DNA of 39,667 nucleotides from Candidatus Nealsonbacteria bacterium CG07_land_8_20_14_0_80_39_13 (GTDB lineage: Bacteria > Patescibacteriota > Minisyncoccia > Minisyncoccales > GCA-002779355), in contig PEWS01000027.1 of NCBI GenBank assembly GCA_002779355.1, forward strand, positions 1 to 39,667, given 5' to 3'. Both the position numbers and the translations under genes were made by a program. Every line of letters starts with the position of its first letter. Positions within the stretch are counted from its first letter, which is position 1. This document shows positions 1-39,667 of the stretch, in pieces. Under the pieces are notes generated by a model that saw only the letters and a list, made by a program, of their open reading frames with translations, searched no databases and had not been told where the DNA came from.

Positions 1-119
1 AAAGAGTATTTTGCTTGGCGGCGAACGTTAGCGAGCAGTGGCGGGGCGGCTTCCTTTGTTCAGGAATTTTTGATAAAGTAGGTTCGAGCGCAGTCATATA
101 GATACTCAGCAAAAAATAT

Positions 120-191
120 GCCGGAGTAACTCAGCGGTAGAGTAGCTGTTTCGTAAATAGCAAGTCGCGAGTTCAAATCTCGCCTCCGGCT
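120..191 (+). tRNA. tRNA-Thr (anticodon CGU)
   Basis: Hand-folded cloverleaf: acceptor GCCGGAG/CTCCGGC, D arm ACTC-AGCGGTA-GAGT, anticodon arm GCTGT-TTCGTAA-ATAGC, T arm GCGAG-TTCAAAT-CTCGC. CCA is not encoded. Confidence 0.85.
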
Positions 192-259
192 CACCTTTAA
201 GGCGCCGATAAGCGCTAATATTAAGCTGATTTCCGCAGATATGCGTAGCGGATAATCCG

Positions 260-284
260 AAAGGAGCTTGGCTCCCTTTTATTT
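260..284 (+). terminator. Possible intrinsic terminator after tRNA-Thr
   Basis: GGAGC-TTG-GCTCC hairpin followed by CTTTTATTT. Confidence 0.45.
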
Positions 285-294
285 GCTTAGAAAA

Positions 295-323
295 TTGACA
301 TTGATATGGTTGTGCGGTATTAT
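295..323 (+). promoter_or_regulatory. Sigma70-type promoter (TTGACA-17-TATTAT)
   Basis: Consensus -35 at 295-300, a 17-nt spacer, and TATTAT at 318-323. An ATG-TAA start-stop pair begins 6 nt downstream, at 330-335. Confidence 0.6.
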
Positions 324-701
324 TTCTGTATGTAAATCTACGCTACCCTACGCGCTCTTTTAAATTTTAAACGGCCTTAATATTCGGAATGTCCGGAATG
401 GTCAGAATAAATTAAAAAGAGAAAGATGAAGGTAAAAATATAAAAATTAAAAATATAAAATATAAAAATAAAAATCTAAAAAAATGAACGCACGGGTAAT
501 GATTGCAAGAAGGAGAAAAAGAATTAAAGGAAAAACAGAAACAGGAGGGGGTTGCGGATGGACAGGGCTTCTTAAAAAAGATCCAAACAGACGTCATCTT
601 CGTGCCTGAACAAACCCCTTGGAGAACCATTCTTTTATCGGCTCTTCTTTTTTTGCTTTAAGTTTTGCGGAAAAAATGATAAGCTGTATTTATATTAAGG
701 T

Positions 702-1815
702 ATGGAAAATTTGAAAGAAAAACAAGAGAAACAGGAAGAGCTGCAAAAAAGAATCCTCGCGCTTGAGGACTGTCTTTGACGTTGAGAAAAAGAAAAACAT
801 GATAATTGAGATGGAAAAAGAAACCCTGTCTCCTAATTTTTGGGAGAGAAGGGAGGACGCAGTCAGGATCAGTCAGGAATTATCCCAGTTGAAAGAGGAT
901 GTGGCGGAAATGAATTGCCTGAAAGAGGATTTTGAGATAATAAGGGACTTAGGCGAAGAATTAGAGCTGGAAAAATTGGAAAAGAGAATAAAAGAAAAAG
1001 AAAAAATGCTTTTTCTTTCCGGAAAGTATGACAAGGGCAACGCCTTCCTGACTATTTATTCCGGGGCAGGCGGACAGGATGCGCAGGATTGGGTGGCTAT
1101 TCTGTTGAGAATGTATGAAAAATATTGTTCCCGCAAGAATTTTAAAGTAAAGATTTTGGATCAGGCCTTCGGAGAAGGAGGCGGGCCGGAAGGAAGAATT
1201 GGAGTAAAGCAAGTTTCTTTAGAAATTATCGGTCCATACGCCTACGGTCTTTTAAGAGGAGAAATGGGAGTTCATAGGTTGGTCAGGATTTCTCCTTTTT
1301 CTTCTAAATCTTTAAGGCACACCTCATTTACTTTAGTGGAGGTTTTGCCCGAAGTGAAGGAAGCGGGAGATATGATTGTTCCTCCGGATGATTTGAGAGT
1401 TGATCTTTATCGTTCTTCAGGGCCGGGCGGGCAGAATGTCAATAAAAGAGAGACAGCAGTCAGAATAACTCATTTGCCGACAGGAATTGTTGTCGCCTGC
1501 CAATCAGAAAGGTTGCAGGGTTCAAACAAACAGAAAGCGCTGGAAATTCTTTATTCAAAACTTTATGAATTGAATAAAGATAACAAAAAAAAGGAGATGT
1601 CTGAAATAAAGGGAGGAAGGATTTCAGCTGAATGGGGAAGCCAGATAAGATCTTATGTCGTTCATCCTTATAAAATGGTAAAAGATTTAAGGACGGATGT
1701 TGAGACTTCCGATGTGGATAAAATTTTAGACGGGGGACTTGATGATTTCATTGAAGCGGAACTTAAATTACCTGCCCGCAATGCTGAATATAGCGATGCA
1801 GGCGGGAAAAGCTAA
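702..1815 (+). CDS. prfB: Peptide chain release factor 2, made by +1 programmed frameshift (ORF0 702-776, then 778-1815)
   Basis: ORF0 reads MENLKEKQEKQEELQKRILALEDCL and ends at CTT TGA C (774-780), the classic RF2 shift site. The downstream frame carries the SPF and GGQ motifs (RISPFSS, SGPGGQNVNK). Confidence 0.93.
1771..1806 (+). repeat. GC-rich palindromic element, in-frame copy at the prfB C-terminus
   Basis: CCTGCCCGCAATGCT-GAATAT-AGCGATGCAGGCGGG. The arms pair, with wobbles and mismatches. It encodes PARNAEYSDAGG. Confidence 0.7.
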
Positions 1816-1817
1816 AA

Positions 1818-2513
1818 ATGATAACATTTGAATCAGTAACAAAAGTTTATTCTTCTAAAAAATGCAAGGAGCCGATGAAGGCTTTGGACAATGTTTCTTT
1901 TGAGATAAAACCTAAGGAATTTGTTTCCATCGTCGGCAGGTCGGGTTCAGGGAAGACAACTTTATTGAAAATTATTCTGGCCGAGGAGAAGCCGACAGAG
2001 GGGGCGGTTTTTTTTGAAGGTTGCAATATCCATAAGCTGAAAATGAAAGGCCTTCCTTTCTATAGGAGAAAGATAGGCGCTATTTTTCAGGATTACAAGC
2101 TCCTTTGCTCTAAAACGGTTTATGAAAATATCGCTTTCGTGATGCAGGTTACCGGAGCCGGCGACGTGGAAATAAAAAAAGACGTTCCTAAGGTTTTGGA
2201 AATAGTCGGCTTAGCGGAAAAGTCCAACAACTATCCGGCTGAACTTTCCGGAGGAGAGAAGCAAAGAGTGGCCATTGCCAGAGCCTTGATTCATCGTCCG
2301 GAGGTAATTCTGGCCGATGAGCCGACCGGCAATTTAGACCCTTACAATGTCTTGGAAATTATCAATCTTTTAGTTAAGATTCAGGAGATGGGTACGACCG
2401 TTATTTTAGCCTCTCATAATAAAGATGTAGTTAATTCCATCGGGAAAAGGGTTATTACTTTAGAAAAAGGAAAAATAATAAGAGACGAAGAAAACGGAAG
2501 ATTCATTCTATAA
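1818..2513 (+). CDS. ftsE: Cell division ABC ATPase FtsE
   Basis: Walker A GRSGSGKTT, ABC signature LSGGEKQR, Walker B ILADEPTGNLD. It is adjacent to an FtsX-like permease. Confidence 0.9.
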   Translation: MITFESVTKVYSSKKCKEPMKALDNVSFEIKPKEFVSIVGRSGSGKTTLLKIILAEEKPTEGAVFFEGCNIHKLKMKGLPFYRRKIGAIFQDYKLLCSKTVYENIAFVMQVTGAGDVEIKKDVPKVLEIVGLAEKSNNYPAELSGGEKQRVAIARALIHRPEVILADEPTGNLDPYNVLEIINLLVKIQEMGTTVILASHNKDVVNSIGKRVITLEKGKIIRDEENGRFIL

Positions 2514-2536
2514 TTTTTTTAATTTTTTAAATTTTT

Positions 2537-3445
2537 ATGTTTGTTGCGATTAAGAGGGCTTTAAAAACAGGGTGGAAAAGTTTTTGTTGGAACATCGGCT
2601 CAACCATAGCCACTATTTTTGTTTTGACGATAACTCTTCTTATTTTCAGCTCTATATTTTTGATGAAAGATGTGAGCGATTTTATGATTTCAAAAGTTCA
2701 GGAAAAAGTTGATGTCTCTGTTTATTTTTTGGAAACAACGGATGATAAAAGTATTTCAAAGTTCAAGGAAGAAGTTTTGAAAATAAAAGAGATAAAAGAG
2801 ATAAATTATGTTTCCAAGGAGCAGGTTCTGGCTGATTTTGAGGAGAGGCATAAAGGCGACCCTATTCTGATGAGCGCTTTGGAGGAAGTGGGAGGCAATC
2901 CTTTCTCTTCAGTCCTGAATATCAAGGCTGAAGAAATGGACCAGTATGAATCAATAAAAAATTCTTTGGAGAAAATTCCTTCCGAAGCCGTTGTTAAAAA
3001 AATAGATTATTTCCAGAGGAAGCCGATGATTGAAAGGATTGTCAATTTGACTAAGGCGGCAAGCAACGTCGGCATCAGTCTTTCAGTTGCTTTGGCGCTG
3101 ATATCGGTTTTAGTGACCTTCAGCACAATCAGGCTGGCGATCTATAACAATAGAGAGGAAATAAAGATACAAAGATTAGTCGGCGCTTCCAATTGGTTTG
3201 TCAGGGGTTCTTTCTTGGCCGAAGGAGCTCTCTGCGGTTTCTTGGCGGCCGTCATTTGTTTATCCATAGTTGCTTTGCTTTCGTGGCTTCTTTCGCCTAA
3301 GATTGAATATTTCTTTTCCGGTTTGAATATTTATGAATTTTTTTGTCAAAAAATATGTTCATTGGCTTTAATTCAAATTTCCATCGGAGTAGGATTAGGG
3401 ATAATTTCAGCTTTTATCGCCACCAGGAAACATTTAAAAATATGA
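2537..3445 (+). CDS. ftsX: Cell division permease-like protein FtsX
   Basis: N-terminal TM segment, an extracellular domain, then three C-terminal TM segments. It lies directly after ftsE. Confidence 0.85.
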   Translation: MFVAIKRALKTGWKSFCWNIGSTIATIFVLTITLLIFSSIFLMKDVSDFMISKVQEKVDVSVYFLETTDDKSISKFKEEVLKIKEIKEINYVSKEQVLADFEERHKGDPILMSALEEVGGNPFSSVLNIKAEEMDQYESIKNSLEKIPSEAVVKKIDYFQRKPMIERIVNLTKAASNVGISLSVALALISVLVTFSTIRLAIYNNREEIKIQRLVGASNWFVRGSFLAEGALCGFLAAVICLSIVALLSWLLSPKIEYFFSGLNIYEFFCQKICSLALIQISIGVGLGIISAFIATRKHLKI

Positions 3446-3462
3446 AAATAAAATAATAAAAT

Positions 3463-3915
3463 ATGACTAAATATCTGACCAAAGAGGGTTTGGAAAAATT
3501 AAAAAAGGAATTGGATTATCTGAAAAACATTAAAAGAAAAGAAGTGTCCGCGGCCATTAAATATGCCGCTGATTTTGGCGACTTAAAAGAGAACGCCGCT
3601 TATGACGAAGCTAAAGACGCTCAAGGATTTGTGGAGGGCAAAATTTTGGAACTGGAGAGAGCCGTCGCCCAAGCCCATGTTATTGAAGCGATAAATAACG
3701 GCAAAATTCAAATAGGCTCAATTGTTTCAATCCGTTCTGGAGAAAGAGAAGATAGATTTCATATTGTCGGCCAGGAAGAATCGGATATTATGCAGGGGAA
3801 AATTTCGTATCAATCTCCTCTGGGGTCAGCTCTTATGGGCAAGACTGAAGGAGAAAAGGTTATCATTAAAATTGCGGAAAACAAGACTGAATATAAAATA
3901 ATTAAAGTTGAATAA
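3463..3915 (+). CDS. greA: Transcription elongation factor GreA
   Basis: LTKEGLEKLKKELDYL, then GDLKENAAYDEAKD in the coiled-coil finger, then a C-terminal FKBP-like domain. Confidence 0.92.
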   Translation: MTKYLTKEGLEKLKKELDYLKNIKRKEVSAAIKYAADFGDLKENAAYDEAKDAQGFVEGKILELERAVAQAHVIEAINNGKIQIGSIVSIRSGEREDRFHIVGQEESDIMQGKISYQSPLGSALMGKTEGEKVIIKIAENKTEYKIIKVE

Positions 3916-3927
3916 TTTTTCAGGAAA

Positions 3928-4674
3928 ATGAAAATTAATCTGCTGATTATAGGTTTTGCTACGGGATTTATAAGTTCTTTTTTGGGTATCGGCGGAGGGG
4001 TTTTTCTTGTTCCGGCCTTGGAGTATTTTTGGGGCTATAATTTTGAAAGAGCCATCGGCGCTTCCTTGGCCATAATAGCTCCGATTGTTTTGGCCGGATT
4101 GCTGTTCCATTTTTTGATAGAAGCCGAGAATATTAAGCTGGTGTTTGCCGCTTTTGCCGTTCTTGGTTCAATTATCGGAGCTAAGATCGGCGCTAATCTG
4201 GCTAACAAAATAGAGGACGGATTGCTGGCAAAAATTTTCTCTTTTGTTTTTGTTTTAGCCGGATTGAAGCTGACGGGAATAATTTGTTTTCCCATAGAAC
4301 AAATTTTCAGTGAAAATATTTATCCGCTTCTGATTGTCTTAGGGCTGGCCGCCGGAATAATATCAGCTCTTTTCGGCATAGGAGAGGGACTGATAATTGT
4401 TCCGGGTTTAAGCCTTTTTTTCGGCTTTTCAATGCAGGAAGCCATAGCTACTTCTTTGGCTGTGATATTTCCAACGACATTAGCCGGGGCGCTGTTTCAT
4501 CATAAATTTAATAATATAGAAATGGATGTTGTGAAGAATTTGATTCCCGCGGCTTTAGCCGGAGCTTTTTTCGGCGCGCTTTGCGTCAATATCATCCCTT
4601 CTCTTTTCGTAGAAAAGATTTTCGGAATTTTCATGATTCTTTATTCAATTAAAACCTTTTTAAGAAAAAATTAA
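3928..4674 (+). CDS. TauE/SafE (DUF81) family membrane transporter
   Basis: Polytopic membrane protein with an internal duplication. The GIGGG / GIGEG motifs are typical of this family. Confidence 0.75.
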   Translation: MKINLLIIGFATGFISSFLGIGGGVFLVPALEYFWGYNFERAIGASLAIIAPIVLAGLLFHFLIEAENIKLVFAAFAVLGSIIGAKIGANLANKIEDGLLAKIFSFVFVLAGLKLTGIICFPIEQIFSENIYPLLIVLGLAAGIISALFGIGEGLIIVPGLSLFFGFSMQEAIATSLAVIFPTTLAGALFHHKFNNIEMDVVKNLIPAALAGAFFGALCVNIIPSLFVEKIFGIFMILYSIKTFLRKN

Positions 4675-4769
4675 TGTCAATTTTGACCAAAAAGATAAGC
4701 TGGCCAATTGTAATTTTAATCTCCCTTTTCTTGAGCGCCCTCCTTCTCTTTTTAGAAGTCCATTTTATT
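4674..4769 (+). CDS. Possible 31-aa single-TM peptide (MSILTKKISWPIVILISLFLSALLLFLEVHFI)
   Basis: Its start overlaps the upstream stop as TAATG, and the core is hydrophobic. It is below the ORF-track cutoff. Confidence 0.25.
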
Positions 4770-4794
4770 TAAAAAATGAAAAATTAGAAAAACT

Positions 4795-5931
4795 ATGGAG
4801 CCGTTGGCGTCTAAAATAAGGCCGAAAAATTTAAGCGAATTTGTCGGCCAAAAACATCTGACAGGAGAGGGAAAGCCCCTCAATGTTGCTATTAAAAACA
4901 AGCATCTGTTTTCTTTTATTCTTTGGGGCCCGCCGGGAGTGGGAAAAACAACTTTGGCGAAAATATACGCTAACGCTTTAGACGCCTGCCTTTACGAACT
5001 TTCTGCCGTTTCAGCCGGAAAAGCTGATATAAGAAAAATAATCAGCGAAGATACAGGAGATAAGCCGAAGATATTATTTCTTGATGAAATCCATCGTTTT
5101 AATAAAGCCCAGCAAGATTTTCTTTTACCTTTCGTTGAAACGGGGAAAATTACTTTAGTTGGCGCGACTACGGAGAATCCGAGTTTTGAAGTTATCTCCG
5201 CCTTGCTTTCCCGTTGCCGGGTTTTTGTTTTAAACGAACTTTCAAAAGAGGAAATGGCAGGAATAATTAAAATGACCGGTTTTAAGCTTAATAAGGAAGC
5301 TGAAGAATGGTTGATAGCTATGGCTAATGGCGACGCTCGGCAGGCGATTACGATGCTGGAAAATGCCTCTGAATTATATGGGAAGATTACAAAGGAAACG
5401 TTGAAAGACACTCTTCAGTCAAAATTTTTACGTTACGACAAACAGGGAGAAGAACATCATAATACCATCAGCGCTTTTATTAAAAGCATGAGGGCCGGAC
5501 AGCCTGATGCCGCCTTGTATTATCTGGCCAGAATGATAACTTCCGGCGAAGACCCTAAATTTATCGCCAGAAGAATGGTTATTTTTGCCAGTGAAGATAT
5601 CGGCTTGGTTCAGCCGACGGCTTTAGTGGTGGCCAATGCGGTTTTTCGGGCAGTGGAAATAATCGGCCTGCCGGAATGCGGAATAAATTTAGCCACAGGG
5701 GTTGTTTATTTGTCCACCTGTAAAAAAGACAGAAGCGCTTACGACGCTTATCTTTTGGCGATGGAAGATGCGGAGGCCTACGGGAATCTTCCGGTTCCTT
5801 TGAAGATAAGAAATGCTCCGACAAAGCTGATGAAGAATTTGGATTATGGCAAGGGTTATGAGCCGTATTCAAAAGAAGATTTCTTGCCCGACGAGATCAA
5901 AGGCAAAAAATATTTCCTCCCTAAGGCTTGA
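4795..5931 (+). CDS. rarA: Replication-associated recombination protein A (AAA+ ATPase, MgsA/RarA)
   Basis: Walker A [9 protein letters not shown], Walker B [11 protein letters not shown], and the C-terminal MgsA domain ([27 protein letters not shown]). Confidence 0.92.
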   Translation: [378 protein letters not shown]

Positions 5932-6012
5932 CGAGACTTTATCTTTTTGCTGAAATAGAGTTATACGGAGATTCAATACCTCGGACATTCATCATTTCTA
6001 ATAGGTGATTTA

Positions 6013-6648
6013 TTGATAGACCCTTTCTCGGAAGGAGAATTTTACTTTAAAGATGAACAGGAGGATGCAAAATGTAAAATTATCTGCATTTCTCATGACA
6101 CTCATTTGGAAGAGGTTTTTGAATTGGCGAGGATCAATGACGCTGTAATTGTGGCCGTAGAACAGATCGCTAAAATAGCTTTAACTAATGGATTAAAATC
6201 AGAAGAAATGAATATAGGGGGATGGATAAGAATAAGAAATTGGAAAATAAAAATGGTGGAGGCTGTTCATTCTTCAGGGACAGGGCATTCAGTCGGATTT
6301 ATACTGGAGGATATGGATTCAAACACAAAGATTTATCATTCCGGCAATACCGGTTTGTTTGGGGATATGAAATTAATCGGAGAAGAGGATATTGATATCG
6401 CTATGCTTCCGATAGGAGACAGATATACGATGGGGATAAAAGACGCTTTAAGGGCAGTCGATTTTATTAAGCCGAAAGTTGTGGTTCCTATGCATTACAA
6501 TACATTTCCCGCTATCGGAGCTGACCCGGAAGGTTTTGCTAAAATGTGCCACGCTAAAGTTGAGATTTTTAACATCGGAGAAATAAAAAATTATAGCGTA
6601 GGTAAAAAATCGTTCGTCCCTTTTACAGGAAAAGACAACCTCGCCTAA
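6013..6648 (+). CDS. UPF0173-type metallo-beta-lactamase-fold hydrolase; start unclear (frame open from 5959) and degenerate metal motif
   Basis: Family blocks are present: LIDPF, MNIGG, HSS, GDTGLFGDMKLIGE, LPIGD.YTMG, PMHYNTFP. See the related finding. Confidence 0.7.
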   Translation: MIDPFSEGEFYFKDEQEDAKCKIICISHDTHLEEVFELARINDAVIVAVEQIAKIALTNGLKSEEMNIGGWIRIRNWKIKMVEAVHSSGTGHSVGFILEDMDSNTKIYHSGNTGLFGDMKLIGEEDIDIAMLPIGDRYTMGIKDALRAVDFIKPKVVVPMHYNTFPAIGADPEGFAKMCHAKVEIFNIGEIKNYSVGKKSFVPFTGKDNLA

Positions 6649-6684
6649 AAATATTAAAATAGCGTTTGAGAACAACGGAGGAGA

Positions 6685-6709
6685 ACAACGGAGGACGGGC
6701 CTCCGTTGT
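6685..6709 (+). terminator. 10-bp GC-rich hairpin after the hydrolase gene
   Basis: ACAACGGAGG-ACGGG-CCTCCGTTGT, preceded by a direct repeat of GAGAACAACGGAG. There is no strong U tract. Confidence 0.4.
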
Positions 6710-6734
6710 AAAATTATCTCAAATATACTAATAT
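6706..6734 (+). promoter_or_regulatory. Promoter TTGTAA-17-TAATAT, 7 nt before the ATG (leaderless layout)
   Basis: -35 at 6706-6711, -10 at 6729-6734, ATG at 6742. Confidence 0.55.
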
Positions 6735-6741
6735 TGTAAAT

Positions 6742-6990
6742 ATGGCAAACATCTATCTTCAAAAGCAATTAGAATACTTTAAGGCGCGTCAAAAAGAACT
6801 CGTAGAAAAATACGAAGGGAAATTTCTTGTCATCAATGGCCAGAAAGTCCATGGCGTTTATGATACAGAAATAGAAGCATATGCTGACGCTAAAAAGAAA
6901 TTTGAATTAGGCAATTTTTTAATCCAACAATGTCTATCCGGTCAAGAAAGCTATACCCAAACCTTTCATTCTCGGGTTGCGCTTTCTTGA
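6742..6990 (+). CDS. Small DUF5678-like protein
   Basis: The pattern KYEGKFLVINGQKVHGVYDTEIEAYADAKKKF resembles DUF5678 small proteins. This is from memory of the family, not a search. Confidence 0.45.
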   Translation: MANIYLQKQLEYFKARQKELVEKYEGKFLVINGQKVHGVYDTEIEAYADAKKKFELGNFLIQQCLSGQESYTQTFHSRVALS

Positions 6991-7042
6991 TTTCATGTAG
7001 CATCATGCATTTACCATCCGACATAACGGACAAGTAAGAGTA

Positions 7043-7555
7043 TTGTTTACTAAAGTGAATGTGTCTTTGCCGATTACCCCAGAAGAAGCGCAAACACAAA
7101 AAGTTGAACTCAAAGAGTATATTGCGATTTGGGATACAGGGGCAACGCACTCTGCTATAACGAAAAAGGTTGTAGATGATTTAAAATTGCAACCTACGGG
7201 AATGCGGGAGACGAGGCACGCTGGAGGAAAATCTTCGAATAATACATATCTCGTTAATATCGCATTACCTAATAATGTGATGGTACATCATGTGCGAGTG
7301 ACAGAAATCCAGCTTATTCCAGATGATAATGCATCGGACGATGAGCAACCCCAGCTTTTGATAGGAATGGATATAATTGGACTTGGTGATTTTGCTGTTA
7401 CTAATGTTAACAGCAGAACTACTTTTTCATTCAGGATTCCAGCGGTTGAGGAGATAGATTTTATACCGGATGCTCAAGAGAATAATGTGATGGAAAGCGG
7501 CAATAGGCAAGAGTGGCGCGCTTTTCAAGCGAATAAAAGGAAAGGGCTGATTTAA
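7043..7555 (+). CDS. Retropepsin-like (clan AA) aspartic protease; non-ATG start (TTG 7043 or GTG 7055)
   Basis: The active-site motif IWDTGATHSAI (D-T-G-A) lies about 35 residues from the N-terminus, and LIGMDIIG lies in the C-terminal half. Confidence 0.7.
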   Translation: MFTKVNVSLPITPEEAQTQKVELKEYIAIWDTGATHSAITKKVVDDLKLQPTGMRETRHAGGKSSNNTYLVNIALPNNVMVHHVRVTEIQLIPDDNASDDEQPQLLIGMDIIGLGDFAVTNVNSRTTFSFRIPAVEEIDFIPDAQENNVMESGNRQEWRAFQANKRKGLI

Positions 7556-7585
7556 AAAGTTATTACTGCCAAAATTTTTATATTA

Positions 7586-7615
7586 GAAGCTTTGGAAAAT
7601 AAGCTTCCTTTTTTT
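7586..7615 (+). terminator. Intrinsic terminator between the convergent protease and pyk genes
   Basis: GAAGCTT-TGGAAAAT-AAGCTTC followed by CTTTTTTTG. Confidence 0.7.
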
Positions 7616-7627
7616 GTTTAAAATCCG

Positions 7628-9034
7628 TTAGTTGATTTTGGCGATGGCCAGGGAGTTATTAATCTCTATTCTTTTCCAGTTGCCTCCGTGAATTATCAGA
7701 ACATTCTCTCCGACTTTAACCAATCCTTGTTTTTTTAATTCATTTAGGATGGGGAGCGGGCTTCTGAAAGCTCCTGTTGGAAATTTTACAAAAAAACTTG
7801 TTACTCCATACAGCAAAGCTGAAAACTCGGCGGTTTTTTTATTGTTGGTTATGGCAATCACCGGTATGCTTGGCCTTAAGCTGGATAGGGCTCTGACTGA
7901 ATACCCGGTGGAAGTGAAAACAAGAGCTTTCGTTATATTGAAGTCTTTATGATTTTCAATTATTTCCATGCCTGCTTCAGAAATCAATTCCACAAAGCTG
8001 TTGGGCTTAGGAGCTAATCTTAAAGAGGGGCATTCTTTTTCATTGAAATCCAATATTCGGGACATTGTCTCAATTGTCTTGATCGGATATTTTCCGGCGG
8101 CGGTTTCTTCGGAAAGCATTACTGCGTCGGTGCCGTTGAAAACAGCATTGGCGACATCCGTCGCCTCCGCTCTTGACGGGCTGGGATTATCAATCATTGA
8201 CATAAGCATTTGGGTGGCGACGATAACCGGTTTTCTTTTTTCCCGGCATTTGGAAATGATGGATTTTTGCCAGTAAGCGATCTGCTCAATTGGTATCTCA
8301 ACTCCGAGGTCTCCTCTGGCTATCATTATTGCGTCAGCCGATTCAATGATTTCTTCTATATTGTTCAGAGCTTCTTTATTTTCTATTTTAGCGACGATTT
8401 GAGCTGTTATTTTTCTTTTCTTCATTTCCTTCCTTAGGAATTCAACGTCCTCCTTTGTTCTGCAGAAAGAAAGGGCGATAAAGTCAATTTTAACTCTGGC
8501 CGCCATATCCAGTTTTTTCAGGTCGTCGTTGATAAGGGAAGGCAAGCCTGTCTTTTTCCCGGGGAAATTGACGCCTTTCCTGTTTTTTATAATTCCGTCT
8601 CCGAGGGCTCGGGCGTATAAAAATCCGTTTTTCTTTTCAATCACTTCAAATTCAAAAAACCCATTATCTATTGAGAAAAGGTCTTTCGGTTTCAGCATTT
8701 TTAAAATATTGGAGTGGGGAATGACTATTTTTATTTCCGGAGAGGAAAAAGATTTCCCGAAAATTAAGGACTCGTTTTTTTTGAAAATTACAGCCTCTTT
8801 GTTTTTTGTGAAAATTCTGACTTCAGGTCCCTGGAGGTCTATCATGATGCCGACAGGGATTTCCAGAGAATCTGATATCTCTTGGACTATTTTTATTTTT
8901 TCATTATGCCATTCAACGGTAGAATGTTTCATATTGAAGCGAAAAACATTCACGCCGGCTTTTATAAGAGCGGCTATGTCTTTAGGGCTTTCCGAAACTG
9001 GCCCTATTGTAGCAATAATTTTCGTCTTTTTCAT
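7628..9034 (-). CDS. pyk: Pyruvate kinase
   Basis: TKIIATIGP, NVFRFNMKHS, MIARGDLGVEIP, ATQMLMSM, and a C-terminal domain. Confidence 0.95.
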   Translation of the reverse strand: MKKTKIIATIGPVSESPKDIAALIKAGVNVFRFNMKHSTVEWHNEKIKIVQEISDSLEIPVGIMIDLQGPEVRIFTKNKEAVIFKKNESLIFGKSFSSPEIKIVIPHSNILKMLKPKDLFSIDNGFFEFEVIEKKNGFLYARALGDGIIKNRKGVNFPGKKTGLPSLINDDLKKLDMAARVKIDFIALSFCRTKEDVEFLRKEMKKRKITAQIVAKIENKEALNNIEEIIESADAIMIARGDLGVEIPIEQIAYWQKSIISKCREKRKPVIVATQMLMSMIDNPSPSRAEATDVANAVFNGTDAVMLSEETAAGKYPIKTIETMSRILDFNEKECPSLRLAPKPNSFVELISEAGMEIIENHKDFNITKALVFTSTGYSVRALSSLRPSIPVIAITNNKKTAEFSALLYGVTSFFVKFPTGAFRSPLPILNELKKQGLVKVGENVLIIHGGNWKRIEINNSLAIAKIN

Positions 9035-9046
9035 AGATATTTGTTT

Positions 9047-9090
9047 AGGATTATACTAGGATTATAATAGGATTATACAAGGATATATTA
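9047..9090. repeat. 11-bp tandem repeat x4 (AGGATTATACT-like) just upstream of pyk
   Basis: Read on the pyk strand, each unit contains TATAAT, giving three phased -10-like hexamers. Confidence 0.7.
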
Positions 9091-9236
9091 TAGCATCATT
9101 CAGGAGATTGACGAACAAAATATGTCCGGGAAGGACGCCCTGCAGGCGCGCCCTGCAGATTTGTCTATGAAATCAGCGGATTTGACTGGGGATGTTTGAA
9201 AGTGTAAAATGAAAATATCAGATTAAATTTACTTCT

Positions 9237-10703
9237 ATGGCGCTGAAGAAGAAAAAAACGAAAAAAATAAATAAAAAAACAAAACCAATCTTCGCTAAGG
9301 CGATGACCAAGAAAAGGCCCGCCCTTATTAAGGTTGTAGAGGCGCAGCCGATTGACGAGAAAGGAGATTTTCTGAAGAAGGTCAAAATAAGGATAATCGG
9401 CATCGGCGGAGGCGGAGGGACAATTGTTTCAGAAATTGTTCCTAAGGTTGAAAAGGTGAGTTTTGTTATTGCCAATACCGATCGCCAGGCGCTGAAAGTG
9501 GCCAGTAATAAAGCTATTCATTTCCAATTCGGAGAGAGTTTAACAAGGGGTTTGGGGACAGGCATGAACGCCGGACTAGGAGAGGAAGTGGCTCTGCAGG
9601 AAAAGGATAAAATAGAAAAATTATTGCAGGGACAGGATTTGTGCATAATTATTTCTTGTTTGGGCGGAGGCGCCGGTTCAGGCGCAGCTTCTGTCTTTGC
9701 CCAAATTTCTAAAAATTTAGGGAACTTAACTTACGGAATATTTACTTTGCCTTTTAAATTTGAAGGAGAGAGAAAAATGGAAATTGCCAAAGAAGCCTTG
9801 AAGAAAATAAAACCGAAATTGAACGCCATTTCAATTATTCCTAACGAAAGAATTTTCCAAATTATTGACAGAAACACTCCCTTAAAGTCAGCTTTATCGG
9901 CAATAAATGAAAAATTAGCCGATAACTTGGAAGATCTCGTGGAAATTATTTATGAACCGGGGCTTATTAATATTGATTTTGCCGATTTGAGAACTGCTTT
10001 AAGCGGAGATAGGGGAAAGTTGACTTATTTGAATACAATTAAGATTAAAAGAAGCGAGAACGCTGTTCAGGAGGCGATTGAGAAAGTTTTAAATTCTCCG
10101 CTCTATTCCTACGGAATTAAAGGGGCTAAGGGAGTTTTGCTTAATATCGCCGGAGAAGATAATTTAAGCATAGAAGAGGTTAATCAAATTTCAGAAACAG
10201 TTTCCTGTCTTTTGAATAAAGATGCGAAAATTGTTTTCGGGATTTCTCAAGGGAAAAAATATGCTGACGCTATAAAAACAACTTTGCTTGCCGTCGGTTG
10301 CGGGGCAAAAATTTTCTCTGAAGAAAAGGAGGCTAAGAATGACAATGAGGAGGGAAAACCGAAGAAAATACAGAAAATAAAAAAAAGAAAAATTAAAAGA
10401 AAAATTAAAACAGAAAAAGCAAAAGTTCCCAGAAAAAAGAATATTTCTAAGAAAAAAAAGAAGAGAGTTTCTCAAGAGAAAGCTACGGATAAAAAAGAAG
10501 AAAAAACAGAAGGTATTCAAAATCCGGTTGAGGTAAGCGAGGAGGGGAAATACCCGCCCGTTCAGGAATCAAAGCCTATGGAGATCAGCAGGAAAAATGC
10601 TCTTCAAATGAGAAAAGATGCTGAAGATGAAGAAAAAGAAATGATAGAAAAGGAAGAATTTTGGGAAACGCCGGCTTTTTTAAGAAGTAAAAACATCAAA
10701 TAA
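9237..10703 (+). CDS. ftsZ: Cell division GTPase FtsZ with Lys-rich N- and C-terminal extensions
   Basis: IGIGGGGG, GLGTGMNAGLG, GGGAGSGAASV tubulin-like motifs. The conserved C-terminal peptide TPAFLRSK is present. Confidence 0.92.
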   Translation: MALKKKKTKKINKKTKPIFAKAMTKKRPALIKVVEAQPIDEKGDFLKKVKIRIIGIGGGGGTIVSEIVPKVEKVSFVIANTDRQALKVASNKAIHFQFGESLTRGLGTGMNAGLGEEVALQEKDKIEKLLQGQDLCIIISCLGGGAGSGAASVFAQISKNLGNLTYGIFTLPFKFEGERKMEIAKEALKKIKPKLNAISIIPNERIFQIIDRNTPLKSALSAINEKLADNLEDLVEIIYEPGLINIDFADLRTALSGDRGKLTYLNTIKIKRSENAVQEAIEKVLNSPLYSYGIKGAKGVLLNIAGEDNLSIEEVNQISETVSCLLNKDAKIVFGISQGKKYADAIKTTLLAVGCGAKIFSEEKEAKNDNEEGKPKKIQKIKKRKIKRKIKTEKAKVPRKKNISKKKKKRVSQEKATDKKEEKTEGIQNPVEVSEEGKYPPVQESKPMEISRKNALQMRKDAEDEEKEMIEKEEFWETPAFLRSKNIK

Positions 10704-10713
10704 TTTTAAACAT

Positions 10714-11595
10714 ATGGAAGAAGAAATAAAAGAAATATTAAAGGGAATTTATAAAGAAAGGCCAAAAGGGACATATTTCAGAAAATATGATTTTGGTATG
10801 GTTTTGGTTATCGGCGGAGGTAATTTTTATTCAGGGTCGCCGGCTTTATCGGCTATGGCAGCTTTGGAAACCGGAGCGGATATGACCAGGATCATTGCTC
10901 CAAAGAGAGCGGCTGATATTATCGCCGGTTTCTCGCCTGACTTGGCCGCTTACCCCTTGAAAGGGGATTATATTTCCAAATGCCATTTGACTGACTTGAT
11001 TTCAATGACTGAATCAGCCAAGGCTGTGTCAAGAGGAAACTTGTCAGTGGTCATCGGCGGAGGCATGGGCAGATCGCCGGAAACACAGGAAACAATCCTT
11101 GAATACATTTCAAAAGTTGACGTTCCGATGGTTATTGATGCTGACGCCATTTACGCCCTGAACAGCAAGCCGGAAGGAGTTAAATTAATAGCTGGAAAAG
11201 ATTTTTTGATCACGCCTCATAAGTACGAGTTTTTTGTATTAACAGGAAAAGATATTGAAGGTATTTCCCATGCCGATAAAGTGGAAGTTGTCAGGGAAGA
11301 AGCCGGTCGTCTCAAAACCAACATACTTCTCAAGGAAAGTCCGGATATAATTTCCAACGGGAAAGATGTTCTTTTGAATAAAGTCGGCAGTCCCTATATG
11401 AGCGTTGGCGGAACAGGAGATTCTTTAGCCGGAATTTGTGGCGCTTTGATGGCTAGAAGAATAAATCCTTTCAAGGCTGCTCAAATTGCTACTTATATCA
11501 ATGGCCGAGCCGGAGAAATCGCAGCTGAACGCAGAAAAGACAGCTTGAAAGCGACTGACGTCATATCCACCATCAACCAAGCCATCTTCTCGTAA
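10714..11595 (+). CDS. nnrD: NAD(P)H-hydrate dehydratase (YjeF C-terminal-type carbohydrate kinase)
   Basis: KYDFGMVLVIGGG, VIDADA, GGTGDSLAGICGALMA. Confidence 0.8.
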   Translation: MEEEIKEILKGIYKERPKGTYFRKYDFGMVLVIGGGNFYSGSPALSAMAALETGADMTRIIAPKRAADIIAGFSPDLAAYPLKGDYISKCHLTDLISMTESAKAVSRGNLSVVIGGGMGRSPETQETILEYISKVDVPMVIDADAIYALNSKPEGVKLIAGKDFLITPHKYEFFVLTGKDIEGISHADKVEVVREEAGRLKTNILLKESPDIISNGKDVLLNKVGSPYMSVGGTGDSLAGICGALMARRINPFKAAQIATYINGRAGEIAAERRKDSLKATDVISTINQAIFS

Positions 11596-11835
11596 TTTTC
11601 AATTTTTAATTTTCAATGAATTTTCAATTTTCCAATTTTCAAAAAATAATATCAATGCCAATTGGGATTTTGATTTTTTCAGGGATTTTTTTAATGACGA
11701 ATTGTGTTTATGCGGGCATGGATCATGGCTTGACGTGCCGGATATTAATTCCATAGAAGAACCAAAAATCCTCGATCAAATAATTTCCACTTTTAAGTTT
11801 TTGAAGTAAAAATTGAATTTTGGTGAAAAATTTGA

Positions 11836-11841
11836 TAATAT
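11836..11841 (+). promoter_or_regulatory. Extended -10 (TGATAATAT), 6 nt before the DUF433 ATG
   Basis: TG at 11833-11834, TAATAT at 11836-11841, ATG at 11848. Confidence 0.45.
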
Positions 11842-11847
11842 TAAAAT

Positions 11848-12063
11848 ATGAATCGAATCGCATATAATAAGAAAATACTTGGTGGCAAACCTATTATTAA
11901 GGGAACAAGGATTTCCATTGAATTTATATTGGAACTTTTAGCATCGGGAATGGAACCGGAGCAAATTATAAAAGAATATCCTTCCCTTAAAAAGCAAGAT
12001 ATTTTAGCTGTTCTTGAGTATGCAGCCATAACCGTAAAAAGAGAAGAGTTTATCTTCGCTTAA
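11848..12063 (+). CDS. DUF433 antitoxin-like protein
   Basis: GGKPIIKGTRISIEFILELLASGMEPEQIIKEYPSLKKQDILAVLEYA is the typical DUF433 core. Confidence 0.75.
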   Translation: MNRIAYNKKILGGKPIIKGTRISIEFILELLASGMEPEQIIKEYPSLKKQDILAVLEYAAITVKREEFIFA

Positions 12064-12066
12064 TTT

Positions 12067-12426
12067 ATGGGTATTATGAAATTTTTAGCTGATGAAAATA
12101 TAGCGCCTCGCGTAGTTTTAGTTTTAAGGGAAAACGGGTTTAATGTAACGAGTATTTGCGAAGAGAAATTTTCCGGCGCTTCAGATGAAAAAATTCTTAA
12201 ATTAGCTCAAAAACAAAAGAGGATTATTCTAACCCACGATAAAGATTTCGGCGATTTAATCCACCAACCATTTCAGCCTCCTTGTGGGGTAATCTTATTA
12301 AGATTGAGAAATCAATCGCCGGACAGCGTTATAAATCATTTAATTCCTTTTTTAGGGAAAATTGGTCTGGAAAAAATTAAAAACAGGCTAGTTATCCTAT
12401 GTGAAGGAAAGATAAGAATAATCTAA
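12067..12426 (+). CDS. DUF5615 PIN-like toxin partner of DUF433
   Basis: MKFLADENI...SD.KIL.LA...RIILTHDKDFGDL pattern. It starts 4 nt after the DUF433 gene. Confidence 0.7.
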   Translation: MGIMKFLADENIAPRVVLVLRENGFNVTSICEEKFSGASDEKILKLAQKQKRIILTHDKDFGDLIHQPFQPPCGVILLRLRNQSPDSVINHLIPFLGKIGLEKIKNRLVILCEGKIRII

Positions 12427-12502
12427 AACAACATGAGGCCAGATGCTTTCTACGTTTAAATTTATTAAAAATTAAAAATTAAAAATTAAAAATTTTACGA
12501 AT

Positions 12503-13423
12503 ATGTACGATATTATAATTATTGGGGGAGGGCCGGCGGGAATAAACGCCGGAATATACGCAGCCAGATACAGATTAAAAACGCTTTTGATAACGGAAAA
12601 TTTCGGCGGACAGATAGTCTGGAAATCAGTTGATATAGAAAATTATCTCGGTTTTGGAAAAATTTCCAGTCCGGATTTAATTAAGAAATTCAGAGAACAT
12701 CTGAAGAATTTTGAAGTAGAAATTATGGAAGGCGATTCAGTAATAGGTGTTTCTAAGGGGGAAGCAGGGTTCCTTGTTAAAACGAAGAGCGGAAAGGATT
12801 TTGAAGGGAAAACAGCTATCGTCGCTTCAGGGGCAAGTCCTCGTCATTTGAATGTCGCCGGAGAAAAAGAATTTATCGGCAGAGGCGTGAGTTATTGCGC
12901 TACTTGCGATGCTGCTATGTTCAAAAATAAATCTGTTGCCGTAATCGGCGGAGGCAATGCCGGATTTGAAGCGGCTTTAGCTTTAAGCAAGTGGGCTGAC
13001 AAAATCTATATTTTGGAATTCGCTCCGACAATGCCGGCTGATGAAGCCAATAAATCAATGGCTGCTGAAACCGGGAAAATAGAGTTGATTGCCGGCGTCG
13101 CCTTGAAAGAAATTAAAGGAGCTCAATTTGTAAGTTCCATAAATTACGAAGACAGGGTTTCCAAGGAAATTAAAAGCCTTAACGTAGAAGGAGTTTTTAT
13201 TGAAATAGGGCATCAGCCGGCTAATGTTTTTGTTAAGGACTTGGTTGAATTCAATGAAAAAAGCGAGATAAAAGTTGACGATAATTTTATGTCTAAAACG
13301 CCGGGTTTTTTTGCCGCCGGGGACGTTAACAATACAAAATACAAGCAGATTATAGTCGCCGCCAGCGAGGGCGCTCAGGCGGCCTTATCGGCCTACGAAT
13401 ACCTCAGAACATATGGAAAATAA
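12503..13423 (+). CDS. trxB: Thioredoxin-disulfide reductase
   Basis: FAD site IIIGGGPAG, redox CATCDA, NADPH site VIGGGNAG, GDV. Confidence 0.92.
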   Translation: MYDIIIIGGGPAGINAGIYAARYRLKTLLITENFGGQIVWKSVDIENYLGFGKISSPDLIKKFREHLKNFEVEIMEGDSVIGVSKGEAGFLVKTKSGKDFEGKTAIVASGASPRHLNVAGEKEFIGRGVSYCATCDAAMFKNKSVAVIGGGNAGFEAALALSKWADKIYILEFAPTMPADEANKSMAAETGKIELIAGVALKEIKGAQFVSSINYEDRVSKEIKSLNVEGVFIEIGHQPANVFVKDLVEFNEKSEIKVDDNFMSKTPGFFAAGDVNNTKYKQIIVAASEGAQAALSAYEYLRTYGK

Positions 13424-14669
13424 TAAAATTAAATCAATAAGGGCGAGAGAAATTTTGGATTCAAGGGGAAATCCGACAGTTGAAGTTGAATTGAAAACCA
13501 AGCTCGGCTGTTTTTACGCTTCGGTTCCGTCGGGCGCGTCAACAGGGGAATGCGAGGCAGTTGAATTAAGGGACGGCGGAGAAAGATATGGCGGGAAAGG
13601 AGTTTTGAAAGCTCTAAAAAACATCAACGAAATTATTGCCCCTAAACTTAAAGGGAAAAGCGTTTTAGAACAGAAAAAAATAGATGATATAATGATTAAG
13701 CTGGATGGCACGGAGAATAAATCAAAATTAGGCGCTAATGCTATTTTGCCGGTTTCAATGGCGGTTTGCCGAGCCGGCGCTGCCACAAGCAACATTCCCC
13801 TGTATAAATATATCAACAAAATTCAAAATTCAAAATTCAAAATTCAAAATTTCAGAGCGCCTTCTCCTTGTTTTAATATCATTAATGGAGGAGCGCATTC
13901 CAGCAGCAATCTGGATATTCAGGAATTTATGATCATTCCTCAGGGGAATAATTTTGCGGAAAATCTTCAAATTTCAACGGAAATTTATCATAATTTGGAA
14001 TCTATTTTTGAGAAAAAATTTGGCGCCGGGTCCGTGAGTCTGGGAGACGAGGGAGGGTTCAGTTCAATGACCCTTGGCGTTGAAGATGCTCTGGATATTA
14101 TAATGAAGGCTGTAAATCACAAGAAATACGGAGAAAAAATAAAATTGGGCCTGGATTGCGCCGCCAATCATTTTAAAAAGAAAAATTCCAGCCAATACTT
14201 TTTGGAAAATAGAGAGCTTTCATCAGAAAGTTTAATGAATTTTTATCAGGATCTTGTTGATGAATATCCGATTATATTTTTGGAAGATCCATTTGCCGAA
14301 AAAGACTTTAACGGTTTCAAGGAAATTCAGCGGCTATTGAGAGAAAAAATATTGATTATCGGCGATGATTTGATATGCACTAATCCTAAAATGATCAGAA
14401 AAGCGAAAGAAGAGAATTTATGCAATGGGATGATTGTAAAAATGAATCAAATAGGAACAATTTCAGAAACATTAGAGGCAGCGGCCTTGGCTAAGTCGTT
14501 CAGCTGGAAACTCATCACTTCTCACCGGTCAGGCGACACCTGCGATGATTTTATCGCTGATTTAGCAGTGGGAATTGGTAGCGACTTTATAAAATCCGGC
14601 GCTCCGGCCCGCGGTGAACGCGTGGCAAAATACAATCGCTTGTTGAAAATCGAGCAAGAACTTAATTAG
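13413..14669 (+). CDS. eno: Enolase
   Basis: ILDSRGNPTVEVE, SVPSGASTGE.EA.ELRDG, NGGAHS, IQEFMI, SHRSGDT. Confidence 0.95.
   Translation: MENNKIKSIRAREILDSRGNPTVEVELKTKLGCFYASVPSGASTGECEAVELRDGGERYGGKGVLKALKNINEIIAPKLKGKSVLEQKKIDDIMIKLDGTENKSKLGANAILPVSMAVCRAGAATSNIPLYKYINKIQNSKFKIQNFRAPSPCFNIINGGAHSSSNLDIQEFMIIPQGNNFAENLQISTEIYHNLESIFEKKFGAGSVSLGDEGGFSSMTLGVEDALDIIMKAVNHKKYGEKIKLGLDCAANHFKKKNSSQYFLENRELSSESLMNFYQDLVDEYPIIFLEDPFAEKDFNGFKEIQRLLREKILIIGDDLICTNPKMIRKAKEENLCNGMIVKMNQIGTISETLEAAALAKSFSWKLITSHRSGDTCDDFIADLAVGIGSDFIKSGAPARGERVAKYNRLLKIEQELN
13818..13853 (+). repeat. Heptanucleotide tandem repeat (AAAATTC x4 plus a partial unit) inside eno
   Basis: Direct reading. It translates as KIQNSKFKIQNF in a variable surface loop. 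Confidence 0.9.
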
Positions 14670-14762
14670 TTTTTTGTAAAATAAAATGACAATTATTGAC
14701 GAAATTGTTATTGAAGTCATATTGTTGATGTCAGACGTCAATATAAAATTTTCATATAAATC

Positions 14763-15455
14763 ATGCCCTACAGAAAAGAACAGTTTATCAATGAAGAGAT
14801 TTATCATATTGTTATAAGGGGAATTGACGAAAACTTAATTTTTAAGAATATAGACGATTATTATCGCGGCATTTTTTCCATATACGAATTTAATACAATA
14901 AAACAGGTAACTATAAGGGAGCGTCGCAGTATTCGCGCTAAAATAAAAGCCGAAATGAAAACTAACAGAGACCCGATCTCTGTAACCGATTCGAGGGAAA
15001 AATTAGTGGAGATTTTATGTTTTTGCTTTATGCCAAACCACATGCATTTGCTTTTAAGGCAAATTAAAGACAATGGCATTAGTAAATTCATGGCCAAATT
15101 TGGTATTGGATACGGAGGATATTTTAATAGGAAATATAGCAGAAAGGGGTATGTTTTTCAGCAAAGATTTTTCGCTGTTCGTGTAAAAACCCAAAAACAA
15201 TTTGAAACAGTTTTTGTTTATATCCATGCCAATCCAGTATCATTAATTGAGCCGAAATGGAAAGAAAAGGGAATCAAAAATCCAAGAAAGGTAATTAATT
15301 TTTTAGAAAATTATAAATGGTCAAGCTATCAAGACTATGTTGGTAAAAAGAATTTTCCTTCCGTTACGGATAGAGAATTTATGTCAAAGACCATGGGTGA
15401 TGAGGAGGGATGTAGAGAAATTATTAAAAATTGGATAGAATATAAAGAAGAATAA
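14763..15455 (+). CDS. HUH Y1 transposase, IS200-like / REP-associated tyrosine transposase (RAYT)-like
   Basis: HUH motif in FMPNHMHLLL. Y1-type C-terminal region VYIHANPV. N-terminal YHIVIRG strand. Confidence 0.8.
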   Translation: MPYRKEQFINEEIYHIVIRGIDENLIFKNIDDYYRGIFSIYEFNTIKQVTIRERRSIRAKIKAEMKTNRDPISVTDSREKLVEILCFCFMPNHMHLLLRQIKDNGISKFMAKFGIGYGGYFNRKYSRKGYVFQQRFFAVRVKTQKQFETVFVYIHANPVSLIEPKWKEKGIKNPRKVINFLENYKWSSYQDYVGKKNFPSVTDREFMSKTMGDEEGCREIIKNWIEYKEE

Positions 15456-15476
15456 TTACAGAGATCGGGTCTCTGT
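15456..15476. repeat. 21-nt hairpin; exact reverse complement of 14965-14985 inside the transposase ORF
   Basis: TTACAGAGATCGGGTCTCTGT here and ACAGAGACCCGATCTCTGTAA inside the ORF. Each has an 8-bp stem (TACAGAGA/TCTCTGTA). Confidence 0.85.
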
Positions 15477-15537
15477 AGGGTCTTTGTACGATGGGCGGAA
15501 ATTAGAAATCGGAAATTAGAAATTAAAAGGTTTTTTT

Positions 15538-16758
15538 ATGAAAATAATATTGATACTTATTGATGGTTTAGGAGATGAACCGATTCCCGCTTTGGGGAAC
15601 AAGACTCCGCTTGAGGTGGCTGAAACGCCGAATTTGGATTTTATGGCAAAAAACGGCCGATGTGGTTTGGTTAAGACATTTAGATTTCCGGAAGAAAATG
15701 AGCCGACTTCAGAGGGAGCGCACATTGCTTTGTTTGGTTACGAAGATAACTTTCTCGGCAGGGGCGCTTACGAAGCAATGGGTATTGGGATTAAATTAAA
15801 AAAGACAGATGTTGCCTTAAGGGTGAATTTCGCTTTTGTTTTTCAGGAAGAAGAAAGCGGGCTAACTATCGTTGACCGAAGGGCCGGTCGGATAGAAAAA
15901 ACCCAGCCACTGATTAAAGCTCTTTCCGGAATTAAAATTCAAGGGATAACATTCTTACTGAAAAAGGCCTTTGGACACAGGGCAGTTTTAGTAATGAGGG
16001 GAAAAGGTTTGTCGAAAAATATTTCCGACGGCGATTCTCATGCGGAAAATGGCCTTGTAAAAAATATTCTTCCCTTAGACGATTCGAAAGAGGCGAAATT
16101 TACAGCCGAGGTTTTGAATCAATTCCTTGCCCAGTCCCATCAGATTCTGGAAAATAGCGTTTTTAATAAAAAAAGGGGAAAGAACGGACTTTTGCCGGCC
16201 AATTTTCTTTTGATTAGAAGAGCCGGACAGATTGGGGACATTGTAAGTTTTAAGAATAAATATGGATTGAGGTCAGGTTTTGTCGCAGGAGGAGGACTTT
16301 ATAAGGGCATGGCAAGGATTTTAGGAATGAAGGAAATAAAGGTTAAAGGCGCCACCGGATTTTATAATACCAATCTTAAAGGAAAAATTTCAGCCGTTAA
16401 GAAAAATATTAATAATTTTAATTTCATTTTTTGCCATATAAAAGCGACTGATACTTTCGCTCACGACGGAGATTTTCAAGGAAAAAAAGATTTTATAGAA
16501 AAGATAGATAAAAATTTGAAACCGCTTTTGAATTTAAAGAATACTTTAATTGTTGTCACCGGAGATCATTCTACCTGTTCTTTAGAGAAAGATCATTGCT
16601 GTTTGCCTGTTCCAATTTTTGTTTATGGCGAAGAAAAAGATTTGATAAATAAGTTTTCAGAGAGAGATTGCTTGAAGGGGAGTCTGGGGACAATTAAGCA
16701 GGAAGATTTTATGCAAATTATTTTGAATTATGCTAAAATAAACAATAATAAACAATAA
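15538..16758 (+). CDS. apgM: Cofactor-independent phosphoglycerate mutase, archaeal type
   Basis: ILILIDGLGDEPIPALGNKTPLEVAETPNLDFMAKNG, and TGDHSTC near the C-terminus. Confidence 0.85.
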   Translation: MKIILILIDGLGDEPIPALGNKTPLEVAETPNLDFMAKNGRCGLVKTFRFPEENEPTSEGAHIALFGYEDNFLGRGAYEAMGIGIKLKKTDVALRVNFAFVFQEEESGLTIVDRRAGRIEKTQPLIKALSGIKIQGITFLLKKAFGHRAVLVMRGKGLSKNISDGDSHAENGLVKNILPLDDSKEAKFTAEVLNQFLAQSHQILENSVFNKKRGKNGLLPANFLLIRRAGQIGDIVSFKNKYGLRSGFVAGGGLYKGMARILGMKEIKVKGATGFYNTNLKGKISAVKKNINNFNFIFCHIKATDTFAHDGDFQGKKDFIEKIDKNLKPLLNLKNTLIVVTGDHSTCSLEKDHCCLPVPIFVYGEEKDLINKFSERDCLKGSLGTIKQEDFMQIILNYAKINNNKQ

Positions 16759-16791
16759 TCAATAAACAATAACTAATAACTAATAAAAAAT

Positions 16792-17865
16792 ATGATGTTG
16801 AAGATGCCGTCAAAAAAAATACTTGTTTTATCGGCCGTACATGTTGTTGCGATTATCGTTATCGCCGTAATTTCCATAGGAGGAGCTTATTTGTATTTGG
16901 ACAAAAATAAAAAAATTGACCATCGTGGAGAGACTATGATTTCCGGACAGGAAGCGGCCGGGAAAGCAGTCAGTTTTATTAAAGAAACCTATTTTAAAGT
17001 TGACGGAGTGGATGTCTCCTTAGTTAGTGTTTCCGAAGACGGGGATTTATATAAATTCAAATTTGAAGTAAAACAAGGAGAACAGAAGCAGGAATACGAT
17101 TCTTATGTAAGCAAGGACGGGAAGTTTGTTTTTCCCGAGAGAATTGATTTGGTTGAGGCAACCGCTATGGGCGCCATGGAAGATATTGAAAAGAAGGACA
17201 AGCCGGAAGTTAAACTTTTCGTAATGGCTTATTGTCCTTATGGGTTGCAGGCGCAAAAAGCGCTCTTACCGGTTATGGGTTTATTGAAAGATAAGGCGGA
17301 CATAGGCGTATATTTTGTTGACTACATCATGCATGAAAAAAAAGAAATTGATGAGAACTTGAGGCAGTATTGCATCCAGAAAGATCAAAAAGATAAATAC
17401 ATTAATTATTTGAGCTGTTTTACCACTTCGGCCAGTGGCGACTATAAAGGGTGTCTTTCTAAAGCCGGAATTGATGAAGCGAAAATGAAATCTTGCATTT
17501 CAGAGACTGATTCAGCTTATAAGGTTACCGCAAATTATAACGATAAAAAAACATGGTCAAATGGGCAATTCCCGACATTTAATGTTCAAAAAGATCTTAA
17601 TGATGAATATGAAATTGGCGGTTCTCCGTCCTTAGTTATAAATGACACCGTTATAGTTTCCGACCAGAAATCTTGTCCGCAGAATGGGGCAAAATGCATA
17701 GTTGCTAACATAAGCAGAACCCCTGAAGAATTTAAAAAAGCTGTCTGCGCGACCTTTGCTTCTTCTCCTTCGGAATGTTCGACGACATTATCCGCTGATG
17801 AGGTTGCGCCGGGATTCGGTTCTGCGACAGGAGCAGGATCTTCAAACGGCGACTGCGGCCAATAA
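16792..17865 (+). CDS. Membrane-anchored thioredoxin-fold (DsbA-like) protein with CPYG in place of CxxC
   Basis: N-terminal TM segment. FVMAYCPYGLQAQKAL followed by a Cys-containing helical insert and GSPSLVIND. Confidence 0.5.
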   Translation: MMLKMPSKKILVLSAVHVVAIIVIAVISIGGAYLYLDKNKKIDHRGETMISGQEAAGKAVSFIKETYFKVDGVDVSLVSVSEDGDLYKFKFEVKQGEQKQEYDSYVSKDGKFVFPERIDLVEATAMGAMEDIEKKDKPEVKLFVMAYCPYGLQAQKALLPVMGLLKDKADIGVYFVDYIMHEKKEIDENLRQYCIQKDQKDKYINYLSCFTTSASGDYKGCLSKAGIDEAKMKSCISETDSAYKVTANYNDKKTWSNGQFPTFNVQKDLNDEYEIGGSPSLVINDTVIVSDQKSCPQNGAKCIVANISRTPEEFKKAVCATFASSPSECSTTLSADEVAPGFGSATGAGSSNGDCGQ

Positions 17866-17896
17866 ATAAAAATATAAAAATCTAAAAACATAAAAA

Positions 17897-18133
17897 ATGA
17901 CGACAAAAGTTTATTCAACTCCGATGTGCCCATACTGCGAAACCCTCAAAATGTTCTTAAGGGACAATGGTATTGAATTTGAAGCAATTGATGTTTCTAA
18001 AGATGATAAGGCCAGAGAAGAAATGGTTGAAAAAACAGGGCAAATGGGAGTTCCTGTAATCAGTATTGATGAGCAATTTATAGTCGGGTTTAATAGAGCA
18101 AAAATAGTTGAGCTATTAGGCATTAAAGATTGA
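17897..18133 (+). CDS. Glutaredoxin-like protein (NrdH/YruB type)
   Basis: CPYC active site, GVPVI, and a length of 78 aa. Confidence 0.85.
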   Translation: MTTKVYSTPMCPYCETLKMFLRDNGIEFEAIDVSKDDKAREEMVEKTGQMGVPVISIDEQFIVGFNRAKIVELLGIKD

Positions 18134-18139
18134 TAATCT

Positions 18140-19153
18140 ATGATAAAAATTGCTATTAATGGTTTTGGGAGAATAGGCAGGGCAACAGCTAAAATTATTT
18201 TAGATAATTACCCCGCTCTTGATTTGGCTGTAATTAATGACCTTACTGATAATAAAACATTAGCTCATCTGCTGAAATATGATTCTGTCTATGGTATTTA
18301 TTCTAAGGAAGTGGATTTCTCAAAAGAAGGCATATCTGTCAAGGGAAAAAATGTAAAAATTACAGCCGAGTCAGATCCGGAAAAGCTTCCATGGAAAAAA
18401 GAGAAAATAGATATTGTTTTGGAATGCACGGGCAGATTTATTGATTACGAAGGAGCAAAGAAACATCTGATTGCCGGCGCTAAGAAGGTTATTATTTCCG
18501 CCCCATCAAAATCCCCTGAAATTAATTCTTTTATATTGGGAGTAAACGAAGAAAAATTTGATTCTAAAAAAGATGAAATTGTTGATATGGGTTCCTGCAC
18601 CACTAATTGTTTGGCTCCTATCGCTAAAATTTTAGACGAAGAATTCGGGATTGAAAGAGGTTTTATAACCACTGTTCATAGCTATACCAATGATCAAAGA
18701 ATATTGGATTTGCCTCATGAGGATTTAAGGCGGGCAAGGGCGGCCGGTTTGAATATAATACCGACCACCACCGGAGCGGCCAAAGCAATAGGCAAGGTTT
18801 TGCCTAATTTAAAAGGAAAATTAGACGGAATTGCTTTAAGAGTTCCTACTCCGACCGTTTCAGTTCTGGATTTGATTTGTCAGGTAAAAAAAGGGACCAC
18901 AATTAGCGAGGTTAATGATATTTTTAAGAAATATTCTCAACAAAAAGAACTTAAGGAGATATTGGCAGTCGAAAATATTCCCTTGGTTTCTTCGGATTAT
19001 ATAGGTAATTCATTTTCGTCTATAATCGATTCGGAATTGATGATGGCTAACGAAAATCTTATCAAGGTTGTCGCTTGGTATGATAATGAGTGGGGATATT
19101 CCTGTCGTTTGGCCGGATTTTCCGATTATATAGCGAAGAAATTAAGAAATTAA
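18140..19153 (+). CDS. gap: Glyceraldehyde-3-phosphate dehydrogenase, type I
   Basis: INGFGRIGR, catalytic SCTTNCLAP, WYDNEWGYS. Confidence 0.95.
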   Translation: MIKIAINGFGRIGRATAKIILDNYPALDLAVINDLTDNKTLAHLLKYDSVYGIYSKEVDFSKEGISVKGKNVKITAESDPEKLPWKKEKIDIVLECTGRFIDYEGAKKHLIAGAKKVIISAPSKSPEINSFILGVNEEKFDSKKDEIVDMGSCTTNCLAPIAKILDEEFGIERGFITTVHSYTNDQRILDLPHEDLRRARAAGLNIIPTTTGAAKAIGKVLPNLKGKLDGIALRVPTPTVSVLDLICQVKKGTTISEVNDIFKKYSQQKELKEILAVENIPLVSSDYIGNSFSSIIDSELMMANENLIKVVAWYDNEWGYSCRLAGFSDYIAKKLRN

Positions 19154-19160
19154 AAAAAAT

Positions 19161-20033
19161 ATGTTAAGTAAAGGGAAAGGTTTCACTATAATTGAACTTT
19201 TAGTCGTCATTGCCATCATCGGTTGCTTGTCCAGCATTGTTTTGGTTACCATGTCCGGCCAGAGGGAAAAGGGGAGAATTGCCGGCGCCTTGAAATTTAG
19301 CGATGGACTTATATATGGTCTTGGCGATGGCCTTGTCGGCAACTGGGATTTTAATGGGAATGTTGGCACTCTTGCTCCTCCCACTACTTTCTATGACTCT
19401 TCTGGCTATGGAAATAATTGTTCTATCTCTGGTCTCACGTATCTTACTCGAGAAAATAATGACATTCCTTGCTCTAATTGTAAATTAGGTCAATCATTGA
19501 CTTTTCCTGATCTGAATCCGACAATTGATTGCCGGAGTGGCGTAAGTATGGATATTTCTTCCGCCGTTACAGTTGAAGCGTGGATAAAGTCTACGAGCAA
19601 TACTGGCAGTATCATTGTTAAGGGAAGTGGCACTGCGATAAATTATGGCATGGATATTGGTAACGGCGGAAATAACGGGAAATTGAGATTTTTTGGTTAT
19701 GCGTCGGGGGGGGGGATAAAAGGAATATCTTCTGCAGGCGGTACCAAAATTAATGATGGAAAATGGCACCATATCGCAGGAACTTTTAATGGCGACAAGG
19801 ATTGGGTCATTTATGTTGACGGGAATAGCAATCAAACAAAAACAGAAGTGGCAAAAGTGACATTGGCAGTAACTACACAATCGTTGCAAATAGGAGCAGT
19901 CCAAGGGCTGGCACCATATTTTGTAGGCTCCATTGACGAAGTTAGGATTTATTCAAAATCGCTTACGGCCATGGAAATACAACAGCATTATGCCGAGGGA
20001 GCAGGAAGACATCAATTGGCCGAAGCCAATTGA
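19161..20033 (+). CDS. Type IV pilin-like protein with a LamG (concanavalin-like) domain
   Basis: Prepilin signal KGFTIIELLVVIAIIG. LamG_3-type C-terminus (GKWHHIAGTF, YVDG, IDEVRIYSKSLTAMEIQQHY). Confidence 0.85.
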   Translation: MLSKGKGFTIIELLVVIAIIGCLSSIVLVTMSGQREKGRIAGALKFSDGLIYGLGDGLVGNWDFNGNVGTLAPPTTFYDSSGYGNNCSISGLTYLTRENNDIPCSNCKLGQSLTFPDLNPTIDCRSGVSMDISSAVTVEAWIKSTSNTGSIIVKGSGTAINYGMDIGNGGNNGKLRFFGYASGGGIKGISSAGGTKINDGKWHHIAGTFNGDKDWVIYVDGNSNQTKTEVAKVTLAVTTQSLQIGAVQGLAPYFVGSIDEVRIYSKSLTAMEIQQHYAEGAGRHQLAEAN

Positions 20034-20075
20034 TGCTTCAATTTTCAATTTTCAATTTTTAATTTTTAATTTACA

Positions 20076-22079
20076 ATGATGGTTAAAAAGGAAGATTCAT
20101 TTTATCCGGGCAAGGAGTTTCAAAAAAGGGCTTGGGTAAAAAATAAATCCATTTATAAGGAAGCGGAAAAAAGTCCGATTAAATTTTGGGAGAAATTAGC
20201 CAAAGAACTTTTTTGGTTTAAGAAATGGAAGAAGGCATTTACTCACGACCCGAAGAAATTAAAGTTTCAATGGTTTTCCGGCGGAAAAATTAACATCACC
20301 GCTGATATTTTTGAAAACAATTTTCTCGGCTGGGATTCGGCTGAAAGCGGAATAAAAAACAAGCTGGCTTTGATTTGGGAACCGGAATCAACGGATGAGA
20401 AAGAGAGAAAATTTACCTATCAGGAATTATTTTCAGAAGTTAATCGTTTCGCCAACGCTCTTAAGAAAAGCGGGGTAAAGAAAGGCGATAGGGTGGGAAT
20501 ATACTTGCCGATGATTCCGGAGGCGGTGATTTCTATGCTTGCTTGCGCCAGAATAGGCGCTGTTCATGCTGTTGTTTTTTCCGCTTTTTCCGCAGAATCC
20601 TTAAGGGTTCGGCTTCAAGATACGAAAGCAAAAGTTTTAATTACTGTTGACGGTTATCATAGGAGAGGGAAAGTGGTTGACCTGAAGAAAAATGCTGATG
20701 AGGGAATTAAAGAGACAAGCATAGAAAAAATAATTATTTTCAAAAGAGCGGGGAATCCCGTTGACTGGAAGGATGGCAGGGATTTTTGGGCAAGCGAATT
20801 AACTAAGAATGAGAGCGATTATTGTAAACCGGCTATAATGGACGCTGAGGATTTGATGTTTATTCTTTACACCAGTGGCAGTACCGGCAAGCCAAAGGGT
20901 TGCGAGCATGTTTGTGGCGGTTATGCTGTTCAGTCATATTGGACAGGCAAATGGATATTTGATTTACATGGACCTGCCCGCAATGCTTCCGCCACAACTT
21001 CGCAGATGTTGGCGGATGCAGGCGGGGATGATATTTTTTGGTGCACAGCTGATATCGGCTGGGTGACAGGCCACACCTACGCCGTGTATTCTCCTTTGCT
21101 TAACGGAGCAACCTCTGTTATTTTTGAAGGCGCTCCTGATTGGCCGGGACCGGATAGGTGGGCTCAAATTATTGAGAAATACGGAATTACAGTTTTTTAT
21201 ACTGCGCCTACAGCTATCAGAATGTTTAAAAAGATGGGAGCGGAAATTATTAAAAAATACGGTTTTAAGACATTGCGGGTAATCGGTTCAGTAGGGGAAC
21301 CCATAGATGATACGGCTTGGAATTGGTATTTTGAAGAAGTTGGGAGAGGCAACTGTCCTCTGGTTGATACTTGGTGGCAGACGGAAACAGGGGGAATTTT
21401 GATCAGCTCTCTGCCCGGAGTCGGCCCCTTCAAGCCGTCTTTTACCGGCCGACCTTTTCCCGGATTAAAATTTGATATTTTGGATGACAATGGAAAGCCT
21501 GTTAAAACTGGAAAAGAGGGGAATTTGGTTTTATTCCCGCCCTTTTCCCCTTCGCTGTTGAGGGGAATTTATAAGAATTTTAAAAAATATAAGGAAACTT
21601 ATTGGAGTCAGTATGGAGGTAAAATATATGTTACTTCAGATACTGCTCTTAAAGATAAAAATGGTTTGATCAGAATAGTCGGCAGAGCCGATGACGTGAT
21701 TAAAGTGGCCGGGCATAGGATTACTACCGGTGAAATGGAGGCTGTAATTAATCGCTGTCCAGAAATAGCCGAGTGCGCAGTGATAGGAGTTTTTGATGAA
21801 ATAAAAGGTCAGGTTCCTGTAGTTTTTGCTGATATTAAGGGTGTGGAGAGAGATGTTGAAAAAATTAAGGAAGATATTGTCGTGCAAATACGGAAAGAAA
21901 TAGGGCCAATAGCGCTACCTAAGCAGGTCTACTTGGTTGACGAATTGCCAAAAACCCGTTCAGGCAAAATTATGCGCAGGATTTTGAGAAAATTATTTAC
22001 CGGAGAAGAATTAGGCGATTTATCCACTCTCTCAAATCCGGAAGCAGTAGAAGAAATCAGAAACCAAATAATTAAATAA
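20076..22079 (+). CDS. acs: Acetyl-CoA synthetase (AMP-forming)
   Basis: YTSGSTGKPKG, WCTADIGWVTGH, DTWWQTETGG, PKTRSGKIMRRILRK. Confidence 0.95.
   Translation: MMVKKEDSFYPGKEFQKRAWVKNKSIYKEAEKSPIKFWEKLAKELFWFKKWKKAFTHDPKKLKFQWFSGGKINITADIFENNFLGWDSAESGIKNKLALIWEPESTDEKERKFTYQELFSEVNRFANALKKSGVKKGDRVGIYLPMIPEAVISMLACARIGAVHAVVFSAFSAESLRVRLQDTKAKVLITVDGYHRRGKVVDLKKNADEGIKETSIEKIIIFKRAGNPVDWKDGRDFWASELTKNESDYCKPAIMDAEDLMFILYTSGSTGKPKGCEHVCGGYAVQSYWTGKWIFDLHGPARNASATTSQMLADAGGDDIFWCTADIGWVTGHTYAVYSPLLNGATSVIFEGAPDWPGPDRWAQIIEKYGITVFYTAPTAIRMFKKMGAEIIKKYGFKTLRVIGSVGEPIDDTAWNWYFEEVGRGNCPLVDTWWQTETGGILISSLPGVGPFKPSFTGRPFPGLKFDILDDNGKPVKTGKEGNLVLFPPFSPSLLRGIYKNFKKYKETYWSQYGGKIYVTSDTALKDKNGLIRIVGRADDVIKVAGHRITTGEMEAVINRCPEIAECAVIGVFDEIKGQVPVVFADIKGVERDVEKIKEDIVVQIRKEIGPIALPKQVYLVDELPKTRSGKIMRRILRKLFTGEELGDLSTLSNPEAVEEIRNQIIK
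20973..21027 (+). repeat. GC-rich palindromic element, long variant, in frame in acs
   Basis: CCTGCCCGCAATGCT-TCCGCCA..TGGCGGA-TGCAGGCGGGG. It encodes PARNASATTSQMLADAGG. Confidence 0.8.
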
Positions 22080-22156
22080 GTTATTGTTTATATTACAGAT
22101 ACGCTTCGTATAAAAACGAGTTGTACGCAATGATTTTTTATATTTAACAAAATTAT

Positions 22157-22747
22157 ATGTTTAATTTTTTTAAAAAAGACGATAAAAAACCAAAAAAACT
22201 TTGGCAACAATTTAAAGGCAAGAAAAACACAGAGGATCTTTTAGTCGAAAAAGCAAAAGCTTTAGCTCCTGTTATTATTGGACTTTCGGTCACAGGGTCA
22301 CAAAAACTTAAAAAGTACCACGAACTAAAAAACGTATCAGATGATAAGGTAAAAGAATTATCTTATGAATTGATACCATTTTGTATTCATTGCGCAGATA
22401 GAATAGCATTTCAATATTTTGAACCGGAACAGCGAAAAAAATTTATCATCGCACTTTTTACAGAAATAAGGGGGGATTTATCCAGTGTTTGCGAAAATAA
22501 AAATGATGCTATCCAGATTATGTCTACTTTTACAGATACATATTTTAATAGGCAGGAAGAATATAGTAAATATGAAATGTCTGTCGATAAAGATAATGGA
22601 CATAAAAATGATTTATTTATGGGGTTCAGCATAAAAACCGCACATATGTTAGGCTACGAAATGGATATGAGAATAGTAATGTATATATTTATGACGGTTT
22701 CTTCTTCACTATCTGCCTTTCAGTTGCCAGAGCTTTTTCAAGAATAA
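22157..22747 (+). CDS. Hypothetical protein (196 aa)
   Basis: Long ORF with an A-rich start context. I recognise no motif. Confidence 0.5.
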   Translation: MFNFFKKDDKKPKKLWQQFKGKKNTEDLLVEKAKALAPVIIGLSVTGSQKLKKYHELKNVSDDKVKELSYELIPFCIHCADRIAFQYFEPEQRKKFIIALFTEIRGDLSSVCENKNDAIQIMSTFTDTYFNRQEEYSKYEMSVDKDNGHKNDLFMGFSIKTAHMLGYEMDMRIVMYIFMTVSSSLSAFQLPELFQE

Positions 22748-22968
22748 AAAATTAAACTACTTAAGGTTGATAAGGAATTTGCATTGTACAACAGCGTACA
22801 TGATTTCGCTCCCATTGGTCGCTCACCCATATTTTACTCCGCTACGCTTCGCAAAACATCAGATACACACGTACGTTAAGTGAAATACCCCTTTTTTGCG
22901 TTATCGCCAAATTGTTTTAAAAAATTATAAAATTTCTTTCTCATTAATTAAAAAGTTGCGCTGACTTT

Positions 22969-22991
22969 CATGTTGACGTCTGACGTCAACA
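22969..22991. promoter_or_regulatory. Perfect 11-1-11 palindrome ATGTTGACGTC-T-GACGTCAACAT upstream of hicBA (candidate operator)
   Basis: Direct reading. It is also flanked by TTGCGC / GCGCAA. Confidence 0.6.
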
Positions 22992-23015
22992 TTGCGCAAG
23001 GATATACTAAGAGAA

Positions 23016-23043
23016 TTTGACATAATCTCTCATTTTGATAAAT
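23016..23043 (+). promoter_or_regulatory. Promoter TTGACA-16-TAAAAT (with TGn), 7 nt before the hicB ATG
   Basis: -35 at 23016-23021, -10 at 23038-23043, ATG at 23051. Confidence 0.55.
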
Positions 23044-23050
23044 TTAAGGT

Positions 23051-23308
23051 ATGTTCCAAGATTTTTTGACTTTTTATTTGAATAAAGCCAAATACGAGCT
23101 GATTGAAAACGGCAAGGTTTATTATGGGGAGATTTCCGAACTAAGAGGTGTTTGGGCAACAGGAAAAACTATCGAAGAATGCAGAAAGAATCTTTTAGAA
23201 ATTATTGAAGGATGGGTAATTTTGAGATTGAGAAAAAATTTATCGATTCCAAATTTTAAGATTCCTTACAAGAAAATTTCTTTTAACAGGGTTTATGCCA
23301 AAGCTTAA
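23051..23308 (+). CDS. hicB: HicB-family antitoxin
   Basis: YYGEISELRGVWATGKTIEECRKNLLEIIEGW matches the HicB/UPF0150 pattern. It overlaps the hicA start. Confidence 0.7.
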   Translation: MFQDFLTFYLNKAKYELIENGKVYYGEISELRGVWATGKTIEECRKNLLEIIEGWVILRLRKNLSIPNFKIPYKKISFNRVYAKA

Positions 23309-23516
23309 ACCAATTTCTTGGCGAGAATTAGTAAAATATCTGAAGGGGTTTGGTTTTGAGAGACCATATCAATCGGGGAAACATCCCTATATGGTTAATG
23401 GCGATCTAGTTTTAACCATTTCAAATCCTCACTCTAAGGATATCAGCCAAGATCTTCTTTCTAGAATTTTGAATCAAGCCGGAATCAGCAGAGAAGATTG
23501 GGAAATAAAGAAATAA
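23295..23516 (+). CDS. hicA: HicA-family mRNA interferase toxin
   Basis: ISWRELVKYLKGFGFE....GKHPYM pattern, 73 aa. Confidence 0.75.
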   Translation: MPKLKPISWRELVKYLKGFGFERPYQSGKHPYMVNGDLVLTISNPHSKDISQDLLSRILNQAGISREDWEIKK

Positions 23517-23529
23517 ATTTAAAAGAAAT

Positions 23530-25917
23530 ATGGAAAATCAAAAAGAACAAAAAAATATTTTGTGGTTTAGCGAGATATCTAAAAAAGATGGCGCTTTAGT
23601 CGGTGGGAAGAATGCTTCCTTGGGCGAAATGTTCAATCGGCTGATTGTCAAAAGGATAAGAGTGCCTAACGGCTTTTGTTTGACTTCAAAAGCTTATTGG
23701 TATTATTTGGACTCAAACGGAATTACCGGAAAAATAAAAGAGATTTTGGATAAATTCAATCCTAAGAGCATGGCCAGTTTGAAAAAAACAGGCGCCTCCA
23801 TCCGGGCGTTGATATTGGGCGGTAAATTTCCGAAGGATTTAGAGGATGAAATAATTGAAAGTTATAAAAAATTATCCGGAGAATACGGAGAGAAAAATAT
23901 GATCGTGGCTGTCCGTTCTTCAGCCACAGCCGAAGATTTGAAGGACGCCAGTTTTGCCGGCCAAATGGAATCATATTTAAATATTTCAGGGAAAGAAAGT
24001 CTGTTAAGAGCAATTAAAAATTGTACAGCTTCTTTATTTACTGACAGGGCCATAGCTTATCGCGAGGAAAAAGGCTTTGACCGTTTTAAGATAGCTTTAT
24101 CAGCCGGAGTTTTAAAGATGATAAGATCTGATTTAGCTTCTGCCGGCATAATGTTCACATTGGACACAGAAACAGGATTTAGAAATGTTGTCTCCATAAA
24201 CTCAATCTGGGGAGCGGGAGAGATGATCGTTAAGGGAAAAATAACTCCGGATCAATTTTACGTCTTCAAACCGACCCTTCAGCAGGCTCAAGGCTACAAG
24301 CCAATTATCTCCAGAAATTTAGGAAGAAAAGATAAGAAATATATATTTGCGGAACAGGGATTGAAAGAAGTGAAGGTTTCCAAAGAAGACGAGATGAGAT
24401 TTTCCGTTTCCGATGAGGATATTTTAACTTTGGCCAAATGGGCCATGCTGATAGAAGAGCATTACAATTTCCCTCAAGATATTGAATGGGCTAAGGATGG
24501 GAAAACAGGAGAGCTTTTTATAGTTCAGTCCCGGCCGGAAACAATTCATTCTCTGGAGAAAAAAAATTCTTACGAAGAATATAAAATAAGCCAGATCAAA
24601 GAGCCGATTTTGAACGGCATTGCTATTGGAAGTAAAATAGGGGAAGGAAGGGTTAGGGTAATTTCCGACGTTTCCAAAATAGGAGAATTTAAAAGAGGAG
24701 AGGTTTTGGTTACAAAAATGACTGACCCTGATTGGTGTCCTATCTTTCCTTTGGCATCAGCCATAATTACCGAAGAGGGCGGAGCCACTTGCCATGCCGC
24801 TATTGTCTCCAGGGAGATGGGCATTCCGGCAATGGTTGGAGTAAAGGGCGCCCTTAAAGCTTTGAAAACAGGGCAGACGGTTACGGTTGATTGCACCAGT
24901 AGCCGGGCCGGAAAAATATTTTTAGGGAAAATTCCTTATACGGTTAAAAAATATGACCTTGATAAATTGCCTCAATTGGAAACGAAAATAATGATAAATA
25001 TCGGCTCACCTGATTTGGCGTTTAAATATTCTTCTTTGCCGAACGAGGGCGTGGGATTGGCAAGGGAGGAGTTTATCATCGCTGAAAAAATAAAAATTCA
25101 TCCTTTAGCGCTCTATCATTTTAAAGAATTAAAGGATAAGAAGGCGAAGAAAATTATTGAAGAAATCACGGCTGGATATAAAGATAAGAAAAAATATTTT
25201 ATTGATAAATTAGCTGAAGGCGTTTCTCAAATCGCAGCCGCTTTTTATCCGAAAACAGTCATTGTCAGGTTTTCCGATTTTAAAACCAATGAATATAAAA
25301 ATTTAATCGGCGGAGAAATTTTTGAAAGAACCGATGAATCAAATCCAATGATGGGTTTCAGGGGCGCTTGCCGTTATATAGATAAGAACTATCAGCCGGC
25401 CTTTGAGATGGAATGCCAAGCGATTAAGAAAGCCAGAGAAGAGTTCGGATTGAAAAACATCACAGTGATGGTCCCTTTCTGCCGGACGCTTGAGGAGGGC
25501 AAGGCGGTCGTGGGATTAATTGAGAAGTTCGGCCTTGAAAGAGGGAAAGACGGTTTACAAGTCATTATGATGTGCGAGATTCCTTCCAATGTTATTTTGG
25601 CCGAGGAATTTTTAGAAATTTTTGACGGAATGTCCATCGGCTCCAATGATCTGACTCAATTGACTCTGGGATTGGACAGGGACAATAGCGGACTTGCCCA
25701 TATTGGAGATGAAAGGAATGAAGCGGTAAAAAGAATGATTGAGAGGGTAATTAAGGTCTGTATCTCCAAGAACAAGTATTGCGGGATTTGCGGAGACGCC
25801 CCTTCTTCTTTTCTGGATTTTGCCGATTTTTTAATAGAGAATAAAATTTCCTCCATCTCTCTTTCTCCTGACGCAGTCATCAAAACCATAATTTCTCTCT
25901 CTAAGAAGAATAATTAG
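23530..25917 (+). CDS. ppsA: Phosphoenolpyruvate synthase (pyruvate, water dikinase)
   Basis: N-terminal GGKNASLGEM, phospho-His region GGATCHAAIVSREMGIPA, and a C-terminal PEP-utilising TIM barrel (GSNDLTQL). Confidence 0.92.
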   Translation: MENQKEQKNILWFSEISKKDGALVGGKNASLGEMFNRLIVKRIRVPNGFCLTSKAYWYYLDSNGITGKIKEILDKFNPKSMASLKKTGASIRALILGGKFPKDLEDEIIESYKKLSGEYGEKNMIVAVRSSATAEDLKDASFAGQMESYLNISGKESLLRAIKNCTASLFTDRAIAYREEKGFDRFKIALSAGVLKMIRSDLASAGIMFTLDTETGFRNVVSINSIWGAGEMIVKGKITPDQFYVFKPTLQQAQGYKPIISRNLGRKDKKYIFAEQGLKEVKVSKEDEMRFSVSDEDILTLAKWAMLIEEHYNFPQDIEWAKDGKTGELFIVQSRPETIHSLEKKNSYEEYKISQIKEPILNGIAIGSKIGEGRVRVISDVSKIGEFKRGEVLVTKMTDPDWCPIFPLASAIITEEGGATCHAAIVSREMGIPAMVGVKGALKALKTGQTVTVDCTSSRAGKIFLGKIPYTVKKYDLDKLPQLETKIMINIGSPDLAFKYSSLPNEGVGLAREEFIIAEKIKIHPLALYHFKELKDKKAKKIIEEITAGYKDKKKYFIDKLAEGVSQIAAAFYPKTVIVRFSDFKTNEYKNLIGGEIFERTDESNPMMGFRGACRYIDKNYQPAFEMECQAIKKAREEFGLKNITVMVPFCRTLEEGKAVVGLIEKFGLERGKDGLQVIMMCEIPSNVILAEEFLEIFDGMSIGSNDLTQLTLGLDRDNSGLAHIGDERNEAVKRMIERVIKVCISKNKYCGICGDAPSSFLDFADFLIENKISSISLSPDAVIKTIISLSKKNN

Positions 25918-25940
25918 GGAATTTATGGTAAAATTAAAAT

Positions 25941-26924
25941 ATGTTAGACATTATTACTTTTGGCTCGGCGGCCATTGATATTTATCTTAAATCAAAAAAA
26001 CTTAATCTCGTTGACAGCAATAAATTCCCGACCGGCACAGGAGTCTGTTTTTCTTTAGGATCCAAAATAGAGATTGATGATATTATTTTCCTCGGCGGAG
26101 GAGGAGGAACGAATACCGCAGAAACTTTTTCCCGGCAAGGGCTGAAGACAGGATATTGCGGAATGGTTGGAAAAGATATGGCCGGAGAAGAAGTCATTAA
26201 AGACTTGGCTGATTCCGGCGTGGAAAGCTTTATCGTCAGAACTGATAAGAGAAAAACTAATCAGTCAGTCATTCTTTCCCAAAACGGCAACGAAAGAAGT
26301 GTTTTGGTTTACAGGGGAGCGTCAGGAGAACTTTCAAGAAAAGACATTCCCTTTAATAAACTGAAAGCGAAGTTTTTTTATTTTGCTCCTTTGTCTGGCA
26401 AGCTTTGCCATGACTTTGAATTTTTGGTTAACTTCGCCCATGAGAGCGGAGCTAAGGTGGTTGTCAATCCCAGTTCTTATCAACTCGCCTTACCCAAAGA
26501 TAAATTTAAAAGAATTATTAAAAAAGTTGACATTTTGATATTAAATCAAGAAGAAGCGTCTCTTCTTACGGGAATACCGTTTGAGAAAGAAGAAGAACTT
26601 TTCAAAAAAATAGATTGTTATTGCCCTGGGATAGCCATAATGACAAAAGGATCGGAAGGGGTGGTTGTTTCTGACGAGAAAAACATTTATCGGGCCAAGT
26701 CTTTAAAAACTAAAGAAGTGAATGCTACCGGCGCCGGCGACGCATTCAGTTCAGGATTTGTTTCCGGTTTCATTGAAACCAATGGAGATATTGAGTATGC
26801 CATCCGGCTGGGAATAGCCAACAGCGTTTCCTGCATAAAGAAAATGGGAGCGAGGAATGGTTTGCTGAAAAGAGGAGATAAGTGGGAAAAGGTAAAAGTT
26901 GAAAAGATAGCTATCAAAAATTAA
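25941..26924 (+). CDS. PfkB-family carbohydrate kinase
   Basis: GGGGGTN near the N-terminus and the NATGAGDAF anion hole near the C-terminus. Confidence 0.8.
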   Translation: MLDIITFGSAAIDIYLKSKKLNLVDSNKFPTGTGVCFSLGSKIEIDDIIFLGGGGGTNTAETFSRQGLKTGYCGMVGKDMAGEEVIKDLADSGVESFIVRTDKRKTNQSVILSQNGNERSVLVYRGASGELSRKDIPFNKLKAKFFYFAPLSGKLCHDFEFLVNFAHESGAKVVVNPSSYQLALPKDKFKRIIKKVDILILNQEEASLLTGIPFEKEEELFKKIDCYCPGIAIMTKGSEGVVVSDEKNIYRAKSLKTKEVNATGAGDAFSSGFVSGFIETNGDIEYAIRLGIANSVSCIKKMGARNGLLKRGDKWEKVKVEKIAIKN

Positions 26925-27763
26925 TGAAAAATCTCAATTATTATCTAAATAAAGCAAGAAAAGAGGGCTGGGCCATCGGCCAGTTTAATTTTTCCAATTT
27001 AGAAACATTGAAAGCCGTCATCGGGGCAGCCAAAAAGAGCAAAAGCCCTGTTATTTTGGGAACGTCAGAAGGGGAGAGTTCCTTTGTCGGATTAAAACAG
27101 GCGGTGGCTTTGGTGAAAAGCTACAGAGAAGAAACAGGCTTGCCTTTGTTCTTGAATCTTGACCACGGCAAATCTTTCAGCTATATTAAGGAAGCGATAG
27201 ATTCCGGTTATGACACTGTTCATTTTGACGGTTCAGGCTTGCCTTTAGCCGAAAATATAAAAGAAACCGTAAAAGTTTTAAAGTACGCTAAAAAATTTAA
27301 AGTTTTCGTTGAGGGAGAAGTGGGCGTGATCGGCCAAGCTTCGGAATCAAAGGAAACCTTGACTGATGTTGCGGAGGCTCTGGAATTCGCAAGAAAGACA
27401 GGCGTTGATAGGTTGGCTGTTTCCATAGGGAGCGTTCATGGGATTGAAAAAGGAGGAATTAATCCCGGATTAAATTTGGAAAGATTGGCGGAAATAAGAA
27501 AAGCCTTGAAAGATATACCCCTTGTTCTTCATGGCGGGTCAGGAACCCCGGAAGAAGATGTCAGGAAAGCCATAAGGATAGGGATGGCTAAGGTTAATAT
27601 AAACACAGAATTAAGAATGGCTTACACGGAGAATTTGAGAGCCTCTCTTGATGAAAAAAAAGATGAAAACACGCCTTATAAATATATGTCCAAGGCGATA
27701 GAAGCGGTTCAAAGAATAGTTGAGGGGAAAATCAAATTATTCAGCTCTGATAACAAAATTTAA
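26924..27763 (+). CDS. fba: Class II fructose/tagatose-bisphosphate aldolase
   Basis: NLDHG, HFDGS, GSVHG, LVLHGGSG. Confidence 0.88.
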   Translation: MKNLNYYLNKARKEGWAIGQFNFSNLETLKAVIGAAKKSKSPVILGTSEGESSFVGLKQAVALVKSYREETGLPLFLNLDHGKSFSYIKEAIDSGYDTVHFDGSGLPLAENIKETVKVLKYAKKFKVFVEGEVGVIGQASESKETLTDVAEALEFARKTGVDRLAVSIGSVHGIEKGGINPGLNLERLAEIRKALKDIPLVLHGGSGTPEEDVRKAIRIGMAKVNINTELRMAYTENLRASLDEKKDENTPYKYMSKAIEAVQRIVEGKIKLFSSDNKI

Positions 27764-27775
27764 AAAAGAAAAAAT

Positions 27776-28483
27776 ATGTTAAAAATTTCAGCTCAAATAA
27801 GAGATAAAGGAGATAAAGACTTGTCCGCGCTTAAAAAAGAAGGGTTTCTCCCTGGCGTTTTGTACGGTCCAAAAATAGGAAATAAAAATATTAAAATCGG
27901 AGTTAAGGAATTCGCCACGGTCTATAAAGGCGCCGGCGAAAGTTCCCTTATTTCCCTGATTGTTCCTGATCAGGGTGGCAAAGAGGAGAAATTTTCAGTT
28001 TTGATACATCAGGTTGATTTTCATCCGTTGAACGGAGAAATAATTCACGCTGATTTTTACCAACCGAATTTAACAGAGAAAGTAACGACCAAGGTTCCTT
28101 TAGTTTTTGAAGGAATTTCTTTAGCGGTTAAAGATCTGGCCGGAACTTTAATAAAAAATATTCAGGAAATTGAAGTAAGGGCTCTGCCCCAAGACCTTCC
28201 TCATGAGCTCGTTGTGAACATTGAGCCTCTTAAAACTTTTAATGATGAAATTCTGGTTAAAAACCTTATTATTCCCGCCAATGTGGAGGTTTTGAAGAGC
28301 CCTGAAGAAAATGTAGCTTTGGTTCTGCCTCCTGAAGATATAGAAGCGGAATTGAAAGCTCCTATTGAAGAAAAAGTGGAAGATGTTGAGAAGGTAGAGA
28401 AGAAGAAGGAGGAAGAAGTGGCAGAGGTGGAGGAAAAGAAAGAAAAGGAAGAGAAAGGAGGAGAGAAGAAAGAACATAAATAA
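27776..28483 (+). CDS. rplY: Ribosomal protein L25 (Ctc form) with an acidic/Lys-rich tail
   Basis: GFLPGVLYG, HQVDFHPL, and the two-domain Ctc layout. Confidence 0.88.
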   Translation: MLKISAQIRDKGDKDLSALKKEGFLPGVLYGPKIGNKNIKIGVKEFATVYKGAGESSLISLIVPDQGGKEEKFSVLIHQVDFHPLNGEIIHADFYQPNLTEKVTTKVPLVFEGISLAVKDLAGTLIKNIQEIEVRALPQDLPHELVVNIEPLKTFNDEILVKNLIIPANVEVLKSPEENVALVLPPEDIEAELKAPIEEKVEDVEKVEKKKEEEVAEVEEKKEKEEKGGEKKEHK

Positions 28484-28613
28484 GAAACTCAAATTACAAA
28501 TTTCAAATTACAAATTCCAAATCAATAATTAAAGTCCAAAATCTAAAACATTTTTGATATTTGGGTTTTGAATTTGATTTGACATTTGAGCTTTGATATT
28601 TGGCATTATATTT

Positions 28614-30014
28614 ATGTCTATCTTTGCTCTACAAAAAATAAAACCATCTATATTGATTTCATCAATGATATTGATAGCGGTTTTTATTTTGCCGATTTTT
28701 TTCGCTTTTCCTTTTGTCGGCAAGATTCCTTTTGCGTCAGCTGAAGGAGAGCAGGAGGCAGCGACTGTTGAAAGAACTGCTTTGGAAAAAGAATTGGCGG
28801 AATTGGAAATCCAGATAGATAAATATGAGAAAGACATCAGCAAGACCGCCGAAGAAAAAAAGACTCTTCAAAATCAGATATCCATTTTAAAAAATAAAAT
28901 CAGCAAATTGGATCTTCAAATAAAGCAGAGTAATCTTGTTATAAAAGACCTCACCGGCCAAATAAAAGACACAGAGTCGTCCATCTCGGAAACGATGGTT
29001 AAGGTCGCTGACGTTCAGAGGCAATTAGGAGATATTCTTCAGGTTATGTATGAAAATGACAGAAAGTCTTTGATTGAGATATTACTTTCCGAGAAAGAGA
29101 TGTCTGATTTTTTTGACGATATAATGGCTTTAGAGGTTTTGAATTCCAAAAATCAGGATATGCTGGAAGAAATAAAGAAACTGAAAGCGTATCTGGAAAG
29201 CCAAAAAACTTCTTTGGACGGAGAAAAGACGGAATTAGAAACAACGGTTAAAATTCGAACGCTCCAAAAGGAAGAAAGTTTAAAAAACCAAAAGGGGAAA
29301 GATAAATATTTAAAATTAACCGAAGCGCAGTATCAAAAATCTCTTAGTGAAAAAAAAGAAATAGAAAAGAAAGTGGCTGGAATCAGGTCAAGGATTTTTG
29401 AATTAATCGGTGTTCCGGATGCTCCCACCTTCGGCGAGGCGCTGGAAATGGCAAAAACAGTTTCCGCTTCAACCGGAATCAGGCCAGCCTTTCTTTTGGC
29501 TGTTCTTACCCAAGAGTCAAATATCGGCAAGAACGTAGGACAATGTTTTCTGAAAGACGCTAAAACAGGAGCCGGGGTTGTTGCCAGTAGCAACAAGAGC
29601 ATCTCCAATGTTATGAGTCCGAAAAGAGATACGGCTCCATTTATAGAAATTACAAAAGAATTAGGCAGGGATCCTTTTAATACTTTGGTTTCTTGCCCTA
29701 TGAGCTATGGTTATGGGGGGGCTATGGGTCCGGCTCAATTTATTCCTTCCACTTGGCAATCTTATAAAGATAGAATAAAGGCCGCCACAGGAAAAGCGGC
29801 TGATCCTTGGAACATCCGGGACGCTTTTTTTGCCGCCGGTTTTTATTTAAGCGATTATGGGGCGAAAAAGCAGACAGCGGATGCGGAATGGAAAGCGGCG
29901 ATGATTTATTTTTCCGGAGGCACTAACGTGAAATACCGTTTTTATGGCGATTCAGTTGTTTCAATTACTAAGCAGTATTTGTCCGACATCGCCGACCTCG
30001 ACACCGTTAAATAA
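28614..30014 (+). CDS. Membrane-anchored coiled-coil protein with a C-terminal MltB-like lytic transglycosylase domain
   Basis: TM segment, a long heptad-rich region, then LTQESNIG and GAMGPAQFIPSTW. The track start 28593 is TTG; the ATG at 28614 is preferred. Confidence 0.75.
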   Translation: MSIFALQKIKPSILISSMILIAVFILPIFFAFPFVGKIPFASAEGEQEAATVERTALEKELAELEIQIDKYEKDISKTAEEKKTLQNQISILKNKISKLDLQIKQSNLVIKDLTGQIKDTESSISETMVKVADVQRQLGDILQVMYENDRKSLIEILLSEKEMSDFFDDIMALEVLNSKNQDMLEEIKKLKAYLESQKTSLDGEKTELETTVKIRTLQKEESLKNQKGKDKYLKLTEAQYQKSLSEKKEIEKKVAGIRSRIFELIGVPDAPTFGEALEMAKTVSASTGIRPAFLLAVLTQESNIGKNVGQCFLKDAKTGAGVVASSNKSISNVMSPKRDTAPFIEITKELGRDPFNTLVSCPMSYGYGGAMGPAQFIPSTWQSYKDRIKAATGKAADPWNIRDAFFAAGFYLSDYGAKKQTADAEWKAAMIYFSGGTNVKYRFYGDSVVSITKQYLSDIADLDTVK

Positions 30015-30015
30015 A

Positions 30016-31140
30016 TTATTCTTCCTGCTCTTCGGCTGATTCCATGGCTTCTATAATGGGGTCAAGTCTTCCTTCCATTATCTCTTCAATGCCGTGGAAA
30101 GATTTTTTAATTCGGTGGTCGGTTACTCTGTCTTGAGGAAAATTGTAGGTTCTGTTTTTCTCCGCTCTTTTGGCCCTTCCTATTTGTCCTTTTCTGTCCC
30201 CGCCTAATTTTTGAGCCTCTTCCTCCTCTCTTATTTCAAGGAGGCGAGCTGATAGAACGCTCAAGGCGTTTTCTTTATTTTGGAGCTGGTTTCTTTCGGT
30301 CTGGGATTCAACGACCAATCCTGTCGGGATATGGACTATTCTTACAGCCGTCTCTCTTTTATTGACGTTTTGCCCGCCCGGTCCTGACGAACGGCAATAT
30401 TCAATTTTTAATTCATCAGGTTTAATTTCCAATTGAGTATTTTTCGGTTTCGGAAGAATGGCCACTGAAACGGTGGAAGTGTGTATTCTTCCGCTTTTTT
30501 CCGTTTCGGGAATTCTCTGGACTCTATGGACCCCGGACTCGTTTTTCATTTTAGAGAAAATATCGCCGTTCCCGTCCGCATCGCTATGCGAAGCGTTGCG
30601 GGTGGATTCCAGCTGAAATACGATTTCTTTAAATCCGCCAGTTTCAGTAGGGCTGGAATTAAGGATTTTTTGCCTCCAACCTTGCTGTTCCGCGAACCTT
30701 GAATACATCTTGAATAAATCTCCGACGAATAAAGCTGCTTCGTCTCCCCCTGCGCCGGCCCTGATTTCAACGATTATGTCTTGCGGTTCAGAGCTTTCTT
30801 TCTGGCCTTTGATTAATTTTTTTAATTCTTTTTCCAAGACCTCCTTTCTTTCCCTGAATTGAGTAATCTCAATTTCAGCCAAGGAGGATAATTCGGGGCC
30901 TTCTTTCCCATTCAGGATCGCCCTGTTTTCTTCAATTCTGTCGTCAATTTCTTTTATTTCTTTTTCTTTCTCAATTATTTTTTCAAGATAGCTTTTCCTT
31001 TTAGATAGTTCTTCAAATTTTTTCCAGCCCGCATCGCTACGCGAAGCGTTGCTGGCGGGCCAATCAGAAATCAGCTCAGGGTTGCTGAGCTGATTTAAAA
31101 TTTCTTTATATTCCCGCTGAATATCGCTTAGGTTATCCAT
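30016..31140 (-). CDS. prfA: Peptide chain release factor 1
   Basis: P-E-T tripeptide (RIPETEKSGRIHTS), GGQ (SGPGGQNVNK), and DHR near the C-terminus. Confidence 0.93.
   Translation of the reverse strand: MDNLSDIQREYKEILNQLSNPELISDWPASNASRSDAGWKKFEELSKRKSYLEKIIEKEKEIKEIDDRIEENRAILNGKEGPELSSLAEIEITQFRERKEVLEKELKKLIKGQKESSEPQDIIVEIRAGAGGDEAALFVGDLFKMYSRFAEQQGWRQKILNSSPTETGGFKEIVFQLESTRNASHSDADGNGDIFSKMKNESGVHRVQRIPETEKSGRIHTSTVSVAILPKPKNTQLEIKPDELKIEYCRSSGPGGQNVNKRETAVRIVHIPTGLVVESQTERNQLQNKENALSVLSARLLEIREEEEAQKLGGDRKGQIGRAKRAEKNRTYNFPQDRVTDHRIKKSFHGIEEIMEGRLDPIIEAMESAEEQEE
30571..30605 (-). repeat. GC-rich palindromic element, in-frame copy inside prfA
   Basis: On the coding strand: CCACCCGCAACGCTTCGCATAGCGATGCGGACGGG. 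It encodes TRNASHSDADG. Confidence 0.8.
31024..31062 (-). repeat. GC-rich palindromic element, in-frame copy near the prfA N-terminus
   Basis: On the coding strand: TGGCCCGCCAGCAACGCTTCGCGTAGCGATGCGGGCTGG. It encodes WPASNASRSDAGW. Confidence 0.8.
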
Positions 31141-31155
31141 TTCCTGATTGAGCGA

Positions 31156-31425
31156 TTAATCCTTCTTTGATGTCTTTTCGGCTGTCCGTTTTCTTCTTTT
31201 TTCTTTCTTACTTTTGGCATCAGTCTTATGAGACATTCTCTTTCTGAATTTTTCCACCTTAGCCATAGCGTCGGTATCTTTTTCTTTTCCGGTATAAAAA
31301 GGATGGCATTGAGAGCAGATTTCAGTCTCAATGTATTCCTTAGTTGAACCGACGGTAAAAGTATGTCCGCAGGCGCATTTGACCTTGGTCTCGGGATAAT
31401 ATTTTGGATGAATATCTTCTTTCAT
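31156..31425 (-). CDS. rpmE: Ribosomal protein L31 with a Lys-rich C-terminal extension
   Basis: MKEDIHPKYY, CACGH...CSQCHPFYTGK zinc-ribbon type. Confidence 0.92.
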   Translation of the reverse strand: MKEDIHPKYYPETKVKCACGHTFTVGSTKEYIETEICSQCHPFYTGKEKDTDAMAKVEKFRKRMSHKTDAKSKKEKRRKRTAEKTSKKD

Positions 31426-31432
31426 ATTGAGT

Positions 31433-31461
31433 ATAATAACAAATCCCTAAATTAAAAGCAA
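31433..31461 (-). promoter_or_regulatory. Promoter TTGCTT-17-TATTAT, 7 nt before the rpmE ATG (leaderless layout)
   Basis: Minus-strand reading: -35 at 31456-31461, -10 at 31433-31438, start codon at 31423-31425. Confidence 0.55.
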
Positions 31462-31537
31462 TACTTGCGTTAAAACATGATATGTGATAAATATTGAAGT
31501 ATGATTTGTTAAGATTTTTAATTATAATTTTTAAAAA

Positions 31538-32302
31538 ATGACCGAAGATAAAAAGAAGAATAAAATAAAAACAGCAGACGAAGCAAAGGAAGGACTTGAC
31601 TTTGAAGAATTAGTTAAGGCCGGTTTGTATTTTGGCCACAAAACTTCAAGCACTCATCCTAAGATGAAGCAATACATTGAATCGTCAAGGAATAGAATTC
31701 ATATTATTGATTTGGCGAAAACAGCGGAAAAATTAAAAGAAGTTCTTGATTTTATCGGCGATCTGGTTTCTCAAGGGAAAGAAATTCTTTTTGTCGGCAC
31801 CAAGATTCAGGTAAAAGATAAAATAAAAGAGGTGGCTGAAGAATGCCATCTTCCTTACGTCAATCAAAGATGGCTCGGAGGAACATTCACTAATTTCGAA
31901 ACAATCAAAAAGAGATTGGAATATTTCAGGAGTTTGGAAATGCAGAAGGCTTCAGGCGAGCTCCAAAAATACGTAAAGAAAGAAAGACTTAAGATTGACA
32001 GAGAAATAGAGGGGCTGAGGAAGAAATTCGGAGGCATTAAAAATTTGGAAAAACTTCCGACAGCTGTATTCGTTACAGATATGAAAGAAAACATCCTGGT
32101 TGTAAAGGAGGCCAGAGAGAAGGGGATAATAGTGATTGCTATCGCTGACACTAATGTTAACCCGGCGTTGGCGGATCATTTCATTCCCGCTAACGACGAC
32201 GCTATTTCTTCGTTAAATTATATTCTGGACAGAGTGAAGAAAGCAATTTTAGAAGCCAAACCCCAGCCAAAGGCCAGTCAGCCTCTGGCTGACAAAAAAT
32301 AA
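31538..32302 (+). CDS. rpsB: Ribosomal protein S2
   Basis: GLYFGHKTS..HPKM, ILFVGTK, VFVTD, AIADTN. Confidence 0.95.
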   Translation: MTEDKKKNKIKTADEAKEGLDFEELVKAGLYFGHKTSSTHPKMKQYIESSRNRIHIIDLAKTAEKLKEVLDFIGDLVSQGKEILFVGTKIQVKDKIKEVAEECHLPYVNQRWLGGTFTNFETIKKRLEYFRSLEMQKASGELQKYVKKERLKIDREIEGLRKKFGGIKNLEKLPTAVFVTDMKENILVVKEAREKGIIVIAIADTNVNPALADHFIPANDDAISSLNYILDRVKKAILEAKPQPKASQPLADKK

Positions 32303-32304
32303 TT

Positions 32305-32892
32305 ATGGCAAGTATTGAGGAAATAAAAAAACTCCGCGAAGAAACAGGAATTTCTTTGATGGAATGCCGGAAGGCTCTTGAAAAATCAGGCGATGATATT
32401 GAGAAGGCAAGGGATATTTTGAGAACATGGGGTAAGGAAGTCGCCAAGAAAAAAGGGGCGGAAAGAACAGCCGGCCAAGGTTTAATTGAGAGCTACATTC
32501 ACCCTAATAAAAAAATAGGGGTTTTATTGAGCATTCGCTGCGAATCAGATTTTGTGGCCATGTCTGATAACTTCAAGAATTTAAGCCATGAAATATGTCT
32601 TCAGGTGGCGGCTTCAAATCCGATGTTCGTCAGAAGAGAAGATATCTCTGCTGAAGTATTGGAGAAAGAAAAGGAAATTTACAAAGAACAAATGAAGGAC
32701 TCCGGCAAGTCCCAACAGATTCTTGAGCAAATCACAGAAGGCAAGCTAAGAAAATACGAGGAGCAAAATTGCCTGCTTCTTCAGCCGTGGATAAAGGAGC
32801 CGGACAAGAAAGTTGAAGATTTGGTCAATGAGTATATTTCTAAAATCGGCGAAAAAATCGTCATTGAAAAATTTACAAGATATGAGTTATGA
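32305..32892 (+). CDS. tsf: Elongation factor Ts (short form)
   Basis: IKKLREETGISLMECRKALE UBA-like N-terminus and SYIHPNKKIGVLL. It directly follows rpsB. Confidence 0.92.
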   Translation: MASIEEIKKLREETGISLMECRKALEKSGDDIEKARDILRTWGKEVAKKKGAERTAGQGLIESYIHPNKKIGVLLSIRCESDFVAMSDNFKNLSHEICLQVAASNPMFVRREDISAEVLEKEKEIYKEQMKDSGKSQQILEQITEGKLRKYEEQNCLLLQPWIKEPDKKVEDLVNEYISKIGEKIVIEKFTRYEL

Positions 32893-33223
32893 AACAATAA
32901 TCGCTTTAATTGCGATGGGGGCCGGTTTTCTCGGGGCGAGCATTATTTTTTTTAAGAAAATTCCGGCACTCGCGAGTTTGCCGGAGGTAGCAGAGGCAGG
33001 CTCGGCTAAAAGCCATTGGTCAGAATCAATTATCGCTTCGGGAAAAAAGCATCAGGAAAAAATAATCAAAACAGCCGTATCCGGGATGAAATCAGTGAGG
33101 TCAATGAAATCAATAACAGAGGTTAAGGCTTCGGAGTGGATTAAAAATTTGCAGAAAAGAACAAAGAAGGAGAAGAAGAAAGATAATTATTGGGATGAGA
33201 TCAGAAAATCCTTCAAGAAATAA
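32882..33223 (+). CDS. Small membrane protein (hypothetical)
   Basis: MSYETIIALIAMGAGFLGASIIFF TM segment and a basic tail. The ATG at 32882 is preferred over the track start 32813, which overlaps tsf by 80 nt. Confidence 0.45.
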   Translation: MSYETIIALIAMGAGFLGASIIFFKKIPALASLPEVAEAGSAKSHWSESIIASGKKHQEKIIKTAVSGMKSVRSMKSITEVKASEWIKNLQKRTKKEKKKDNYWDEIRKSFKK

Positions 33224-33228
33224 TTTCC

Positions 33229-33301
33229 GCCAGAATAGCTCAGCGGTAGAGCAACTGTTTTGTAAACAGTAGGTCGGCGGGTCCGAATCCCCCTTCTGGC
33301 T
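33229..33301 (+). tRNA. tRNA-Thr (anticodon UGU)
   Basis: Acceptor GCCAGAA/TTCTGGC, D arm GCTC-AGCGGTA-GAGC, anticodon arm ACTGT-TTTGTAA-ACAGT. The T arm GCGGG-TCCGAAT-CCCCC has one C-C mismatch, and the variable loop is 6 nt. Confidence 0.75.
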
Positions 33302-33308
33302 CAGGGTG

Positions 33309-33337
33309 TTGACATGTAATTTTGGAAAAGCTAATAT
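33309..33337 (+). promoter_or_regulatory. rRNA promoter TTGACA-17-TAATAT
   Basis: -35 at 33309-33314 and -10 at 33332-33337, about 135 nt upstream of the 16S 5' end. Confidence 0.7.
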
Positions 33338-33470
33338 GGATGAACGGAGAAATGAAAAAAATAAAAGAAGAAATGGAAAGGACGTTGAAAATTAAATACA
33401 GTAATAGTTCTAAGTCAGTTTTTTTGAGTTGTTCCGAATATTTTTGGAATTTCTCAAAAGATTCCAAGTT

Positions 33471-34962
<1,492 letters not shown>

Positions 34963-35076
34963 AATTGTTTGTCGACCGTGGTTGAGAAATGAGAATTCTT
35001 TTCTCAACTTTGCGGGGTTGGTCGAATTCCTGAAAAAATCGACCTTCGGAACAACTCAAAGATACTGAAGAACTAC

Positions 35077-35102
35077 AAAAAACAAGGCAGGCCTTGTTTT
35101 TT
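35077..35102 (+). terminator. Intrinsic terminator after the 16S trailer
   Basis: AAAAAACAAGGC-AG-GCCTTGTTTTTT. Confidence 0.8.
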
Positions 35103-35148
35103 GGGTTTAATTTGCTAAAATTAAAATCACTTTTCATAATCAACCCAA

Positions 35149-35742
35149 ATGATTTTTTATAAAATTTTTTCTTATATATACAAAAGAGCGGCTCGGAGCA
35201 TGTGCCTGGACTGCAAGGATTTTATAAAGAATGGGGCGAAAATTCTTGATTTAGGTTGCGGTTCGGGAATAGCCGGAGATTATTTTAAAAAATTTTTTAA
35301 GGCCGAGGTTTTTGGGGTGGATGTAAAAAATAATAGGGTGGTTGATCTTCCCTTTAAAAAAATAGACGGGAAAAATCTTCCCTTTGATGATAATTCGTTT
35401 GACGCAGTTCTGATATGCTATGTTCTTCACCACGCCGAAGACCCCATCGCCGTTTTAAAAGAAGCGAGGAGGGTGGGGAAGGAAAGGATTGTTATTTACG
35501 AAGATATGGCTGACGGATTTTTTTCAAAATTATTCTGCCGTTTCCATGGATTAAGCTTTGATATTTTCTTTCAGGGATTTGTCGGCAAAAAGCGGGAAAA
35601 TCCGGAATATTTTTTTAAGGGGGAGAAAGAATGGCAGGGGATTTTTAAGGGATTGGGGCTGAAAGTTGTTTTTGAGAAAAGGATTTCGTTGCCGATTTCC
35701 CCGGTCGCCAAAAGAATTTTTATTTTAGATATCGTAAAATAA
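35149..35742 (+). CDS. Class I SAM-dependent methyltransferase
   Basis: Motif I ILDLGCGSGIAG and the post-I acidic residue; FDAVLICYVLHH. Confidence 0.8.
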   Translation: MIFYKIFSYIYKRAARSMCLDCKDFIKNGAKILDLGCGSGIAGDYFKKFFKAEVFGVDVKNNRVVDLPFKKIDGKNLPFDDNSFDAVLICYVLHHAEDPIAVLKEARRVGKERIVIYEDMADGFFSKLFCRFHGLSFDIFFQGFVGKKRENPEYFFKGEKEWQGIFKGLGLKVVFEKRISLPISPVAKRIFILDIVK

Positions 35743-35767
35743 TATGCGTTTGAAAATATAATAATAT

Positions 35768-35831
35768 GCGTGTGTAGCTTCGGCCTCGTCCAGAGGACGA
35801 TCAGCCTTTGGCTGAGGTTAGAGCGCGTCAC
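35768..35831 (+). pseudogene. Decayed duplicate of the 5' half of tRNA-Ile (nt 1-32), with 37 nt replacing 6 nt of the D loop
   Basis: GCGTGTGTAGCT + 37 nt + GTTAGAGCGCGTCAC, compared with the intact GCGCGTGTAGCT-CAGTTG-GTTAGAGCGCGTCAC at 36091-36123. Confidence 0.7.
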
Positions 35832-35839
35832 CTTTGGAT

Positions 35840-36100
35840 ATGTTCTGTGTGTATTTTTTGAAAAGCATTAAAAATGGTAAGATTTACGTAGGATTTACTT
35901 CTAAAAATATTGAGGTAAGGGTTGAAGAACATAATAGCGGTTCAAACGTTTTTACGAAAAACAATAAGCCATGGGTTTTGGTATATTATGAGATATTTAG
36001 TTGTGAAAAATGCGCTAGAGCGAGAGAGAAGTTTTTTAAATCGGGTATGGGTAAAAGATTAAAAAAGATAATTGTAGATAATTTTAATATGCGCGTGTAG
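35840..36100 (+). CDS. Small GIY-YIG nuclease family protein
   Basis: VYFLKS..GKIYVGFTSKNIEVRVEEHNSG is the GIY-YIG motif. The stop codon TAG lies inside the tRNA-Ile gene. The track start 35834 is TTG. Confidence 0.8.
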   Translation: MFCVYFLKSIKNGKIYVGFTSKNIEVRVEEHNSGSNVFTKNNKPWVLVYYEIFSCEKCARAREKFFKSGMGKRLKKIIVDNFNMRV

Positions 36101-36164
36101 CTCAGTTGGTTAGAGCGCGTCACTGATAATGACGAGGTCCGTGGTTCGAGTCCACGCTCGCGCA
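36091..36164 (+). tRNA. tRNA-Ile (anticodon GAU)
   Basis: GCGCGTG-TA-GCTC-AGTTGGTTA-GAGC-G-CGTCA-CTGATAA-TGACG-AGGTC-CGTGG-TTCGAGT-CCACG-CTCGCGC-A. Confidence 0.9.
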
Positions 36165-36243
36165 CTCTTTCACCTCGCTCTCTTGCCGTTATTCGGCAGG
36201 GGGAACGGAGTTTTGTTTTAAGGCGGTTTTTTGTTTGAAATAC

Positions 36244-36272
36244 TTGACAAGATTTATATAGTATGCTATACT
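36244..36272 (+). promoter_or_regulatory. Consensus promoter TTGACA-17-TATACT
   Basis: -35 at 36244-36249 and -10 at 36267-36272. An ATG follows 6 nt later, at 36279. Confidence 0.7.
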
Positions 36273-36278
36273 TACATC

Positions 36279-36422
36279 ATGAGAGTTAATCCTGAGCAGA
36301 CATACGAAAAAGTGCTCAGGGGAAAGTACGGAGAGGTGTATTATCTTTCGTTCACAAGGGGGACGCCCGTACCGCCGAACGTAGGCGATTGCAGGAGATT
36401 TTCTCATCCATGGAAGAGCTAA
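36279..36422 (+). other. Leaderless 47-codon sORF or a ~127-nt structured RNA; status unresolved
   Basis: As an ORF it reads MRVNPEQTYEKVLRGKYGEVYYLSFTRGTPVPPNVGDCRRFSHPWKS. The same bases fold into a closing stem ATGAGAG/TTCTCAT plus three hairpins. Confidence 0.35.
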
Positions 36423-36854
36423 AGAAGTTCCTTCTTAGTCAGGAGGATTTCAATGATTTTTCTAGATTTGAAGATGCAGAGAGCTGCATTTTCAAGGACG
36501 AAAAATTCCCGTGCGCCTTCACGGGATAGGTGTTTAAGGGAGCACGACAATAATTGTCCTCTGCCCCTATATTTCTAAGTTCGGAATTACATTATTAAAA
36601 AATTACGAATTTAGAAATGCTCCGGTCCCGCTGAAAGCGGGACGGGGGTTTAAAGAAAGAAGTCGGAAGCGCTTTCGCGACGGGGATATCTCTTTCCAGT
36701 TCTTCGCAAGAAGAACAATCTCTGTTACGAAAGCACCCCCGGCTTTTTTCAGTCCAGAGGACTATTCAGCCCAGAGAGCTTTCAAGTTGTAAATGTGTCA
36801 ATGAGGAGGTAAAATAGAAAAATAAGAACAATATTTAGAATATTTTTGAACTCT

Positions 36855-37814
36855 ATGAAAACTCGAAAGGAAGATAATATAATTTACCATGGTAGTAATT
36901 GGGTATTGGTTGAAACCCAAGATGATAATCTTTTTGATATATTGTACAAAGAAGGGTACGAGAGAGTGGTTTTGGTGAATCAATTGGGTGTGGACGGTAC
37001 ATTTGAATATATTATTGGCAAAAAAACAGAAAAAACGGATGATTTTCCGGTCGGCCCAGAAACCGAAGAAGGATCGATACTTTTCGAATTAAATAAATTA
37101 GAGATGGGTTGGGCTGGCAGTATTCAGTATGGTGGAGCGCCAATAAATACTGATGGTTCGAGATCATTGCTTACTCCGCAGATGGTCATCAGTGTTATTA
37201 ATAAAGTTGTCAATAAAAAGGATGAACAAAATTTTCTAATCGGCAAAGATCAACAATTTGAAATTGACCCGGAAAAATTATTCTCCAAAGAATCATCATG
37301 CTATCAAGTGGAAACAGATCGGCTGGGCAAAGTATCCTATGTAAACATAGATAACGCCGCTACAACTCCGCCTTTTATATCGGTGCAAAATGGCGTTAAT
37401 GATTATTTAAAGACTTATGGTTCAGTTCATCGTGGAGCTGGTACTAAATCAAAAATATCTACTGATATTTACGAACAAACACGGCAAGTCATTAAAAATT
37501 TTGTTGGGGCTCCGGAAAATTTTTATGTTCTTTTTTCCGGAAACACAACTGGAGCCATGAATAATGTAGCCTATTTTTTCTCATTTCTTGATGGAAAGGT
37601 GGCGGTATCGGAAATAGAGCATAGCTCATCTTGGTTGCCATGGATTAAAGCTGAAGGTGAAAGATCGTTGGGAGCAAATCGCGTTGATTTTGCACATGTG
37701 CATGAAACACAAGAAAAAATACAAGAAGCGGGTCGTGAAATGGTTTTGAGGTATCCACTCAATAGCGAAGGTGAGTTTGACCTCGCTGGCATTGAAGAAA
37801 TGCTAAAAAAATAA
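36855..37814 (+). CDS. Class V aminotransferase / cysteine desulfurase-like PLP enzyme, 5' fragment with ~150-aa N-terminal extension
   Basis: NIDNAATTPPF, SVHRGAG, FSGNTTGAMN, EIEHSS..PW. It ends at a TAA right after an A7 run. Confidence 0.75.
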   Translation: MKTRKEDNIIYHGSNWVLVETQDDNLFDILYKEGYERVVLVNQLGVDGTFEYIIGKKTEKTDDFPVGPETEEGSILFELNKLEMGWAGSIQYGGAPINTDGSRSLLTPQMVISVINKVVNKKDEQNFLIGKDQQFEIDPEKLFSKESSCYQVETDRLGKVSYVNIDNAATTPPFISVQNGVNDYLKTYGSVHRGAGTKSKISTDIYEQTRQVIKNFVGAPENFYVLFSGNTTGAMNNVAYFFSFLDGKVAVSEIEHSSSWLPWIKAEGERSLGANRVDFAHVHETQEKIQEAGREMVLRYPLNSEGEFDLAGIEEMLKK

Positions 37815-37833
37815 TAAAATTAAGGCGTTTATT

Positions 37834-38607
37834 TTGACTGCCTCGTCAAATCTGACTGGTTATCGTCCAGATATTAAAAAAATTGGCGAACTTGTTCATA
37901 AATATGGAGCATACTATATTATCGATGCTTGCCAATTTTTGCAACACCACAAAGTTGATATGATGGAAATGGGAATAGACTTTCTGGCCGTTTTCGGACA
38001 CAAATTTTACGCGCCTTATGGTGGTGGTTTTCTTATTGGGCCAAAAAACTTTTTGGATGAATTTTTGCCGTATCAGATTGGCGGTGGCAACTTGCCCTAC
38101 ATTACAAGGGAGGGTGTGTTCTTGCGCTATAAAAATCAATTAGCGCATGATCCCGGTACACCAAACGCCGTTGGCGCTGTCTCTATGGCTATCGCGCTTA
38201 ATCAATTGAAAAAAATCGGAATCGAAAAAATTGAATCATATGAATCAAATTTAGCGAGAGAAGCATTTGACGTTTTGAAAAAAAACGAAAAGGTTCGTCT
38301 GCTTGTAAAGAGTAATCACTTAAGTACAGTAATACCTTTTATCATAGAAGGGCAGGATTCACAGATAGTTGCCGAACGCTTAAATAAAGAATTTGGAATA
38401 GGCGTTCGCGCTGGAAGTTTTTGCGTGTATGACGTGGTAAGAAATCTTTTGGGAATAGAGGACGAGCAGAAAATAATTGAGGCCGTTAATCATGGCGATA
38501 CCTCGCTTATACCAGGAATTATTCGGGCATCTTTTGCGCTTTGCAACTCAAGAAATGATGTAAAAAGATTTATTCAAGCAATAAATTGCGTTACTCAAAA
38601 TAATTAA
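37834..38607 (+). CDS. Class V aminotransferase-like PLP enzyme, 3' fragment (frame open from 37807)
   Basis: TASSNLTGY, IIDACQ, the PLP-lysine block FGHKFYAPYGGGFLIG, and VRAGSFC. Confidence 0.75.
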   Translation: MTASSNLTGYRPDIKKIGELVHKYGAYYIIDACQFLQHHKVDMMEMGIDFLAVFGHKFYAPYGGGFLIGPKNFLDEFLPYQIGGGNLPYITREGVFLRYKNQLAHDPGTPNAVGAVSMAIALNQLKKIGIEKIESYESNLAREAFDVLKKNEKVRLLVKSNHLSTVIPFIIEGQDSQIVAERLNKEFGIGVRAGSFCVYDVVRNLLGIEDEQKIIEAVNHGDTSLIPGIIRASFALCNSRNDVKRFIQAINCVTQNN

Positions 38608-38740
38608 ATATATGAATAATAAAAAATCACAAATGTTTAGCGAAACACCAGCTGTACTGCAACGCGAGGATCATAAGTATATGTCTACCGAAGACAAAAA
38701 ATGTGAAAAGGAAATAACCGAAGAAAAAAAAGAGAGGTAG

Positions 38741-39667
38741 AGGCAAATCCTTCGCAAGATTCCGGTTGCAGTAAATAACTTTTACGGTGATCCTGTTATA
38801 CAGTGGGAAAACACAATTGAAAAATTAGGAAATTTAGAAAAAAGTCGTCATACTGGTCCAATTGGGATTATTATGAAGGGGAAGCTTGACGAGAGGAAAG
38901 TAACGGAACTTAAAGAAAAAAAAGAGAAGGGATTAAATTTAGTAATTTTAATTTCTATTTCTGAATTAACAGAGTTAGAAGGAACTGATTCTGCGCATCG
39001 TTATGAAAATATCCGTATGTTAACCGAGGCCGGCGTACCAGCTATTGCTTATATTCGTCCGATGATGCCCCCCTTTAATACTTCTGAGGAGGTGATTGGC
39101 AAAATTTTTTCACAGTTAAAAGAGGCCGGTTGCACTTCCGCAGTTGCATCTGGTTTTCGTGGCGACGAAGCTTTAGTGGAAAGACTTTCTCCCGACGAAA
39201 GAGTGCAATGGGCTATGCGGGTAAAGGTAATGCCCGGAGAAATTTTTAAAAGAATCAAAAAATATGCCGAAGCAAATAACATCCAGTTATTTACTCGAAC
39301 CGCTTGCGCTGTTTCTGCTGCCACTGGAGGAGAAAGAACCTATAATCCATACTACAATAGTCCTAATTTAGTTAAATGCACGGAATTAAATTGTCCGATA
39401 CAGGACACTTGCGCTCCGCTTTCCGAGCCGAAAGAAGGATCGCTTGAACTTATAAAACGATTAGGGTTTGATGTGGAATTTGTTCCTTCTGCCAATGGAA
39501 AAGCGTGTGGTGTAAGCGGGGAAGACAGATTGAGATGTCCCTCTTGTTGCACGACTTGTTATTTTTCCAGCAATATTCCCCACTTATTGGTTAGGGGCAA
39601 TGTGAATTTAGGAGACTTGGCTTTTATCAGATTTACGACCGGCATGATGGCTATGCAACCAGGACGA
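38741..39667 (+). CDS. Partial ORF running off the window; TIM-barrel-like region, then a Cys-rich CPSCCTTCY (CX3CX2C) motif
   Basis: Hand translation gives an open frame from 38741 to 39667 with no stop. It is in the same frame as the 42-codon ORF 38612-38740, separated by one TAG. It is not in the ORF track. Confidence 0.55.

Follow-up and report, generated by a model that had tools for sequence, protein, structure and literature searches.

A miniature nuclease gene between a broken and an intact copy of tRNA-Ile: one copy of a probable homing-like selfish family living in bacterial tRNA genes

We found that positions 35762 to 36165 of contig PEWS01000027.1 are probably one copy of a homing-like family of miniature selfish elements, which lives in tRNA genes and always leaves one tRNA copy intact. 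Each element consists of the gene of a single-domain nuclease of about 85 amino acids, wedged between tandem copies of a part of the host tRNA gene. One of these copies is whole (here tRNA-Ile(GAT), which supplies the last codons and the stop of the ORF), while the other is a truncated pseudo-copy. The contig was analyzed as a single 39.7-kb stretch, called here the window.

The intact tRNA-Ile(GAT) occupies positions 36091 to 36165 of the forward strand, to which all oriented features below belong. It was identified by ARAGORN, by Rfam (70.8 bits) and by a check of its stems, with a single U6.U67 mismatch in the acceptor stem. The left part of the pseudo-copy (35762-35779) consists of a TAATAT flank and of nucleotides 1 to 12 of tRNA-Ile (GCGTGTGTAGCT, one mismatch with the live gene). 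It forms with 36085-36102 a direct repeat, TAATATGCG(T/C)GTGTAGCT, identical at 17 of 18 positions; GCGTGTGTAGCT is also present in the pseudo-copy at the tRNA-Ile(TAT) of locus L001. The right part (35816-35831) corresponds to gene positions 18 to 33, from G18 of the D loop through the 5′ side of the anticodon stem to the first base of its loop. Its sequence, GGTTAGAGCGCGTCAC, is repeated at 36108-36123 with 16 identities out of 16, and the similarity extends through C32, the first base of the anticodon loop, and then stops. Between GTAGCT and GGTTAGAGC, an insert of 36 nt (35780-35815) is found in place of CAGTT. This palindromic cassette remnant is composed of an orphan arm TCGGCC (35780-35785) followed by TCGTCCAGAGGACGA (35786-35800) and TCAGCCTTTGGCTGA (35801-35815). 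A leader of 8 nt (CTTTGGAT, 35832-35839), read from the sequence and showing no conservation among relatives, precedes a stand-alone GIY-YIG ORF of the Slx1/UPF0213 type (Pfam PF01541). This ORF of 86 codons (35840-36100) runs from the ATG at 35840 to the TAG at 36098-36100, which is nucleotides 8 to 10 of the tRNA, and tRNA-Ile(GAT) contains the last three ORF codons together with this stop. The sequence-only reading had described both repeats, the GIY-YIG ORF bracketed by them, and the stop codon lying within the intact tRNA. This arrangement holds, but each repeat is one base longer than given there, the ORF has 86 codons instead of 87, the similarity ends after and not before the first anticodon-loop base, and the double hairpin of the D loop measures 36 nt replacing CAGTT rather than 37 nt replacing CAGTTG.

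The same reading had considered the upstream copy dead, and we concur: no tRNA was called there by ARAGORN, nor by Rfam even at E≤10. The computed fold of 35768-35840 is of modest stability (z −2.6), and a fold of the upstream copy into a valid tRNA was not found. Rfam searches of the whole window at the gathering threshold, and of 35700-36200 at E≤10, detected three tRNAs and the 16S rRNA and nothing else. These null results rule out that the upstream copy is a valid tRNA or a known RNA. A group I intron was likewise rejected, because no intron family matched even at E≤10 and ARAGORN found tRNA-Ile uninterrupted. A scan for sigma-70 promoters and terminators gave no convincing signal upstream of the pseudo-copy. 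The genes beside the unit encode a methyltransferase and an aminotransferase, and the repeat-bounded unit holds the 86-codon ORF alone.

The ORF product matched the Pfam GIY-YIG profile PF01541 with 59.8 bits (cut-off 22.6, E 3.2e-16). The 86-aa protein retains the GIY-YIG catalytic pattern (Tyr...Tyr-x-Gly, Arg, Glu), and residues Y4, Y15, G17, R26, H30, N31 and E50 are unchanged in 16 relatives. An AF2 model (pLDDT 93.6) has a beta-beta-alpha-alpha-beta-alpha topology, for which the best Foldseek matches were HIGLE/Slx1, with BH0048 and I-TevI also found. Profile matches in the PDB were 1ywl (E 2.7e-10), 1zg2 (E 6.5e-10) and then SLX1, while TIGR01453 scored 20.4 bits, below its cut-off of 56. 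By its profile matches and its modeled fold, the protein is a single-domain nuclease of the Slx1/UPF0213 type, with predicted activity. Both Pfam and the model show the catalytic domain alone, with no separate DNA-binding module of the kind present in I-TevI and the Seg proteins. The sequence-only reading had proposed a free-standing homing endonuclease; this bare catalytic domain is unlike the classical type, which carries a DNA-binding domain. In fold, size and sequence family the protein resembles UPF0213 and the prokaryotic Slx1-like proteins (EF2693, 1ywl; BH0048, 1zg2; PMC1564403), which are single domains of about 85 to 105 aa and whose members were not reported as tRNA-embedded in that 2006 survey. 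With 7736 cluster representatives (50% identity, E≤0.001) the nuclease family is a large one, and embedding in tRNA genes is restricted to some of its clades. A large sister subclade has no tRNA neighbours, and neither another structural RNA adjoining the gene nor flanking direct repeats were found in it.

Recurrence was analyzed in a sample of 171 related ORFs from genomes and metagenomes. A tRNA on the same strand lies within 160 nt of the ORF in 117 of the 171 (68%), as compared with 1.7% of random placements, and none is antisense. The neighbouring tRNAs belong to more than 15 identities. Where the ORF stop falls within the tRNA, the offset is −9 in 33 cases and −22 in 10. The opposite side of the ORF carries a partial copy of the same adjoining tRNA: in 38 of 73 loci the pseudo-copy matches at least 11 of the first 12 nucleotides of the local tRNA, and these loci span Ile, Val, Pro, Asp, Ala, Lys, His, Asn, Arg, Leu, Gln and Cys. 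In 34 of these 38 loci the duplication starts 0 to 3 nt from the tRNA +1. In the mirror layout a downstream pseudo-copy was found at 26 of 36 loci, a tandem unit is carried by L034, and in L096 the ORF starts flush with the CCA end. ORFs about 70% identical to one another are found at different tRNAs and in both layouts, and the pseudo-copies show free decay. The hosts are Patescibacteria (CPR) and some other phyla, and this recurrence at many tRNA genes suggests that tiny selfish elements of this kind form a widespread family in CPR bacteria. A phage or virus origin was rejected, since phage records gave no family hit and viral contigs gave one ORF hit and no cassette hit. Full-text literature searches returned neither an account of GIY-YIG elements embedded in tRNA genes nor one of the palindromes.

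These data bear on the simplest alternative, that a chance or local slippage duplication, or an att site left behind by an integrase-borne island, happens to flank an unrelated ORF. tRNA genes are indeed frequent sites of integration and rearrangement, and islands and prophages borne by integrases insert into them while carrying a replacement tRNA segment; as in the present element, part of the tRNA is then directly repeated and one functional copy is left. However, 100 dinucleotide-preserving shuffles of the window never produced either repeat pattern, the arrangement is repeated in dozens of unrelated genomes, there is no recombinase gene near, and the unit measures about 400 bp instead of kilobases. 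Furthermore, the element often repeats the 5′ part of the tRNA, and to variable extents. An integrase-mediated tRNA-targeting island in particular was rejected because the repeat-bounded unit contains no tyrosine or serine recombinase gene. The family-wide recurrence already refutes this alternative, and we give it almost no weight.

Loci without the element, and with decaying versions of it, were found among relatives. Related lineages keep the synteny of the methyltransferase, tRNA-Ile and tRNA-Ala genes without the element; these lineages, whose methyltransferase is 54 to 60% identical to that of the window, are the only source of empty loci. A look-up of the exact methyltransferase protein yielded no empty allele at the strain level, as 13 of 13 contigs were occupied. 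Sister strains carry at this locus alleles with a 162-nt deletion in the ORF, as well as short or long cassette arrays, and ORF-less relics are located at tRNA-Pro, tRNA-Arg and tRNA-His. Loci lacking the ORF, for which the sequence-only reading had suggested looking, exist in related lineages, but all contigs of this exact locus are occupied. Presence and absence at orthologous loci, ORF decay and relics fit a cycle of gain, decay and loss, in which the later decay and loss of the ORF would leave relics of pseudo-copy and cassette. Together with the recurrence at many tRNAs, they also bear out the earlier proposal of a selfish nuclease insertion leaving an intact tRNA and a dead partial copy.

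Estimates of dN/dS of 0.10 to 0.20, with 0.10 to 0.15 between the window ORF and relatives, indicate that the ORF is under purifying selection, which would also fit a gene beneficial to the host. The protein could then serve the host as an enzyme in tRNA or RNA metabolism, its gene placed beside tRNAs for co-expression, with the duplications incidental. HIGLE, the nearest structural match, is a Slx1 homologue, and prokaryotic Slx1-like domains occur fused or linked to two methyltransferases, one of COG4123 and one a TrmH (tRNA Gm18) enzyme (PMC1564403). Nevertheless, the identity of the neighbouring tRNA varies between genomes, the ORF is deleted or lost in close relatives, orthologous loci exist without the gene, and tandem copies occur; co-expression predicts neither tRNA-specific pseudo-copies nor cassettes. 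A host role is quite improbable.

If the locus is a selfish element, as we favor, the nuclease would break tRNA genes at conserved, structure-forming DNA of the D arm or the T loop. Repair templated by an occupied locus, with homology provided by conserved tRNA segments and flanking repeats, would copy in the ORF and always regenerate one full tRNA, so that the host survives. Unequal recombination between the repeats would then produce the tandem units and the two mirror-image layouts, with the pseudo-copy upstream or downstream. The pseudo-copy is disrupted by a cassette, yet an intact tRNA copy is present alongside and restores whatever target the D loop offers; the usual loss of the site upon insertion is therefore not obviously valid here. 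Also against the selfish reading are the lack of a DNA-binding domain, the occupation of all 13 contigs of this exact locus, and the large sister subclade located away from tRNAs.

The sequence-only reading had further proposed that the element carries a replacement tRNA 5′ half. At this locus several features agree with this, namely the U6.U67 mismatch, a C2.C71 mismatch in the tRNA of L006, and the 5′ parts of both tRNAs, which agree with those of an element at tRNA-Ile(TAT) sharing 77% identity. Family-wide the proposal fares less well: nearly all loci have two tRNA copies of the local type, and tRNAs adjoining elements show no excess of acceptor-stem mismatches (6/112 versus 6/84). The simple transfer of a donor tRNA half fails to explain jumps to new tRNA species. 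Two routes were rejected as complete explanations: homing driven by homology with a donor located at another tRNA, because the predicted chimeric acceptor stems are absent, and retro-transfer of the leader released by RNase P, because the predicted donor-type pseudo-copies are absent.

By analogy, the closest precedent is SegB of phages T4 and T6, a free-standing GIY-YIG homing endonuclease encoded in a tRNA gene cluster (PMC13096335; Brok-Volchanskaya 2008 cited there). SegB cleaves within tRNA genes at the conserved motif RAWTSGAAC and yields tandem tRNA-segB repeats, in which the 3′ end of segB is fused to the 5′ end of the tRNA (PMC13096335). To us, and not to the authors of that paper, the motif looks like the reverse complement of the T-loop sequence. 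Both systems have a GIY-YIG nuclease gene among tRNA genes; however, the phage protein exceeds the present one more than twofold in length and has a C-terminal part past the catalytic domain, and SegB shows no standing partial tRNA pseudo-copy, palindromic cassette or stop codon borrowed from a tRNA. The present family is chromosomal and of the Slx1/UPF0213 type, and would extend the SegB finding, a nuclease reshaping tRNA gene arrays, from phage to cellular chromosomes. Free-standing or in-frame endonuclease ORFs of fungal mitochondria are a further parallel, with exchange of host-gene fragments (PMC7315562). There too a partial duplication keeps the host gene whole, a dead fragment, the displaced part, lies beside the ORF, and this ORF borders on the host gene or overlaps it, but the hosts are protein-coding genes affected at their 3′ ends, the enzymes are larger and cassettes are lacking. 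In CPR bacteria, rRNA genes contain insertion sequences with homing endonuclease ORFs, some of them GIY-YIG (PMC11270868); the organisms are the same and conserved structural RNA genes are again occupied by endonuclease ORFs, but these insertions interrupt the rRNA genes, many as introns, and PMC11270868 never mentions tRNA. In the case of Allomyces atp6-ORF360, the endonuclease ORF reportedly brings a replacement gene terminus and leaves the displaced one as a pseudo-fragment.

The double hairpin had been regarded as a replacement within the D loop. We found instead that, family-wide, the pseudo-copy is split in or next to the D arm by a cleanly inserted palindromic cassette specific to the nuclease clade. 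Its form is two 15-nt hairpins in the clade of the window's nuclease and one 20-nt palindrome in another clade; cassette type correlates with nuclease clade, and the insertions are clean, of 30 or 20 nt, with no target bases lost. In the cassette stems 98.7% of the cells pair, double changes occur in 7 of 12 pairs, and G.T pairs are absent; stems devoid of G.U pairs indicate a constraint at the DNA level rather than at the RNA level. Nesting of cassettes takes place at one set position, CC|ARA (TYT|GG in the opposite strand); the preferred insertion sites are YT|GG or YT|AG, and some cassettes are placed in the T loops of pseudo-copies. At this locus the sister strains L006, L088 and L171-177 carry a nested array of 155 nt with CAGTT still inside, from which the 36-nt insert of the window derives by a 119-nt deletion between two near-identical units.

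The clean insertions, nesting point, site preference and link to nuclease clade, the cassettes in T loops and one occurrence in rpsB far from any tRNA would also fit another reading, in which the cassettes are the real mobile units (30 or 20 nt), mobilized in trans by the GIY-YIG protein in the manner of RAYT and REP, and the tRNA duplications are collateral at D arms hit by cassettes. Against this, only two cassette sites were seen in the 39.7-kb window, and cassette movement alone leaves unexplained the ORF between two copies of one tRNA and the start at the tRNA +1. Moreover, we know of no GIY-YIG enzyme acting as a transposase. We consider this reading unlikely. It is with similar reserve that the cassettes might be taken as a new class of ultra-small insertion elements, moved by a cognate Slx1-like nuclease that reads DNA structure and not sequence, within one structure-guided mobile system; the structures recognized, again a tentative suggestion, could be those of a tRNA gene folded as a cloverleaf, with its junctions and single-stranded loops, and also the loops of cassettes inserted before. 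If so, a GIY-YIG protein would act as a transposition or insertion enzyme in bacteria. Other palindromes are comparable, such as the Rickettsia palindromic elements and the small dispersed repeats of cyanobacteria. REP/REPIN-RAYT sequences are short GC-rich palindromes that spread in genomes (PMC3116915). All of these are, like the cassettes, short and GC-rich, can nest, and can sit in frame in coding sequence. The cassettes differ by their 15 to 20 nt per hairpin and by their association with tRNA pseudo-copies and a GIY-YIG clade instead of a Y1 transposase, and may represent a new kind of miniature repeat.

A conserved hairpin scaffold between segments identical to the local target, a protein too small to read sequence alone, and a duplication boundary at a tRNA terminus (the +1 in 34/38 loci, and the CCA end in L096) would suit an RNA-guided process. 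A transcript of pseudo-copy and cassette would then act as guide or scaffold to the cognate tRNA gene, or the mature tRNA paired with its own gene would set the cut points. This is very improbable: the stems contain no G.U pairs, the two layouts differ in the place of the cassette, which is either 5′ of the ORF or within the 3′ end of its coding sequence, and the pseudo-copies decay freely.

Should the selfish-element reading be correct, these elements would be among the smallest known to us that encode a nuclease, with about 260 nt of coding sequence and no DNA-binding domain, and their clades would colonise genes that are the best conserved in the streamlined CPR genomes, yet leave these genes alive. 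The element would offer a handle on target finding by a bare Slx1-type domain. It also bears on the stray genes annotated as GIY-YIG nuclease family protein and on the tRNA fragments beside tRNAs in such genomes. ORF calls that begin in tRNA fragments or hairpins are artefacts; an example is P0002, whose 20-aa N-terminal extension is encoded by the pseudo-copy and cassettes.

Two further sequences of the window deserve mention. A second cassette pair, CCAGCCAAAGGCCAG and TCAGCCTCTGGCTGA (32263-32292), lies within the 3′ end of the rpsB coding sequence, far from any tRNA or nuclease gene. It is of the same type and its 30 nt make 10 codons. The sequence-only reading had suggested a genome search for the double hairpin; within the window this pair is of its type, and the second unit, TCAGCCTCTGGCTGA, is identical to units of L001, L017 and L024. 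Finally, a weak third partial repeat, TAATATGCGTTTGAAAAT (35740-35757), 78% identical to the reference copy, overlaps the stop codon of the methyltransferase gene and is possibly an older remnant or due to chance.

In the window, a nuclease gene under selection sits between two copies of a segment of the same tRNA gene, one intact and the other dead and marked by a clade-specific DNA palindrome. The two direct repeats, TAATATGCG(T/C)GTGTAGCT at 35762-35779 and 36085-36102 and GGTTAGAGCGCGTCAC at 35816-35831 and 36108-36123, are those recognized by the sequence-only reading, except that each extends one base further; neither pattern was seen in 100 dinucleotide-preserving shuffles of the window. 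Their downstream copies correspond to nucleotides 1-12, together with six bases of flank, and to nucleotides 18-33 of the intact tRNA-Ile(GAT) at 36091-36165 (ARAGORN; Rfam 70.8 bits). Between the repeats, as had been stated, lies the GIY-YIG ORF (Pfam GIY-YIG, E 3e-16), which has 86 codons and not 87, from ATG 35840 to TAG 36098-36100; its stop codon is indeed inside the intact tRNA, at nucleotides 8-10. The upstream copy, correctly taken to be dead, gave no tRNA call by ARAGORN and none by Rfam even at E≤10. The D loop of this pseudo-copy does contain a double hairpin, with 36 nt (35780-35815) in place of CAGTT rather than 37 nt in place of six, and this insert starts with an orphan TCGGCC and continues with two perfect 15-nt palindromes.

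Between an uninterrupted 16S rRNA (33471-34961) and the nuclease-tRNA unit lies a class I methyltransferase gene (35149-35742), which rRNA spacers do not usually contain; a class V aminotransferase gene comes after the unit. At 35740-35757, overlapping the methyltransferase stop 22 nt upstream of the pseudo-copy, there is a third partial repeat, TAATATGCGT, which could be an older remnant or a chance match. The aminotransferase is split in the window into ORFs 36846-37814 and 37834-38607 (322 and 257 aa). Among sister strains it measures 319 and 257 aa in contigs L170, L171 and L174 and is a single 583-aa ORF in L168 and L172; the split is a strain-level frameshift or stop polymorphism.

Sister strains were represented by 13 contigs with an identical methyltransferase, and the element was present in all 13 but polymorphic. 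The cassette region measures 36 nt in the window and L168-170, and 155 nt in L006, L088 and L171-177. The nuclease ORF is intact in the window, L006, L088, L172 and L174, while a 162-nt in-frame deletion between AATATTG and ATAATTG affects L168-171 and L173. The 155-nt allele still keeps CAGTT in the pseudo-copy and carries cassette pairs after nucleotides 12 and 17, with more pairs nested within; the window allele differs from it by a 119-nt deletion between two near-identical units. The hairpin insert of the window is thus what a deletion left behind after several cassettes had been inserted, and not the result of the single replacement of six nucleotides that had been proposed. In the L168 strain, two LAGLIDADG ORFs occupy the expected 16S rRNA position upstream of the methyltransferase (L168:1-1746), which suggests endonuclease-bearing insertions in its 16S that are absent from that of the window.

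Alleles lacking the ORF, sought in vain among the identical-methyltransferase contigs, were found in more distant relatives. Methyltransferase, tRNA-Ile(GAT) and tRNA-Ala(TGC) follow one another in a conserved order across CPR lineages (window 35149-35742 compared with loci L178-L185), and this order is kept in lineages whose methyltransferase is 54-60% identical; there, the ORF, pseudo-copy and cassette are all absent from the 33-91 nt spacer. Relics without the ORF, consisting of a partial tRNA copy and a cassette directly upstream of a live tRNA, precede tRNA-Pro (L027:495-567), tRNA-Arg (L032:700-754) and tRNA-His (L008:2922-3040) at other loci. The element sits at tRNA-His in L027 and L104, whereas the tRNA-His of L091 is bare, and ORFs about 70% identical are found at different tRNAs, in both layouts. 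Gain, decay and loss of the element are supported by these comparisons.

The encoded protein gave UPF0213 proteins EF2693 and BH0048 as best matches in a sequence profile search of the PDB (E about 1e-10), then SLX1, with I-TevI a weak match. Its AlphaFold model (pLDDT 93.6) has the GIY-YIG topology with no further attached part, and the best Foldseek matches were the Slx1 homologue At-HIGLE (rmsd 1.7 Å), Slx1, BH0048 and the I-TevI catalytic domain. Residues of the catalytic pattern are invariant among relatives, between which dN/dS is 0.10-0.20. The family is large, its representatives numbering 7736 at E≤0.001 and 1231 at the stricter E≤1e-10, and is essentially absent from the phage and viral collections searched.

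The closest relative (77% aa identity; L001-5, from the same metagenome as L088, a carrier of the window's locus) lies downstream of ftsH and upstream of tRNA-Ile(TAT), in the order of the window: GCGTGTGTAGCT, two hairpins, GGTTAGAGCA, ORF, tRNA. Scans of GTDB species genomes and JGI metagenomes yielded 160 further loci, mainly from Patescibacteria with a few from Bacteroidota and Ignavibacteria. A same-strand tRNA was found immediately downstream in 78 of 171 ORF instances, upstream in 35 and on both sides in 4, and an adjacent antisense tRNA in none of the 171; random placements within the same loci were tRNA-adjacent in 1.7%. The adjoining tRNAs have more than 15 identities. The tRNA start and ORF end overlap by exactly 9 nt in 33 cases, the stop being tRNA nucleotides 8-10, and by 22 nt in 10 cases, the stop being the TAG of GG(T/C)TAG in the D arm.

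Loci with the layout of the window (type A) carry a copy of the local tRNA 5′ end within the 60-90 nt before the start codon; among 73 loci this copy is identical at 12/12 positions in 28 and at 11/12 in another 10. Equally good matches of these pseudo-copies to other tRNAs are almost never seen. In 34 of the 38 loci of type A the duplicated segment starts 0-3 nt from the tRNA +1; it starts elsewhere in L105, which has 38 nt of flank, and in a few other loci. Type B is the mirror arrangement of intact tRNA, ORF and pseudo-copy: the ORF extends through D-loop bases and the cassette into a pseudo-copy spanning nucleotides 18-76, and the downstream pseudo-copy was present in 26 of 36 loci. One locus, L034, contains the unit twice in tandem, and in another, L096, the ORF begins immediately at the CCA end. 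At L097:2380-2500 the ORF and downstream pseudo-copy are identical to those of L096, with the upstream intact tRNA-Val swapped for an unrelated sequence ending in a degenerate T-arm-like stretch; L097 represents a second genomic site or else a misassembly.

The sequence-only reading also held that the element brings a replacement tRNA 5′ half. The live tRNA-Ile of the window has a U6·U67 acceptor mismatch, and that of L006 has C2·C71 instead. The 3′ strand of L006 would pair without mismatch with GGGCGTG, a sequence similar to the GGGCGTA present in the element-free L182 tRNA. The tRNA-Ile(TAT) element, whose acceptor stem pairs perfectly, shares with the window both GCGTGTG (pseudo-copy) and GCGCGTG (live 5′ strand). 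A replacement half is therefore plausible at the window locus, judging from these strands. It does not appear to be a general rule, because acceptor-stem mismatches are not enriched family-wide and both tRNA copies are of the local type. The window and L006:1104-1178 share about 100% identity as far as the T arm and diverge inside the 3′ acceptor strand, and L006, unlike the window, continues from tRNA-Ile to tRNA-Ala as in the conserved synteny, which suggests a recombination breakpoint within the tRNA.

An experimental precedent is SegB of T-even phages, which cuts within tRNA genes at a conserved motif and drives tandem tRNA-segB repeats whose junction joins the segB 3′ end to the tRNA 5′ end (PMC13096335). 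The 2006 GIY-YIG survey placed UPF0213 in the Slx1 cluster and reported fusions to COG4123 methyltransferase and TrmH (tRNA Gm18) methyltransferase; embedding of UPF0213 proteins in tRNA genes is absent from it (PMC1564403). A study of CPR rRNA insertions nowhere mentions tRNA (PMC11270868), and full-text searches of openly accessible literature turned up no description of tRNA-embedded GIY-YIG elements or of the palindromes. We assign the element to the free-standing, homing-type nuclease elements, here in tRNA gene regions. The nuclease would make its break within the conserved D-arm or T-loop region of a tRNA gene, and repair from an occupied locus would copy the ORF in, the flanking tRNA segments acting as homology arms and a full tRNA always being regenerated. 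Both layouts and the tandem arrays would result from unequal exchange or from recombination to one or the other side of the cassette. By analogy with Slx1, we conjecture that the nuclease recognizes the structure of cloverleaf-prone DNA, with which tRNA-general targeting, a terminus-defined boundary and cassette insertion near loops would fit. With the stop codon located 3′ of the RNase P site, processing of the tRNA would yield a non-stop nuclease mRNA, and one may speculate that nuclease levels could thereby be kept low.

The palindromic cassettes may themselves be novel. Defining the insert solely as the sequence separating consecutive tRNA positions in the pseudo-copy, we found a length of exactly 30 nt at 13 loci and, at 5, of exactly 20 nt (CCTGCCTGCCGGCAGGCAGG). 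The 30-nt form consists of two 15-nt palindromes, the first with a purine-rich loop (ARA) and the second with a pyrimidine-rich one (TYT), so that the pair looks alike on both strands. Among 19 distinct cassettes, 98.7% of stem cells are paired and double (compensatory) changes occur at 7 of 12 stem pairs, values reached by no shuffle. The stems of these 19 contain no G·T pairs, which points to a constraint acting on a DNA palindrome or hairpin rather than on RNA. Insertion of the 30-nt form occurred at 8/9, 12/13, 13/14 and mostly 17/18, after a T in 12 of 13 cases (usual context YT|GG). The 20-nt form is mostly at 21/22 or 22/23 (ATA|G), and was met once at 11/12 and once at 55/56, in the T loop. 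Cassettes are also found in the pseudo-copy T loops of loci L032, L060, L069, L083 and L100, and inside other cassettes at CC|ARA. Their type tracks the nuclease clade: 15-nt pairs in the clade of the window, the 20-nt palindrome in another and CCCGCC...GGCGGG forms in a third; in a large sister subclade, cassette, tRNA and flanking repeat are all absent. A further style was observed in an Ignavibacteriaceae locus (L041:1839-1968), where the pseudo-copy D loop holds a 130-nt insert of three tandem GC-rich palindromic units of about 45 nt each. Finally, a cassette pair belonging to this family, CCAGCCAAAGGCCAG and TCAGCCTCTGGCTGA, occurs at 32263-32292 of the window, in frame in the last codons of rpsB and far from any tRNA or nuclease gene; it may represent an independent cassette insertion into a coding sequence.

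Follow-up and report, generated by a model that had tools for sequence, protein, structure and literature searches.

Between the tRNA-Ile gene and the class-V aminotransferase operon, the window (the whole 39,667-nt stretch of DNA that was analysed) carries what we tentatively read as one small, lineage-restricted transcription unit at 36244-36750, i.e., a young small gene with terminator/stabiliser hairpins. We put the probability of this reading at roughly 0.45. A near-consensus sigma-70 promoter would start transcription at or next to the A of ATG 36279, the product would be a leaderless mRNA, and the message would encode an 83-residue orphan protein (36279-36529). In the window haplotype, one T would have been lost from a T-run, leaving a 47-aa and a 39/46-aa ORF, so the gene would be either a fresh pseudogene or dispensable. 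The transcript would run on into approximately 220 nt of very stable hairpins and end at a 96-nt hairpin plus U-run. These hairpins would most likely terminate transcription, protect the 3′ end of the RNA and shield the operon downstream, which is served by a promoter of its own. We infer the transcription, leaderless start, translation and terminator/stabiliser role of the unit from its sequence, and we read the segment as an orphan, recently acquired unit of unproven function rather than as a discrete riboregulator. If this best explanation is true, the locus holds an ordinary young orphan gene with terminator/stabiliser hairpins at a rearranged tRNA locus.

The source is a Candidatus Nealsonbacteria (CPR/Patescibacteria) population. 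PIW90944.1 is identical or near-identical to the protein encoded downstream of the segment, and the same holds for many JGI and ENA groundwater contigs. The neighbouring genes are:

33471-34961: 16S rRNA, with its own promoter at 33309 and a bidirectional terminator at 35076-35103
35149-35742: class-I SAM methyltransferase, between 16S rRNA and tRNA-Ile
approximately 35768-35832: pseudo-tRNA, a partial copy of the 5′ half of tRNA-Ile
35834-36100: GIY-YIG ORF, 88 aa
36091-36165, + strand: tRNA-Ile(GAT), with a hairpin of its own and T-runs downstream (36180-36240); the unit's left boundary
36855-38607: class-V aminotransferase, frameshift-split in the window

The aminotransferase is split into 319 and 257 aa by one extra A in an A-run (window 37806-37834), reading EEMLKK followed by two stops vs EEMLKNNKIKAF in the intact 583-aa P0022, and both versions occur in many assemblies. 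UGA recoding was considered as the cause of this split and dropped, since the stop is TAA. A 23S gene is absent after the tRNAs, both in the window and in a relative with the same gene order, so the rRNA genes are unlinked.

Promoter and reading frames

The 5′ part of the unit contains these features:

36244-36272, + strand: sigma-70-type promoter TTGACA-17-(TGc)TATACT; predicted transcription start approximately 36279
36279-36422, + strand: 47-codon ORF, probably the 5′ fragment of an 83-codon ORF, frameshift-truncated in the window haplotype
36346-36348, + strand: T-run; one more T (36349) in haplotype L028/L029 joins both ORFs
36410-36529, + strand: 39-codon ORF, probably the 3′ part of the 83-codon ORF; its frame is open from 36296
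36453-36578, + strand: 41-codon ORF, judged non-coding

The promoter matches 11 of the 12 consensus positions, has a TG before the -10 box and scores above the 16S promoter at 33309. It is the top sigma-70 match in 20000-39667, the half of the window that the promoter scan covered, and this bears out the initial annotation, which had named a promoter at 36244 with its predicted start at an ATG. The ATG at 36279 follows the end of the -10 box (36272) by 6 nt, and an ORF does open at the predicted transcription start. In the full-length fold, the first 12 nt remain free of pairing. On this promoter geometry, a leaderless mRNA from ATG 36279 is plausible. Such a start fits the organism because it has no anti-Shine-Dalgarno (anti-SD) sequence: the 3′ end of its 16S rRNA (window 34940-34961) reads ...GCGCAUAGAUCAAUAAUU / ...CUGCGCAUAGAUCAAUAAUU, without CCUCC. 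SD-like motifs are found at the starts of none of the 31 genes, the upstream regions of which are A/T-rich.

Leaderless bacterial mRNAs for small proteins are common in Actinobacteria and Deinococcus. As in leaderless mRNAs of the lambda cI type, the AUG here falls on the +1 predicted for a strong promoter, the 5′ end is free of base pairs and the organism does without an SD/anti-SD system. The differences are that the start is only predicted, that the protein is an orphan with intermediate codon usage and a frameshift in the window haplotype, and that a 220-nt hairpin-rich 3′ region is unusual. The perfect placement of promoter and ATG makes this locus a concrete CPR candidate for leaderless initiation.

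The three small ORFs that had been listed at first (47, 39 and 41 aa) all exist at their positions, and exact look-ups found that public pipelines had called the 39-aa ORF, the 41-aa ORF and a 60/63-aa version of the first. The 41-aa ORF had been described as preceded by AGGAGG-N6, but as an argument for the ORF this does not hold up: its codon score is -0.162 (off-frame level), and the AGGAGG is irrelevant because the organism has neither an anti-SD nor SD sites. The motif is also sequestered in the hairpin at 36424-36451. More generally, no small ORF of this organism can be argued for from SD motifs, because the anti-SD is lacking.

The 47-aa and 39-aa ORFs are probably halves of one 83-aa orphan gene that is frameshifted in the window. 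P0153, found by a word-index search with the 63-aa ORF, is the sole informative protein. It comes from two independent assemblies (L028 and L029), in which an additional T at 36349 reads through as one ORF, 96 aa as called and 83 aa from ATG 36279 (36279-36529). The 47-aa ORF, originally treated as a unit of its own, is therefore probably not one. The frameshift-disrupted version is present in 12 of the 14 assemblies examined and the 83-codon frame is open only in L028/L029. Frames 0 and 2 are both open over 36296-36422, making a chance fusion by an indel easy.

Across the 14 assemblies, 36279-36529 contains SNPs only at 36287, 36409 and 36421, all of them third-position and synonymous in the fused frame. 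Three synonymous SNPs out of three, a very small sample, correspond to p of approximately 0.01-0.04 at an expected synonymous fraction of 0.20-0.34. SNP 36409 is synonymous in the 39-aa/fused frame and changes Pro to Gln in the 47-aa frame, SNP 36421 is synonymous in the 39-aa frame, and SNP 36287 is synonymous in the 47-aa frame.

Codon usage was scored with a model trained on 27 window genes, under which genes score approximately 0.26 (5th percentile 0.15) and the off-frame 95th percentile is 0.03. Frame 0 of 36279-36348 scores 0.233, i.e., at gene level. After the T-run the best frame becomes frame 2, as a fused ORF would require, but at only 0.04-0.05, and the C-terminal two-thirds of the 83-codon ORF reach only 0.04. 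The ORF as a whole scores 0.087, below the 5th percentile of genes and above the off-frame 95th percentile. Strong hairpins within its 3′ third are atypical of coding sequence.

A phmmer search with the C-terminal 39 aa against 1.84 billion representatives gave no homologue, nothing in Pfam, PHROGs, NCBIfam or PDB matches the 83-aa protein, and its AlphaFold model (pLDDT 38.8) has no confident fold. Candidate kinships that were rejected are Pfam HLH (E = 0.02, under threshold) and GIY-YIG (BLASTP E = 0.66). The 385-aa P0002 is glycosyltransferase-like and unrelated; that it clusters with the 39-aa ORF is an artefact.

The 3′ hairpin block

Downstream of, and partly within, the 83-codon ORF the following structures are found:

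36424-36527, + strand: three stable hairpins in the ORF's 3′ third (approximately 36424-36451, 36467-36497 and 36507-36526)
36556-36762, + strand: 3′ hairpin block, with hairpins at 36571-36618, 36619-36649 and 36655-36750
36556-63 / 36755-62, + strand: optional closing stem GUCCUCUG/CAGAGGAC, which competes with a hairpin at 36538-36567
36655-36750, + strand: terminal hairpin of 96 nt, with a GC-rich base (GUCGG/CCGGC) and then UUUUUU
36752-36771, + strand: short palindromic unit GTCCAGAGGAC(T)AT(T)CAGCC, directly after the terminal hairpin

Nowhere else in the 40 kb is there RNA-like sequence as structured as the 3′ block. When the whole window is scanned in 150-nt windows, the lowest z of all falls at 36601-36750 (-10.7), and 36421-36570 (z = -6.6) ranks among the three lowest on the + strand; both exceed every 16S window in structure. 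The fold of 36279-36760 has z = -7.4, a signal that arises from 36420-36770, where 100-nt windows on the + strand give z of -2.2 to -5.7. For 36530-36760, z is -9.7 and the minimum-energy structure equals the centroid; 36548-36770 also gives z = -9.7. All three hairpins of the block form with probabilities of 0.7-1.0 in the full transcript, mostly >0.9. The closing stem, by comparison, has a probability of 1.0 alone and 0.02 in context, where it loses to the local hairpin. A second structure outlier on the + strand, a long hairpin inside a TauE/SafE permease gene (4321-4470), was set aside: its z of -7.0 with 20 shuffles drops to -3.7 with 200.

Structure at the RNA level on the + strand is favoured by three observations. 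The block has z = -9.7 on the + strand vs -5.8 on the - strand, with the + strand folding 15 kcal/mol better; the stems contain 12 G.U pairs vs 2 C.A mismatches; and the population SNPs at 36663 and 36746 turn G.U into G-C. The 96-nt hairpin is likely the terminator of the unit, judging by its stem base CCGGC and the U-run (36739-36749). A consensus terminator scan made no call here, the loop being long.

We consider it rather unlikely that the whole of 36279-36766 is instead a non-coding structured RNA of approximately 490 nt (an sRNA, structural or regulatory) that is transcribed from its own promoter and in which the ORFs are incidental. The extreme fold statistics, the strand asymmetry and the SNPs that improve the terminal hairpin would all suit such an RNA, as would its GNRA-type loops (GCAA, GAAA-like). 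The same can be said of an ORF that is broken in most assemblies, scores weakly for codon usage past 36349 and has no protein homologues. However, the region has no Rfam match even at E up to 10 and no covariation support, with nhmmer (696 kb) and covariance-model (approximately 0.77 Mb) searches of CPR loci coming back empty. The first 70 nt are gene-like in codon usage, and the three SNPs of the ORF are all synonymous. Near-perfect hairpins that form independently follow one another along the RNA, in place of an irregular fold of the tertiary type, and the long-range helices are unstable in context.

Lineage distribution and palindromic units

Relatives of the aminotransferase were gathered from GTDB genomes, a protein search and seven contig look-ups. 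Where the aminotransferase is 59-89% identical, the locus retains the downstream operon (which also encodes a 426-aa protein and a radical-SAM-like protein), and the operon is preceded by an HTH_3 gene, an integrase, tRNA-Ser or other genes. Segment 36166-36807 is absent from these loci (nhmmer/blastn, L011-L027). We therefore rejected the idea that it is a conserved 5′ leader or riboswitch of the aminotransferase operon, as the operon is kept and the segment is not. One part of the spacer is common to relatives:

36808-36850, + strand: sole shared spacer part, 84% identical to L019-L021 across 43 nt; it forms the aminotransferase operon's 5′ region and overlaps with a promoter-like site (36787-36815)

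In the closest relatives, an HTH_3 (XRE-type) gene of 62-69 aa precedes the operon (L019 912-1100, L022 297-506 and equivalents), and in L019 a DUF4372 (transposase-type) gene adjoins it. This HTH_3 gene is absent from the window lineage. The segment was also considered as its decayed copy, which was rejected when tblastn of HTH_3 proteins against the segment gave no match.

The tRNA side gives the same picture. A 29-mer scan of metagenomes for the same tRNA-Ile anticodon arm collected 120 tRNA-Ile loci (696 kb), and none has a match to the segment with nhmmer at E up to 1. Two loci, L043 and L145, share the order 16S, methyltransferase and tRNA-Ile, then continue with tRNA-Ala and a terminator; in L043, the 16S is 80% identical to that of the window and the methyltransferase lies at 2518-3108(-). 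A covariance model of 36554-36765, run over approximately 0.77 Mb of related CPR loci, returned self matches only. Within 36071-36860, 0-2 SNPs separate the 12 near-identical contigs of the population, and these contigs give no covariation information. Against phages and plasmids, blastn of 36166-36850 produced one chance 47-nt match, and two pattern scans of viral contigs did not find the segment. A remnant of 23S rRNA or its processing stems, RNase P, SRP, 6S, tmRNA, and group I/II introns were likewise rejected as identities, with no model match and no motif.

By these comparisons, segment 36166-36807 is lineage-restricted, being limited to a single CPR population, and sits at the junction of two separately conserved blocks. 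The initial annotation had named a lack of conserved structure or ORF in relatives as grounds for refutation; neither is conserved among the relatives sampled, and on that basis its claim fails.

The palindromic unit after the terminal hairpin, in the form GTCCAGAGGAC(N)AT..CAGCC, also occurs in the pseudo-tRNA at 35788-35807 (2 matches vs 0.15 expected), and the inverse unit ATTGTCCTCTG at 36553-36563 is the left arm of the optional closing stem. The 3′ block thus has terminal inverted repeats, AATTGTCCTCTG (36552-63) and CAGAGGACTATT (36755-66), complementary at 11 of 12 bases. Sharing of the GTCCAGAGGAC unit ties the block to a local palindromic-unit family and to an unstable region. For example, the hairpin insertion of the pseudo-tRNA, which spans 36 nt here (window 35780-35815), measures approximately 150 nt in L001 (2250-2410), L006 and L009, the expanded array being made of mini-hairpin units (e.g., GTCC-AGA-GGAC and CAGCC-NNN-GGCTG) and including TTGTCCTCTGGACAA. 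Approximately 160 nt of the GIY-YIG ORF are deleted in L002, L003, L008 and L009 (vs window 35910-36073).

Two adjoining hairpins of the same type as the pseudo-tRNA array, CCAGCC-AAA-GGCCAG and CAGCC-TCT-GGCTG, lie at 32263-32292 (at the end of rpsB, before tsf), which suggests a genome-wide family of short palindromic units.

These repeats are the main support for a further alternative, in which the segment is non-functional filler at a rearrangement junction—decaying mobile DNA, made up of a dead gene fragment and palindromic units of the REP or MITE kind, brought in with or beside the GIY-YIG cassette of the tRNA-Ile locus, its promoter and ORF being leftovers. We hold this to be possible but on the unlikely side. 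In its favour, the segment is missing in every relative sampled, exactly between the two conserved synteny blocks; inverted GTCCAGAGGAC.AT copies bound the 3′ block, with the unit recurring in the adjacent array; that array and the GIY-YIG ORF are length-polymorphic in the population; the ORF is frameshifted; and related small hairpins occur at 32263-32292. Debris would not be expected, however, to stay nearly invariant in at least 12 assemblies, drawn from several samples, next to a polymorphic region, nor to keep a near-perfect promoter. The G.U:C.A ratio of 12:2 and the better + strand energy indicate selection at the RNA level rather than a DNA palindrome.

Comparison with REP/BIME-, Correia- and MITE-like elements gives a similarly divided result. 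Once transcribed, elements of this kind serve to terminate transcription or stabilise RNA. The likeness lies in the stacks of near-perfect hairpins in a spacer, the inverted terminal unit bounding the 3′ block, and the related, length-polymorphic short units nearby. The differences are that no second copy of the 3′ block was found in the 39.7-kb window or in viral, phage and plasmid collections (only the 11-14-nt unit recurs), that no target-site duplication was seen around the segment, that the internal hairpins are mutually unrelated, and that the G.U bias is strand-specific.

Partial tRNA copies are not confined to this locus. In the CPR loci examined, 17 of approximately 250 tRNAs have their own first 12-34 nt copied 34-368 nt upstream, outside other tRNAs, compared with 1 in a reversed-probe control. 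Behind the 5′ copy there are often small GC-rich hairpins, inserted where the D-loop would be, and after them the 3′ part of the D-arm. Loci with such copies include L012 (9263-9202(-)), L075, L105, L085 and L111, and a small GIY-YIG ORF lies between the 5′-half copy and the intact tRNA both in the window (tRNA-Ile) and in L115 (tRNA-Phe). The arrangement resembles free-standing GIY-YIG cassettes housed in tRNA genes, together with their decayed scars. Many unusual tRNA leaders in Patescibacteria may have their explanation in tRNA 5′ halves that were duplicated, with GIY-YIG genes or hairpin scars in between.

A bolder possibility is that the approximately 490-nt transcript is a new, lineage-specific dual-function CPR RNA, acquired with a mobile GIY-YIG/tRNA cassette. 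Such an RNA would be a leaderless message for a small protein and, in its 3′ domain (36420-36766), a functional structure selected at the RNA level, a candidate protein-binding scaffold or orphan retron-like/defence-type RNA. We think this quite improbable. Dual-function sRNAs (RNAIII/hld, SgrS/SgrT, SR1/SR1P) also join a small ORF and extensive stable structure in one short transcript, but the likeness is in layout only, as there is no base-pairing target evidence here and no conservation. In isolation, 36556-36762 resembles a retron msr-msd, with inverted repeats closing two short hairpins and one long one. Unlike a retron, however, it has no adjacent reverse transcriptase (its neighbours are tRNA-Ile and the class-V aminotransferase) and no Rfam retron-type match, and its closing stem is unstable in context.

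The isolated element at the 5′ end

The initial annotation had singled out a closed three-hairpin fold at 36279-36405. Its parts are largely as described: ATGAGAG is present at 36279-36285, and the three enclosed hairpins exist (CCTGAGC/GCTCAGG at 36291-97 / 36314-20, GTACGG/CCGTAC at 36326-31 / 36367-72, and CGCC-GAACGTA-GGCG at 36373-87). The 3′ arm of the closing stem, TTCTCAT, exists too but lies at 36401-36407, not 36399-36405. The GC rise is also real, at 0.51-0.52 over 36300-36449 vs 0.35-0.38 on either side. The element, with its end corrected, is:

36279-36407, + strand: 129 nt, equal to ORF codons 1-43; closing stem and three hairpins when isolated

The initial annotation could not match the fold to RNase P, tmRNA, SRP, 6S, TPP, glycine or T-box consensus, and this agrees with the Rfam covariance models. 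At the gathering threshold of Rfam 15, only 16S and three tRNAs pass in the whole window. For 36100-36900 at E up to 10, there are only chance snoRNA/miRNA matches of 16-21 bits, far below gathering scores. The families covered include riboswitches, T-box, RNase P, tmRNA, SRP, 6S, ROOL/GOLLD/raiA/OLE/HEARO, group I/II introns and ribozymes.

It is very improbable that this element is a discrete closed RNA (riboswitch- or sRNA-like) that doubles as a 47-aa leaderless peptide: it has an ATG at the predicted transcription start and folds as proposed when isolated, but it is marginal against shuffles, loses its closing stem and second hairpin in longer transcripts, and has neither an Rfam match nor conservation, while SNP 36409, in the 47-aa ORF, is non-synonymous in the 47-aa frame and synonymous in the fused one. 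The minimum-energy structure of the isolated 129-mer is exactly the proposed fold (-37.6 kcal/mol), with z = -2.0 and 7 of 200 dinucleotide shuffles equally stable. With the uncorrected end, z is -1.6 and 16 of 200 shuffles are equally stable. Sliding 100-nt windows across the element give z of +0.25 to -1.2, i.e., no excess structure. The closed three-hairpin architecture is thus neither beyond chance nor robust, and is most likely an incidental feature of the ORF's first 43 codons, with two of its four helices stable. If the young-gene reading is true, there is a caution here: an isolated 127-nt piece of coding sequence can fold like a closed RNA domain. In longer transcripts (36279-36530 and 36279-36770; partition function), the pair probability of the closing stem is 0.00-0.02 and that of GTACGG/CCGTAC 0.02-0.12, and CCUGAGC/GCUCAGG and CGCC/GGCG alone persist, with probabilities >0.9.

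Follow-up and report, generated by a model that had tools for sequence, protein, structure and literature searches.

Correia repeat-enclosed elements (CREE) of Neisseria are hairpins of ~100 nt that can provide promoter elements at their end, work as terminators, and, as RNA, become RNase III substrates; they occur in hundreds of copies and have terminal inverted repeats and TA duplications. In E. coli, GraL is the greA leader terminator. As for CPR bacteria, almost no non-coding RNAs are described beyond the universal ones, and the element reported here, with at least 29 sequences, represents a well-supported addition.

The window, i.e., the whole stretch of DNA analysed (39,667 nt, contig PEWS01000027.1 of Candidatus Nealsonbacteria bacterium CG07_land_8_20_14_0_80_39_13), belongs to a CPR genome of 586 kb in 44 contigs (G000). 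Similarly to GOLLD, ROOL, OLE, and HEARO, the locus is an unusually structured non-coding stretch of a compact genome beside a tRNA gene. In contrast to these RNAs, however, it has no Rfam match, its conserved unit is a single hairpin of 72–115 nt, and the tRNA neighbourhood is not conserved.

The gap between tRNA-Ile and the PLP gene

The genes follow the order 16S rRNA, methyltransferase, GIY-YIG, tRNA-Ile, gap, and class V PLP enzyme, with the 23S and 5S genes on a different contig from 16S rRNA. From the end of tRNA-Ile (36165) to the PLP ATG (36855) the gap measures 689 nt, in agreement with the ~690 nt given by the initial annotation, and the block at 36530–36750, described there as ORF-free, indeed has zero ORFs of at least 30 aa wholly within it. 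All the stems listed previously are present in the sequence as well. The G+C content of the hairpin block is 44%, compared with 39% for the whole window. The features are as follows:

33471–34961, 16S rRNA (Rfam at gathering threshold)
36091–36165, plus strand, tRNA-Ile(GAU), left border of the gap (ARAGORN; Rfam tRNA 70.8 bits)
36244–36272, plus strand, putative sigma-70-type promoter TTGACA-17-TATACT with TG extension (11/12 consensus matches)
36279–36529, plus strand, orphan small ORF, 83 codons when intact, split in the window
36507–36526, plus strand, H1, UCCCGUG-CGCCUU-CACGGGA, overlapping the last codons of the orphan ORF
36537–36568, plus strand, helix AGGGA.GCA.GACAA-UAA-UUGUC...UGCCCCU containing H2 (GACAA-UAA-UUGUC, 36546–36558)
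36571–36618, plus strand, H3, 13-bp A/U-rich stem with one G.U pair (36571–36583 with 36606–36618)
36619–36649, plus strand, H4, GUCCCGC-UGAAA-GCGGGAC (36625–36643) with closing helix GCUCC/GGGGU
36655–36750, plus strand, member of a conserved hairpin RNA family (model R2: 84.8 bits on the plus strand, 39.9 on the minus strand)
36699–36716, plus strand, apical hairpin GUUCUUC-GCAA-GAAGAAC
36744–36749, plus strand, U6 tract completing an intrinsic-terminator shape, as read in the sequence
36751–36780, plus strand, copy of a 9-copy double-hairpin repeat (AGTCCAGAGGACTAT and a degenerate second hairpin) between the terminator and the next promoter
36787–36815, plus strand, the PLP gene's own promoter TTGTAA-17-TAAAAT, 3′ of the U tract
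36855–38607, plus strand, class V PLP enzyme gene (Pfam PF00266), with a frameshift at an A7 run of this assembly

Neither direct repeats of the tRNA-Ile 3′ end nor target duplications were found around the block. Just upstream of tRNA-Ile, positions 1–90 of the ENA contig L010 diverge from window positions 36000–36090, a difference compatible with a missing or altered GIY-YIG insertion in that strain. According to ARAGORN, the 96%-complete assembly G000 contains 36 tRNA genes and 0 tmRNA genes.

The predicted start of the promoter at 36244–36272 (~36279) coincides with the ATG of the small ORF, and the 96-nt hairpin and the U6 tract together form the first canonical terminator encountered 3′ of this promoter. 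The ORF is split by a T3/T4 length difference at 36346–36348: the T4 allele, present in two independent assemblies (L010 and L011), gives an intact 83-codon ORF (P0001), and the T3 allele, shared by the window and L012, leaves it frameshifted, with frames 0 and 2 overlapping at 36296–36422. This polymorphism, which opens or closes the ORF, separates otherwise near-identical assemblies. L012 has two more base changes within the ORF, at 36455 and 36510, the second of which weakens H1. Beyond near-identical strain copies, no homologues were detected among 5.8 billion clustered proteins, by exhaustive HMMER search of 1.8 billion representative proteins, or in viral contigs, and the ORF is therefore regarded as an orphan. 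Its codon-usage score falls in the 1st percentile of G000's genes, and the region folds better than chance (z = −3.7). The ORF may represent a genuine lineage-specific gene or be non-coding altogether.

Regarding the fold, the plus strand of 36500–36752 reaches −107.5 kcal/mol, whereas dinucleotide-shuffled sequences reach −64.8 ± 4.6 (z = −9.2); none of 200 shuffles equals the native fold. The minus strand has a z of −5.6, and eight G.U pairs of the plus-strand fold become A x C mismatches on the opposite strand. The long-range GGGGG...CCCCC pairing suggested by the initial annotation is left unused by the minimum-energy fold, which instead pairs AGAAAGAAGUCGG (36655–36666) with CCGGCUUUUUUC (36739–36750) into a single 96-nt hairpin. 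Folded alone, this hairpin has an energy of −44.3 kcal/mol.

Among the preceding stems, H2 has no homologues according to the searches made for its helix, and the same holds for H1, which is terminator-like on the minus strand. As for H3, the frame CUAUAUUUyUAAG...UUUArAAAU is common to the window and genome G040, with compensatory inner pairs in the model R1 alignment, and an upstream comparison reveals hairpins resembling it in G141 and G218; its conservation extends to few genomes. In G040 the position of H4 is occupied by a GC hairpin, and H4 itself belongs to a generic terminator-like hairpin repeat with 5 copies in G000 and further copies in relatives. H3 appears to be lineage-specific and H4 a generic repeat. 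A weak promoter considered at 36544–36573 (ACGACA-18-TATATT) was rejected because its predicted start lies inside the conserved H3 stem.

The 9-copy repeat has the form [A/C]GTCCAGAGGAC[T/G]AT followed by CAGCCTCTGGCTG. Two of its sites lie in the window (35787–35801 and 36751–36765), and the others in G000 are C14:13071–13085, C14:18507, C2:3884, C24:9819, C26:2217, C30:6139, and C38:10024. One copy resides within a duplicated tRNA-Ile 5′ half, one in the C-terminal tail of the rpsP open frame, and several immediately 5′ of opposite-strand start codons. An incomplete copy of the AGTCCAGAGGAC repeat accounts for a 12-nt inverted repeat (36552–36563 with 36755–36766).

The hairpin family: sequence, covariation, and distribution

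According to Rfam 15 at gathering thresholds, the window contains only 16S rRNA and tRNAs. Relaxing the cutoff to E ≤ 10 for 36100–36900 yields only sub-threshold snoRNA/miRNA noise, and seven other family members give only sub-threshold generic hairpin matches. A blastn-type search of the gap (taken as 695 nt) in 60 + 3 relatives returns only promoter-like and H4-like snippets. Covariance models were more productive. The first one (R1), built from 36567–36752, matched 26 of the 401 genomes of the order, and the alignments show that the terminal hairpin is the conserved part. The second one (R2), based on 11 diverse members, finds the family hairpin in 54 of the 401 genomes (E ≤ 1e-3), representing more than 25 families. 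Since strict filters were used in these searches, the resulting 13%, or about one genome in eight, is a lower bound. Homologous regions are thereby confirmed in related genomes.

In the window, the hairpin consists of a 25-pair outer stem with a C x A mismatch, the CU-rich loop AUCUCUUUCCA (36688–36698), and the apical GCAA hairpin. The family consensus reads AAAGArGyCAGArGCGCUyUCGC ... GyGGGAGCACyUCUGGyCUU and shares the conserved C x A mismatch, U.G stem pairs, and the CU-rich loop (A)UCUCUCUCCUC. The most conserved unpaired motif is UCUCU, with an invariant C38 and at least 90% conservation of the Ts on either side. The apical hairpin, by contrast with these parts, varies freely (GCAA, GAAA, AAAA, or UUUU) or is missing, and the total length ranges from 72 to 115 nt.

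Covariation of the terminal hairpin, for which a comparative alignment had been suggested, is supported by 29 sequences. In the 25-pair outer stem 95.8% of the cells are paired, compared with 81% in shuffles and at most 55% for slid partners. Double changes are found in 18 of the 25 pairs, the doubly changed cells number 116 versus 33 expected, and none of 500 column shuffles reaches any of the observed covariation measures. Strain variants in the basal stem turn U.G into C-G (36663) and G.U into G-C (36746). R2 scores are ~20–70 bits higher on the plus strand than on the minus strand. Taken as sequence evidence, these results identify 36655–36750 as a copy of what appears to be a conserved, strand-specific, previously uncatalogued hairpin RNA element. 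The proposal of a novel ncRNA consequently holds for the last 96 nt of the block, which covary, are strand-specific, and are absent from Rfam 15. It does not hold in the form of a large ornate RNA: the Rfam scan for such families near tRNAs has no match in the gap, and the hairpin family is not generally linked to tRNA genes.

Each genome that carries the family has one locus, except G040 and G006 with two each. Among 300 phylum-wide genomes, R2 reports only one strong match outside the order. A degenerate pattern scan of 185,579 species gives 9 matches confirmed by R2, all of them CPR records belonging to this group, with labels including Candidatus Nealsonbacteria, Candidatus Paceibacterota, "Parcubacteria group", and "Patescibacteria group"; three of the 9 are submitter-labelled "Saccharibacteria". 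The element thus sampled appears confined to one Parcubacteria order including Candidatus Nealsonbacteria, with almost none elsewhere in the phylum. Pattern matches in Acidimicrobiia and other non-CPR records score at most 26 bits or nothing with R2 and are considered unrelated, and an R2 match in the G000 23S rRNA (C38:19708–19802, 23.8 bits) is a false positive. In exact-word scans of viral contigs one word has 0 matches, and the other has 2, both within an unrelated phage coding region. Distant blastn searches of phage and plasmid collections give no match.

Genomic context and candidate functions

The next same-strand gene is khpA (KH_KhpA-B, Pfam) in 14 of 30 loci, with the layout rpmF-nusB-rnc-rpsP-[1–2 kb island]-hairpin-khpA-trmD. 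The ORFs between rpsP and the hairpin are small and mutually unrelated, and the islands vary between genomes. Elsewhere the copy lies ahead of greA (two loci), prfB, pheS, alaS, or a DAHP synthase gene, is positioned facing recR, or comes after a tRNA-Thr gene. The closest ORF upstream is encoded on the opposite strand in 8 of 28 loci, and at these the hairpin cannot form the 3′ end of the ORF in question. The gene khpA itself is present in 30 of 31 genomes. With search filters off, the hairpin is found at 3 of 30 relatives' khpA loci, and rpsP is more than 1.1 kb away in all three; among these 30 khpA loci, none with rpsP within ~500 nt of khpA has the hairpin. In G000 rpsP and khpA are adjacent and separated by a TTGACA-17-TAAAAT promoter, with neither island nor hairpin. 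Judged by this pattern, the element appears to be accessory rather than housekeeping.

In 9 of 29 loci, versus 1.9 expected per 6-nt window, a −10 hexamer with at least 5/6 matches follows the hairpin tail (CTTGAC/CTTTTC) at an identical distance. Because of this fixed offset the tail is taken to supply the −35 box, and the coupling holds for the khpA, prfB, and DAHP synthase loci. U-tract ends are seen in 10–11 of 30 members, including that of the window. The second copy of G040 shows the same layout as the window, i.e., a consensus promoter, a ~65-codon ORF, a hairpin, and the family hairpin with a U tract.

Several further elements are seen at the khpA loci. A conserved structured leader AAAUAGUAGC...GGCUGAAAGGUCGGGCUAC of ~90–110 nt lies 3′ of the khpA promoter in L062 (G101), L061 (G023), and L093 (10090–10160; G030). 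It has no Rfam match, and this leader may be a second uncatalogued RNA element, namely a khpA 5′ UTR. The rpsP-khpA island of L093 (Ca. Nealsonbacteria ER9H13parc1) carries the module AGCAAGCGCAGAAUUGUUC[GA]UUGGA before each small ORF (8486–8515 and 9375–9400) and its own TTGACA-17-TATAAT promoter directly after rpsP. In L061 a ~100-nt insert between the hairpin and the khpA promoter has terminal inverted repeats CCGTTAGAAGTT...AACTTCTAACGG, with TTGAC(C/A) on its flanks; the insert resembles a miniature transposable element by which the −35 box was duplicated.

The best explanation, in which confidence and doubt are evenly balanced, is that the block forms the tail of a small accessory unit, with the last hairpin as a conserved RNA-level terminator/insulator module. 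The unit would comprise the near-consensus promoter, the orphan 83-codon ORF, H1–H4, and the final 96-nt hairpin with U6, inserted between tRNA-Ile and the PLP gene and having an untranslated hairpin-rich tail. The usual place of the element would be the downstream end of a variable orphan-gene island, against a housekeeping promoter, mostly that of khpA, with greA, prfB, and the DAHP synthase gene as other examples. As RNA, the element may end transcripts from strongly promoted accessory genes or mark them for processing, so that the next promoter would fire undisturbed; a protein probably recognises the conserved stem sequence and the invariant UCUCU loop. In the window, the hairpin would terminate the unit starting at 36279, ~40 nt before the PLP promoter. 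The stem at 36655–36743 followed by U6 at 36744–36749 on the plus strand indeed has the intrinsic-terminator shape. The khpA-type copies, however, end in CUUGACA instead of a U tract and for this reason are not canonical intrinsic terminators. Four further points weigh against this explanation: a stem sequence retained in more than 25 families is unexpected for a plain terminator, the −10 boxes at the hairpin base in five loci fit a free-standing small RNA, the nearest upstream ORF runs in the opposite direction in 8 of 28 loci, and single-stranded DNA hairpins would also covary and tolerate G.T pairs.

The genomic grammar of the element is unusual: a single-copy, accessory hairpin closes a variable island of orphan genes and is fused to the −35 box of a housekeeping promoter. 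This offers a starting point for asking how essential operons are protected from accessory genes with strong promoters in genomes of ~0.6 Mb and how the content of the rpsP-khpA hot spot is exchanged.

The foremost alternative, tentative and rather unlikely, is that the 96-nt hairpin represents a free-standing trans-acting sRNA of ~95 nt, with its 5′ end at the hairpin base and its 3′ end at the U tract. Its UCUCU/CU-rich loop would bind, e.g., KH-domain proteins such as KhpA/KhpB or purine-rich mRNA sites. This is suggested by the single copy per genome, the U tracts of 10–11 of 30 members, the position of UCUCU as the most conserved unpaired motif, and the frequent synteny with khpA, as well as by extended −10 boxes (TGnTATAAT / TGnTAAAAT) whose distance to the first pair is 5–8 nt in G175 and G066, and by −10 boxes near the hairpin base in G243 and G065. 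The binding of a C-rich 10-mer by KhpB of T. thermophilus, as cited in a preprint (bioRxiv 10.64898/2026.10.12.757534), points in the same direction, and the CU-rich loop beside a KH-protein gene makes a testable candidate ligand for KhpA/KhpB. The hairpin, however, is carried by ~13% of genomes and khpA by 30 of 31, the khpA-type copies have no terminator tail, and most loci, the window included, have no promoter at the hairpin base. The −10 box enrichment is weak (6 hexamers in five loci vs ~2.5 expected), and in the window H4 adjoins the hairpin base, with the only good promoter located 410 nt upstream.

It is also possible, albeit unlikely, that the hairpin acts as DNA, namely as a folded single-strand, attC-like recombination or boundary site of a cassette-exchange system that would place swappable small-gene islands beside housekeeping promoters. 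It occupies the constant end of islands that differ in every gene, is missing where rpsP and khpA adjoin, and occurs at several unrelated sites, with two copies each in G040 and G006; moreover, as in attC, the imperfect palindrome of 72–115 nt combines conserved arms and a mismatch with a variable tip. Against this, each island rather than each cassette has one hairpin, RYYYAAC/GTTRRRY core sites are absent, and no recombinase gene is seen among the listed neighbourhoods. Neither a duplicated half-site nor a target duplication is present at the window's borders, and the U tracts and the fixed promoter offset indicate a transcriptional role.

A broader and likewise doubtful proposal takes the hairpin as the constant part of a so far undescribed "insulated promoter / cassette" system in Nealsonbacteria-like Parcubacteria. 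Present in single copy, the "hairpin + −35" unit would travel with swappable orphan islands and park them before housekeeping genes, khpA above all. A dedicated protein, either the KhpA/KhpB pair, whose gene usually follows the hairpin, or a new recombinase, would recognise the conserved stem and the UCUCU loop, and the hairpin would accordingly serve either as an RNA partner of KH proteins or as the recombination site in a new mechanism of cassette exchange.

A chance accumulation of decaying palindromic repeats, lacking any function of its own, seems improbable as an account of the whole block. The idea agrees with the multi-copy nature of H4 and the AGTCCAGAGGAC element and with the frameshifted ORF of the unit. 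The terminal hairpin, however, covaries, keeps its sequence across many families, and has a fixed geometry relative to promoters. Chance assembly is unlikely for 36655–36750 and possible for H1 and H2.

As for the PLP gene, it is intact in metagenome contig L043 (582 aa, single ORF), and G174 (C165) has a 551-aa open frame. Since both are open, the split in the window (37805–37836, at the A7 run) is attributed to a frameshift or assembly error and not to two genes. The L043 orthologue, 87% identical, has an HTH gene and ~70 nt upstream, with the block absent; the N-terminal half also has an 89% orthologue in G174, where the contig is cut at the gene. Similarity between the window and L043 starts only at ~36805, inside the PLP promoter, whose −10 box lies within the conserved part. 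Because the block is absent upstream of the L043 orthologue, it is not part of a conserved PLP leader. The large cis-regulatory leader put forward by the initial annotation is contradicted by both this absence and the position of the PLP promoter 3′ of the U tract. A riboswitch-like or attenuator leader controlling the PLP gene, which would suit the shared strand and the order of promoter, structure, terminator, and gene, is accordingly very improbable: the closely related locus does without it, the gene has its own promoter after the terminator, the family hairpin precedes unrelated genes elsewhere, and Rfam riboswitch and leader models match nothing. For annotation, a false lead is removed, leaving the PLP gene with no large leader.

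The least credible reading is a divergent housekeeping RNA (SRP RNA, tmRNA, RNase P RNA, or 6S RNA) missed by standard models. The SRP RNA model RF00169 matches 0 of 21 genomes of the order, with positive controls in 12 of 14, and PF00448 has no true match in 21 relatives or 151 phylum genomes (controls positive in 14 of 14). An Ffh motif scan and tblastn with an approximate E. coli-like Ffh query find nothing in G000, and the same approximate query finds nothing in 12 single-contig genomes, run with no positive control. In G000, too, neither SRP RNA nor an SRP-type GTPase (Ffh/FtsY) was detected, which is unexpected in itself. Either the SRP pathway is missing in G000 and its relatives or it is hidden by the data or tool. 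The zero count for SRP RNA, the absence of tmRNA in the ARAGORN output, and the single-copy hairpin of ~100 nt would favour such an RNA; its limited distribution (13% of genomes), however, refutes it, and the apical loop and stem vary freely where SRP helix 8 is invariant, no Ffh/FtsY-type GTPase is found in G000, tRNA-like ends and P4 motifs are absent from the sequence, and Rfam has no match at E ≤ 10. SRP RNA in particular is ruled out by the negative RNA and GTPase checks, the 54/401 distribution, and the variable apical loop; tmRNA, RNase P RNA, and 6S RNA are rejected on sequence and Rfam results, with the RNase P P4 motif GGAAAGUCC...ACAGAA and the tmRNA acceptor, T arm, and tag ORF all absent from the sequence. 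The leader and housekeeping-RNA readings are essentially excluded.

Comparison with known systems

Among repeats, the REP/MITE-like class is multi-copy, as are H4 (5 copies) and AGTCCAGAGGACTAT (9 copies). The family hairpin, in contrast, has one locus in G000 and 1–2 in other genomes. It resembles CREE in being a hairpin-forming element of ~100 nt with a promoter element at its end; however, there is one, rarely two, per genome, and target duplication is not seen.

Members of the family are, like integron attC sites, imperfect palindromes of much the same length that close variable genes, mostly orphans, at their 3′ end; conserved arms, an unpaired base, a variable tip, and strand specificity are also shared. 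Unlike attC, it has one hairpin per island, the R″/R′ core sequences are absent, and no integrase is seen nearby; its ends read AAAGArG...CUGGyCUU(UUU/GACA), with U tracts and a fixed promoter offset.

Regarding GraL, the similarity is limited to G006 and G159, where the hairpin and U tract stand ~30 nt before greA. The family hairpin, however, also precedes khpA, prfB, and other genes, and no sequence relation is expected.

The window's copy resembles intrinsic terminators in that a stable stem runs directly into U6 and closes a transcription unit, and it resembles long bidirectional A tract-stem-U tract terminators in that its 5′ A-rich arm pairs with the U tract. In contrast to intrinsic terminators, the family has a stem of at least 25 pairs, with sequence conserved and covarying across more than 25 families, and its hairpin is single-copy and has an invariant UCUCU loop. 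Furthermore, ~40% of members carry CUUGACA in place of the U tract, and this sequence acts as the −35 box for the promoter that follows.
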